Source: Perna viridis (Eukaryota). Taken from it: 64,000 nt of DNA. Under the pieces are notes generated by a model. It did no database searches and was not told where the DNA came from. It saw only the letters and a list, made by a program, of their open reading frames with translations. How positions within the stretch are numbered: position 1 is the first letter of the stretch; the number at the start of each line of letters is the position of its first letter. The stretch lies in NCBI GenBank assembly GCA_037379345.1, contig CM074515.1:20770001-20834000 (forward strand), in the 5' to 3' direction. Position numbers and translations under genes: made by a program. Below, piece by piece: positions 1-64,000 of this stretch.

Positions 1-450
1 AGGCACGTTGAACAAATCAGCTTTCATGGCGCAGATGAATAAATACACCATAACGATCCACGAGCTCATGATGACGGCCATAAAACTTCTGTAGTGATGA
101 CTTAAATCTTGTATTAAATTATCCTGTACCAGCAGCCTTATTGTAAGAGTCTAGCGCGATACACAAAGTCTGCAAGCTCTTGCATAACGTATGAGTCGTG
201 ATATGAAAACTGCCGAAAGGATGTGCCACAGATGAAAGGACAGTTGACAATACGGAACGAAAATGTAATCGCGTTTGTCGTATAGCTTGCATGGTCAAAA
301 GTTTTCCTTTACTATCAATCTCTGAGTGTAGGTCAAGATATGAGGCTGACTTCACAGTTTCTGTAGTATCCTTTATCTCTAGTTCTTTGGGATAGATGCC
401 ATGTGTCAAGTCCCCGAAACTAGAATTGTTTAACGATAATACGTCATCTA
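1..450 (-). pseudogene. Penelope-like (probably Naiad-type) retroelement reverse transcriptase, C-terminal half, degenerate
   Basis: Minus strand reads DDVLSLNNSSFGDLTHGIYPKELEIKDTTETVKSASYLDL, then after a frameshift LYDKRDYISFRIVNCPF, typical of PLE RT motifs 5-7 and thumb. It has stops and frameshifts and is contiguous with 19505-19775 once the insertion is removed. Confidence 0.85.
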
Positions 451-825
451 CAGTACCAATAATTTACCAACGTTTAACTAACACATTTCTATTTTGTACT
501 GAAACTGTACTGTTGTAATGACTATTGAAACAGTACTGTATTTTACAGTAATGTTACAGTACTGTTACTTACAGTACTGTTTCATCACTGTCATCTACAG
601 TACTGTGTCATTACTGAATTTTACAGTACTGTTCCATTACTGAATTTTACAGTACTGTTCCATTACTGAATTTTACAGTACTGTTTTATTACTGAAGTTT
701 ACAGTACTGTTCTATTACTGAATTTCACAGTATTGTTTCATTACTGAATTTTACAGTACTGTTCCATTGCTGAATTTTACAGTACATTTTCAGTACTGTG
801 TGTGTAACAGTATCGTTTCAGTAAG
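451..825 (+). repeat. Left TIR plus subterminal 26-bp tandem array (ACTGAATTTTACAGTACTGTTCCATT) with palindrome ACAGTACTGT
   Basis: Unit starts at 613, 639, 665 and onward (26-bp period); mirrored at the right end. Confidence 0.9.
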
Positions 826-929
826 TTACAATTTAGTAATATAAGTAATATAATTCACTAAGTTGTAGATCTACCAATGAAATGTGTATATATCTGACAT
901 ATCAAACACTGACATTACTGGCAATACCT

Positions 930-1228
930 CACATGGCCTATGGCAAGGTGTGCTAAAATTTTAACACTAATGTATACTCTGACATCGTGATCATCTGCAA
1001 AATCCCATATATTGCAGGTTGATTTTGACCCTGCAAACACATATTTTTTTTGCAAATATCCTCTTAAAGACAAGATAATAAATGGTTAATCATTTTAGAT
1101 TTCATCCCTCTACCACTTGAAATTGAAGCTATGGACTTAAACCAAGAACTTAACCAAGGTTTTACGTACACATGGACAAGGGGAAAACTATATGTCTGAC
1201 CCACTATCGTGAGCGGGCCATTACTAAC
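930..1228 (-). mobile_element. Helentron/HINE-like fragment
   Basis: GCTATGGACTTAAACCAAGAAC...GGACAAGGGGAAAACTATATGTC...CCACTATCGTG resembles the end of the copy at 2280-2606. Confidence 0.45.
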
Positions 1229-1494
1229 GAACAATTGCTACATCCCTCTCCAACTCTGTTAAAATTGGGAACTAGAAATCTGACAAAGTCTGGAAGGGCC
1301 CTGTTTGTAACCAATCTACGTTTTTTTTTCAATAATTCAACAAATTTACACAGAATTTTGATATGCGAACCCTCAAATGGTACTGAATCACTGTGTAAAA
1401 TTTCATATCTCAACTCCATGTACATTGATATAGTATTTGTCTCGTCTGCAAATGAGGAGTGAGACATACATGTACAACAATTTAGGTATCACTT

Positions 1495-1925
1495 TACCGG
1501 CGACGTTAACTTTTAGGTTAAAATTTTATGAGCACCTCCATATCTCAGAAATTATAAGTTCTAGGTTGATACGTATGCATATGCCCCAGTAGTAGCCCAG
1601 CACAGCTGCATCCCCATCGTTTGACCTTGACCTTGATTTTCCAGTTGAATGACAATCTTCAATGCATATAATAGCAAGGTTAAAGTTTTATGAGCACCTT
1701 CATATCTCAGGAACTAAAAATCATAGGTTAATGAAACATGGTATGCATACACCTTTACAGATTTAAGTTGGGTTTTGTGATGGCGCAGGCAGGCGAGACG
1801 TACTTTAGTGTTAACTCTTGTTTGAGTTTTAAGTGTTCACAAGAAACTGTGGACGGACAGGTAGACGGACAGACACAGTGAAAACTATAGGGCACCACAT
1901 TTTCAATGCTGGGCCCTAATAATAA
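1495..1925. mobile_element. HINE-like fragments with ~160-bp internal duplication and GACG/GACA microsatellite
   Basis: GGTTAAA(A/G)TTTTATGAGCACCT(C/T)CATATCTCAG occurs at ~1516 and ~1678; GGACGGACAGGTAGACGGACAGAC at ~1850. Confidence 0.4.
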
Positions 1926-2279
1926 AATAATCTGAACCATGTAGCTAAACTAAAAATGACTGACAGAATTATATGTAAAGAAGTGGCTTCGGTTTTTTTA
2001 CTCTCCCTTTCAGTCGTTTTCTGTTTGACATACTCTCCATTTCCATTTTTTTCTAAGTGTTGGTTGCGATTGCAAGCAGGTCACAGAAACCCCCTGCCGT
2101 CTATCATTTAGGGATTTGTTTTTTTTTAATTTCTATTTTTTCAATGTGTTTTTTATGCGGAAAGATGAAATGACAATGGAATAGTATTGAAGCAATAAAA
2201 TGTAATTGTAAAGAACCAACAAATCAAACACAATAACACAAACATGAGGCTCAAAAGTAGCTTACATTCTTAACTATCT

Positions 2280-2606
2280 AACTAGATAAAGCGCCTATCA
2301 GACACGGATGTCCCGCCTGTTACTGCAATCAATTTATAGGCATTAAAAATGATCTTATTCATGATAAGTGGTGATATGAACCGTAACCAACTTGACCAAA
2401 GTCGTTCACGCATAAAATGTAGGTCATAGTGACCTAATTCATACTGGGCCATGATTTACTACCCAAGACACATCTACTGACCAAATATCATTGATGTACC
2501 ACATGTAGTATCTGAGATATGGACCTTAACCAAAATGTTACAGACAGACTGACGGACAAGGGTAAATCTATATGTCCCTACCACATACGTGGACGAGACA
2601 TAAAAA
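2280..2606 (-). mobile_element. Helentron/HINE-like non-autonomous element
   Basis: AACTAG terminus, GACAGACTGACGGAC microsatellite, CCAC...GTGG hairpin and ATAAAAA terminus match HINE architecture in reverse. Confidence 0.55.
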
Positions 2607-2685
2607 TGAACTATTGTTATTAAATGTTGTACGGTACATGTAATTTGTCAGTTGTGACCTTTAACATATGTAAGGTTTCAAATTT

Positions 2686-3407
2686 TCAATTCTGGTTTTG
2701 TTTGGTCAAAGCCTCGACAAGCTGGACCACCAGCTGTATTTTTTTCTCTTCGGTCTCCATTTTGGCCTTATGTTGTTCCTTTATCATTCCTATTAAATTT
2801 TGCTGGTCATGTCTTACAGTTTGTAGGTGACTGAAAATATCTTCGTTGGTAGTTGTTTTCTTTTTCTTTTTCAGATGTGTAGACTCCTCTACATCAACCT
2901 CACTAAAAGATTCATCATTGCTGGTCATGCTAGTAGAGGGTTTAACATGTACCGATACACCGGATTTCACACTAGGAACAAACTCTTCGGAAGAGCTTGT
3001 TCCTAGGGTAAAAACATGTGTCACCTTTGGCCTATATCCATAGCAGCCTTCTAACTCTTGGACAAATGCACACTCTTTCTTGCGGTCCCTTCCACTTTTC
3101 CTGTTATGATCCACAACGTCACGATAGTTGTTTGTTAGGTTCTTCCACTTCTGCTCGCATTGAGCACCACTAAAATTGTGACCTTTGTTTGAGATCTGCT
3201 CTGAAATTTTTAACCAAATATCGTTTTTCTTAATTGACGGTTTTGCAAACATATGCTCATATTGTTTATGTAACTCTATGAGTTGTGATGTGGCTTCTTT
3301 CGACCACTTTGAATTTGGTGTGCTGCATGATACTGGTGATGAAGCATCAGATAATACAGATTCCACATAGGATAGGCTAGACATTTTCTGTACAGATCCA
3401 TTTTTGC
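2686..3407 (-). CDS. Myb/SANT-like (trihelix, Myb_DNA-bind_4-type) DNA-binding protein, last coding exon; C-terminal coiled coil
   Basis: Intact ORF with WSKEATSQLIELH...IWLKISEQI...FSGAQCEQKWKNLTNNYRDVVDHNRKSG...CAFVQELEGCYG (three conserved Trp), Ser-rich linker, KKKKK NLS-like run and coiled-coil tail. Acceptor TTTTTATTTTAG|GC at 3408-3409 makes the ORF-track start probably intronic. Confidence 0.85.
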
Positions 3408-3736
3408 CTAAAATAAAAATGTTCATGGTTATTTTAGCCAAAATCTTCAGAGATTTCCATTTACTAGTGGTTGCTCATGTTTATTTTTGTTGTTTGTGGT
3501 TTTTCATGTTCGTTTTCTTGTTTCTGTTTCATGGGATGATTTTTTTCGTACCCTTTCTTTGCTATCATAAATGCTATTTGTCAAAATCTGTGACTTACGA
3601 ATTCATGAAAGTTTTTATTATTGCATCAAGTGTTTAATCACATTTATTGGCCAAGGTACATGTTGTTGGCTTTATATGACTATAGATTAGATTGTGAATA
3701 GACAATCTTACTCTATTCGTTTACATGTACTGATTA

Positions 3737-4412
3737 CTGTGAATTCATTTATTTTCATGGATATTAATTTTCTTTAATTTATGAAAAAGTGTTTGTGGAT
3801 TGTTAAATTGTTGATGCTGGATTTGGCTTCCTTTTTCGAACATTTTACTGGATTTTAGTCTCTTTTTTTTTTAACTCTCCCAATATCTTTGATTTTGTGC
3901 CTACCAATTTTTCCGATTTTAAGGGGACGACCATTTGATTTTGAGGTGGAGGGCTTTGCAGTTTTAGTCGGGTCAGAATATTTATTTTTGAAATTCTTCA
4001 GGTCAGAAAAATCCACTTCATGACAAGATTATTCATTTTTATACCTCATACGACAGAACCTTGGGCAAGATCATTCATTTTATTTATTTTCTGGGTGGCT
4101 CATGTCAGAATATTTATTTTCATGGTTTTCAAGGCCAGAATATTTATTTAAAAAGACTGCCTGGCCCCCCTCTCAGAATCAAATGGTTGTCCCCTAATGC
4201 TTCTGAATAGATGTTACTAATGAAAATATGCATGTATGTATCCAGCATTTCAAAATTTACAGTTGTTTTTTGACATTTCGGTCATATTTGTTTTTCTGAA
4301 GTGTACGGCATACAAAGCAATGTTAAATTTCCTTTTCATGGGGTACTAAATTTCATGGGTGGAGTCATGGTGGACCTATCCTGATCCCCCACGAAAAATA
4401 ATGAAACCTCAG
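3737..4412. mobile_element. Degenerate TA-flanked MITE (Tc1/mariner-type ends) in the Myb gene intron
   Basis: TA-CTGTGAATTCATTTATTTTCATGG at the left and CCACGAAAAATAATGAAACCTCAG-TA at the right; imperfect inverted match. Confidence 0.4.
3923..4194. mobile_element. PIF/Harbinger (Tourist-like) MITE with TAA target duplication
   Basis: TIRs GGGGACGACCATTTGATTTTGAG / CTCAGAATCAAATGGTTGTCCCC; TAA at 3920-3922 and 4195-4197. Confidence 0.8.
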
Positions 4413-4458
4413 TAAATGCTTCTACTAAAGATTTTTGCTCTGATTTTTTTTATCTTAC

Positions 4459-4787
4459 CAGATTCACTAGGGATATCTGCACAGACGTATTCCTCGAATG
4501 CTGGACACCAGTCCAAAAGCGTGTTTAAACCCAGGGATTTATTACTTCAACTGCCTCCTTTCGGTCAGGTGTAAGATTACTCATAATTTTCTGATACACA
4601 GTGGTTGTGTTCTTTTTCGTTATTACTGGTATATCTGCCGCTCCTACTTTCTTGGTAAATGTTTGGGCGTTATTGATATTTGATGTAAGGTATGACTTCA
4701 GGATATCTGCATTGGTATACTGATGATACTTTACAGGTATAAGTGTACTGAGAGGGCCGATGGGTTCTCCCTCAATATACAGCGTTT
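4459..4787 (-). CDS. Upstream exon of the Myb/SANT gene, with an apparent 1-nt frameshift near 4538-4540
   Basis: Acceptor TTTTATATTTTAG at 4788-4789 and donor G|GTAAGA at 4457-4458. The 3' frame LGLNTLLDWCPAFEEYVCADIPSES-G joins in phase 1 with GC of the 3407 exon (G|GC = Gly). The exon is 329 nt, one short of 330. Confidence 0.6.
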
Positions 4788-5029
4788 CTAAAATATAAAA
4801 ATGAAATTTAATTAAAGGGTGTGTATGTACATGCAAGCCACAGATGTCCATTCGTTACCGCAACATTTTGTAAGTTAACCCATTACTAAAGGAACACCAT
4901 TGCCCTACATGAAATAAATCAAATAATTGATTTGGACTTGGTTGCATATCGAAGCATACGATTGATACATGATAGTTGCTGAGAAATCCACTGTGTACTA
5001 ACGGACAACGACAACGGTTGTTTCGTATT

Positions 5030-5039
5030 ACTTCCGGTT
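5030..5039 (-). promoter_or_regulatory. ETS-type motif (AACCGGAAGT) upstream of the Myb gene, possible promoter element
   Basis: ACTTCCGGTT on + in a locally CpG-richer patch ~240 bp upstream of the 4787 exon; motif only. Confidence 0.3.
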
Positions 5040-6632
5040 TTCGGGAACTTTAAGAAAATGATCAAAATTTTTTGCTAGCGACATAATAACTTGTGTATCA
5101 AAATCACCCAAAATATTGCTGAAATTGATTAAATTAAGATTTTGATTTCCCCTTTGATGGTCCTAATTTTCATTTTTTATAGACATTTTGAGAAATACAT
5201 ATTTGACTTTGTTATTTTTAAAATGTGACGTCACAATGTGTGTAACGTCATAAACTCCTTGACGTAAACCATGAAAGGAGTTCAGGAAAGAAAATAGAAA
5301 TATTTTTTTGTGAAACAGAAACCTGCTGAGATTGCTTTACTAACAGTTACCGAAAAATCAATAGACATTATATTGCTATGATGAGGAAAACATACTAGCA
5401 TTAAAACATCGGGAACAGAAAAATAACTCGCTTTTTTTAGCATATCATAAGATATACTCTGATATTTATATGCCAAAAAATACGGGTTGTACACACGGTC
5501 CAAGAATTTAAAGCTGTTTGCAGGAGTGATGTGTACGTAATTCAGCCACTTTTGTTATAAACAGAAGTACATCGTTTGGTGTTTTACTAATGACAATTGA
5601 CATGATTACACGAGTACCCACTTTGCATATAGGGGGTCAATAGACATGCCTTCTTACTATCGTCCTATTTCAATTTGTTCTTTGTATAGTTTCCAAAATT
5701 TTTTAGGGACATGTTTGTTCGTATCTCTATGCATACATAAGTATTTAAATGATTAAAAAACGAATACAGGGAGATCAGTCTGATTTAAGACTAGTCCATT
5801 CACATTGAACATACATGTTCCTGGTAATTGATGAATGGTTGAAATATATGAATAACATTTCAGCAAGGTTTTTGATCTCGTAAATCATTTTACACTTGTT
5901 GGATAAGCTGAAATTAAATGGTATAGAGAGTATCCTTTGGCCCGAGTGAGCTAAAAAGGGGTTACCTGCCTGCAAAACATCCTTTGGAGATTATCCAACC
6001 GTACGAATATCATAGCGTTTTATAAAGTGGAAATGGCTTGTCAAGCTTTCCTATAGATGATGTTGGAATTGTGATGTCGGCCTAGATTTCATGAATTTAT
6101 TGTTCCAACCAGATGATTACTAAAATTTCTGTCAATGAGATGCTTACACTCCAATGAAGAATTTGCCCCTCCAAAAAACGTGTTCCTTTTTCACATTCAG
6201 TGGTCGTTTTGTTATGTAACATTTCATTTTCAAGTTTGGTGCCTTTACGAGTAATTTACAGTTGGTTGTCCAGAAGTTGAAGAACGGTGGAATATATTAT
6301 TGCAGCGATAGGGCAGACCATTACACCAGCAAAAAAAGAAGAAAAAGATGAAATATAGGGATGCCATGAATGGTGACTATAGAAATGCTTATCCAAAGTA
6401 TTTTTATTCTTAAAAAGAAAATATTTATGTATGGCTATCTTTGAAACCAGGTGCAGTTCTAGGATTATATCTTGGGGTGTAGAAGCGACAAGATGTCGGA
6501 GTCCCAAGTGGGTCAAGAGCAAGGCCATGTTGAGGAACCTCCGTTTTGACGGTTTAAGCATTGGATATTGAAGTAGACAGACTTACTGGTCTTGAAATAC
6601 GATATCAAACAAGAAAAAAATTAGGTCTACAA

Positions 6633-6733
6633 CACGCTGGGTATCATAATGTTCACAACAAACCGGAGCATAAAATTGATTATAGCGCCGTCAAAAACAG
6701 CTCCAAGTTCAGTGTGTTATGATACTCAGCGTG
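6633..6733. mobile_element. 101-bp MITE with CAC termini and 5-bp TSD (Transib-like)
   Basis: TIRs CACGCTGGGTATCATAA / TTATGATACTCAGCGTG; TACAA at 6628-6632 and 6734-6738. Confidence 0.75.
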
Positions 6734-7779
6734 TACAAGTACTTTCATACAACTAAATACTGGCAGGGCATAATGTAAAATATATGTATATGAAAATGCA
6801 AGTCTCTTTTCGACTCTTCGCTCATCGATCAAATTAAGAGATCAAGGGACTCAGGGAATATTTCTAGAAAAGGTTACATCACAATTCAAGAAGTAAATAA
6901 TATTAGTTTGGGATGACAAGATTCCTCCCTCTAAATAAAGTATAATTCCGAATCCTGAACCAGATAATAGCATGGGTCTAACTTCGAATGAAAAATAGCT
7001 GCATCATATGTTAAGTTTAACAATAGGTACAGACCATTTTCTTTTTCTTGACATAGGGAGGGGGCTGCGATTTTATGTTTATATAGAAATATATCCGTGC
7101 AAGCGTGAAAATAATAACTTTTTTCCAACAGTTGCCGGATTTAAACATTTTTATTTGATAATTTACATTGTCAAGTAATGGAGGAATTATTAATATTATT
7201 CTTTTCAGGCCATGGATGAGTAAAAAAATAGCTCAAATTTGGATTATTTTTTTCAATCAATGACATGCTTTATATCAACCTTTATAAATATTCGCGTTTA
7301 GAAAGGAAAATCATACACAATTTGAAATAAGAAAGTAAATAAATACCATTGTTAGTTAAAGACATACATGTAGCAGTAACGTATAAAATGAGGTAGAATT
7401 GGGGAACACTGCAATAGCTGTTTTTCACTGTTTGTGTTCGGTTGATAGCTTTTTAAATTATTTATTTATTCTTTGCAGTATAAACATTTATCACACTGGC
7501 AGATAGTTTGCATTTCGGGACGAACATATTCATAAAAATAGAATAGCTTTATTCTACTCGGATTTTGTATGAGAATGATAGCTCACAGAATACTACTCCA
7601 TTACCACAGGAACTAAGGACCAGGATTTTTCCCTCTTAAAAATATCATTAAATCATTTTGTTTCCATATTTGAGTTATTATGTGTGTTCTCTGACATGTC
7701 CGTTTGCTATTTATTGCTGTTTATACTAGGCGGTTTGTATCCAGATGTTTCGGCCATTGTACAAGAGGAAAACAGATTA

Positions 7780-8420
7780 CCTATAGTCGGCGTCACATAA
7801 ATAACATACTGTTAAAATTTGAATAAAAATATTTTCTACGACTTTATTGACACCTACCGTCGTTTAAATTGTCTTAAATGACTTGCTCATTCGTTTAGCC
7901 AAACGGCTTCTCCCTAAACATTGAATCGTTAAATTCCGGTCAGATTTTAATTCTAGGTGGCAATATTTACATTGTAAAAAGTCGGCCATGTTTACAGTGA
8001 TCGGGTTGCTAGGAGATGTTGTTTACGTTTAAATGGTTTGTCCAAAAACCGAAGAACCCAGAATGCAATTCGGCGTTATTTCGGATATCTCGGATTTATT
8101 TTACGCGAACAACGTATAATACCGAGAAGTTGATCAAGCAGACGATTGTCACCGGAGTTCGACGGGAACTTACGCACTTCGTTTGTAAACAAATCGTCCC
8201 GTAAAAACCAACATGGCGGATATTAGTATGGGATTTTCCCGTAAGGATTTGTTACGCATGATTTAAGCTAATAAGCGACTTGTTTTTGAGAAGCTGTTTG
8301 GCTAAACGAATGAGCAAGTCATTTAAGACAATTTAAACGACGGTTGGTGTCAATAAAGTCGAAGAAAATATTTTTATTCAAATTTTAACAGTATGTTATT
8401 TATGTGACGCCGAGTATAGG
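7780..8420. mobile_element. MITE with ~130-bp TIRs
   Basis: 7780-7911 (CCTATAGTCGGCGTCACATAAATAAC...GCCAAACGGCTTCTC) is the near-perfect reverse complement of 8288-8420; TA/TATA at the ends. Confidence 0.85.
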
Positions 8421-8726
8421 CAATGATGATGATTTACTCATTGAGAGGTACTTGTAAGTAAGCAAAGACGATGTTATATATTAGCGGATTAAATGGGCGA
8501 AAAGAAGGTTCACACCCCTCGGGAAATCAATTACACATACTTTTTATTCATGTGTTTTTTTTTCCAAAAATTTTACCCCCACCGAAACATTCTAAGTCAC
8601 GATCTGCTTACCAAAAAATAATGTGACTAAACTAACACTAAGCCAAAAACATAATATCAGCCTATACGAAACTCGCACAGGATGAGAGCATGCATGGGGG
8701 AAGTGGAAAAAGAATGTCAGTAAATT

Positions 8727-9325
8727 AAGGGACAGTGACCAGACATGGAAAACAGACTAGCACCACAAAGAACATGAGGTAAAATAATACATTCAAAGTA
8801 ACAAAAGTAACAGAGCAATTCGGACACCACTAAAAACTGTGAACATGGACCAGGTGCACCGGTAGGGTAAGTGCCCTCTGCTTTTCTGGAAACACCCGCC
8901 GAGTTGATCGTTCACTCCTTGAGACGTTCACATTTCCTATTTAAGCGTTCGTGCATCGTTTATCGTGCGTTTACTCATAGTTTTGCGTTCGTTTATTTTT
9001 GTACTGTGATTATTTCCTTGATTTAACTCTTATTTTTATATTTTTGGCGATTTTTGATTTATATAATTTCATTAATTTTATTTTCTATTTTTTCTGTCTT
9101 CATTATATGTCAATATTATTATTTTTCCTCGTTCGTCTATCGTGCGTTTAAACGCACGCTGGGGCGTTCGTTTATCTGCGTTTAAACGCACGATAGAAGC
9201 GTTCGTTTATCGTGCGTTTTGGTGAGCGTTTAGCGTGTGTTTGGATATCGTGCGTGCGGGAAGCCTAAACGTCTCAAGGAGTGTAAAAGTCAAGTCCGAG
9301 GTACACAAAAGAGGAAAGGAAAACT
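8727..9325 (-). mobile_element. 3' end of the Penelope-like element, interrupted by a MITE
   Basis: Homologous to 51918-52130 (GGACCAGGTGCACCGGTAGGGTAAG...AACACCC(G/A)CCGAGTTG...AAAAGTCAAGTCCG), which continues into RT C-terminal coding sequence. Confidence 0.7.
8913..9283. mobile_element. CACT-ended (EnSpm-like) MITE with TTTATCGTGCGTTT subterminal repeats
   Basis: Perfect 16-bp TIR CACTCCTTGAGACGTT / AACGTCTCAAGGAGTG; the corresponding empty site is visible in the paralogous repeat at ~52085. Confidence 0.8.
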
Positions 9326-9355
9326 GACAGGTTAAAAAACAAATAAGTTTTTATG

Positions 9356-9471
9356 GCCCTTGTGTGAATCGGAAACTGGGTAATGCTCAGTGCTAACCGA
9401 CCATTTCATCTTTTAATGAAATGATCGGTTAGCAATGAACATTACCCAGTTTTCGATTCAGACACAGGGGC
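9356..9471. repeat. ~115-bp imperfect palindrome (hairpin MITE)
   Basis: GAATCGGAAACTGGGTAATGCTCAGTGCTAACCGACCATTTCAT pairs with ATGAAATGATCGGTTAGCAATGAACATTACCCAGTTTTCGATTC. Confidence 0.75.
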
Positions 9472-10920
9472 TCAACGTTACAATTGACTATATAAGTCAT
9501 ATACATTATCAGGGCCCCGATATCTATATATATCTTTTGCCAGTGGTTTCATTGGTTCCCTGGTCAACGACTTACTTCCTGGTAACCAGTTGTCAACACT
9601 TTAGAGGCATTTGGTACGGCATCTGAGCCTTGTCTAGTTCCGTAAAAAGTGCTATTTCTGAGAGTGACAATGCGTTTCCTTCGATTTCGAGTCCTGCTTT
9701 AAAGAGAGATAGCTAAGAGAAGAGCATTGTCAGGTCAACAAAGTGTTTGACGATCCTTTGAATGAATATAGTGTTAAAGAGATTGTAAGTTAGCATTAGG
9801 TGGAGGACAGGGACACCTACATTGTAATTGTAAGAAAGGTTGTAAAAGTGTTGAAAGTGTAAGTGCAAAAAAAAATGAAAGTGATGTATAATTCAAAGTG
9901 TCAAATGTCAACAACTTGTAGCAGTAAGTACAAAGGTAAATAAATCATGCATGTGTTTTGTAAATATACGTTTATCATTGTTCAGTCATTTATCATACAT
10001 AAAATTATAGTGTGATATCATCATATCCACCAAATCTATTTTTTTAAGTTTTACAAAATTAGGTGCACCAGGCATATCAAAATTTCGATTTTTCTTTTTT
10101 TTTACTGGTTAAAGTGTCGCTATTTAGTTTATGTTGTCCTGTATAAGATTGGATGTGTTGTATTTTCATTATTGACATACACGTTATTGTGTACTAACTT
10201 TCTACAACATATACGTCGAAATGTTGCTCTTCGTATTTCTGAAAAAAAAAAAGGGTTATCAAAATGATATACCTATAGCTACATATCCTTTGCAAAAGAT
10301 GATCATTTTGACAGACATCTTTGATTTTATGCGAATGTCGCAGTTTTGCTGAAATTGTTGAAAAAGTAATACAATTTGTGTTCACGATCCTGAACTTACT
10401 CCATTAATAATGCAAGCTGCTATACGTACATGTAACATATATCATCAATCATTTCTCTTAGTTGACAGTATGGCGGGGATGATGCAGCATTTCTTTAATA
10501 TATTTTAATATATCATTCATATTCAAGACAACAGAAACCACTTTAAAACTCCTTCAGTGCCATGATATTTTGCCTATACTTCCTTTGAGGGCCAATGATC
10601 GGTCAAGATGCTATTCACAAGAACACGGAACGTAGTACCTTGTTTCCGTATTGTTTTTCATTGTTGACGTCAAATGTTACTTACAGGTTTTTTCGAAATC
10701 ACCGCAACCATTTATTTTCAACTTAATTCAAAGTTTTTTTTAACTTGAGCTAATCGATTTAGCGGTGAGTCCAGAAAAACATGCAACGGTTGCGATGTTA
10801 TGTATTGGGTTAATTATGGCTCAGTAAATAGTAAATGCTAATTAACTAGATCAGGATTAAGATTAATGTTAACAGTTATATGCACAGACTTTCTTACGAC
10901 CATCTGTTGATTGATCCCAG

Positions 10921-11286
10921 TATCAGTGGCCGTTCATGTCAAAATAGGGATATTTCTATCGGCTTACTTTTAACAAGTACTGGCTTACTTTTCAAAAGTA
11001 TCGGCTTACTTGTTAAAAGTATCGGCATACTTATCAAAAGTAAGCCGATACAACAACTTTATGCTTAGTGAAAAAAGTAACGGCATACTTTTCAAAAGTA
11101 AGCCGATACTTTTGAAAAGTATGTCGTTACTTTTTTCACTATGCATAAAGTTTTTGTATCGGCTTACTTTTGAAAAGTATGCCGATACTTTTGATAAGTA
11201 TGCCGATACTTTTAACAAGTAAGCCGATACTTTTGAAAAGTAAGCCGATAGAAATATCCCTATTTTGACATGAACGGCCACTGATA
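10921..11286. mobile_element. Foldback-type MITE, almost entirely palindromic, with ~20-bp internal repeats
   Basis: TATCAGTGGCCGTTCATGTCAAAATAGGGATATTTCTATCGGCTTACTTTT and its exact reverse complement at 11236-11286; internal AAAAGTATCGGCTTACTTTT repeats; flanked by ATCCCAG(T/C)AT direct repeats. Confidence 0.88.
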
Positions 11287-11575
11287 TCCCAGCATCACAG
11301 GATTAAGATCTATAGTTTTATTTTGATAACATTTAATGACACTATCCCCAGTTGAACATTACACTGATTTAATTATCTGCTTTAGACAAGTAAATATTTT
11401 GGTTTGATTGAACTTAAGGAAGTTAGCCATTGGTTAGAGTTAGAATTTTTAATGTTTTATTTATAATTTGTGGGAGGACTTTTTGGGGTGTTATATTCTC
11501 TGTACGTTTTGTATCTTTAGTTAGCTTACCATCATGCTCCGCTCTTGTAACATCGAGCGTTACTTATGTTATTTT

Positions 11576-13164
11576 TAAAATATTGTACCATCTTTATAAC
11601 ATCATAATAAACGATATATTTAGAACAATGGATTAAGTACTTGAAATAGTGGAATAACCAGCTCCTATTATTATTTGGTTGACTTTTCCGGACTTATAAT
11701 TTAATAGTTGAACAACGTGTCCCCAGTTGTTTACATGGTGGAGAATTCCTAGTTGTTCACATGGTGGAGAATTTCTAGTCGTTTACATGGTGAAGAGTCC
11801 CTAGTTATTTACATGGAAAATTTAAAATCATGAATCCATGGGGTCCCTTTGCATTACCAGAAAGTTTTCTTTAATCTACACCACAGAGGCCACACGGACA
11901 AAATGATTAAACAAACCCTTCCAGTTCGGAATTTTCAGAAAACTCTAGAAATGTTTATAATTTATTGGACTCAAGATGCTTTGCAGTCTCCTAAATACAA
12001 AGATGTTTTGCTGAGGCTAACAAGTATGGATGTGTTTTCCATAAATGATTAAACTTTTACATGATCTTTGAAATTTCGGAAATAACCTGTTTCGGGAAGA
12101 TTGACAATGAAAATTCCAAAGCTATAATACCAGGAAAAACACTATAATTGGAGTCTGTGTCATGGTTCCTACTATTCTAAGTACTTTAATACTTCTTAAT
12201 TTGCATAAACAGAAGAATTGCGAATCCCGAATAATGGATTTCATCTGGCTGTATATCACAATGATGACTATATAATGTTTAGTGTAAACCTACGAAACAT
12301 CTTTAGTTTTTGGACTTATTCGAACTTGAGCAATTGTAATGAATAAGTAACATTTATTACCATAAGATAATGTTTATTCTCAATTATCGAACAAAAAAAA
12401 ATATTGTTCCATTTTGTTATGTCTTCAAAGATTATTTTGTAATGTCTTTATATGTTGTATAGTTTTAGTTTGTTTTTGATATACATGTGTTTGTTGTAGT
12501 TTTAACAAAAGAAATAAGGTCTTGTTTCGATTTTATCAGATGGTATATATTTTTTTTTTAACTTTTCAAATCTTTTTAACCTGTTTTTTTATTTTATGAA
12601 ACGCAAAGGTTATAATTCCTGGAAAGTTTATGATGGGATGTAACTTGTGTAGCATGTTTGATGTTTGGAATGCATTTGCCATGGGTTGCAAATTGTGAAG
12701 GTATGGATACTTACTTGTTATGTTGTAATTGGATACTTTTTGTACCAAGTTTTTTTTTTTATGAACTGCAATGGTAACAATGTGTTGATCCATTACACAT
12801 AATTGTTTGAAGTTTGAATAGTGAAATGGTCATGTTGTTAAATATTACATTTTCCGGTATTATATGCTAGAAATTATACATTATGAGAATTAACTATTTT
12901 GTTCATTATGTTGTGTGTGTGTATTGAATCTTTGTTTATCTGTACTGCAGCCCTGGGTAAACAGTGTGAATGTGCTTTGTGTAACTGGAATAAAGAATTT
13001 CGAATTTCGTTATTTGTAAAATATTGTACCATCTTTATAACATCATAATTAACGATATATTTAGAACAATGAAATAGTGGAATGCCCAGCTCCTATTTAT
13101 TATTTGGTTGACTTTTCCGGACTTATAATTTAATCGTTGAACAACGTGTCCCCAGTTGTTTACA
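11576..13164 (+). repeat. ~155-bp direct repeats (11576-11735 and 13017-13164) flanking 1.3 kb, plus a ~26-bp tandem at 11720-11815
   Basis: TAAAATATTGTACCATCTTTATAACATCATAAT...GAACAACGTGTCCCCAGTTGTTTACA is present twice. Confidence 0.8.
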
Positions 13165-13968
13165 GCGAAACATGACTGAAGAGAGAGGGTGGAAATCCAG
13201 TGATTTTCTGTAATAACTTCGAATTTTGAGCATTTTAACAGGACACCATCCCTAGTTGGATCAGCCTATTATATATAGTTTAGTATTTATCATCCTAATG
13301 TTTGCCAAAATAATTGAAAATGAGGTGACGTCAATGTGCTGATGACGTTACAAATATTGTGACGTCGCATAACAGTAGGACAACCGGAAGCCCCTGCGTA
13401 GGAAAATATCTAATCATAGGTGGTTTCTGGGGAAGCCAGTATGGCGGCGTTTTTTTTTTCAGGAAAATTTTGGGACCCACCTTTTTCCAAATTCCCAGAC
13501 TATTACTGCTTAAATAAATAATCGGATCAGCCTGCTATAATATCATAACATGGTCCATCAGAGAGCCACGACTAAGTCAGTATAAACTCAGTAGCATATG
13601 AATAATCTTTTATTATCTGATAAAAATTGCGTGCCAAAAATTAGTTTTTTTTTTATTTGGCAAAAATTGAAGCGACGAACTTTCGTGACTCTCGTAAGGA
13701 GTACTCGCGATGAAATCTGATTTCAAAGATTTTAATGAGCTCATAATCCCTTAAATCCCTGAGGTAACATTTTTTTGTACCTAATTTGAAATATCATTTT
13801 TTTTACGAAAATATACAGGATTTTGGGACCGCCATGTAAGTTACATTTATTTTCACCATCTTGTATGAATTACAATGTACTTCCCTTAAATGTTGTCATA
13901 ATGTCAATGACTGTTAGTATCTTCCTCATGGAATTAAATAACTTGATTGCACTGAGTATGTCAGTTTT

Positions 13969-14137
13969 CAGTGGCGGATCCAAAGTGTAAGGTAAGGGGG
14001 AGGGGAGGAGGGGCAAAAAATATCTATTGACAGGATCACCGGTGATGTTCATGAAGTAAGAGTTTTTCATGACAAAAACACAATTTTTCAACAATTTTTT
14101 TTTCTAAGGGGGCCCGGGCCCCCTGGATCCACCACTG
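13969..14137. mobile_element. MITE with CAGTGG termini and 5-bp TSD
   Basis: CAGTGGCGGATCCA / TGGATCCACCACTG; GTTTT at 13964-13968 and 14138-14142. Confidence 0.75.
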
Positions 14138-14361
14138 GTTTTGGGTGCAAGTATTCAGCTTATGGTAAATATTTTAATGCATTGCATGAATTTGGATTGC
14201 AACTACACAAATTTTACACGAGTAGTGTATACATGTACATGTCAGGGGCCGCACTGGGCTTCGCCAATGTCGCAATTAGCGATTTTTAATTTTATTGCGA
14301 CAAAAATAACCGTTGGCGATTTTCTTGGCGCCTAGGTTTTGTATATTAAAATTGATGGGAT

Positions 14362-14879
14362 GTTTGTTTGTTTGTTGGGGTTTAACGTCCGAGCAGCAAT
14401 ATTTCAGCTATATTCAGACGATGAACATGAAATTGATGATAAAATGAATATGAAATGATGATGGAATGAAAAAGGGGTGGGACACAAGGACAATCGGGTC
14501 GACAAATTTTGATTGCAAATGGAAATAGGGAGAGGTGGGTAGGGTCGGGCAATTTAGCCTCCTGTGGTGGAGCCCTATGGTTCCCACTCCGGGAGAATAC
14601 CACAGTAGGGTTCTTTAACGTGCGAGGAACGTGGCATCTTTCCCAACACGGTGCACCACTATGGTTTGCGGTCAGGTTTTCCGTATTATAGCCTGACAAC
14701 CCCAGCATGTAACACGCCAGGGGTACCCCATTCCACCACCTGGGGCACACATCCCAGTTGCTCTGTGGGCAGAACGCCCTAGCCCCCGGCTAAGGTTCTG
14801 AGCACTATTTAGTCGCCTTTTACGACAAGCTTAGCGCTGCTGCAAGCTTATTCCTTTAACACCCGGACCTGCACGGGGC
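14362..14879 (-). mobile_element. Non-autonomous non-LTR (SINE-like) element with (CAAA)n tail and highly structured 5' end
   Basis: GC-rich island in AT-rich DNA. Minus-strand 3' end is GGACGTTAAACCCCAACAAACAAACAAAC. Degenerate ~18-bp TSD (14348-14365 vs 14880-14897). Confidence 0.7.
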
Positions 14880-17800
14880 AAAATTGGCAGGAAGTTTATA
14901 AGCAACCGATATTCTCTCTAATTAAACAATTGTGTAGACACCTGGTCAGAGATAATTGACTATGACCAATATTAATTTACGATTATAAAGGCAATTAATT
15001 GTAATTAGATCAGGCGACCGTGACTGACAATATGGGAGGTGTCAATCAAATGTAGATATATTATTGAGCCAATCAAAACTCTCATCATCTGGTCAAAGGT
15101 GAACGCAATTAAGGCCATGTGCACGTGGCTACACACAATTTTCACAGCCCTATTTAATCATGTAATACATTCAGAAACAGACTTACTTAATAACAGAATG
15201 AATTAAATCCAATTAACAATGATTATTCCATCAGGAAGTGTCTAAATACTTAGAAATGAAAGAATTGATACAAGAAAATGGATGACATTTGTTTACACTT
15301 TTGCCATGTGACTTTTTTGGCGGGAAACCTGGTAAACAAATAGAATGGGGGTTCCCAAAATCAAATTAAGGAAATACTATTCAGATATCAAGATAATTAA
15401 ACAGGGACACAATTAATGGTCCATGCTACAAAATGTAGCTCGATAGAAATTTTGTCACTTGAAAAAAAAAAAGAATCACGTTTTTAAAAATGTAATAATA
15501 AAAAATAATAAATTATATTGTATTAGATAAATTAGACATGTATTTGTAGACAATAAACAGATTTATTTACACGAGTAAAAGTTTGTCAAACAGGGCTTAA
15601 TGTTAGTGTTAATGCATTGATAAAATTTTACCAATATTGTACATGTACATGATATGTTTCCTTTACTCTCACATTTTGAAGTTGATTTGGTTGCATTTTC
15701 CTTTGATCTTTCCAACTTAAGCCAAATCTTACACATCTGCATCTTGAAAGGTTGACAGCCCAGCTGCCCAGGGTTTTAAAAATTTGTTTATAAATTTTTA
15801 TATCCGTCTTTTCAGGTAGAAGGATACAGTCTCTTGGAATGCCAGTTATCAACTTATCATGCCTGAAATGGTTATACATCTGTCAAACCTTTATTTTTAA
15901 TACGAACTGTATTGGTTTGCAGTGTAGATGCTATTTTGAGTATGAAATTCACAGCACACGGAATGTTATTGACCAGTTTGTTTTTGTTAGTTTGTTTATT
16001 TTATGTTTAATCTAATTTTTCTCTTCATACTAATCAGTTCTGCATGCATTGTTTGAAAGTGGGTCATACAGTGGCAAAATTACAAAACTATATTTTATTG
16101 ATTAATCCTTTTTTTTTTGTAAGATATTTCTTCATATTTTTCACCATACTGAAATATAGAAGGCTATGAAAGGAAGAAAAGGCTAATATGTATTTTCTTT
16201 AATGTGCCCCTCTTAAACCTTGCTAGCAAGTTATATACATGTACAACTAAGGCGCCATATCCTATTTGAGAGATAAAAGGTTTTGGATAACAGCTGCAAT
16301 TAACAATTTAACAACTGGATTTTTTCCATCCTTAGGTCTTCCTCTAACTACTATATATCTCATTGATAGTTATTTTTTTTATTTTTCTCAATGATTATCT
16401 CAACTTCTGTGACCTTTTATTACAAATTAAAAGTTGTGAGAATAAATGCACAGCACAAACATTTACACATCTTTACACAATTATTATTATATGATAAGGG
16501 GAAACGTGACTGACATTGTACTGCATCATTAGTTCCTCTTATAAAATGAAATTTACATGTACATGTTGGTGAAATTCCACATCTAAAACCTTTTTTTCTA
16601 ATAGTTTTCCTAGCAAAATTAAATACATATTGTGTTTGATTAACTGAAAGATTTAAAAATTTCGGTAATATAATAATTAAATACGTAATCTTTGTCTGAA
16701 CAACTAGAAAGTTTTTTTTACCACAAAGTTGTTCATAATAGTATACAAGTACTGGTATAACATGTATGTACAAGTTTGCAACTGATAGATTTTAGTGGGG
16801 TGCATGATAAATTTACATATGAGCTCTGCTTTTTGTTCTAATATATTGACATACAAGTACATTTACAGCTCATGTTTATAATGTCAACTTGAATTTAGGC
16901 CCTCAATATAGTTACTGCAACTGAATTAGTATGAGAATAGTATAATAATGTGACCTTTTTAAGATTTTAATACAAAAATTTGATATTGAAAAAAAATCTG
17001 TCATACATGTACAGGTACTGTCATTTATAAGTCTGCATCAAGGTCTTTCATCGCCCTTTGTCTTTGCTAAGTTCCATGTTGATTGAGGCATGTACATGTA
17101 TACCTACATGTAACTCATGGAATATGTTTCTTTCATTTGATATTAGCATTTCTATGTTTCCTAAAATTTGTTGTATCCCTGAAAAAAAGTAAAAAATTTA
17201 CTTATCACATGAAATATGTTATTAAAAACTACATGTACATGCATACCAAGCCTTTGCCAAACGGTTAAGTTTTGAGTATGTAGCAGGAAGAATAATAAAT
17301 AAGCCTATTTTAAAGTTCTTTTTAATAAATTATCATGATTACAAGGAATGTAAAACAGATATCTATATTGAGAGTGCTTTAGTATGCACACCTTTCAATG
17401 CAATATGTTAAATTTGGCTTAATTCCATCTACACTTCTTAAAACTACAATGTTCAATAACCTTTTATATGACTATATGTACTACATGTATATAAATTTAA
17501 ACTAAAATGCAAAGTGTTTGATGAATTACTGTCATATACATTGTAAGGGTCTGGCATATTTTGACAACTTATTTAAATTTAATTTTCCCATAAAGAAAGA
17601 ATAGTGATATAGGATTTGATCATTAATAACAAATAAAAGCAAACCTCCCAACATAAAAAAGTGCAGAGGTTGGTTATCATCCCTATACAAAGAGATGAAA
17701 TGGGGGGGGGGGGGAGGGGGGTCATGATAGTGAGAATCATGTTTGTCTACAGCCAAAACCTTGTATTCTTTAAATAACTAGAGCAGATATATCATTCAAC

Positions 17801-19024
17801 AATAGTTTGTTGGCTCTCTCACACAGCCTTTCATGGTGGAGTGCCTTTCTCTGGTTTTTGTTTGAACTTTAAAAAGCATGCTTAGTTAGTTCACGAACAT
17901 AGGTATTAGGATGGCATTTGGAATGATCAACAACTAAAACTATTTTACATACTGAGGTGTGCAGCATGTATGAGTGTGTTTCACCAGTACAGTAAAAGAT
18001 TTGATTTTTTTCTATGCAAGTTTTGGAAATACAATTAACAAAAATGAATACAAAAAGGTGCAAAACATGAAAATATTTACAAGTAATTGTAAACAATACT
18101 ACGTACTGCATGACACATGCATGGACTGATGAGAATATTCCTACCTACTTGTCGGAGCAATTTTGTCATAACTCAGACTAGAAACAACGCATACTGTGTC
18201 TATTTAACAAATTCCAAAATACCGATTAGACTGTAGATCTGCATACTGGAAAAGTCGTTTGATGCGTCAACATTCGAGTAACACCAAACACATGCCATTT
18301 CAATCGCGTGTAATTTAAAAGTAAAATCAGACAGCGATCGAGCCAGTTTTGGGGCCATAAATATTCAACTACAATGCTTTTTAATATACTTTCTAATGAC
18401 GTCATTGTAGATTTAAAAGTAGTTTTTTAAGTTTTAAATTGTCCAATAGAGTGCCAACGAGAAGCATCAAACCGATATTTAAAATTTCATAGGAAAATCT
18501 ACCAAAAAATACAACCCTCATTTAAAATTAGATATGTTTTTTTGTTCAACCGGGACTCCCATTCGGACTTATACGAAAATGTAGCCAGAATTTCAGTTTT
18601 GATATTGCCAACTTTCAAGAAAATCCAGTTTTTGTACCTAATTCGCGTAAATTATTTTCTGATCATGTGGTTAAGTGTCTGAATTTTTTGCACGAAAAAA
18701 AATTAATTAATCGTAGGTTGTTTTTTTAAAAGAAAAGTAGAAAGACTACTTTCAAAAGATCTAAATTTTCCATGGCGAAAACATCATAGCTTTCCGTCAA
18801 TTGGATGCAACACAGTAATGACTTAAACATGACATAGTCATTTTCAACGTCATTTTCCGAACGGCCAATACACTCGAAATAGTCCAAACGTCGCGGAAGG
18901 ACACAGACTAGGACGGATCACATTTTTGGTCTAAAATGCACTTCCGGTTGTCCTACTGTAAGACAACAAAGTCAAACATGTATTTTTCAAAATGTCCATG
19001 CTATCCTCAAGGTAGACCAGCTGT

Positions 19025-19504
19025 TCATAGTAAACATTACTGTAATTATACTGGAAAAATGTAGTACTGAAACAATACTGTAAAACACAATACTGAAAAC
19101 TTACTGAAACATACAGTACTGAAAATGTACTGTTTAACACAGTACAGAAAATGCGTTGTAAAAGCCAGTACTGAAAACGTACTGTAAACTTCAGTAAAGA
19201 AACAGTACCGGGAAATTCAGTAATGGAACAGTACTTTAAAATTCAGTATTGAAACAGTACTGTAAATGACAGTAATGGAACAGTACTGTAAAATTCAGTA
19301 ATGAAACAGTACTGTAAAGGACAGTAATGAAACAGTATTGTAAAATTCAGTAATGATACTGTACTGTAAATAACATTACTGTAAAAACACTACTTTAACG
19401 TCAATGTAAATTGCAGTACTGTTTCAGTAGTCATTACAACAGTACAGTTTCAGTACAAAATAGTAATGTGTTAGTTTAGCGTTGGTAAATTATTATTGTA
19501 AGTG
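19025..19504 (-). repeat. Right subterminal 26-bp array plus TIR of the 19-kb element
   Basis: Repeats of CAGTAATG(G/A)AACAGTACTGTAAAATT, the reverse complement of the left array. Confidence 0.9.
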
Positions 19505-19775
19505 TATATAGCGGAAACTGAGATAAACGGATGTAGCTTAACGATGTTCTTTCTTTCGGATCAGATCAGCTGTAATGACATCATTATAAGAGTGTAGGAA
19601 TAGGTCAGCAAGTAGAGAAGCAAAATTTGTTCACATCGGAATGCCGACCGTTTGTTGAAATCGCTTCCACCACAATGGACAAATATTTTATCGACATAAA
19701 ATTCGAGCATTTTGAAAACATCTTCTGTATATTTGGAAGAGGATTTGGAAATATTTTTTACAATGAATATGAAAT
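19505..19775 (-). pseudogene. Penelope-like RT, N-terminal continuation of 1-450 (5'-truncated)
   Basis: Minus strand KYTEDVFKMLEFYVDKIFVHCGG / FQQTVGIPM*TNFASLLADLFLHSY ... SVYLSFRYI, i.e. PLE RT motifs 4-5. Confidence 0.85.
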
Positions 19776-20392
19776 TCACGTATTTCATTCATTCCGGCAT
19801 CATAAGAAGAGATTTCAGCTAAGCACCTTGCAATGTGGTTTCAACAATGCCCTTTGGCCCTTGCGTTGTTGTATCAGACGACAAAATAAAAGATTTTGTA
19901 AAATCTATCCAAACGTCTTTATCGAAACGTCACAGTTGAATATGCTGTGACGTCGTCATAACGTTGAATTTGAATGTATACAGCCTCCATACGACAGGTA
20001 AGGATAATACAAAATATCGCATATAAAAAAGACGTAGCAAAGGGTAAAAAAAAAAGACAAAAAAGGGGGATCCGGAGGGTATACTCCTTTCTGTGGAGGT
20101 TCAGGTGTAGCTGAGCCCATACTTGTTTTGATTCTTAAGTTTTTGCGATAATCTGGCTAGTGTTACCATTTTAATTCAGTGCTGCATGATCAAGTCATTC
20201 CGTCAAAACTTTCTGCAAACATATATAGACTCTGTAACTCTGTAGCTCTGTAAATCTTGAACGAGCCTCGCGTTTTACCCCGATTCGAAGCCTCACCCAT
20301 ATGTTGTTTTTATTTCTAGTCAATATACAGTTATTTTCTTTATACTGCAATCCTTATCATTTTTAAATCAAGTTATATTTTTATACGACGTG

Positions 20393-21587
20393 TTTTTAGC
20401 TCATCTGACCGAAGGCCAGGTGAGCTACTGCCATCAATTGGCGTCCGTCGTCGTCGTTAACAATTTTCCAAAACTCTTCTCATCTGACACTACTTGACCA
20501 ATTTGAACCAAACTTGTAATAAATGTTCCTTAGGGTATCCTGCATAGAACTGATGTGGGGATTTTTGATCCGATTAAAAACATGGCCGCCGTTACTTAAA
20601 ATAGAACAGAGGGGTCAGACAGTAGTTTTTCGCATATATCTCCAAAACCGTTAGGTTTAGCTAAATTCTGAATTGTGGGTAAAAGTGTTCAGCGTAATAT
20701 CTATCTGTGGTCATTTTTTCATTTTAATCCGTTAAGCCATGTTGGAGTTATTGCCTTTTTTTCAACATTTTCTGCTATTTTTTTTTATGTTATTTCTTTC
20801 AAAAATCTTTTCCTCTGACACTACTTGACCAATTTGAACCAAACTTGATATGAATGTTCCTTGGGGCATTCTGCATAGAACTGATATGGGGATATTTGAT
20901 CTGTCGAAAAACATGGCCGCCGTTACTAAAAATAGAGCAGATGGGTCAGACAGTATTTTTTCGCATATATCTCCAAAACCGTTAGGTTTAGCTAAATTCT
21001 GGCATGCGGTAAAAGTGTTCAGCATGATGAGATCTATCTGTGGTCAATTTTCATTTTAATTCGTTAATCCATGTTGGAGTTTTTGCCCTTTTTAAACATT
21101 TTTTGCTATTTTTTGCTATTTCTTTCAAAACTCTCCTCTGACACTACTTGACCAATTGGAACCAAACTTTGTATGAATGTTCCTTAGGATATCCTGCATA
21201 GAACTGTGGTGGGGATTTTTGATCTGTCGAAAAAGATAGAACATAAGGATCAGTCAGTAGTTTTTCGCATGTATCTCCAAAACCGTTAGGCTTAGCCAAA
21301 TTCTTTCAAAAGCTGAAATTATCCTTATTATTAAAACTACAAAAATCTTTAGGGATAAAACTTGTCAGACGATTCCTTGTAAGAGTTATTGCCCTTGAAA
21401 AGGGAATAATTATAGTTTTTTTTTTTTTTTTTTGTTTTTTTTTTGTTTTTGTTTTGTTTTTTTTTTTTTTTTTACAGTTTTCAGTTAATATCTTGAAAAC
21501 TATGATAGAAATTCTTCTTAAATTTACCCCCCTTGAAAGACAAAATTGAGCAAGGTGAGCAATTCAGGCTCCTGGGAGCCTCTTGTT
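20393..21587 (+). mobile_element. Helentron-associated HINE with ~330-bp internal tandem repeats
   Basis: 5' TTTTTAGCTCATCTG..CAGGTGAGCT hairpin/subTIR and CGTCCGTCGTCGTCG microsatellite; CTGACACTACTTGACC recurs at 20484, 20815 and 21138; 3' AGGTGAGC subTIR followed by hairpin AGGCTCC-TG-GGAGCCT and CTTGTT. Confidence 0.85.
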
Positions 21588-23348
21588 TTCTCATTTCTTC
21601 CCTATTTGTGGCCCCCGATAGTGACGCTACGATAAACAGGTATTTCATGCAAAAGAAGGATAGTGCTATATACTGTCACTGACCATACATCATCAATAAA
21701 TATACAGCCAACAGATTTTGGTTGCTCAAATAGAACGATTGCAATATAAAGCCGATTAAAATACTGCTTTTTTAATGTAACTCTGAAAATCATGCATTTA
21801 CTGACGGAAACGGAAGTATATAAAGTTTTCCCAATTTTTAGAATCAATCTCATTTGGTAGCTGATGTAATTTTCTTAAAACCGCGGGAATTATTTTCGAA
21901 AATTTTTTCTTGTCAGTTATCAGAATATTTTTTTTTTTGTGCGATTTGTTTTGTCTGTTTACAAGTTTCTTTGTTTTTGTTTGTTGTTTTTTTTTCTGTG
22001 TCGGAAGACCATCTTCGCTACTTCAAACAGTATTATTTTTTTATGGAATACGCTTCCATGTAAAATTATGTTTATTGCTGATTTAATAAAGTTAAGGGTG
22101 CACTTTACAGTTACATTAAGGTGCATTGTTTCGCACACAAAGTTACCCCCTTCAAATTTTGTAAAACTTAAACTGAAAAGTTATATTTTGGTGGATATAT
22201 TGTTTAAATGTTGTTAAGCATTTATACATAGACCGATGTAATACATGTATATGTAATAGTAAAGTGGTATAATTTAAATGAAGAATGGTATTCGGAACGC
22301 TTCAGTCCCCTGTCGTATTAGGTTCTCTCCTCAGCATAAATGGCTGATTTTCAAAATACCTTATTTCGCACGAACTTTTGGAACTAAAATTGTGAGCGAA
22401 TGAATCGAAAAGGGTCTTATTATTTTTACCCTTTTCCACCTACTCCATGCCTGCTTTCATCATGTGGTTAGTGTCTGATATTTTATAAAACATAGTCTTT
22501 AGCTGTTAGTTTTGGAAAGGCACCCCTATTTTGTACTAACACTAAGTAATATTTTTTTCAGTATGTTACCATGGCTACTGGATTTTATAAGAATAATCAC
22601 TAAATTACTTATAAATAACTTGAACCTCCACACACCAAGGTTTTCAAAAATATGCATTTTTTATGACAAAACACTGGAAATTTCTGTGCGGACTGCCAGA
22701 AAACAGCTTTATTTAAACAAAATGAGACCAACTTTTCAGAAATGACCTAACTGTATTGTACTACCTAATTCATTAATAAACGTAACTCAATGGTTGGGTT
22801 GTTATAAAATACTCAGAAAAGCCGGAATTAAGAATGTTAGGATTTCTACTTTGTTATGGGAACCTATTTTCGCCACCTTTTATACAAAATGTTCTATTTT
22901 GACAATAAATCAATGAAAAATATTTGTCAAGTGTATCTTCAAAGTACTCCAAAATTTGATGAAAAAAAAAGAAGAATCCAATGGAATAAACTTCATTTCA
23001 CTTCATTTCAAAAGTGAAGCATCCGTATGCATTATTTGCATATAATGCGCGACGGCCATGGACTTCATTAATATTGCATAAAACGGGACGTTTCATTACC
23101 TGGACATTCCCACCCTTGGACCCGCTAAGTACTGCTGTTTATCTAGGACGTCGATTTCCAATTTTATAATGTAAAAGTGGGGCGGTAAGAAAAATGCGAA
23201 ATTTGCCCAAGTTGCCAATGAATAAGTATCAATCAACATGATAAGTGTCGTTTATTTTAGCCCATGTGCAAATGCGAGAATTTACTGAAATTGTTTAACA
23301 TCTCACATGTAACTGACAGTAAAAAAAAGTCACATACGCCCAACGGTA

Positions 23349-24811
23349 CGGTGCGCCGAATGGGTCTCTTGTGGTTTTGTACTCAAAATTCAATTTTATA
23401 CAGACAAAAGTGAATTTTGTTCAACAAAAATAAATTCTAGTTAACAACATTTATAACATACTACAAATTTTCAATTCTGTGTCACAAAATTGACTTTAGT
23501 GAGTCAATTGAAAATTCAATTTTGTGTCATAAAAATCAATTTTGTGTGACAAAATCGAATTTTTCACAAAAGACAATTTTGTGAGACAAAATTGAATTTT
23601 GTCTCAGAAGTCTATTTTGTATGCAAATTAGTTTACAGAACCATTTGGATATGCAAATAAATTCTATCATCACGATTTTGTAAGGTTTTTCATTGGATAT
23701 CATATAGTAACAGGTTTCCGATTACTTCGAGCAACGCAGGACGGTTATGGTCGTTTTTAAGTGAAATAAAAAAAATCTTTTAAGTTGCATTCTACAGTAA
23801 AACTGTTTTGAAATTACTAAATTTGCTATTATACGTTTTTTATGAGATTTGTTTGATAAAACAGGTTTTGAAATACGCGATTTTTCAACTTTCGATTTAT
23901 TGGGATTTTCCTTGGTGAATTATGTGATCATTTCCTGAAATCTTTCAACTCAACTATAAAATGCTTTGGCCCGACCTGTTAATCGCAACCAAATTTGTTA
24001 ACACTTTACAGGATAATTTGTATTAATGTATTTGTCCCAAATTTTGTTGGAAAAAATTAGCCAAGAAAATCACATATGTTGTGCGGTGAAATTTGTTGAT
24101 CTGTCAAAGTCGGCTAAAGATTATTTTGTTCCACTATCCCTCAAGATTTTTTTGCCAGATGTAAATAGATTCCTTATTTCATTCTAATTCTATTGATGTA
24201 TGACGCAAGAAATTCGGTTGAGTGAAACAGGTCGGGCGAGATGAAAAACCGACATAGTACGTGTCTAACTTCCGTTTCCCTTTTGATTACAAATGCTCTA
24301 GATCTTTAGATTCAAGATTAAGTGACACAGTGGGTTATACGATTACGATATCCGTTATTTCTGTCACTTATGTGCTTTATTATAACCATCCACATTCGTA
24401 CCTTATCAACTGTATTGCAGTGAATGCTTTAAGTTTTTAATACACGTGTACATGATTCACATTTTGAATTCATTTGCATATCCAAAGGATTCTGCAAACT
24501 AATTTGCATACAAAATTGCCTTTTGTGACACAAAATCGGATTTTGTCTCACAGAATTGAATTTTGTGACACAGAACTGAATTTTGTGGCACAGAATTGAC
24601 TTTTGTGACACAGATTTGAATTTTGTCTCACAGAATAAAATTTTGTGGAACAGAAATGAATTTTATGACACAGAATTGAATTTGGATCACAGAATTGCAA
24701 AATTGATTTTGGTGACACAAAATAGACTAGTACTTCTGTCTCACAAAATTGATTTCTGTGACACAAAATTGATTTTGATTACAAAAAGATCAAGTCCCAT
24801 TCGGCGCCCCG
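23349..24811. mobile_element. Non-autonomous TIR element with TA TSD and ~20-bp subterminal tandem repeats
   Basis: TA|CGGTGCGCCGAATGGG ... CCCATTCGGCGCCCCG|TA; TTTTGTGACACAGAATTGAA-type repeats at 23390-23620 and 24510-24780; inverted arms of ~320 bp. Confidence 0.85.
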
Positions 24812-25905
24812 TAAATGGTCATTGTTAATTTACTGGTAAACCCACGTTTATTTTCTGCCCCTTTAAAACGTGTACACTACAATGTGTGTGACAATTAAAA
24901 GCCTAAAATAACTAGTTTTATTTATATAACAGATTCGGCTTTGTATATCGTAATGAAAGTTTAAAAGTGACTACGTGTGTATCCGGTCAAAAATGAGGGT
25001 TGAGTATGAAAGTCCGTGGCACAAGACTGGAAAACAGAGGTATCAGGCGTTATGAGCAGGGAGAAAGTCATTTTGATAACATGGTAAGTTTCTTAAAGAG
25101 TACACAAATGTATTCCATTAGAAATTGAACACTGACCACATAGCGATGATAGCTTATTTAGGAGAGCATACGAAATAAACCTTTTCATGTTATTTTAGTC
25201 ATATTTCCTAACATCAAATTTGATGGATCAGCTGTTGTTCTTACCATTAAACGACCAAATCGTGGTACCAGTAAAGGGTCCAATGCAGTTTACGCCCTTC
25301 TAGAAACAAAAAAAAACAGTACCGAACGTAGCAAGTGTCATTTTTTACTATTGTTTTCTTGCAATTGCAGTTTATCTAATTATTTCCGGAAACATCCCTG
25401 TTTATATCTTAATACAATCATTAAATGGTCCGCCCTAGCTGAAGTCTTAACAAATGGCTTACACAAACGTCTACATTTTTTACTACTGGTGTTTCAGAGT
25501 GGAGAAAAAAAGTAAAATATCATTCTTATTCAGATTTTTTTTCTTAACATTTACAACATAACATAGAAATTTCAGTGGCTTAGCACACAATGAAACTTTA
25601 AAGTAAAAATATTGTTTTCCAGTGTCAAAGTAATGAAAACCGGAAACTGACTTTTCCGCTTAAATGTATTCAAAACCTACAAGTAAGCTAAACGAAAAGA
25701 AGTTTCATCATAGGTCCATAAAGTTTAAAACCTGTTCCAGGGTACTTTCTATATTACTCAGCGTAAAATTGCAGAAGAACTAGTGCTTGCTATTTTTAGC
25801 AGGGTGCACAACTTATTTTTTAGAAGTTTTAAAACAATACAACTCCGTGTCAATAAAAAGTATATTTTGGAAGTTTAGAAAATTATGTTGAAACAAACAA
25901 CAAAA

Positions 25906-26681
25906 AACTAGAGGCCCTGTTTGTCACAGGAGCCCCGCGTCATTAGTGATTTTTTTGTAATTCAAATGTGTCTGTAGTAAGACACTGATGAAGCCTTCCA
26001 TAGATTTGCCAAATTAAGAACATGTTTATTTTTGTATGAAGGCATGGTTTGCAAATTCAGAAAGGTTATATACTGTTGGTTGATGCAGTAAATATTTGGT
26101 ATGTTCGGTTAGGCACTGCACAAATACTTGCGATGAGAAAAATAGGACTGATGGACGGACTGACGGACACATGAAAATTGACAATACCCCCAATAATAAA
26201 TCCCTGACTTTGTTGCTTGGGGTATATTTCTGACAAAACTTACTAAGTCCAACTATCACTCAGTTCTGTAATATTCCACAAAAATCAAGATCCTATGAGC
26301 TTGCACACCATCATTATGTGTAGAAACACCCAGCAAAAATATTTTAGATGTAGTTCAAAAACTACAGGAGGAGATAGCAGGACAAGCCATATAGCTCTAT
26401 TTCTGATCAAAATGATTAAGTCGAAATATCACCAATTTTCGTAATTTTCATGAAAATGAAACTCCTTTGACCTTGCACATCTTCATCATGTGTAGAAATA
26501 TCCTATAATATATTTTAAATGTAGCATAAAAATTGTACGAGGAGATAGCAGGACAAGTCAGGATCCATATATTTCTGAGTAAAATGACTAAGTGTAAACT
26601 ATCACTAATTTCCGTAATATTTCACGAAAATCAAAATCCTATGGCCCTGAACACCTTCATCATGTGTAGAAATATCCTATA
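25906..26681 (-). mobile_element. HINE-like element(s) with ~173-bp tandem repeats
   Basis: AACTAGAGGCCCTG terminus, GACTGATGGACGGACTGACGGAC microsatellite, and a TGTAGAAA-containing unit at 26321, 26493 and 26667. Confidence 0.65.
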
Positions 26682-27699
26682 AGGACAGTCTCTTACAGGG
26701 ATAGACTGACCAGTGTTATCCCTAGCCTACAACGCCACACTACTACGCGTGTGCTCCATATCGGTTAGATTGAGACATTTACGCCAGTCCGTCTGATTTT
26801 GGTTTCTATTCCATGTAGTATGTCTGTTAGTTAATAACGAACAGTAAATGTTTGAGGCAGAGCATAGCCTTTCGAGTACTAGTGACTGGGCTGTAGTGTT
26901 GATGCTCTGGCCTATTCGCAGTCCCCAAGTGTGTATCAATCTGGAATTAGAACTCTTACTGTCTTGGAAGTATGTCAGTTGAAGAGTATTGACTTGAAAC
27001 CGTCTCCGAAAGATTTATAAAACTCAATCTGAAAGACCAAATTACATATATGTAGCAGGTTATTAGTAACACTAGTTTAAAATACATCTTTTAAAGGAAA
27101 AGACCACCTTTGCATTAAGTCAGGCTGTTATGATAAATCATACCCACGTAAACAAAAATAAAAAACCTTTAATGCAAAATGCTCTTTTATAAAATGCTCA
27201 AGGTGCGGGAAATTCAAATTTCCTAATGATAAATCTCGATTAATTAATTAAGAAAAGGAAATTATTTTGTTTCAATTTAATTTTCATGAATATTTAACAG
27301 ATTAGTTTCGATATTTATGACTTGCACAATAACATGGTCTTCCCCTTTAATAAAGAAAGGAAAATAAAAAGGATATTAGATTCACAACATAATTGAATTT
27401 AAAAGGGATGTAATGAACATATTCATAAGTATATCTGTATCACAATTGTTTTTGGAACTGTAAATGATATAAATGATAATTTTAGGGTGATCTGTGTGAA
27501 AATGAATCTTTAGGTGACGAGTTTTGCAGCTTTTACCACAGAGAAAGAAAAATAATACTTCCTGTAAATATTTATACCAATCTTAACACCGATAAATTTC
27601 ATAATCTGTTTAATACATAATATTAATTAATAATCTAATGTTGAAAGCATCTATTTTTGTTAGTTGTAAACTGAAATGATATCTTTGCGTGTCAGCCTA

Positions 27700-27702
<3 letters not shown>

Positions 27703-27737
<35 letters not shown>
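27703..27737. repeat. (TA)n microsatellite
   Basis: Direct reading. Confidence 0.95.
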
Positions 27738-27738
<1 letters not shown>

Positions 27739-28569
27739 CGTCTCAGAATGTGACGACTCTATTCACTACACTGCTCCATCGGATCAAATTGATACAGGGA
27801 AGATAACGTAAACTCATAGAAGGGTCTGAAAAATTCCCAACGATGTTAGAACCGTCAAATTTGCGAAGCTAATTTTTGTCGTTCCCTCCGCGGGACTCGA
27901 ACTCGTACCGCTGTGACATCCATGGCAACACCGCCTGCACTAAATCCAGCGCCCTAGGCCACTCGGCCAGCTAGGCTATATAAAAATATAGCTTTCGCTG
28001 GCCGGGCGGAGGGAACGACAAAAATTAGCTTCGCAAATTTGACAGTTCTAACATCGTTGGGAATTTTTAAGACCCTTCTATAAGTTTACGTTATCTTCCC
28101 TGTATCAATTTGATCCGATGGAGCAGTGTAGTGAATAGAGTCGTCACATTCTGAGACATTTGTATAATATAGATTTGTTGTGACATGCATCATTAATTTG
28201 ATCCTCTATCCTACATAATAACATCTAAATGAACTGTCCCGTACTACCATACATCGTGTACTAAGTTACAGCCCTAGATTAATCCTACGAGGAGGAATCA
28301 CCCGGCCAGCGAAAGCTATATTTTTATATAGCCTAGCTGGCCGAGTGGTCTACAGCGCTGGACTTTGTGCAGGCGGTGTTGCCATAGATGTCACAGCGGT
28401 ACGAGTTCGAGTCCCGCGGAGGGAACGACCATAAATTTGCATCGCAAATTTGACAGTTCTAACATCGTTAGGAATTTTTCAGACCTTTCTTTATGTTTAC
28501 ATATCTTCCCTGTATCAATTTGATCCGATGGAGCAGTGTAGTGAATAGAGTCGTCACATTCTGAGACGT
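27738..28569 (+). mobile_element. tRNA-containing retroelement in inverted plus tandem configuration, inserted in (TA)n
   Basis: Inverted copy 27738-28006, partial forward copy 28007-28158, fuller forward copy 28159-28569. All three share the 3' end GTCACATTCTGAGAC; TA repeats flank both sides. Confidence 0.85.
28331..28425 (+). pseudogene. tRNA-derived segment (Pol III A and B boxes) within the element; not a functional tRNA
   Basis: A box TGGCCGAGTGG, B box GAGTTCGAGTCC (28403-28414); enlarged middle region and no clean acceptor stem; repeated at 27885-27977 (-) and ~52430-52520 (-). Confidence 0.7.
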
Positions 28570-29470
28570 ATATATATACACATTACATAACATTTCCTCA
28601 CTCATCTTGACATGTACATGTATACAGTCATGTGTATGTTTTTTGTTTGTTGCTTCACTTTACAGTTTTTGTTATTTTATTACCCGTGTACAATTGTTTT
28701 CACATTCCGTGCTTAAGGGTCTTTGAGAAAAAAATCTCAGCTTCAAACTTTCACTGAATTTCAAAACTTCTATTTTTCGTCCAGTATTGAACCAAATACT
28801 ATTGTTTCCTGGAAATCCTTGATAAGTGTGCTATAGACTTACTAGTCTTAAATATCTTGTACACTTTCCTGAAAGTCGATCACTTGGCTCTTGTGCTTTA
28901 GCGTATGACTATGGATAAAAAAAAGTTTAAAGAAAGTGGTTAGAACGACAATTTATGGCAATTTTCGTGATTTTATCCGTCCAATTCTTGAGACCGTCAG
29001 TGGCTTGTTACATCGTCCTTCAATTCAATACACCAATCTTGGCTGTTTTCATCGAGACCAGTAACCAAGTTAAACAGTTCCTGCATGTATTTAAAATCCC
29101 TTTATACATGTAGATGGGCTTCCTGTTTGTAATTCCAATGTACAGTCTAAAAGAATCCTGCTGAATATTAATTTTATGTATTGATATTTCCACAAGATAG
29201 CATTAGCTTCATGCTTAAACCAGGTTTGATCAACCATGACTTCTTATTTCAGATTACGAATCTTGATCTACATTTATTCGTGCCTGATTTTACCATGTAT
29301 AAAAAGATATAACTTTCTCAAACCATTGACATTCTTTGAACTTTCAATCAACTTGTTGAAATTTGAGCTGAGGAATTATTCAAAGAAAGACAACACCTTT
29401 TTTTTATCATTACTGGTATTGCTTTTTTTAAAACAGTACGCCGATTGCTGTGTTCTCTTCTAGATAGATG

Positions 29471-30590
29471 CCCAGACAGCATTCCTACGTTGGGCCAACG
29501 TTGGTTCAACGGAGTCAATTACGTTGGGCCAACGTAGGGTACCCAATGTTGGCCCAACGTTGTAAGTACAAAGAGAGCCCACGTTGGGCCAACGGAGGCA
29601 AACAATAGTTGGACCAACGTTGGCTCAAAGTAATGCCAACACTGACCCAAGAATCGCCAATGTTGGCCCAACATAAGCCCAACGTTCACCCAACCATGAG
29701 GCCAGACGATTGTATTCCTTAAGATATTAGAACATAATTCTACTATATTTTTTGGTCATGCCGCAGAGTGCTGGTGCTGTGCACTCCTACAGAGTAAGGA
29801 CCCCCATTTCCCCTCAGTTTATCATATAAATTCTTTACAATAAGAATATACCAATGACAAGCTGTTGGTAGTTTACGAGATTAAAACAAGAAAATGTATT
29901 ATAAAATTAGCAGATACTATGGGCATTGGTGTACTAATTATTGAAAATTTGCAATTTTTTTGCATTGAATAGACATATCATACCTGTCAATGTTTTGTGT
30001 TTAGGATGAATTTACATTGAAAATATGTATACATTTGTTTAAAATGAGAGACAACTTTTGTTTTGAGAAGGTGTATTGTGGTCTCAGTTACAAAGTTGCA
30101 TTAGGGGAGATAATCATGTACACTGTTGTTATCATAAATTAGATTTGATTGTTCATAATCATTATTGTGAGTTATTAAGTTCTAAATATTAAACGCGAAT
30201 ACTTGTTGCATTTATATTAAACATACAGTTAACAGAATTCGAGAAAAGAGCCAACAATACTTTTTTGAAAGAAGTAAAATTATATTAATAAATATATATA
30301 GTTTGGTTTTTTAACGTTGGGCCAATGTTGGCCCAACTTAGTATCGCAGATAAGATGCAACACAATATTTGCTTTCATACATCCTGATTTGCTTTCTAGT
30401 TTTACTTTCGTGTCGTGTTTAATCATTTTGTTATCAATTAAAAACCATTTTGGTTAAAAATAAATCAAGAAGAAACATTTCCATAACTACGGACTACTAC
30501 ATTAGGCCAACGTTGTCTTGCCAAAGCCAACTAAAAGCCAACGATCCAACCATCAGCCAACGTTGGCCCAACGGAGGCATGCTGTATGGG
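29471..30590. mobile_element. Non-autonomous EnSpm/CMC-like element with 2-bp TSD (TG) and AACGTTGGCCCAACGTT subterminal repeats
   Basis: TG|CCCAGACAGCAT ... ATGCTGTATGGG|TG; multiple CCAACGTTGG palindromes at both ends. Confidence 0.85.
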
Positions 30591-33500
30591 TGTATTGTGC
30601 AAGATTTTCAATCGATGTTTTGTGTGGGAAAATGTGGCCTTTTCTGCTTCAAGAAATGTATACAAGACCATACAATATTTCAATATACAGTTCTTATTCA
30701 TAATTTTGTTTGTGACATGAAATTCGATTTTGTTTGGCAACTGAAAACGTTGATTGATAAACAGTTAAGATTCATAGCTTTAAACCATATGTCACCCAAT
30801 CAAATCTTCTATATCAATACTCATATTATATTATTACTGACAATAAACAACGATTAAGTTATTGTGAACCGTAGAACTGGAAGATTGACATTATAATCTA
30901 GATTCCGATGTCTATTAGTTTTTTAAGCCTAATTTGCAGTCTATAAAACGCCATGCGTACTATGCTATTTACATTCTAGGGTAATTAAATTACACAGATA
31001 TAATAGCTAATATAGCTATACAGATATGTATATAATCTTTTTAAAAAACATTCTGATAATTTTTATATGTTTGAAGGTCCAACATTTTCTACACGTAAGA
31101 AATTCACTTGAGTCTTATCTTCCCATAAACCCAATGATAAAATCTTTTTAAAAAGAGATGTAGGAAAAAAAGATAGACTAAGTGCATCGATAGAAAGAAA
31201 ATACATAATAAATTGTAACACATTAAAACTCAAAGCTCTTATGAATATACCAAAAAGTCTGACTTAAAACAACGTTGTAGATAAATAATGATTGTAAATG
31301 AATAATCCGAATTTCCTCTGACCCTGCAACCCTCCTCTTTTTTATTTGGATATTGATATGTCGGGTTGGGGTCAGAATGATGTGCCATACACAAAGTTGG
31401 AGATTTAGCGGTACCGCGGAGTATCGCCCCTCAACTGCTTGTAACGACTTTAAAGTTGAAATTGTGCACGTCACACCTACCTAGTTCGATTCCGGAATCA
31501 TTTTCCTGTATGCTGATTCCAAATTTGCTACAAAAATTACATTTATTATTGAAGTTTCGATAATTTTCCACCAGGGTTGCTATAAATTCCTCACATATTG
31601 TATTTCATTTTACATATTTGCATTGTGTTTGTTCTCGTTATATATAGTTATATAATTGTATTGTCATCTCAATAGTACATGCACCAATTTTGGTTTACCT
31701 AAACTTCTGATATTAAATGATCTTTAAAGAACTGATGTCATTCCAACTCAAATGTTAAATGTGTGGATTAAATACATGTACTTACAAATTATGAGAATAA
31801 CATATATTGCAACCAATTAGTTTAGTAAGATAGGGCGTTACAATTTTCCATGCTAAATGTTCCGTAAAATGTTTGGCTTGTAGAAGCATGTTCACAACAA
31901 GTGTCTCGTGTTACATTCCCTGTTGTATCGAAATCCCTGTCTTCTTAAATGTCGATTTAACAAAAACAGTACCAAGTTTTACCTAAAATTTTGAATTTTC
32001 CCAGCTAAGACTAAACTTTAGAAGCGGTAAAACTTTATTCTGTATAACATTTATAGGATTTTGATTTCGTTTGACTATCGATTAAATAGGATCTATAATA
32101 TAACATTTGAATTTCCGTGCTGTTTCGAGGAGGTGAACATTTATAGTTGTTCCGGCTTCGCAATATATTATTTCATGAATTTTAAAAACATGTTAGGAAA
32201 TAAAACTGCATCCTGGCTTAAATTCGGTATTCCAGTATATTCATACTAACAAACTGTTTACGCATGAGACCCGTATTATGTATTTATAGACAAACTGTGC
32301 ACTGACTTGACATAAGACCGGTGTACGGACGAGGTATAGAACCTTAGAAGATTGCGAGGCTGATAGTGTTATATTCTGCCAGTGACCGTATCATTTTAAA
32401 TATAGTTTCAATGCAGATAAAACGATTATGGTATAAAAAGCCTTTCTCCTCAGCTTAGGTATTATCACTTACCACGAATGAAGACGTGACAATCTTGGTA
32501 TTCTCTGTCTACTCGTAATGACATCTTTGTCATAGGTAGGAAGGACTTAATGATATATACAGATAATTTATATTCAACCTCTGTCAGTAGTCACAGAGAC
32601 GTGTTTTAATTCTGGTTGTTTCTACTTCAAACAACTGGTAACGACAATAAGAAGCTTGCTCTCGATTAATATACGATATCAAATAACGTATTAGCTCGCC
32701 TACCTAACGGGTAATGTATGTGAGCTAGTACCAACACTTGGCGTCCGTCAACGTTGCCTGTTAAAAACTCTACAGACATCTTGCTAAAATACTTTTTTCT
32801 GACCTCAAATATTCATTTGGCGAAACGATTAGCTGCATATCAGAACCTCTGGTCCTCAAGAATTTCTAGATTAACAAGTTATGTTATTTCTTAAGATAGA
32901 GATATTTCCAACAAAAGACGAATGGAGGAGAGGTGTTCTTTTTCCCTTATATTTTTGTCGATGTGTCCATTTTTTTTTTTTAAATTAATGTTTATTTTTA
33001 TTTTATTAAACGATTGGTCAAAAAGTGATGAACAATATACCACATGCACATTTCATCGATACTGCAGTGAATTTAATTGAAATCTGACTCGTAAGATGAC
33101 GAATTTTAATCCGACTATAAGCGTTTTCGTCTTTAAGTTTCTGTTACTAGTAACTGTTGGTTAACATAACACGTTGTCACAGTTCAAGTCTGTCTTGCGC
33201 CCTGGAAAGTTATGTATTTCACATGCAACCCTTGTTTAGTGCTGACCCAGCAGTCCAGGTTCCTTCTTTCTATATGTAATTGTTTTATCTTCTAGCTAGG
33301 TTTGTGAATAATTTATTTCATCCAGTATGTGTTTCATGCGTTGTTCAAACTACAAGTACCATTTGGTTTCCCACGAGTCTTTACTGGTATTTATTACCAC
33401 GTACACAAGACATTTTAAGACGATTGCTTTACTAAGTACATCTAGAATAATAAGTACATCCATTCCGCATAATTACAAACATACCAATCATGGAACGTAC

Positions 33501-34197
33501 TTCCACAATAAAGTAAGTTTGGTAGGTGTCATATTTGATCACAGTAGAAGAAATCATACGCTTTGCAGAGCTTCATGGATGCATTCCAGGTAAGCTATTA
33601 CAGTTTTATTACTTCCTTAAAACGACATAAAACATACAAAAGCTGCGAGGGTAAAATATATTTAGGTGGCTCAATCTAAAGCGGCGTATGTGACTATTTA
33701 ATAGATAATTTACAATATGGCTTTATTGTCCACCCCATAAGTGACGGAGTTACACGTTATTGACAATGGTGCAATAAATCCTCTGAAAATGATGGGCGGA
33801 TTGTAACCACATTTGGTAGGATTTATTGCTATGAATGTAGATACCGCCTTATTTTTTCATTAATTTTTTTTGAGTTTTGCTCTATTTTTAGAGTAGAAAA
33901 GGAAAAAGACCTTGTTGACCCTTATCCTCAATGCTTCGAAGTTTAGATGTACATATATTTCTGATTTAAGCGTTCTTGTGTATTTTTTAGAACTCAAGGC
34001 ATAAAATAACTGAATATTAAAAATAATAAAATGGACAAAATCATGATGAAAAAATGAACCCAAACATATTGAATTAAGAAAAAAATAATTTGAGGCAGGT
34101 GTAACCTGTAAGAGGATGAAGTTGAATATAAAAGTATGTCTAGATCAATCTTCTGTCGCTATTTTCCACTCTAGTCGCTGTTGTAACTTCTTGACGC

Positions 34198-34258
34198 TTC
34201 TTGGCACCGGTATACTTTGGATTTCTTGGCACCGGTATACTTCGGACTTTTTGGCTTA
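34198..34258. repeat. Short ~26-bp tandem duplication
   Basis: TTCTTGGCACCGGTATACTT(T/C)GGA twice. Confidence 0.8.
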
Positions 34259-35399
34259 AGCTTAAGCCAGATAGACATTCCTTTTGCCATGTCGGAAACG
34301 AAAACAAGTATCTGAATTTAAATCATTGTTAAGACCATATAATAAACGCTATTTTAGTGAAGAAGATACGAAAATACCGAACTTTGTATGGGAAGCTCTG
34401 GAAGACGTGACTTCCTGTCAGATTGAAATCAAACTCTCTGTGCCTTCAAAATAAGACTTTATTTCGCATAAAATACCGTTATGAGGACCCCATTCTCTTT
34501 AAAATAACTAACATTTCTAACCAGAAAATTGAATTACGAATTATGAGAAATTGAAACTTTAACTGAAAACATTACCATTTTGGAAACAGTTTAGACGGGG
34601 TTGAGTTATTAAAGATTATTTTATGCCCAGTCATATTAAATATTTTCAGAGATAGTGATTCAATGTTTATTTCACATTGGAGTATTTCCCATTAGCTTAA
34701 TTTCATGGAACAAAGCCAATTTTGTTAGAGTTAGGTGAAACCAACCTACTTGAACAACACTTTTAAGATGGAAAAAAGTAGGTAATATGGCGAATTAAAT
34801 CTTATTTGCAGTCTTAGTCTATAAGTTAATTATTTCAACTATCCCTACGATGAAATTACAAATCCATTTTTCCCAGCGCAAAAATATTGCCATTTGAAAA
34901 AAAACTTATGGTTAAAATTAATTATATGATCAGAAAATAGCAAATACACTTGGTTTTTTAAAGAAATCTTTAAGCACTGTAGTTGAATTGATTAATCAAA
35001 TACTTCCAAAATCGGTTTTTGGATAATCAAATATTATTACTTTATAGCACTTTTACATCAATTAATTTTGTCCAAAGTAATACGGCGTTTTGGGGCTGTT
35101 TTGCCTGTCTTAATGATTCTACCCTCTTATTAAAAAAAATAACAATATGGATATGCAAGCAAGATATACAAAAAAGCTAAACTAATTGAAATAGTATTAC
35201 AATAAAGGCATATTTATCAAATACGTAATGGATACAAGACTATAAACAATCACTTTAAGAATATTTTTGTGTATAATTTGTGAAGTTCATGTTGTAAACC
35301 ATACACTTTAAAAAGCGAGTTATAACATTGAACGAAATTCAAATTCCGTAGTTCGGAAGACAAAATAGAGTGGTTCTGATTTATCGAATCGCATGCTTT

Positions 35400-35950
35400 T
35401 GTCTGCGCTTTGGATACATGTTAAGGTTACTATTTTCTGAACGCGAAGGTCTGGACGTTCTGTTTGATGTACATAAATCAGTTCCTGGAGTTGCATTGAA
35501 TACTGTACTGATAGCGATATTGTATCGATAACAGAAATGCTGTAATATATTTTTTACTTAGTCTTTCTTGTTCAGGTATAACGAGTCTTGCTGCTGTATT
35601 TTGAACAAACTTGAGTATTGCTTTTATACTTGTGTAAACACTGTATGAAAATGCATTGTCGCAGTCTAGTCTAGAAGCAACCAGTGAACACACCTATATT
35701 TTACATGTTTTTTTTTTGTTATATGTGGTCAAATACGTCATAAAATAACATATACCCTGATGTCCCATACCTAAGGTCTTGTAAAGAAGATTTTTTGGCA
35801 CATTGAACGCCTATAGGTTCAATTCCATAAGTCGATATTTCGGAGCGAAAACAATTTATAGCTTGATTGAGTTTGAGACTCATCCAGGCACTGATCATTT
35901 TATCAGAAAGCGGTGTTCCAATTCAGTTGATATCTACGACCAGATGTCCA
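35400..35950 (-). pseudogene. L2/CR1-group LINE RT C-terminal remnant
   Basis: VCSLVASRLDCDNAFSYSV...LKFVQNTAARLV resembles the L2-clade motif LV.SRLDY.N.LL.G...LQ.VQN.AARL. Confidence 0.7.
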
Positions 35951-38900
35951 GTGATTTAAACAGGAGGTTTTCGTGCGTTCGTTCATCATGAATTTAAACA
36001 CGCGCGTAGGTACGTCCCATCTCTCTTGCGCTTTGAGCCGTCGTTTATATCGTGTGTTTCCTTAATCTAATGCGTTACGGTTCTCCAACGGTGTGGGCAT
36101 GTAGAAATATTGTTGATCAATTACTTCAACTTCATAGGTCCACCATTAACACAGTTTCAAAGAAAATGTGTACAGGTCGCAATAAGAATCATTGAAAAAA
36201 GAAAAAAAAGACGTTTTGTCGAAATTTTGTGTCAATCTATAATCTTTCGGTAAGTCACATTTATGGTAACTAAAGAAGTTCTAATTAAAGTTGTATTTAC
36301 TTGGAGAAGTCATGAAATAAATCGATATAGTTGAATTATGCTAAAAATATTTTCCGAATTTTTTTTTGGCTAATTATTAGTCATTGTTTTTTTTTTCACA
36401 TTTTAAACCTTTTTTTTTTTTTTGTTATTTTGAGTGGTACTTAAAGATAAACGAAAGTTTAGTCCAAACTAACATGATTGTTTTTTTGTTTTTTTTGTTT
36501 TTTTTTGTCTTAAATTGCTTATCCTGTACATGTGTATAGTTTTTCTGGCCTTTTATCGTTCTATGTCGTAGCTTACATTTTAGTCTATACTATTTACTTT
36601 TCAATGTCTGTTCTTTTAATATTGAAACCTGACAAGTAATTTACAAATGTATATATAGTTTATATATTTAAATTCATAAAGAAATCTTTTTTAACAACAC
36701 TTTATTCATCAAGTTGCTTTGTTACATTTTGTAACATCATTTTGTACTTTTCAATTATGTAAATAGTTGTGGCTCTACAGATCTATTAGATTGCCCGGAT
36801 TTTGCTGCTGTACTTCGAAATATTTCGGTCACTTTTGAAAGTCAGAAAAGCGCCGTTAAGAATCAAGTGGGTTGCGTTTTCCTGTAAATGCAAGGATATG
36901 GTAATCACGCGTAACGAAATAAGCGCTTAACACTATCATTCAAATTGTCATGACTTTTTTGTGACTTTATCTTAATGTAGGTATATTTAGTTAACATCAT
37001 GGGTAAATCCAAGCACCTAATGTACTGGTACAAGATTTGTATGTTTTGAATGTAAGTTTAAATGGCGTATCTTCGTCTCTTCTGAAGGAAAGAAATTGAA
37101 ATCGTATATTAATTATTTTATTCAATAAAACAAGCCATATAAGTTTCTGTTGATGTTAGTTCGTCGATAAGAAGAAAGATTTTGATTTTCAATTGTAACA
37201 TCTTTCCGAAGTAGTCTGAAATACACTACAAAGAACCTCGACATATGTCGTTGAGAAAAATATATAGATCGATAATTAACTCGTATTTGTTCAATGTCAT
37301 TTTATGAAATGGATTTGCTAGCCATTATACAAATTAACATGTGCTAGGACTTTGTACCAATCTTAGCTGACAAATGAAATATGACCGGGATACATGGAAA
37401 TGAAGGGAAACAAAAGACGACCATGACTAAACCTGTAAGTTTTTCTTCATCATAAATTTTATTTTTTCTTTCCTTTTTTCATTGAAAGCTAGAATTATCC
37501 GTTTCAGAAGTAAGCGGACTTCAAAGAGATATCCGTACTTTTCCATAGTTGTAAGTACTTAGTATGGTAATTAATGTGTGTGGTTTTTTTTTTTTTGCTA
37601 AAATTGTCTGTTGATCCTTTAAAACTCGAGAAGTTCACTGGGGTTAATGACATTCAGTGTAATTACGCACGTGCGTCTGTCCCATAAGCAACAATTTTAA
37701 ATTTGGTATGCTGATTCGGCTCGCTAATTATAACGTGTGCAAAATGTTTGGCTTTGTCATTTTTTCCCACACAAATATCGACAACCCTCCATGGACATGA
37801 GTTGGAAATTAAATCATAAACTGGAGAAAAGGCTTTCTTATTTTTCTGAAATTTCAGCATAACCGACTGCACTTGTGCGAGCTTAGTGCCACATCCAGGG
37901 AATGCTGGGTTATACATGTCTTATGGAGACGTTTCTTCTAATTTATAGTTCTTGTAATGACGCTATCGCCTTTCTATCATTGTAATTACAACACGCCCCT
38001 TATAAATCACAAGTCATTTGTAAACTATCTAAAACGTGTTATACTTTAACATCTTAATCGCCTCAACAGTAACATATGAACAATTGTTAACACTTTGAAA
38101 CATCACCAAACATGAAATAAGAACGTGTTTCATGATTAATAAAAATCTAGTCGTACAGTAACTTGTACCATTTTCATTAATATTATTGTCTGTAATGGGG
38201 ATCACCATTGTGTAGTATAAGCTGACTTGGATTGTTGAAAAAGTTCTCTGCTATTTGTTCGGTGAGTGCGAGATTTCAATTGATGATGTTGTTTGTTTAG
38301 TCCTTTTTTCGTGTTTGTTTAGTCCTTTTCTTCGTGTTACGAAATGAGATTTCACGATTCTGTATTTTATTGAAATTTCTGAAGTTGACGAGAACGACAC
38401 AAGTTAGGTTAGTCACTGAGTGGTATACCAATATGTTCTGTGTTAGATGTACTGGTTTGGAATGTACTCCTACTATTTTATCAGGCGCGGAACCATAAAT
38501 TTAAAAAAAAATGACCCAGAAAAGAGGGGATTTCATGCTGCAATGTATTACTATTTGCTTATGTTTGCCCAAATTTTGTATGGAATTAACAATTTATTCC
38601 AAAACTGGTATTCCAACCCCTGACCTGCCATTGTTCAGCCTATAAGTATATTTAAATGTGGCATAATAATTCTCAAATAGATTGCAAATCGTAAAATTTA
38701 AACAAATTACGCGGATTAAGGTTTATGCAAAAAATTCTTTTGTCATATATAATCAAAAGTAAGTGTATTTTTCTTTGTGTTATAGATGGTTATTGCGTGC
38801 ATATCGAGATATATTGATTCGAATAGTATGTGGTGCGGTTTCACGAGTGCATTTCTTTCTAAGAGTGAACAATTTGGGCAAATACCTACAAATAGATATT

Positions 38901-40437
38901 TGACCAGTTGATATTGATTCTTATTCTGATAAGTTTGCCACAGAAAACAAATTTTAAAGTGATTATAAAGCGCCGACGTCAGCTGTGTAAAAACGCCAAG
39001 AAATGCATTGAGTTAATGAAAATTAAGTATGAAATGTAATAATGCATTATACATACTTTTATACTTCAAGATCTTTCTGAATAATGATTTGTTATGTAAA
39101 GTTGCTAACTACAAGCGTTACTTATATATGAAGTTGATGAAGTAGATTGATAAATTTAAAAAAAAAATATGTTACTAAAACGGGTGTAAGGTTTCTTATC
39201 TAAAGGCACTCTAGTAAAATTATTATTCGGGGTATTAAAAGACCCCCTAGTGAAAATTGAAATATAATATTCACGCATTACCGGTTTTTATTTTTGTAGA
39301 GCAAAATTAATAATTCAAAATGCCTTTTCATTTTTTTAAGAAGCTAATATATTATTTTCTTTAACTCAAAGAATATTGCATTGTTTATTCGTTTACACCG
39401 ATTATTTTTCACAAACGAACTTCCACGTGATTTATTGTTATATTCAGTCTTTCATGTGCAAATACATAGTTTTTATTGCAATATAAAAATTACGAGTTAC
39501 GTAGTTCTTGCTCATGAATAAAAAAGATTTGCAAAATATTGCTATAAATACTCAATTAAAGCGTAATATGTTTTTAAAGGGATATTTAATGGTGAAAATG
39601 TCAATTTCTGGTCTACATACCCACGAATTAGATCACTATATATCAAAGAAAATCATAAATTATTAAGGGATCTAAAAAGTTTACAATTAGGGAAACTAAG
39701 TCAAATACATGTAATTAGAGTGTAGTAAAAATGACTGTTTTTATGGGGGTAATTTTATTCAAAGGTTTTTGAAATATGCGACTCGATGATATAATATTAA
39801 ACTTTTAGAAAGGTTAGGCATCATATTTTAATAATGATTATTCAGGTTTTGAAATATACGACTCGATGCATTTATAGAAAGGTTAGGCATAATATGAATA
39901 ATCAAATTATGATTATGCATTTTGTTTGCTTGAAGTGGTAAAAAATCCTATCATATAAGGTATCATACTTGCGAGCTTGTTCACACAGGTTGTATGTTAT
40001 GACTTACCCAAAGACACAACTTTGGTAAGTGGTTTGACACTTTTTTTTATTGTATTCAATAACTACCAGGTTATTTTATGGGGTATCGTTGGATAAAAAC
40101 TGTTGCTTTGCTTACCCTTTTCTGTCATAAAAAGTTTCACTTATATGCATATAGATGAAAATTATTTCGATGTGTTTTGATACCTATACTACATATAATC
40201 CTTGATTTATACCTTAGAACATTATATTGATCATATTGGACTGTTGTTAGATGAAATCTAAGAAAACCATATTGTTTCCCTTGTCCAATATTCATTAACA
40301 ATTTATTGAAAATAAACACTACATGGGATTTCCTGGTTTAGAATTTCTTACCGTTGTCACCGCTTTCAGTCATTTGTTTCGACATTTCTTATGCAATTTA
40401 AAAAATTGACATTTCAAAAGACATATTCAAATATATG

Positions 40438-40501
40438 AACGTAGGAACATGTAGTTTTGAACGTAGGAACATGTAGTTTTGACGTAGGAACATGCAGTTT
40501 T
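40438..40501. repeat. ~21-bp tandem repeat x3
   Basis: ACGTAGGAACATG(T/C)AGTTTT three times. Confidence 0.85.
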
Positions 40502-41814
40502 AATATGTATCCCACTGTTATTTTATATTGTCGACTTATCAGTTAAATATTCAAATATAGTGGATATTGGTGATGGCATATGTTGCGGTGGAAAAAGTGC
40601 ACATCAAATATGCACAAGTGAGCTTATGTTTGGCAGGGAATTATATTTTCTTTATTTTTACATAAAATTGTTACTTTAACTTACTGAATTAAAATATTTT
40701 TATGAGTTCTGCATGAAGAGCTCATTGTCTTCTATGAGCCGATGTTGCACTGCAAGGTAGAAAAACCCTACATAATATTTTCAGGGATATTAATGTATCA
40801 GCTTTTGGGTGATGTATGGGGATGTATAGTCTTCTTCGGGTTAAACTTAAGATAGAAACTCCACAACTCATAGAACTTAGTGAAATTAGCATGGAGCCTA
40901 TTGGAAGTGACATTAGTAGGTAGCCTTAGCCCGGGTTTTCATCGAATACTTGGCTTTTATACTTCTAAATACCTACCGTTGTAAAATAGCAATGAATTGT
41001 TTCGTGAAAACTAGTAAATAAAATAGTTTTATAATTTAACAACAGTGTTTGAAATACGCGACTACGTATGATATAACGCAGTGTAACCTGTGAGAGAACA
41101 TAGTTACGAAAGGCCTAATAGATATATATATCACCTTATAAACGGCCACAATCAAGGTCTAGCCGCTAGGTTGAAATATAAAAAAGACACAAACTGTCAA
41201 ATTTGAACCAAAACATTATTATGTAAAAAACTTGTATAGTCATCAAGATACAATATAGATGGTGAATTTTACGACGAGACAAGCTCTTATCGACCTCTTT
41301 CTAAAAATTAAACGAAACTGAATCACAAAGAACCCTAAAGATAACCCTATGTTATTACCGTCATTTAAATGTAAAATCTTGATTAAATTTTCACGCGCAA
41401 TGCACACATTGAAGAACCTGCAAGGCATTTTTCGCCCTTTCAACATAGTTATAACCTAAGCACATACAGATTTTCCTCAGTAGTCAGTCGTTTAAATTAT
41501 TATTTTCACTCGAGATTGTAAAATTTAAAGCTTTAGCGATTATGTTGAAATCATAATTTTACCCCAGAGAGTGTAGAACTGATTTAAATCAAGAATATGC
41601 TGAAGGAGAATGGTCGGTTTCTCCCATGAAATCAATATTGACCTTAGAAAATGTAAAATGGCTGGAGAGCTTTTCACCGCCCGGTGGTTAAAAACTTACG
41701 TTCATTTAATCATCGGATTATAATGGGGAAAAAATCGTATTTTTTCATTTTCTTTTTTGTTCTCCTTTGACATATGTTAGCAATATCAATTATTTCGAAT
41801 CTTTGTATAGGCGA

Positions 41815-42535
41815 TTATTAGGGCCCAGCCTTAGGCGGGTCGCTGTATACTGATCAGTCTGTCCGTCCGTCCGTAACAAATTCGTGTCCGCTCTATATCT
41901 AGAGAACTGTTATGATATCATACTTCATACTTACTATGTATATTAACCAACACCAGAGGATGTGTTATAATTTATGTACAACTTCCTAGGTCAAAGATGA
42001 AGGTAAAAAAACCTTGGTTTCAGTTGACAACCCCATGTCCTGTGGTAAAGATCTTCAACTGTAAACTGCTTTTTTATAAATTTTATTCCACAATTTTCCT
42101 GATACAAATAGTTTGCTTCTTTATGTTATATTTTTCTTATTTCAAGTAAAACCCGTACATCCTTTTTCAAAAAGTTGCAGCCCTCAGCAAATTTTCATGT
42201 TTTTAACATTTAATTCGCATTCTTTTTTTTTTGGTGGGTCATAATAGATTGAAGGCATAACTCTAAGTATATGACAAATAGCTACTGGGCAGCACCTTTA
42301 AAACATATTATTCAAACATCAACCCATATGTCCAGAAGTCACCTAGTGGTCAACAATGAATTCATATCATGCAGTCAAATCACTATTATACTAATATTAA
42401 ATTTTAGAATAAAATCGCACATAACGATACTATATAATAACTTCAAATAATGCTTCATATATGTATCAGCTTATTTACTACATGTTATTGGCAGCGGGCC
42501 CACAGAGATGGCTCCCATCTCAATGATATCTAGTT
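41815..42535 (+). mobile_element. HINE-like element
   Basis: 5' GGGCCCAGC..GCGGGTC hairpin and GTCTGTCCGTCCGTCCG microsatellite; 3' GCGGGCCC subTIR, GAGATGG-CT-CCCATCTC hairpin and CTAGTT. Confidence 0.7.
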
Positions 42536-42579
42536 AGGGTCGAGTTTTTTCTTAAATTAAATTTACCGGATGGTTAGTA

Positions 42580-43190
42580 TGGTTTAGCTGAATTCTGACA
42601 TGGACAAAAGTGTTCAGCATGGTGAGATCTATCTATGGTCAACTTTTGGTTTTAATCTGTTAAGCCATGTTGGAGTTATTGCCCCTTTTTCAACGATTTT
42701 TGTTATTTTTGATATTATTTCTTTCAAAAATCTTCTCCTCTGACACTACTTGACCAATTGAAACCAAACTTGGTATGAATGTTCCTTTGGGTATCCTGCA
42801 TAGAACTGATGTGGGGATTTTTGATTCGTCGAAAAACATGGCCGCCGTTACAGTAGTTTTTCACATATATCTCCAAAACAGTTAGGTTTATCCAAATTCT
42901 TTCAATAGCTGAAATAATCCATATTATTAGGACTACAAAAGTCTTCAGACTCCTTGTAAGAGTTATTGCCCTTGAAAGGCGAAAAATGACTTTTTTTAAT
43001 AGTTTTCAGTCAATATCTTGAAAACTATGATAGATTAAAAGAAACTTTCAATTGTTGAAAAGATCTTGTGATAAGTCCTACCAAAGACTTCTTGAGTCAA
43101 AATTGTTGGACAACTTCTTGTTTAATTTATTGGCTTTGAAAGGCAAAAGTCAACAAGGTGAGCGATTCAGGCTCCTGGGAGCCTCTTGTT
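42580..43190 (+). mobile_element. 5'-truncated copy of the 20393-21587 HINE family
   Basis: Shares the CTGACACTACTTGACC unit and the end AGGTGAGCGATTCAGGCTCCTGGGAGCCTCTTGTT. Confidence 0.85.
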
Positions 43191-43429
43191 TATAAACAAA
43201 TAGCCATTTTCAACTCGCATGGAAGACTGTCGTCTCACAAATAACCTCATGGCTTACTTTCTGACGATAGCACCTACAACAAATCTGCACTTATGTTTTG
43301 TCTAACAGGTATATTCATAATTCTGATGTATTAAGCAGCAGTCTTTATTTAAAAAAATCAGACAGAAGGTGATTCATGCATGTCAAAAATCCATCGAATT
43401 CAGTATTTCTTGTTTAGAAGCAGTTACTG

Positions 43430-43650
43430 ATCACATAACCAATCTTAGCTTTTCATTTGGCTGTTGGTCTTTTGAGATAAATATTATATAGATTGTTCAT
43501 GACATTGGGTTTTTGCAAGAGTTATCGTTCTTGATTTGATTTGATTTGGTTTATTTTAGTGAGAGATAAATGTGTGGTTTTCTAAAAAGTGCAGATTTAA
43601 ATCCAGAAATGGTTGTCCTTGTGTGAATGTATAGCATATGTAGACTGAAA
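43430..43650 (+). repeat. Dispersed repeat, paralogous to ~48835-49050
   Basis: Shared AAGAGTTATCG(T/G)TCTTGATTTG...TTTTAGTG...TTTTCTAAAA...ATATGTAGACTGA. Confidence 0.6.
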
Positions 43651-44644
43651 AAAGCATAATTTGTTTGGTGGGTTTATCTACACCATAAATCACGTTACCA
43701 TATGCAGTGTCTGAATTGTATGTGGACTTGTACTTAAGAAACTCACTCTAGACGCTACAGTCAGCCTTCTTAGAAACTGTAATAATCTTGCAAAGTCTGT
43801 TTGATATATAGCTATTTTCTAACTCTGGATGTGGAATTTCATCCACCGTTTTTATTGTAGGCCCGCTGACTATCACTCTGTTTGAAAGAATTGTATCGAC
43901 ATTTCCCAGTTCCACTTACTTTACCATTGGCTATACGGGGATATTGTCATGACGCTATAACAATAAATACTTAAGTAGTAGTCTTTGTAAGAATCATGCA
44001 CATTCTGTAATATGTGACACTCTAAAATTGGCTACTCATTTTTATTTTTGTAATTAAGAATTTAAGCTGCTTTATAGCTCTATATGATATATAGCTATAC
44101 AGCTCTAGCTTTACACTTTAGTAAAAATGTATATTTACTCATTCCTATCTGTCTGTTATTAGGAGATAATCCACATTGAAAGTCCAACAGTTTCTGTTGT
44201 ATTTTAGTATCATTTATCTCCCTTAATTTTGAATTATACAGTACATTCTATATTTTGTTTTATCTCCTGAGAACAAGGGTTATATAAAAAGCCACATGTT
44301 ACTTCCTGTTTACTATAACATTTGAAATAAAATAACAAAACAAATGTAGGCTTTCCAACCGTGAATCACATTTTGCATGTTTCTTATCTGTAGTGCTACA
44401 AAAATTGCCGAATTTGAATGCAGGCCTGTATTCAGTAGAAAAAGAACCAAAGTTGTTAATAAAAGCCTGTCAACACGACCTAATATCTTAAAATACCAAC
44501 AAATTATGTGTTCCCAAAATACAATAAGCTTGGAAAAACTATGTAGATTTATGAAATGCATCACAAAAACAGATTTTCTCTAGGCTTACAATTTAACCTT
44601 CTAAAGAAGTAAATGTTTTCCTTGAGAATCAGGGGTGAGAGTGA

Positions 44645-44647
<3 letters not shown>

Positions 44648-44700
<53 letters not shown>
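44648..44700. repeat. (TG)n microsatellite, ~26 units
   Basis: Direct reading. Confidence 0.97.
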
Positions 44701-44704
<4 letters not shown>

Positions 44705-47700
44705 GTCTGTCTTGTCTGTTCTTCCTGTCTATCTTTCTTTCTTTCTTTTTTTCTTGTTTTTGTTTTTTTGTTTTCGTATTGTTTTTTTTTTCATTATTAT
44801 GTAATGTCTCTACTGTATCATTGTATTTATGGTTTATGAGAATAAGATATCTGTCGGTATTCATAGGGACTAACCCGACGTACGCCCATCCAAAAAATGG
44901 GATTATAAATTATTTCTTTATGTAAAACCTTGATTTTTGCACAAGGTACACCTAAAACCCTCTTGCATTGCTTCTCTCGGCCATTGATTTTATTTATGCC
45001 CTTGACCTGAAATCCTAGAGACTGGTAGACCGCATAAAAATGCAAATATCTGAAAATAACCGTCTTCAACTGAAAGGTTAACTTTACGAAATTTAGATGA
45101 AAAAATAAAGAATACTGATTGAAAACATATTATCAGTTACGCATTTATCAAACTAAAGTACGAATACCAGGTGTTTGTTTGTTTGTTTTGTTTTTGTTTT
45201 TTTTTAATTTGCAACCCTATGTGATCAATTTAAAAGCAAAACATATGTAAAAAGAAAACCCGATATCGAATTGGCATGAGATCACAATTCAAGATAAGTT
45301 ACATTTACTGTGATAGATTGGTTTTTAATCCCCTTTTTGGGATATATTTTCCCCGATCTGCGGCATGCTGATTAGGCGTCAGGTAGCGCTATACTACAGA
45401 TGCCCGTTGACAGTTTTATATTTTTTCAGGTCATACTTGGGTTGGATTTCTTTCTTTCTTGTTTTTTTTTTTGTCCAAAAACAATTTATTTTGATAGACT
45501 GATCAAATTCAAGTAATATTGCTTGTCTGGACACGCTAAATTTTCACCATGCATGAAGTCCCAGAAGTAAGGATGGTTCGCGTAACATTTTGTTCAACTG
45601 TTTATGGAAGCTCTGATAACCGTGTAACTCAATGATATATAGATGTTATCATGAACAAACGGTGCGCAAATTATCTCAAAAACAAATTTAGTATGTGTGC
45701 AATTTGATTTTGACGTAGTGTGTGGAAGCGTAATGCACCCTATGAAAGTTGAACGTACAATGTATTACATAATGCCCAGACTTCCAACTCATTTTAATAA
45801 TCATTCCTGTGAAATGTTTCTAAGTTTAAGCTTACGGAAAATAACGAGATACGAGATACAACCATGATTCCAACAGTTATCTCAGGAACGAGAAAAAATG
45901 TTAGACTTCAGTTGAAAACACAATGACAAATCTTTCAAGACGGGGAAAATAAAACTTCAAATGAAGAAATCCTTAGAACGTTTTTGTATGACATTTCTAT
46001 GACGAAACTGAAGATACATGCATGTTTCCAGTCCAGTTGGTATCATCACACCTCAACGTGACATCAGTAGTTGTACTTACACATTACTCATTTGTCAATA
46101 TCACGGTACACTTTTTTCAAAAGTAGTATAAAACACATTTTCATTGAAACTCTAGGTGTATAATCAATCTTAAGATTGATTATTAAGTGTTTCTATTCTT
46201 CTTTCGCTAATTACAGTCTTTATGGACGTTTGATCATTGAAATAAATCTAATATTTAATCAATTTACTCGTAAATCAATGGGAAAATAAGACAATATTTT
46301 TGGCTGTAGTTTGATAACCAGCATTTATATTTAGGAGAGCATTGTTTCCTTAAAAACCTTCATTTCTTGAATTATTGATTTTAAGAAAGAAAACTGATAA
46401 TTCTAAGATCAATTGCTATGTGGAGGGACCTACAAGATCGAGTTAAGCATAAATTAATGTTTCGGTGTGATGGTGTCTTGTTGAATGGATATAACATTAA
46501 AACAATATAAGAATGGAGAAATACATGGATTTCAGACTTAGAATACGTCAAGTATTTATTGATATAATTGTAAGTAAAATTAGTATTTTGTTAAAACAAA
46601 AAAATCTCGCATTTACACGCGAACTTAATTTGGGTAATGAAATTATAGCGAAACAGTTTGCAACCCAAGAACAAAACTTTAAATCGTCGTATCCAAATTT
46701 TGATATTCGTAAAGAACGGAGTTTTTCTTATTAAACAACGTTAGATTTACAATGTAGCTGTTTATGAAGCGGTTCAGCTTCATCATGTTTCCATTACAGT
46801 CAATGATAACTTCTATAATAATCTCTATTGAGAAACGCTCGCTGTTCGGAGCGTTGAACGGCAATAGCGAAAGTACAAAAAAATCTATAACATTCATTCA
46901 AATTTCCATGTCTATTTCATCTAGTATATTGCTTAATATTTTTTTTGTACTATAACTGTCATTTCAAGAAATGCATTTTTTCTTTTGGAAACAATGCCAA
47001 ATTCTCGAGACTATAAATTTAACACAATCTTTCACACCAATACGCATACTTTCATTGTTGAAAATTTCATTCATAACGATCCAGTCCTTTTGTTAATTCT
47101 ATTTTAACATTTTAATAACTTAATATTATCGTTAGAAACTACTTAACTTTGGCGTTTAATCCTAAAAATAGGTATGAAGTTATCTGTTTCTTCGTGCAAC
47201 GGGAGTGGCATATGTTGTATACGTTGGTTGCATTTGTATCTGCTATTATATTGATATGTTCTATCGTTAATATTATGGATAAGACGACCCTAGATCTTAT
47301 TTTGATGGTCCTCTGATTTGCTGGTTTTGCCTTATTCATTATGTCCTTTCTGCCCGAACTGTTTGGGTTTTTTTTACTTTCTTTTTAACACTAAATAGTC
47401 GCTGACCACTTGTTTAAGTGTTTCAATTTCCAAAGTAATCCAAAACTGGTTAACCAACAAACTTAGTTTTAATTTCATTGATACATTTACTTTTTTTAGC
47501 TTTAGGATTATCTAAGAATGAGTAGTTTTAAGTTAAACTTCACAATTTACTCCGCGTGTCAGAATCAATTTAAGTACGTGTTTGTATAGTATTCATGTTA
47601 TCTGAATAAGAACAATATTTATTTGAATGTGGTACTATCGACTTGCTTTTAGTGATACAAGAAGAAGTAGTGAAGTGTTCGGTGTTCAAACATTTCCAAT

Positions 47701-50700
47701 TTACAGCCATCTATGATCGAATAAGCATGAAAAAATGAAGGATAAAATGCATACTTCAAAAATAACAAATTGATATCAGAAGTCCGCCCACCACGTTATA
47801 TTACATTCGATTTCTCGGCAATAAATAGGTTTTTATTGTATTTTATCCATTAAAGAGTAGACGTGTTAAAATATTTTACGATAAAGATTAACGATATTTT
47901 CATTCCAATCTGCCTTTTGCTGAACAAACATATACAATATTTTATTTCCTTTCTCTCCACAGAGTGTGACATGTATTTTGTTCGGTACCTGAATGTTGTT
48001 CATTTACATTTTTGTTGATAGCCATCGTAGTATGTACCGTTATTCCCAATGACTACGGTTAATATTAGACATACAGTTTGATACTCGTATTTCTTCTTGT
48101 GTTTTAAATAAATGCAGTTCGAATATAAGTTAAGTTATTTACACTTTCAGGATTCTCTAACTATTATGGAGGAGATTCATGGTCAAATATTTTTTATGTA
48201 CAAAAATGAAATGACCATTTCACAAACTATATTTTACAACATCGATGTTTTCAAAAAGAAATACGGTGTCACATAATGAATTATGAATATAAAAAAAAAC
48301 AAACAAAAAACAAAAAACAAACAAAAAACAAAAAAAAGAAAAAAAAACGACAAAAAAAACAAAAACAAGTTGACGATTCTGAAAGACATTAGTAGTATAT
48401 ATTTATTTTTATTAGTTAGGTACAAAATTAAATCATCGTAAGATTTAGAAATTCCAAAGGCATTTCTTCTTACATTTGGCAATAACTCTCAGAAAGTTTA
48501 GATTTATCTCATAACACATATTGAATGCAAATAATTCCTGTTCACAAATAAATTTTAACCAACAACCGATGTTTTTATCTTTTTTTTTCTTTTTTTTTGG
48601 TGTCTAGTCTTTTAGTTATGCTGTTCACGATTGAAATGCCGGGTAATACCACGATAAGGATCAACAGAAAACTTCATCTGTAAATAAATCTTAGAGCGAT
48701 TATAGTTTGTAAGTAATGGGCTTTTGACCACTTTAGTGGGATCAGACAGGAAGAGATACACGTATCCATGTAAAAAAACAAATAAAACCACCAAATTCAA
48801 TTTAATTTTTAATTTAGAAACAGTTACAAACTACATAATCAGTCTTATTTTGTCAGTTGTTGCTCTCATGAGATAAAAATACATAGATTATGTATGAAAT
48901 TGGCATTGTGTAAGAGTTATCGGTCTTGATTTGGTTTTATTGGTTTGATTTTAGTGGAAGATGAATGTATAATTTTCTAAAATATACAGATCTTAATACT
49001 AAACTACAGAGAGGATTATCATAACCTAAAATAATAGTATATGTAGACTGAGAAGCTTCCTTTGTTACGATGGATGTGTCAGAATTTTATATAGATGGAC
49101 TGAATGTTCAGTTACAATATTGACATATGAATGGTTTTTATATTATTCAATTATTGTCAGCAAGAGCCTTTAATCGTTGAAGGAGAAAATAAGTATTTAT
49201 TTACCATATAAAACAGTCTGGGCAATCTAAAGTATTGTCTCAGTTCTTAAATACTCTATTAGGTCTTACATTGTCTGCTCAATTTCACAGGTACAAAACA
49301 CCCACGGTAATTTCTTTTATAATTTCTACTTGATTCCAATTTTTAGGACCATCTTTATGGTCCCTAGTGATACAGACTAACAAGTTGCCATGATTTTGTG
49401 TCATATTTTACAACTATCCTTTGATTGGTATGTATATGTAAGGTGAAAACCGTGGTTTGTTTTCTATGAAGATGTAAGGAAAACCTTAAGAACACAGCAA
49501 GTTTAAATTTTGCTAAAAAAAAACAACAAAAAATAAAAACAACAACAACAAAGAGTTCCAGTTTCACAAATTTCTTTATATAAGGTATAACAGTGTGTAA
49601 AATTGTCTGTTTTACCGGGATTTTTTTTATAATTTGGAATTACATGTATCAAAGACCAAAGATAAAATATTGCTAATTGCTCGTGTAAATTTCAAACCAT
49701 TCCAATCAGATTGTTTTGCACTGAAATGATGTGTGTTACTTGCCAAAGGCATCTCCTTCCGAATCGATTTCATGTCTGTAGGTTACATACTCATTTTAGA
49801 GTTTTTAACCTTTCCACGCTTAAGACACTCCATTTCTTTAAACGCAAAAAACTCGCTATCCTTTTTTAGGCAATCACAAGTGACGAAACGTAGCCGATTA
49901 TCACAATATTGAAATGTGAAGCGTACAATGTTAATTATGATAAATAAAATTGCAGCATTGCAATAAATTGCTGGGTCAAATTGAATTCAGCCTCCAAAAT
50001 AAATTAAGTCTGAGAAAAGTTCCAACTGTTTATGTCTTCATCAATGCCAAAGACTTTTAGTTACCATGAAAATTAGAAATATTCTTTAACAAGTGTTTTT
50101 TTTTTAGTTCAGTGGCGCTCCACTGAGAAGGAAACGATATTCCGGAAAACTAAATTATCGAAGTGCAAAATCAACAACGTGTTAATTGGAAATTACATTT
50201 TCGTAAGGTATATCAACAGTTTATGATTTTCGTAAATTCATAATTCATTTTGTGATATTAATTTCCTTTTTTTGTTAAATCGTTGTTAAAAGATAGACAT
50301 TTCCTTTTCTCCAAATAATTAATTTTACGACAAATCCGTTACATAGATTTCATTAGCAATAGTAATCTGTACTTTTAATGATTCCGAGTGTATTTCTTAC
50401 TATTCGCTTGACGTCATAAAAATCTATGCGACATACAGCGTGTCTGACGTTACAACAAACCGCTGTTGTTTGTATGAAAACAGCAATATTTCATTATATT
50501 CAGTACTTAAAATTTCTGTTTTGGTTATCTTGAATTTTAATTTTTTTTTTTAAATTGCGCTTTTAAGAAAGCAATAAAAATTCATATCCATTTCAATATT
50601 CAGGTCTACATCAATAGATAATGTCCTTTGTCAGGTTGACAAAGCATTGCATCATTAGCTTACATATTTCACTCCATGGATGAGAAGACAATAGCATAGC

Positions 50701-50890
50701 AGTGCACTGACACGATAAAACACTGATAAACGTAAGATGTTTTTAGAAACGTACTCATTTGAACCTGTTCGAGCAGAATTTGTAAATTTAAATTTTCTAC
50801 CAGGTCAGTTCACTATTATTGTCTTTATACGGCATCGAAATATTTACAAATAAAAGCTCGTAATGTCAGTAAAAAGATTGTGTTTGAGGA

Positions 50891-50970
50891 GCGACATCTA
50901 GGTAAACAACGTCAATGATGTCACTTCATAGCGACATCTAGGTAAACAACGTCAGTGATGTCACTTCATA
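50891..50970. repeat. 40-bp tandem duplication
   Basis: GCGACATCTAGGTAAACAACGTCA(A/G)TGATGTCACTTCATA twice. Confidence 0.9.
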
Positions 50971-51917
50971 AAATATATTTAGTCAGTGACAGTATACTAC
51001 TTGTATGCGATTTGATTTGATAGCTTAAAAAGAACGGTTGAAGTATTATACACGCCATTCGAAATCTCAACTGGTCAAATTTTCTTTCGACGTACTATAT
51101 TTCCGGAACAATAGGTTGTTTAGATATGGAACGATGATGTTCTTATTGAATATCCCCGAATAAAATATGTTCAAAAAGGAACTTTTCCTTAATTTTATTT
51201 CATTCCTCAACAATTCGGTTCTTGAAGTCAACGTCTTTGTGACGTCACTCATCGAAATCTTGAATAGAAACTGTTGAATGTCAAACGTGGTCTAGTGTCA
51301 ATAAGGCTTTCAATTGATCCAATAATTAATTGGAAATGAAAAATATAATAAACCAATTTTACATCCTTGCTGAAGCTATATAATAATAAATTTTCAAAAC
51401 GTGAATGCAAATATACGCATAATCATTGTCTGAGGGATGGTCAGAGCGGTATGAGTTAACTCATTTATTACTAGCCCACATATTTTTTAACTTTCTTTGT
51501 GGCCACATGCAAACAACGGAACGATCATTTAAACAACTAATGAAACAAAATAATTCATTTGGGGAAAAATATTGATGTTGTTCAGCTAAGGCCACTTTAA
51601 TTCCATATCCTGCCAGCTAAAAAAATTTAAAAAAATAACTTGTTTATAATGAAATGTATACTACATAGGTATCTGAAGTGTTTAGTTCAAGAAATGGAAA
51701 GTTTTAATATCTTATCATGTGATTCCTTAGTAATAACCTGCCTTTCTTTCTTATGCAGTTGAAACCGTTTATAATATGATCTCCAGACAATTAACTCTTA
51801 AGCCAAGGCAGGTCAGTGTAACTTCATTTAATTCAAGTAAAAAAGACAAATGCGAAATGTAGGGAATGAGTAATCAAGGGAAACAAGATTATAGCGGTAA
51901 TCAAAAGAATGTAATCC

Positions 51918-52268
51918 AGGGACAAAGACCAGACATGGAAAACAGACATACACAACATAAACCATACATACAAAGTAACCAAAGCAAATGAGCAACTCGG
52001 ACTCCGCTAAAAACTAGGAGCATGGACCAGGTGCACCGGTAGGGTAAGCGTCCTCTGTTTTTTTCTCAAAACACCCACCGAGTTGCTCATAAAAAGTCAA
52101 GTCCGGGGTAGACAAACGAAGAAAGGAAAACTATGACCCGTTGAATTCAGTTTTCATGGTGCAGATGGATACACCATAACGATCCACGAGTTCATGATGA
52201 CAACCATAAAACTTCTGTAGTAAAATGACTTCAATCTTGTAGCAAGATAACTCTGTTCCAGAAGCCTA
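51918..52268 (-). mobile_element. 5'-truncated Penelope-like element 3' end (RT C-terminus plus 3' UTR)
   Basis: 52140-52268 aligns with 8-140; minus strand encodes LLEQSYLATRLKS / LQKFYGCHHELVDRYGVSICTMKTE. Confidence 0.8.
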
Positions 52269-52297
52269 TTTGCGTTGTTATTGCGGAATATACATAT

Positions 52298-52632
52298 ACG
52301 TCTCAGAATGTGACGACTCTATTCGTTATACTGCTCCATCGGATCAAATTGATACAGGGAAGATATGTAAACGTATAGAAAGGTCTGAAAAATTCCCAAC
52401 GATGTTAGTTGCAAATTTTTGGTCGTTCTCTCCGCGGGACTCGAACTCGTACCGCTGTGACATCTATAGCAACACCGCCTGCACAAAGTCCAGCGCCCTA
52501 GACCACTCGGCCAGCTAGGCTATATAAAATATAGCTTTAGCTGGCCGGGTCATTCCTCCTCGTAGGATAAATCTAGGACTGTAACTTAGTGCACGATGTA
52601 TGGTAGTAAGGGACAGTTCATTTAGATGTTAT
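52298..52632 (-). mobile_element. Additional copy of the tRNA-containing element
   Basis: Reverse complement of ~28218-28569 with few differences; abuts TATACATAT. Confidence 0.85.
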
Positions 52633-55600
52633 ATTGTTGAATACCAGGGAACTATGCTAAGTGTTCTCATTACTTCAGTTTCCATTCTGCAGTTTTGCTA
52701 GGTAACGATTACAGAGAAAGAAAACTATTCTGTAATTCGCTGGTGTGAGTGTCGCTGAACTAATTATGAACAATGTTCTTTTGACAAAATCAATTCTTTG
52801 GGAGTATAAATCATATTAAAGAAACCTTCAGAGCAATCAATTGTTCTAACAATCTCAGCGAATTACACTTTGGGAGTACCAGTATTAAGTTTCCGTTTTA
52901 CGATATTATGTATTGGTGCCATTTACAATCTGATCTATGAGGATACTGATACGATGTAATAAGGACTTGTCACTTTATAATGCAAAATGATAAAGTTTAT
53001 CAGTTTGTGAGTAGTAGGCGCATTTGCATCCTACAAGAAGCGAAGCTTACTGGTTGTTAAATACTGTCTGAGATGTATTGGGGTCTGGGACTGAGCATAT
53101 CGTCATAAGATATGAATTTTGTTATGCAAAACAGCATTTTTTTTTTTACAGTTTACGCTACTTGAATATTGAAGCGCAAAACAGTTTATGATCATTAAAT
53201 TATGCACGCATAACGCTGTAAAATACTAAAATCAACCCATGTTATTACAAACATTTACCTCAAGTTCGAAACAAAGCAATTATTAATTCAGGACTTTTTT
53301 TTTTAATTTTGTAATTACATTCGAACTGCAGACTTAAATGTCGTCACACTTCCAAACAAATCAGACATATTGTTAAATATTTGATTAACTATTACTCTTG
53401 CTTTTAAATATGGTTTTGATAAGAGTTTGTTTTAAATAATAATACAGGGGTACTTTAGTAATCCTTTATTTCTTAACTTTTATCTCCAAGCGTCTACAAA
53501 ATAAAATTAAAAACGAATGTGAGTTGAAATTTCCCCCAATGAAGGCCGTAATGCCGAAAATTTGGACCGCATTTATAGTTTTTAATTCGTCTTATTTGTA
53601 TTTTATTTGTATTTAGTTTCCTTTTACCTTTTAAATGGGGATGTTTACTCATTTGTTTTTCTTATTCCAAATACAGACCAACTTCAATCGCTCAAACGCG
53701 AATGGCTCAAACACTTTGGATTTCTCGAACACAAATCAAAATACAGTGAAACCTGTCTGTACGAATTATTTCGTACATGTAGATTGTTTTTCAAAATTAT
53801 TTAAAAAAAAAAACATAAACTCTAATGCTTAATTCCTTGTCTTGCATATGTTACTTCTTGGTGCTTCTTGGGACTGTCTATTTCAGTTTGTTTGGTGAGA
53901 AATCTTTTCTTGTTGATATTTTATTTTTTATCGCGATCTTCCTATACAATTGGTTTTAATCCTTTTAATTCTACTGATAAGAAGTTACTTCTTAAAACAT
54001 GCATACAGCGTATCGCATTTTTTAAAAATAAGATCGGCATTTTCATTATTAGAATACTTGAAAAAGTACGAATATTCTGGTAGTCTCAAATTGCATTTTT
54101 TTTATTATTCATATCTTTTACCTAGACATATCTAATCGTCATTTATAGTTGCCACCATTTATAATCTATTTAACCGTTTTTCAACGAAGAGCCTTCCAAA
54201 AATATAATTTAATAGAAGGCGAAGTCCTCATATTGGTAGTCAATGCCAATTTAAACTTTGACCTTAGAAGCACTGTGAACCCGATTTTAGGTTGACAGGA
54301 AGTTGTAATACCAAGTGTAATATAAAGGAAGGATCTTTTTAGTTTCGTATCTTTAACAACATTACATTTTCATCAATCTCGGGTCTTAAACAATTTAAAA
54401 TGTTATGTATTTTTTTTCCGTACCAAATAAACGGTAAAATAAATGTAACTTGATGTGCAACCTACAGAATGCTGAAACTTTTGACCATATGTTATAAAAT
54501 GTCAGCTATAATCCAGTAAATACGAAACTACTCTATTTTGCTATCTTAAGTTAATAATGGGGGAAGTTTATCACAGGACAAATTATATTTTTAGTTGGAA
54601 ATATCCTGATTGATTTTACTGCCTCTTAGTTGCGCGTTACATTGACGGAATGATAGTTTATGGCTTAGATTATTGTGTCTCGGAAGAATAATTATTGCCA
54701 CAAATATGATAAAGAAGCCCACTATCATGCAAGATTCTTCTGTTTAAATAGCGCACTTTTTGTTGTTTGCATTGTTAATATCTGATATTACAACTTGCTG
54801 CGACGCTCGATGGAGAAATAATGCAACTGGAACAAAATGAGTGGTTTTTTAACAAAAAACCTTGAATCTTATTTCAAGGACAGAAAAATCTATCCGGTTC
54901 ACGTCTTTTTATAGCCAAGAGAGGTTCATGTTAAGCATTGACTTTGTTCCAATATTACATCTACATCTTTTATAAACAATATATATTCCTAAAAAAAACT
55001 ATTCGCTTTATTAATTGTAAATATTGCATACATTTTGTAATAGTCACAAACAATCTTAGTTTAGTTTGAACATATTCATGAAAAAGTACAAATATAACGA
55101 GAATATGGGTATGGTGAATATGTCAACGAGTTACCAACCTTACCGGGATGAAAAATGTCAGCTTAATGCCATCTATTGGTTTTCAATGAGTGAAGAGGAA
55201 ACCCTCATATCACATGGCAGGCTGCCGCTGGCTCCAAAACAACATTATATAAAGGTACAGAGATCGAAAAGGTTGTCCCCAAATACTCCAGCAACATAAA
55301 AAAGACTGAAACTGAAAACGAAACAATACATACAAATTCTTTGCATTCGGAGTTGAGAGCCGCGGTACATCATGTCATACAATAAGGACACAACCCATGT
55401 CCTGCCGAAAACTACTTTTAAATATTATGTGTTAATTTCTATGTGAATACCCTAACATGCTATCTATAACGATTTGACAACAATATCATAACTATATCAC
55501 ATACGAATTAACCTATGAAACGGTTTAGTTAACTTATTAAGTGAGTATTGAGCTTTCTGTGCTTTGTGAAGAATTTTGTCAAAGTGTTGGGCGGGAGATA

Positions 55601-56268
55601 CCCTTATGCATTAATTGTTAACAAGTACATCTGTATTTGGGAATGAATTCTTTGTATCAGGGAAAACATTTTGTGTAAGATTTTACGAGTTTGTAATATC
55701 AAAAACCTTGATGTAGTAATTTCTCTTTTATATAAAAATTCCTTTCATTAAAATCCGAAAAAAAAATTGTTACGGATACTAGCAAATCACACCAACTGTG
55801 ATATGTAAACACTATATGATGGTGTCAAGGGGACATCACCATCTTAAAGCGCTAAGTTAACGACAGGGCACGAAAAATTACCCCTTTTTTTCTAAATTTT
55901 AGTATTAAGTTTACCATTATTGATATGAATACTAAGATCAAGGAACATACATTCTTCACGTTATTCAAAGAAATTTCTGCAAGTCAAAATGTCGTCAAAA
56001 TGTCTGAAGGTGTTGTTAAATTTTCCTAACAGATGTTGTTTGTAAGAGTTTTTAATTATTCTTTACGTAAACTATTATTCGTAACAGAGTCCGCAATAAG
56101 TGGTGGATAACTGGTCCCCATGGGATCCAAAGTAATGCAGAACATAACAATTAAACATGATTGAAAAGATCAGGAAACAACTCGCCGCTTTAACAAGTTT
56201 ATCTAACGTTTTATATAATACACTTAATGCTCTGATAAATAATCAAATGTTATAGAATAACATTACAA

Positions 56269-56342
56269 AAAATTGTATACAATATAGATCAGTGGAATGG
56301 ATAAAATTGTATACAATATAGATCAGTGGAATGGATAAAATT
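56269..56342. repeat. 34-bp tandem duplication
   Basis: AAAATTGTATACAATATAGATCAGTGGAATGGAT twice. Confidence 0.9.
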
Positions 56343-56902
56343 AATTCAAAATGAATATGAGAATAGTAAAATGTGGGGGAAAGTGATAAATGAATAAATA
56401 AGTAAAAATAGGTTGCAAGACATTTGTTAAATTTTCTGCTCTTTAGAATAAATTTCTGTACCATCATTACATTCATCATTTAGCGGATTTGACCCGAAAA
56501 GAAATAATTCATTGTTTAAAATGACTGGCATTTTCGGTGTAAATATTGTTTCATTTCCAAGTTCTTTATATTTAGTGCAATTTAATGAAAAAAAATAATA
56601 AATTGATTCAATACCACATCAAATATAATTGATGAATTTACCAGAAGACGGTAAAAATAACTGTTCATTTAATGAACTGCATTCGCAGTCTACGTGTTAC
56701 AAACAAGTTAAACAAACTTCTGTTTATTTTTATATACAAATATTCAAAATATTTTGATTTCAACAGAATTAAATGTTTTATTCAAGATTTTATTACAGTT
56801 AAGTGTTTTACCGCGTAAAAATATATAAAACAATACCTTATTCTTATGTACCAATTAAATGAGACTAAAAACTTGATTTTTTTTTTTGTGTGTACTATCC
56901 TT

Positions 56903-57141
56903 CGGAAACCAGACAACTCGGGCCCAGGACCATTCGGCCCGTGTCTCCGGTCCACTCCGACTGTATATTCAGGGACTCGGACCATCATAAAAGACAACTC
57001 GGACCGTCATATAAGACAATTTCAGCCCGTGTTGAATGAGTGCTATGACCGTTTTTAACGATTCTTTGGATACTACAATCAAGCCAAGGCAAGGAAATTG
57101 TATTTGGGACCCAGTCAATGGAACAAGACAACTCGGCCCGT
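56903..57141 (+). repeat. DNA-transposon end fragment with AGACAACTCGG repeats
   Basis: AGACAACTCGG at ~56910, ~56992 and ~57126. Confidence 0.45.
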
Positions 57142-57415
57142 GCTATCGATATCCTTGTCTATGAATTTAGACAGTAAACGTCCGTCACAAAAATCTCAGC
57201 AACTTCAATGGAGTTGATTTTATATTGTGCAAAAATCTCAATCAAATTTTGTTTGAACGGTCATTTATGTTAATGTTAGAAATCATATTTAAGCTTGTAA
57301 GGTCACGCCATATGTTGCCGTTGAAAGATACCTTTAAATTCCGAATTGATTTATCAAAATAAAAAAGAGTCAATAATTATAAGTGATTTATAACTTTATC
57401 TGTCACAAACTGAAG

Positions 57416-57433
57416 ATGGCTGATGGTGACGTG
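57416..57433 (+). CDS. Candidate first coding exon of the SK channel (MADGDV)
   Basis: AAGATGG start context, then ATG GCT GAT GGT GAC GTG|GTAAGT, a phase-0 donor compatible with the phase-0 acceptor at 60411. Confidence 0.5.
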
Positions 57434-60410
57434 GTAAGTTTTAACGTTTTTATATTTAGATGTTGTTTTTATCTATACTGTGATAATCAAAGGTAAATAT
57501 ACTGCAATCAAAATATAAAACTATTTACAATTTGTTAATTCTTATTAAGTGTGTATGAGTCGCAAAATATATCTTTGCGCTTGTAGAGAAATGTTTTGAA
57601 TGATCACATCAAACAGAGGTATCATCGATGTAAAACTTGAAAGTCTATGCATCGCGGCGTGTTAAATGATTTTATGACACAACGGTCAATGGCAACATGC
57701 AAAAGTTTAATAAATTTTTATACTTTTTTTGTTCTTTGTTTATTTCCAATTTTTTAAAAGAATTCATTGATGAACATTAATGATTCCACTGAACAAAATT
57801 AGCCCGCAATATTTTTATCAAAATTGTGGAATACATTCTTATTGTCATTTTATACAATCTAGAGAATACAGCATGTTATACCATCTATATACACGTGTAT
57901 GACACAAGATGTACTTGAGTCGATGCTACTGTTTTAAAAGAATAAATTGAATACGAGAAATTCATTTAAGTCTTCTGCAAATTAATAGATCGTTACATAC
58001 CTCACACTTCAGTATATTTCTCACTGAAATATCCGCTTTAATATAAATCATTTGAATATCCAATGTGATTTGTATGTTTGCTATTGTTAAATTTTATTAT
58101 TACATACATGTACATGTGACGTCACAATACATTTATGGGAGGAGACCTACAAAAGCCTCTTTTGATCGAAGTTGTGTGATGACTTCTAATATTATAAGAC
58201 TTAATTCTCTTGAAAACCAAAACGACATTTTTTTTTGGCTGTTTGAGCTATCATGAAAACGTTAATGGCAAGAAACATACTTTCAAACGATGAATGCCCA
58301 GTTCTTTACTTCTACATTACAACTTAATCTGCCATGTTCGATATTTAAAACAATTGAAACATTTCACTACAGTATTTACACTGCATTTTGATCTTTTTTA
58401 ATTTAAAATGGGGCAAATAAAATGTCGGTAATATCCAAATTATACCTATCAATAAATTGACGCTTTTTCGTGTAACAAACAGATTCATTTGGGTATCGCT
58501 TATTTACATTTCCTTAATTGAAAATACGATGAACGTGTGGAGAATGTTCCTAAATCAGTTACAATACGGAGTTTATTGTATGTAATTGATGTTATTTATA
58601 TGATTCACCTTCAATCGAATTTTTCTCGGACAAAGCACAACGGATCGGTGTTATTTCATACAAATGCTTTTTAAACATTACATGGATTGAAAAAAAAAAA
58701 ACGAGAAATTTTGCTGACAAAAAAATTATTTTTGACTTTTTATATTTCTTTTCATATTTTTTAACTTGTTCGTCATTTCGATATCAAAACTATTGCCATT
58801 GAAAAACGAAATAAAAAATCAAGCTTTTGTATTTCTCGTGCTTGTACTATTATCATGGGCTGGCCTGTCTTTAAGGTAGAGAACATTTAAAAAAGGTAGT
58901 TTTCGGAATTGTAAATATTGAGCAGTATGCATATTCGCAAATCATACCTACAAGTAAAAAGATTAACGGCAGTTTTGTAATTGATACTGAAAATGACACG
59001 GTAAGGTTGTTAATAAATAATTATGTAGATCTCTTTTATTCAAAATATCCAAACTAAGGTTTATTTGTTTACGAACAACTTTAAAACATCGAAAGTTTGA
59101 ACGCGCAAATCTACCCAAGCTTCTATAATTAATGTAAATTAAATAATAAATGCACCGGTGCCTAAATACCACAACCTTATTAAATTTTCGATCGTCGCTC
59201 GTTTTAGCATGAGTTTCAGCTTTTTGAGTTCATAAAATTGATACTGTGTTGTTAAAAATCTGACTTTTAGAATGCTTAAATTTATTATAACATTAGAACC
59301 TCTGATTTTTACATCTTTTTAGTGTAAGACGCAAGGGACTTCTTATATTACTGGGTAAAGATTGAATATCCGCGAAAAGTTTGAAGGCATTGAACATTTT
59401 TTCGAGTTCTCTACAAATTTCATTAGAGAAATTGGTAATCGTGTATTACAGTCTTGATTAAAATTATTTCCCAGCTACCTTCCTGAGAGAGTATATATAT
59501 CTACATTGTTGTTTCTGTTAAACAAATGGGCCCGTATCATTCTAATCTGATTTGTTAGCAGACATTTTATACACTTAATGAACAACGTATACTCTGGAAT
59601 ATGAATATAAAAAAGCTGATTTTCTAATCGACAACACAATTGCAAAAAATGATGGACGTTTTCAACTAACTTAAATGCATTTCTATTGGAATGAACTTTA
59701 ACCTCCTCCTACTCGCAAATCTGTTAATCTGCATTTATAGCATATCTTCTTGAAAGTAACGACGAGTGTTTGGCATAGTCATTTTATTTAATTTTCCATA
59801 ATTGATGATGAATTGTCATTCAAAAGCATCGATTTTAGATTTGTTCTTAACCCATCTGCCCGAATAAGCTTGAGCACAGCGTTAATTCCACAACGTATCT
59901 TGAAATACATTTGAAATACATTTAACATTCGACGGTGGAAGAAAGGTGATGACGAAAATAAAAGCGAAATAACTAAACATCCCATATCGTGTACTTTTAA
60001 GATACAAAATTTTTAAATTTTGTCAGTTCCTGTGTATAGATGTTTTTCTCTCAAATGCACATTTTCTGTATTATTTGAAATATCATAAAGATAAGCATGC
60101 TAAAACTTCTTTTGGATTACAACCTTCCTTTCAAAACATGCGCCAGCGCGAACCTGACGAACGATATAATATGCCCGTCTCAATTATGATGAGACGTTCG
60201 ATTCCTTAGAATAATAAATTATGGTATTCCAGCGTAAAGATTTCATTGTGATAATGCCATAGAATTAGCTTGAATACAAGAAGTGTAGTTAGTGTTTTTT
60301 TAATTCCTGCATCACTTTCATTTAACTCTAAAACATTAAGTAAAATTCCAGTATTTTCTAGCTATAAGGTGCTTTAACCTTTTTAGTTAACATATATTTC
60401 TACCTTTCAG

Positions 60411-61796
60411 GATAGAATAAGGGGTAGTACAGTTATAGAGGATCCGGGTATTCCCCTTGTGAACAGGAACGGAAAGTATAATAAATACGTTGATGAAAAC
60501 ATGAGTGAAAGTAACGCAGATCTGCCGGTCTTAAGTACTGGAGGTGGAAAGTTTGAAAATATAAGTTACCGGCTTAATAGACGAAAATTACTGATTAGAA
60601 GACGGCGCGTGTGTGTCAACTTCGAATGTGCATTGGCGTTAATCGGAATAATTGTAATGATGATCGAAAACGAATTGGTTTTTCAGGACAAAATTAGTAA
60701 AAACAGGCTAGAATCTTTGGCTTTGAAAGGAGTTATATCTGTAACAACATTTTTCCTCTTGATTGCAGTAATCATATACCATAAACTTGGAATCCAGCTT
60801 ACAATGACTGACAATAGTTTAGAGGACTGGCGACTTGCAGTGAACTTTCCATCTACGTTTTTGAAAATACTAATTGAGCTTCTAGTGGTTGCTATCCACC
60901 CGTTACCTTGCAAAATAATGACTAATTACGTTGGTCCTAAAGGAGAAGTGCAGAAAGTTTCACTTGACGCTATATTTTCCATTCTGATGTTGATGAGATT
61001 TTACTTGATAGGAAAATTTTTGGTTGTACATAGTCGACTGCTTACGAACACGGCAACGCAAAGTCTTGGAGCACTTAACAAGGTAAAAATTAATACTGTT
61101 TTCATTTTCAAAGCATTGATGTCGACAAACCCTGGAACAGTTCTCATTCTTATCATGCTTGGTATACTGCTATCAAGTACATGGGCGATGCGGACTTGCG
61201 AAATATACTACCATCCTGACCCTGAGCATTCGCATTTTCTGAACTGTATGTGGATGATCGCCATAACGTTTTTGACGGTTGGATATGGTGACATTTATCC
61301 TAATACATATTGTGGTCGGTTTGTTTCAGTTTCTACTGGTCTTATGGGAGTAGGAACAACCGCGTTACTTGTTGCTGTATTAGCTCAAAAGTTAGAACAG
61401 TCCAGAGCGGAAAAATATGTCCATAACTTTGTGTCTAGGGCCCAGCTTGACAAAGAAAGAAAACATGCGGCATCCGACGTCATAAAATACGTCATCCAGT
61501 TGTGGCGATTGAAACGTAATGAAAATATAAATGATAGGACAAGAATTCGTTTACATGGCAAACTGTTACAAGCAATATCAAACATGAGGGAAGCAAAAAA
61601 TGAAAAAGCGTCAATTGGAGAAAGTGCAATCGGGGTTATCGAAATTTCTAAAGCTGTAAATGATGTTTATGGTTTAGTTGAAGACTTGCAAGATTCTAAC
61701 TGTGAACTTAAAAAACAGGTCAACAGCATGGAAACCCAACTCCTAGATATGGCTACTAAAATGGATAGACTTTATTCAACCCTTGCAAAGAGATAA
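60411..61796 (+). CDS. KCNN: Small-conductance calcium-activated potassium channel (SK/KCa2-KCa3 family), entire core in one exon
   Basis: S1-S6 helices, LEDWRLA and AIHPLP motifs, S4 LMRFYL, pore WMIAITFLTVGYGDIYPNTYCGR, S6 GLMGVGTTALLVAVLAQKLE, CaMBD AEKYVHNF...LLQAI, and C-terminal coiled coil. Acceptor TTCTACCTTTCAG| at 60410 with an open frame DRIRGSTVIEDPGIPLV; first internal ATG at 60501; stop TAA at 61794-61796. Confidence 0.96.
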   Translation, partial: DRIRGSTVIEDPGIPLVNRNGKYNKYVDENMSESNADLPVLSTGGGKFENISYRLNRRKLLIRRRRVCVNFECALALIGIIVMMIENELVFQDKISKNRLESLALKGVISVTTFFLLIAVIIYHKLGIQLTMTDNSLEDWRLAVNFPSTFLKILIELLVVAIHPLPCKIMTNYVGPKGEVQKVSLDAIFSILMLMRFYLIGKFLVVHSRLLTNTATQSLGALNKVKINTVFIFKALMSTNPGTVLILIMLGILLSSTWAMRTCEIYYHPDPEHSHFLNCMWMIAITFLTVGYGDIYPNTYCGRFVSVSTGLMGVGTTALLVAVLAQKLEQSRAEKYVHNFVSRAQLDKERKHAASDVIKYVIQLWRLKRNENINDRTRIRLHGKLLQAISNMREAKNEKASIGESAIGVIEISKAVNDVYGLVEDLQDSNCELKKQVNSMETQLLDMATKMDRLYSTLAKR

Positions 61797-64000
61797 TTGC
61801 AATATTCTAGAAATTTAAACCATTACTTTTAATCTCCGTAGGTTGATTTAAATAATTTGCTTCATAAACGGGGTGCCATGGATTACGTTAGAATTACAAT
61901 TTACCGAGTCAAACTTACCCAGGTCATACTTTAACAGGCAAATATTCCACAGATTTGATACGGTGCACTAGGCAACAACAACAAAAAAATACACCACTTC
62001 ATCCAAGTTTCAAATATTTTATCAAATCTGTTTAAATAGTGAAATATTCGAAGCATCTGTTTGACACTTACAAAAAGACATTGAAGAATTACTGCTTCTG
62101 TTTTGGCAATAGGGGATTTCATCGAAAGCGAAAATAGGTTAGAAATAGTCTGTATTTAGTCACTTATAAGATTATTGACTATGAAAAAAGTCTATCACTT
62201 AACTGCTGAAGAGAAGTATTTTCGTTTTTTTTCCTTCACTTTTTTTACAAAGCGACTTCATTTCATTCATGGCTTATTTTTGAGTGAAAATATCAATTTT
62301 TCAAAAATCTGAGCTGAAAATTGGAAAGCTTCATTTTCAAAGATGTATTCCAACATCAAAATATAAAATGTTCAGTTCATTTTAATTGCTATTTTTTAAA
62401 AGGTACAGTCAAACCTATTGTTAGTACCATTCCATAGGAGAGCACAATGTTGGTCATATAAAACAGGGATCTTTATTTAAACATTAAATTTACTTAGACC
62501 ATACTGCAAAGGAATATTTTAATCATATTCTATTGAGAAAGAATATTACTGAATACACGTGGTTGCTTAGAAATGTATTTGCGTCTGTAATGTATATTCC
62601 AAAGTAATTAATAGAAGTTTTGCATGTTTTTTTTTGTTGTTGTTAAGAATTAACCAATTAATTACACTACTTATTTTTGTATAGAAATGTCAATACTTCG
62701 TAAACTGGTCATTTTGAAATTACAGCCATGCAATACGAATTCAAAGCTATACAAAACTACGTATCACTGCAACGTCAGTATAGAATAAATTAAATTGATA
62801 CACATTTCTTAAAGTGATATATTCATTTTTTCTCTACAAGAGACATTTGTAATATTTGTTTCATCATCCAGCAATATTGTTAGTAAACGTACCACTATTA
62901 TTTCTATTAATTGAACTTGTGAAATGGCTTTTTTTGTTTCAATAACAAATTTGAACGGCATTAAGTGTTGCCTGAGGGCCATTTCGGGCATTTTTGAACT
63001 TTTTAAATACCGCTGACATGTTTCAGTGCTAAAAGAAAAGGCCGTGTATTTATACTATAAAAACATATTTCCTCGTTTTTTAAATAGAAGAAGTCCGATA
63101 AATGAACTTGAAATGTACTCTTACAATTGTTATTATTTCCCGAAAAGAGCAATGTTTCCCTAATAACTGATTTATTGTCTGATATAGGTAGAATGGTATT
63201 TCATAATAATTACATTGGATTAATTGATCAGACTTAAAATACTCGTAGTCACATTACGGTTGATTGGCTCTGAACATGTCTATACGTTGAAATTAGAGTA
63301 AAGTAAGTTTACACAAACCTGTTCTATTTTGTAAACAAGCAAGACCGTTAAACATACACGACATACTTTAGTATGTATTTTTATTTATATCTGTACCTTT
63401 TTGAACATACTTATTGTTTACTGGGTATTGAGAAATGTAATGGATTTTCAATTTCTATTACAAGTTGGGTCAGGGAATAAAATTAAGGCAGTTTCCGTGC
63501 TTTAGTCGATGGGATTATACTTTTTTCTATAAAGAGGTTTATTATAAACAAAGTCAAAGTTTGGAGGTATATCGTTATTGTTTTGTCTATTAATGTATTA
63601 ATAGAAGTTTCGGCACTAAATATAGATTTAATTGAAACAAGATCAATATTGTGCAGTAATTATTAATGAAGAGAATTCGACTTGAATGTTTAAAATGCTG
63701 CAAGCGGAAACGCCAACCTGCATAGTTCTTGTTTAAATTCTATATTAATTCTAGCTATTTCTTTAATATGATCATAATATCAGTGTTTACCTTATGTTAT
63801 TTGTTTGGTTCAGTGAGTCTAAAACCTCACGAAATTACAACAGAAAGTTAATTCTAGGTATTCTTTAACATGTTTATTTTTCAACTGAACTTGAATCATG
63901 TATAATTGTATAACACTAGTATTGGGGAAATGTCTTATTGCACATTGCAGAGTGTCACTTTTATTCTGTGTTGTAAACTTATATTATATCAGACATTTAG

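What the first reader, a model, noticed from the sequence alone, without database searches (positions are those of the whole stretch)
451..19504. A 19-kb cargo-carrying TIR transposon whose ends are fixed by insertion into the YIDD motif of a retroelement RT
Seen: long imperfect TIRs, mirrored 26-bp subterminal arrays and a TA duplication; the two flanks rejoin into FRYI|DD of one Penelope-like RT. The whole 19 kb is therefore one insertion, later enlarged by nested elements. Known: CAC/CAG termini, 2-bp TSDs and subterminal tandem arrays are traits of animal CMC-EnSpm elements, while Myb/SANT partner genes are classically PIF/Harbinger (3-bp TAA/TTA TSD). Inference: this mixed combination with no visible transposase may be an undescribed large non-autonomous family or subgroup that moves a DNA-binding gene.
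Basis: partly seen in the sequence, partly recalled or inferred. Interest (0 to 1): 0.82.

Follow-up and report, generated by a model that had tools for sequence, protein, structure and literature searches.

The report
Old non-autonomous transposon stuffed with nested repeats
This 19-kb stretch is one old, immobile copy of a low-copy cut-and-paste DNA transposon that landed in a retroelement's reverse-transcriptase gene and was later swollen by other repeats; its "cargo" DNA-binding gene is a broken leftover of a different transposon found in this copy only, so the finding is largely ordinary.

Summary
Positions 451-19504 are bounded by ~110-nt inverted repeats (90% complementary), mirrored 26-bp arrays and a TA duplication. 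The two flanks are contiguous, with exactly 2 nt of overlap, in four other copies of the same retroelement.

The ends define a real family: 34 termini in the 723-Mb genome, paired copies from 1.5 to 19 kb, and TA next to 24 of 30 ends. No copy I read encodes a transposase. About 6 kb of the window copy is family sequence. The rest is later additions, three of them clean nested elements with their own target duplications.

The Myb/SANT gene lies in a 4.26-kb segment that:
- exists only in this copy and is single-copy in the genome;
- has no terminal repeats and replaces 18 bp of family sequence;
- carries a gene with no first exon, a frameshift and no partner transposase.

Its relatives, in this genome and in Mytilus, sit beside Harbinger (DDE_Tnp_4) transposase genes. 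It is therefore a dead Harbinger fragment, not cargo that the family moves.

The CAC...GTG termini, 2-bp duplication and subterminal arrays match published animal CACTA (CMC-EnSpm) elements. The superfamily remains inferred, because I found no autonomous partner.

The parts
449..450 (.). Left copy of the TA target-site duplication
   Evidence: The 2-nt overlap of the two flanks in four paralogous empty sites confirms it.
451..566 (+). Left terminal inverted repeat. The terminus reads CAGTACC here; the family form is CACTACC.
534..798 (+). Left subterminal array: 10.2 units of 26 bp, each with the palindrome ACAGTACTGT. Presumed transposase-binding sites.
451..915 (+). Left end region shared with all other family copies
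916..5178 (-). Copy-specific 4.26-kb segment. It is single-copy in the genome, has no terminal repeats and replaces 18 bp of family sequence. It is a fragment of a Harbinger-type element.
2686..3441 (-). Open 251-aa frame with a Myb_DNA-bind_4 domain: the last exon of a Harbinger Myb-like partner gene.
   Evidence: Pfam E = 2e-14. It is 44% identical to Mytilus protein P0001.
4442..4803 (-). Upstream exon of the same gene, broken by a frameshift near 4528. No first exon lies between it and the segment border.
5179..7607 (.). Non-coding family core, shared with up to 8 other copies
7776..8424 (.). Inverted-repeat pair (137-nt arms, 96% complementary), MITE-like, inside a stretch that varies between copies
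8415..10795 (.). Further family core, in blocks 8415-8626, 8707-8909, 9409-10007 and 10060-10795
10796..13164 (.). Nested 2.37-kb element with TGT...ACA ends and a 4-bp duplication GCGA. Seven other copies show the empty site.
10921..11286 (.). Foldback MITE (180-nt arms, 93% complementary) with duplication TCCCAG, nested inside the 2.37-kb element
13165..13372 (.). Family core block shared with 8 copies
13373..18958 (.). Nested 5.59-kb non-autonomous element with 18-nt terminal repeats (CAGTAGGACAACCGGAAG) and a TAA duplication, Harbinger-like. It holds a SINE-like repeat at 14379-14879.
   Evidence: No Pfam hit on its ORFs.
19056..19370 (-). Right subterminal array: 12.1 units of 26 bp, mirrored
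19386..19504 (-). Right terminal inverted repeat. The terminus is degraded: read inward it is CACTTACAATAATAATTTACC.
19505..19506 (.). Right copy of the TA target-site duplication
1..448 (-). Downstream half of the interrupted retroelement reverse-transcriptase gene (DDVLSLNN... onward), itself decayed
19507..20400 (-). Upstream half of the same reverse-transcriptase gene (...GIPM.TNFASLLADLFL...LSFRYI), with stop codons

Best explanation
The stretch is a single old copy of a low-copy, non-autonomous cut-and-paste DNA transposon family.

The family has 5'-CACTAC...GTAGTG-3' termini, inverted ends of roughly 110-270 nt, and 10-12 subterminal 26-bp units carrying the palindrome ACAGTACTGT. These units are presumably the docking sites for a transposase supplied in trans. 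The family duplicates a TA on insertion.

This copy inserted at a TA inside the YIDD codons of a retroelement's reverse-transcriptase gene. It then stopped moving and both termini mutated. It grew from a core of about 6 kb to 19 kb by later additions:
- a 2.4-kb TGT...ACA element that itself holds a foldback MITE;
- a 5.6-kb TAA-duplicating Harbinger-like element that holds a SINE-like repeat;
- a MITE-like inverted repeat;
- a 4.26-kb fragment of a Harbinger element.

That last fragment most likely entered by break repair, or was trimmed by deletions after it entered. It carries a truncated, frameshifted Myb-like partner gene.

Shown here: the boundaries, the duplication, the family, the nesting, and the origin and uniqueness of the Myb piece.

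Inferred: that the family belongs to the animal CACTA (CMC-EnSpm) group (about 0.55), that the arrays bind the transposase, and how the Myb fragment got in.
For: Boundaries and duplication.

Family:
- 34 termini against 0 in the control.
- TA beside 24 of 30 ends.
- Ten paired copies of 1.5-19 kb: nine fetched and read, and the C7 copy fetched.
- At the pairs where both termini can be read, the flanks are TA/TA in five (window, C8, C2, C3, C7) and TA/TG in one (C6).

Core against additions: only 451-915, 5179-7607, blocks within 8415-10795, 13165-13372 and 18959-19504 recur in other copies. The 4.5-kb C6 copy is shared throughout. Clean empty sites in other copies give duplications GCGA and TAA for two nested elements.

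No transposase:
- No frame over 160 aa and no Pfam hit in the copies.
- No tblastn trace of a Harbinger or EnSpm transposase in the copies.

Myb piece:
- Single-copy and without terminal repeats.
- It replaces 18 bp that seven other copies keep.
- First exon missing and a frameshift present.
- 9 of 10 paralog loci lie 0.8-2.4 kb from a DDE_Tnp_4 frame.
- The Mytilus homolog lies beside a 382-aa DDE_Tnp_4 gene, both enclosed by a 41-nt inverted repeat.

Superfamily: animal CACTA elements are reported with invariant CAC...GTG ends and 2-bp duplications (PMC6004678, PMC1636069, PMC4298943).
Against: No autonomous copy was found, so the superfamily rests on end structure alone.

The genome's five Transposase_21 hits are nowhere near family ends. 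The one I examined, on C11, has neither the palindrome nor detectable inverted repeats within 18 kb.

A strict TA target is the hallmark of Tc1/mariner. It is also known in fungal Harbinger-like and EnSpm-like lineages (PMC12730594).

Five unpaired ends have interiors that match none of the fetched paired copies, and I could read only 1.6 kb into each. A coding copy could hide there.

The 251-aa Myb frame is still open, which leaves some room for function.

The route by which the Myb fragment entered is inferred, not shown.
Confidence: 0.8

Rival explanations
1. One reading: an undescribed large family or subgroup that combines CMC-like ends with a Harbinger-like Myb partner gene and moves that gene as cargo.
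For: The Myb domain is real and its last exon is an open 251-aa frame. Everything between the paired ends would move together if the element were mobilised. Plant CACTA elements are known to capture gene fragments (my own knowledge, not checked here).
Against: The segment is in no other copy and is single-copy in the genome. The nearest protein paralogs are only 39-40% identical. The gene lacks its first exon and has a frameshift. Both termini of this copy are mutated. Nothing shows that it ever moved with the segment.
Confidence: 0.06
2. The window copy is a relic of the family's autonomous ancestor, a Harbinger-related element with TA duplications. The Myb gene would then be native, and all other copies would descend from one internal-deletion derivative.
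For: The segment sits where the other copies share one uniform junction. An 8-nt ATAGACAT motif occurs at that junction. In another copy (C1:16.06 Mb) a Harbinger transposase exon lies within 10 bp of the same site. TA-duplicating Harbinger relatives exist in fungi (PMC12730594).
Against: The transposase exon in the C1 copy belongs to a separate 1.8-kb element with its own terminal repeats. That element is also found at two unrelated loci whose flanks differ from each other and from C1. The window copy lacks 18 bp of family sequence that the other copies, including the C1 copy, retain next to the left end, so it is derived rather than ancestral. No transposase remnant lies beside the Myb gene. 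No first exon is present. Harbinger terminal repeats usually start with A or G (PMC4482050), whereas these start with C.
Confidence: 0.07
3. The structural reading is the same, but the family is mobilised by a Tc1/mariner/pogo-type transposase rather than a CMC-type one.
For: The target and duplication are strictly TA. The genome holds many intact Tc1-like transposase frames (89 DDE_3 hits). Some Tc1-like elements have long inverted repeats with several binding sites (my own knowledge).
Against: The family terminus is CACTAC, not the CAGT or ACAGG forms usual in this superfamily (my own knowledge). Arrays of 10-12 subterminal repeats are typical of CACTA elements rather than Tc1/mariner. None of the 89 DDE_3 loci lies within 40 kb of a family end. 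I did not search for pogo or mariner profiles.
Confidence: 0.22

Closest known systems
Animal CACTA / CMC-EnSpm elements and their non-autonomous derivatives (SmTRC1, ENS1_Cis, CMC-NA MITEs)
   Same: 5'-CAC...GTG-3' termini (here the full CACTA pentamer), a 2-bp target-site duplication, subterminal repeats, and large non-coding derivatives (PMC6004678, PMC1636069, PMC4298943).
   Different: No Transposase_21-type gene was found in any copy or near any end. The duplication is almost always TA, a preference the papers I read do not report for animal CACTA elements. SmTRC1-type elements start with CCC rather than CAC.
Maize En/Spm and other plant CACTA elements
   Same: CACTA termini and many short subterminal repeats in both orientations, which in maize bind the element's own protein (my own knowledge).
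   Different: Plant elements make 3-bp duplications. The host here is a bivalve. No element-encoded proteins were found.
Tc1/mariner/pogo elements
   Same: TA target and TA duplication.
   Different: The terminal sequence and the 10-12-unit subterminal arrays are atypical. No such transposase lies in or near any copy.
PIF/Harbinger elements (transposase plus Myb/SANT partner gene)
   Same: The Myb gene inside this copy is of that kind. A second nested element, at 13373-18958, has the TAA duplication of this superfamily.
   Different: The 19-kb element itself makes a 2-bp duplication and starts with C. The Harbinger-type parts are later additions to this copy, not parts of the family.
ESTA and PHISTA, fungal EnSpm-like and Harbinger-like lineages with TA duplications (PMC12730594)
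   Same: They show that TA duplications occur outside Tc1/mariner, in both the CMC-related and the Harbinger-related clades.
   Different: They are fungal, autonomous, and carry TET/JBP genes. No sequence relation was tested or is known.

Membership tests
CMC-EnSpm (animal CACTA) | Transposase with a CMC-type DDE domain (Pfam Transposase_21 for EnSpm) | tested here: inconclusive
   None in 12 copies. This is expected for non-autonomous copies. The genome's 5 Transposase_21 hits are not near family ends, and the C11 locus lacks the family's motifs.
CMC-EnSpm (animal CACTA) | Termini 5'-CAC(TA)...(TA)GTG-3' | tested here: met
   The family terminus is CACTACC...GGTAGTG in 11 exact and 23 near-exact ends.
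CMC-EnSpm (animal CACTA) | Target-site duplication of 2-3 bp (2 bp in animals) | tested here: met
   2-bp overlap at four paralogous empty sites. TA flanks 24 of 30 ends.
CMC-EnSpm (animal CACTA) | Subterminal repeat arrays | tested here: met
   26-bp arrays at both ends. The motif recurs at other copies' ends.
Tc1/mariner/pogo | TA target-site duplication | tested here: met
Tc1/mariner/pogo | DD(E/D) transposase of this superfamily within full-length copies | tested here: inconclusive
   None in the copies. None of 89 DDE_3 loci is near a family end. Pogo and mariner profiles were not searched.
PIF/Harbinger | 3-bp TWA duplication | tested here: not met
   The duplication is 2 bp, TA.
PIF/Harbinger | DDE_Tnp_4 transposase and Myb/SANT partner gene native to the element | tested here: not met
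   The Myb piece is copy-specific and truncated. The transposase exon in the C1 copy belongs to a nested element with its own terminal repeats.
Gene-capturing ('Pack'-type) transposon | Captured host or foreign gene piece carried between the ends and moved with them (found in more than one insertion) | tested here: not met
   The segment is single-copy in the genome.
Penelope-like retroelement (the interrupted host element) | Penelope-type reverse transcriptase with a GIY-YIG endonuclease | tested here: inconclusive
   Pfam gave no hit on five pieces of the protein. By eye I saw no GIY-YIG-like motif after the C-terminus in two copies. The N-terminal region was not examined. The YIDD box and multi-copy status are confirmed.

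The most novel reading that the evidence does not exclude
The ends belong to a TA-specific lineage with CACTA termini in bivalves whose transposase is not of any profile searched here. It could be an animal counterpart of the fungal TA-duplicating EnSpm-like elements, or something new. The Myb-bearing fragment would then be a rare animal example of a CACTA-type element picking up foreign DNA by repair synthesis.
Probability: 0.12. Interest if true: 0.5.

Novelty: new member of a known kind. Interest (0 to 1): 0.25.

Why it matters
It matters little beyond annotation. The case is a clean, well-bounded example of how a modest non-autonomous transposon becomes a 19-kb composite through nesting. 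It also shows how such composites can mimic a "cargo-carrying" or "hybrid" element.

The family itself has TA-specific insertion, CACTA termini, a palindrome-bearing 26-bp array and no known transposase. It is worth a library entry and could help define animal CACTA diversity in molluscs if its autonomous partner is found.

The paralogous empty sites give an exact proof of the duplication length.

Tried and rejected
Autonomous partner:
- I paired all 34 termini and read ten paired copies in full, plus 1.6 kb inside every other end. No transposase turned up.
Smaller requests passed.

A false lead: a Harbinger transposase exon 750 bp inside the C1:16.06 Mb copy looked like the missing native gene. 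I rejected it. The same 1.8-kb unit, with its own terminal repeats, lies at two unrelated loci, and in the C1 copy the family sequence resumes right after its 3' repeat.

EnSpm route:
- The genome has only 5 Transposase_21 hits.
- 18 kb around the best open one (C11) showed no inverted repeats and no CAGTACTG motif.
- Its protein finds nothing in the family copies.

Tc1 route: none of 89 DDE_3 loci is near an end.

Terminal repeats for the Myb segment: a local alignment of its two ends scored no better than shuffles.

Identity of the flanking reverse transcriptase: Pfam gave nothing and the protein atlas returned only unnamed clusters.

Full report
**Observation**

The window comes from chromosome-scale contig C5 of a 723-Mb genome. 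The only taxonomic hint is that the closest protein matches are from Mytilus mussels.

- Inverted terminal arms 458-566 and 19386-19494 are 109 nt and 90% complementary. By eye they reach the termini at 451 and 19504.
- Just inside them lie mirrored tandem arrays of a 26-bp unit: 534-798 with 10.2 copies and 19056-19370 with 12.1 copies. The unit contains the palindrome ACAGTACTGT.
- TA precedes 451 and follows 19504.
- On the minus strand the right flank ends in ...LSFRYI. The left flank, read two bases in from the junction, begins DDVLSLNN. Removing one TA restores FRYIDD in frame.

Instead I aligned each flank separately to other copies of the same retroelement that I had already fetched. 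In four of them the two flanks are adjacent with exactly two bases of overlap. That is a direct demonstration of a single insertion with a 2-bp TA duplication.

**The family**

The 110-nt left end finds 40 full or near-full matches elsewhere in the genome. A 34-nt terminus pattern with up to three mismatches finds 34 sites, against none for the reversed control.

The family terminus is CACTACC...GGTAGTG. The window copy has CAGTACC on the left and a degraded right terminus. TA flanks 24 of 30 distinct ends.

Ends pair into copies of 1.5, 2.6, 2.7, 4.5, 5.4, 7.5, 8.1, 9.4, 13.6, 14.1 and 19 kb. Where both termini of a pair can be read, the flanks are TA/TA in five cases and TA/TG in one.

The two-palindrome array pattern occurs 537 times against 4 for its control. 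The listed places are almost all at family ends.

**What is family sequence and what is not**

All-against-all comparison of the copies shows which parts of the window copy recur elsewhere. They add up to about 6 kb:
- 451-915
- 5179-7607
- blocks within 8415-10795
- 13165-13372
- 18959-19504

The 4.5-kb C6 copy consists entirely of shared sequence.

No copy has a frame longer than about 160 codons, and none of those I scanned hits a transposase family. The family as sampled is non-autonomous, with a long non-coding core.

**The additions**

Other copies provide clean empty sites for two of them:
- 10796-13164 has TGT...ACA ends and a GCGA duplication. It contains a foldback MITE at 10921-11286 with its own TCCCAG duplication.
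- 13373-18958 has 18-nt terminal repeats and a TAA duplication, so it is Harbinger-like and non-coding. It contains a SINE-like repeat at 14379-14879 that also occurs independently in other loci.

A MITE-like inverted-repeat pair lies at 7776-8424.

**The Myb/SANT 'cargo'**

The 251-aa frame at 2686-3441 (minus strand) has a Myb_DNA-bind_4 domain. Its relatives are Harbinger partner genes:
- Its best database match is a 359-aa Mytilus protein at 44% identity.
- In Mytilus that gene lies 2.7 kb from a convergent 382-aa DDE_Tnp_4 gene, and a 41-nt inverted repeat encloses both.
- In the present genome the protein has ten paralog loci at 33-41% identity where scored. Nine of them lie 0.8-2.4 kb from a DDE_Tnp_4 frame.

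In the window, however, the gene is a remnant:
- There is no DDE_Tnp_4 trace anywhere in the window.
- The upstream exon (4803-4442) changes frame near 4528. The Mytilus gene has one continuous exon there.
- No first exon lies in the 375 bp between that exon and the segment border.

The 4.26-kb segment that holds it (916-5178):
- is absent from all other copies;
- is single-copy in the genome apart from short interspersed repeats;
- has no terminal repeats, since its ends align no better than shuffles;
- replaces 18 bp of family sequence that seven other copies retain.

I conclude that it is an internal fragment of a Harbinger element. It was either captured during break repair or inserted whole and then trimmed at both ends. 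Nothing indicates that the family ever moved it.

I searched the Myb exons separately and never joined them. No letters were put at the frameshift.

**A lead that failed**

A tblastn search with the Mytilus Harbinger transposase hit one family copy (C1:16.06 Mb). The hit lay 750 bp inside the left end and within 10 bp of the position where the window copy holds its Myb segment. This briefly suggested a Harbinger-type autonomous ancestor.

Further sequence showed otherwise. The exon belongs to a separate 1.8-kb element with its own terminal repeats (GGCTGTTTTCACTTGTAACTC). That element is present at two other loci whose flanks differ from each other and from C1. In the C1 copy the family sequence resumes immediately after its 3' repeat. 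It is a nested element.

**Superfamily**

With no transposase, the assignment rests on end structure. Published animal CACTA elements share invariant CAC...GTG ends and 2-bp duplications (PMC6004678, PMC1636069, PMC4298943). The wider CMC group makes 2-4-bp duplications (PMC4482050). The full CACTA pentamer and the subterminal arrays fit that group best.

Against this:
- The genome has only five Transposase_21 hits, none near a family end.
- The one I examined shares nothing with the family.

A strict TA target also fits Tc1/mariner. None of 89 DDE_3 loci is near an end, and the terminus is atypical for that superfamily.

Among Harbinger relatives, ISL2EU makes AT duplications and canonical Harbingers make TWA (PMC4482050). 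TA-duplicating Harbinger-like and EnSpm-like lineages are so far described in fungi (PMC12730594).

My estimates are CMC-like about 0.55, Tc1/mariner-like about 0.22, and the remainder other or unknown.

**How it works**

Shown here:
- insertion at a TA with a 2-bp duplication;
- trans-dependence, since no coding capacity is present;
- later growth by nesting.

Inferred:
- The roughly 20 palindrome-bearing units at the two ends are transposase-binding sites, as in plant CACTA elements.
- This copy is now immobile, because both termini are mutated.

**What could not be done**

- I had no comparison with Repbase/Dfam, so I cannot say whether the family is already catalogued.
- The 'Penelope-like' label for the interrupted reverse transcriptase is unconfirmed.

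**Verdict**

The interpretation as a cargo-carrying hybrid family is not supported. This is an ordinary, if nicely bounded, nested-transposon composite belonging to a probably CACTA-like non-autonomous family.

Noticed in passing
L013:2153-2680 (C1:16.06 Mb); L046:1500-3298 (C9:29.17 Mb); L045 (C5:19.62 Mb): A separate Harbinger-type family with terminal repeats GGCTGTTTTCACTTGTAACTC. The 1.8-kb deletion derivatives keep only the first transposase exon (HTH_Tnp_4-like). The C9 copy has a TGT duplication rather than TWA. A longer copy on C5 keeps exons of the DDE domain.
   Followed up: partly
G000 C11:35.80 Mb, C15:16.98 Mb, C15:11.57 Mb, C1:9.52 Mb, C13:34.13 Mb: A Harbinger family with apparently intact paired genes (a Myb-like frame of about 247 aa and a DDE_Tnp_4 frame of 397-399 aa, convergent, about 2 kb apart) in several near-identical-scoring copies. 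It may still be active.
   Followed up: no
L034 and L035 (C9:26,385,005-26,388,149 and 26,403,514-26,406,480): Two family copies about 16 kb apart whose flanks are reverse complements of each other. This is an inverted segmental duplication that includes the transposon.
   Followed up: no
window 60459-61796 (+): A 445-aa open frame with transmembrane stretches and a TVGYGD pore signature. It looks like an exon of a potassium channel of the small-conductance calcium-activated type. This was judged by eye only.
   Followed up: no
window 1-448 and 19507-20400; L038:4371-5779; fragments in L013+L044, L045 and L019/L020: The interrupted retroelement is abundant. Fragments of it are nested in several copies of the transposon family and around the Harbinger loci. 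Its protein ends ...QKFYGRHHELVDRYG, and I saw no endonuclease-like motif after that point by eye.
   Followed up: partly
window 14379-14879: A SINE-like repeat of about 500 bp, found independently in the C1 and C12 copies and in three other fetched loci at 78-91% identity.
   Followed up: partly
window 913-916 / 5179-5190 and the equivalent site in L013: Two unrelated Harbinger-derived pieces lie within 10 bp of the same position of the family sequence in two different copies, next to an ATAGACAT motif. This may be coincidence or a local hot spot. It is unexplained.
   Followed up: partly
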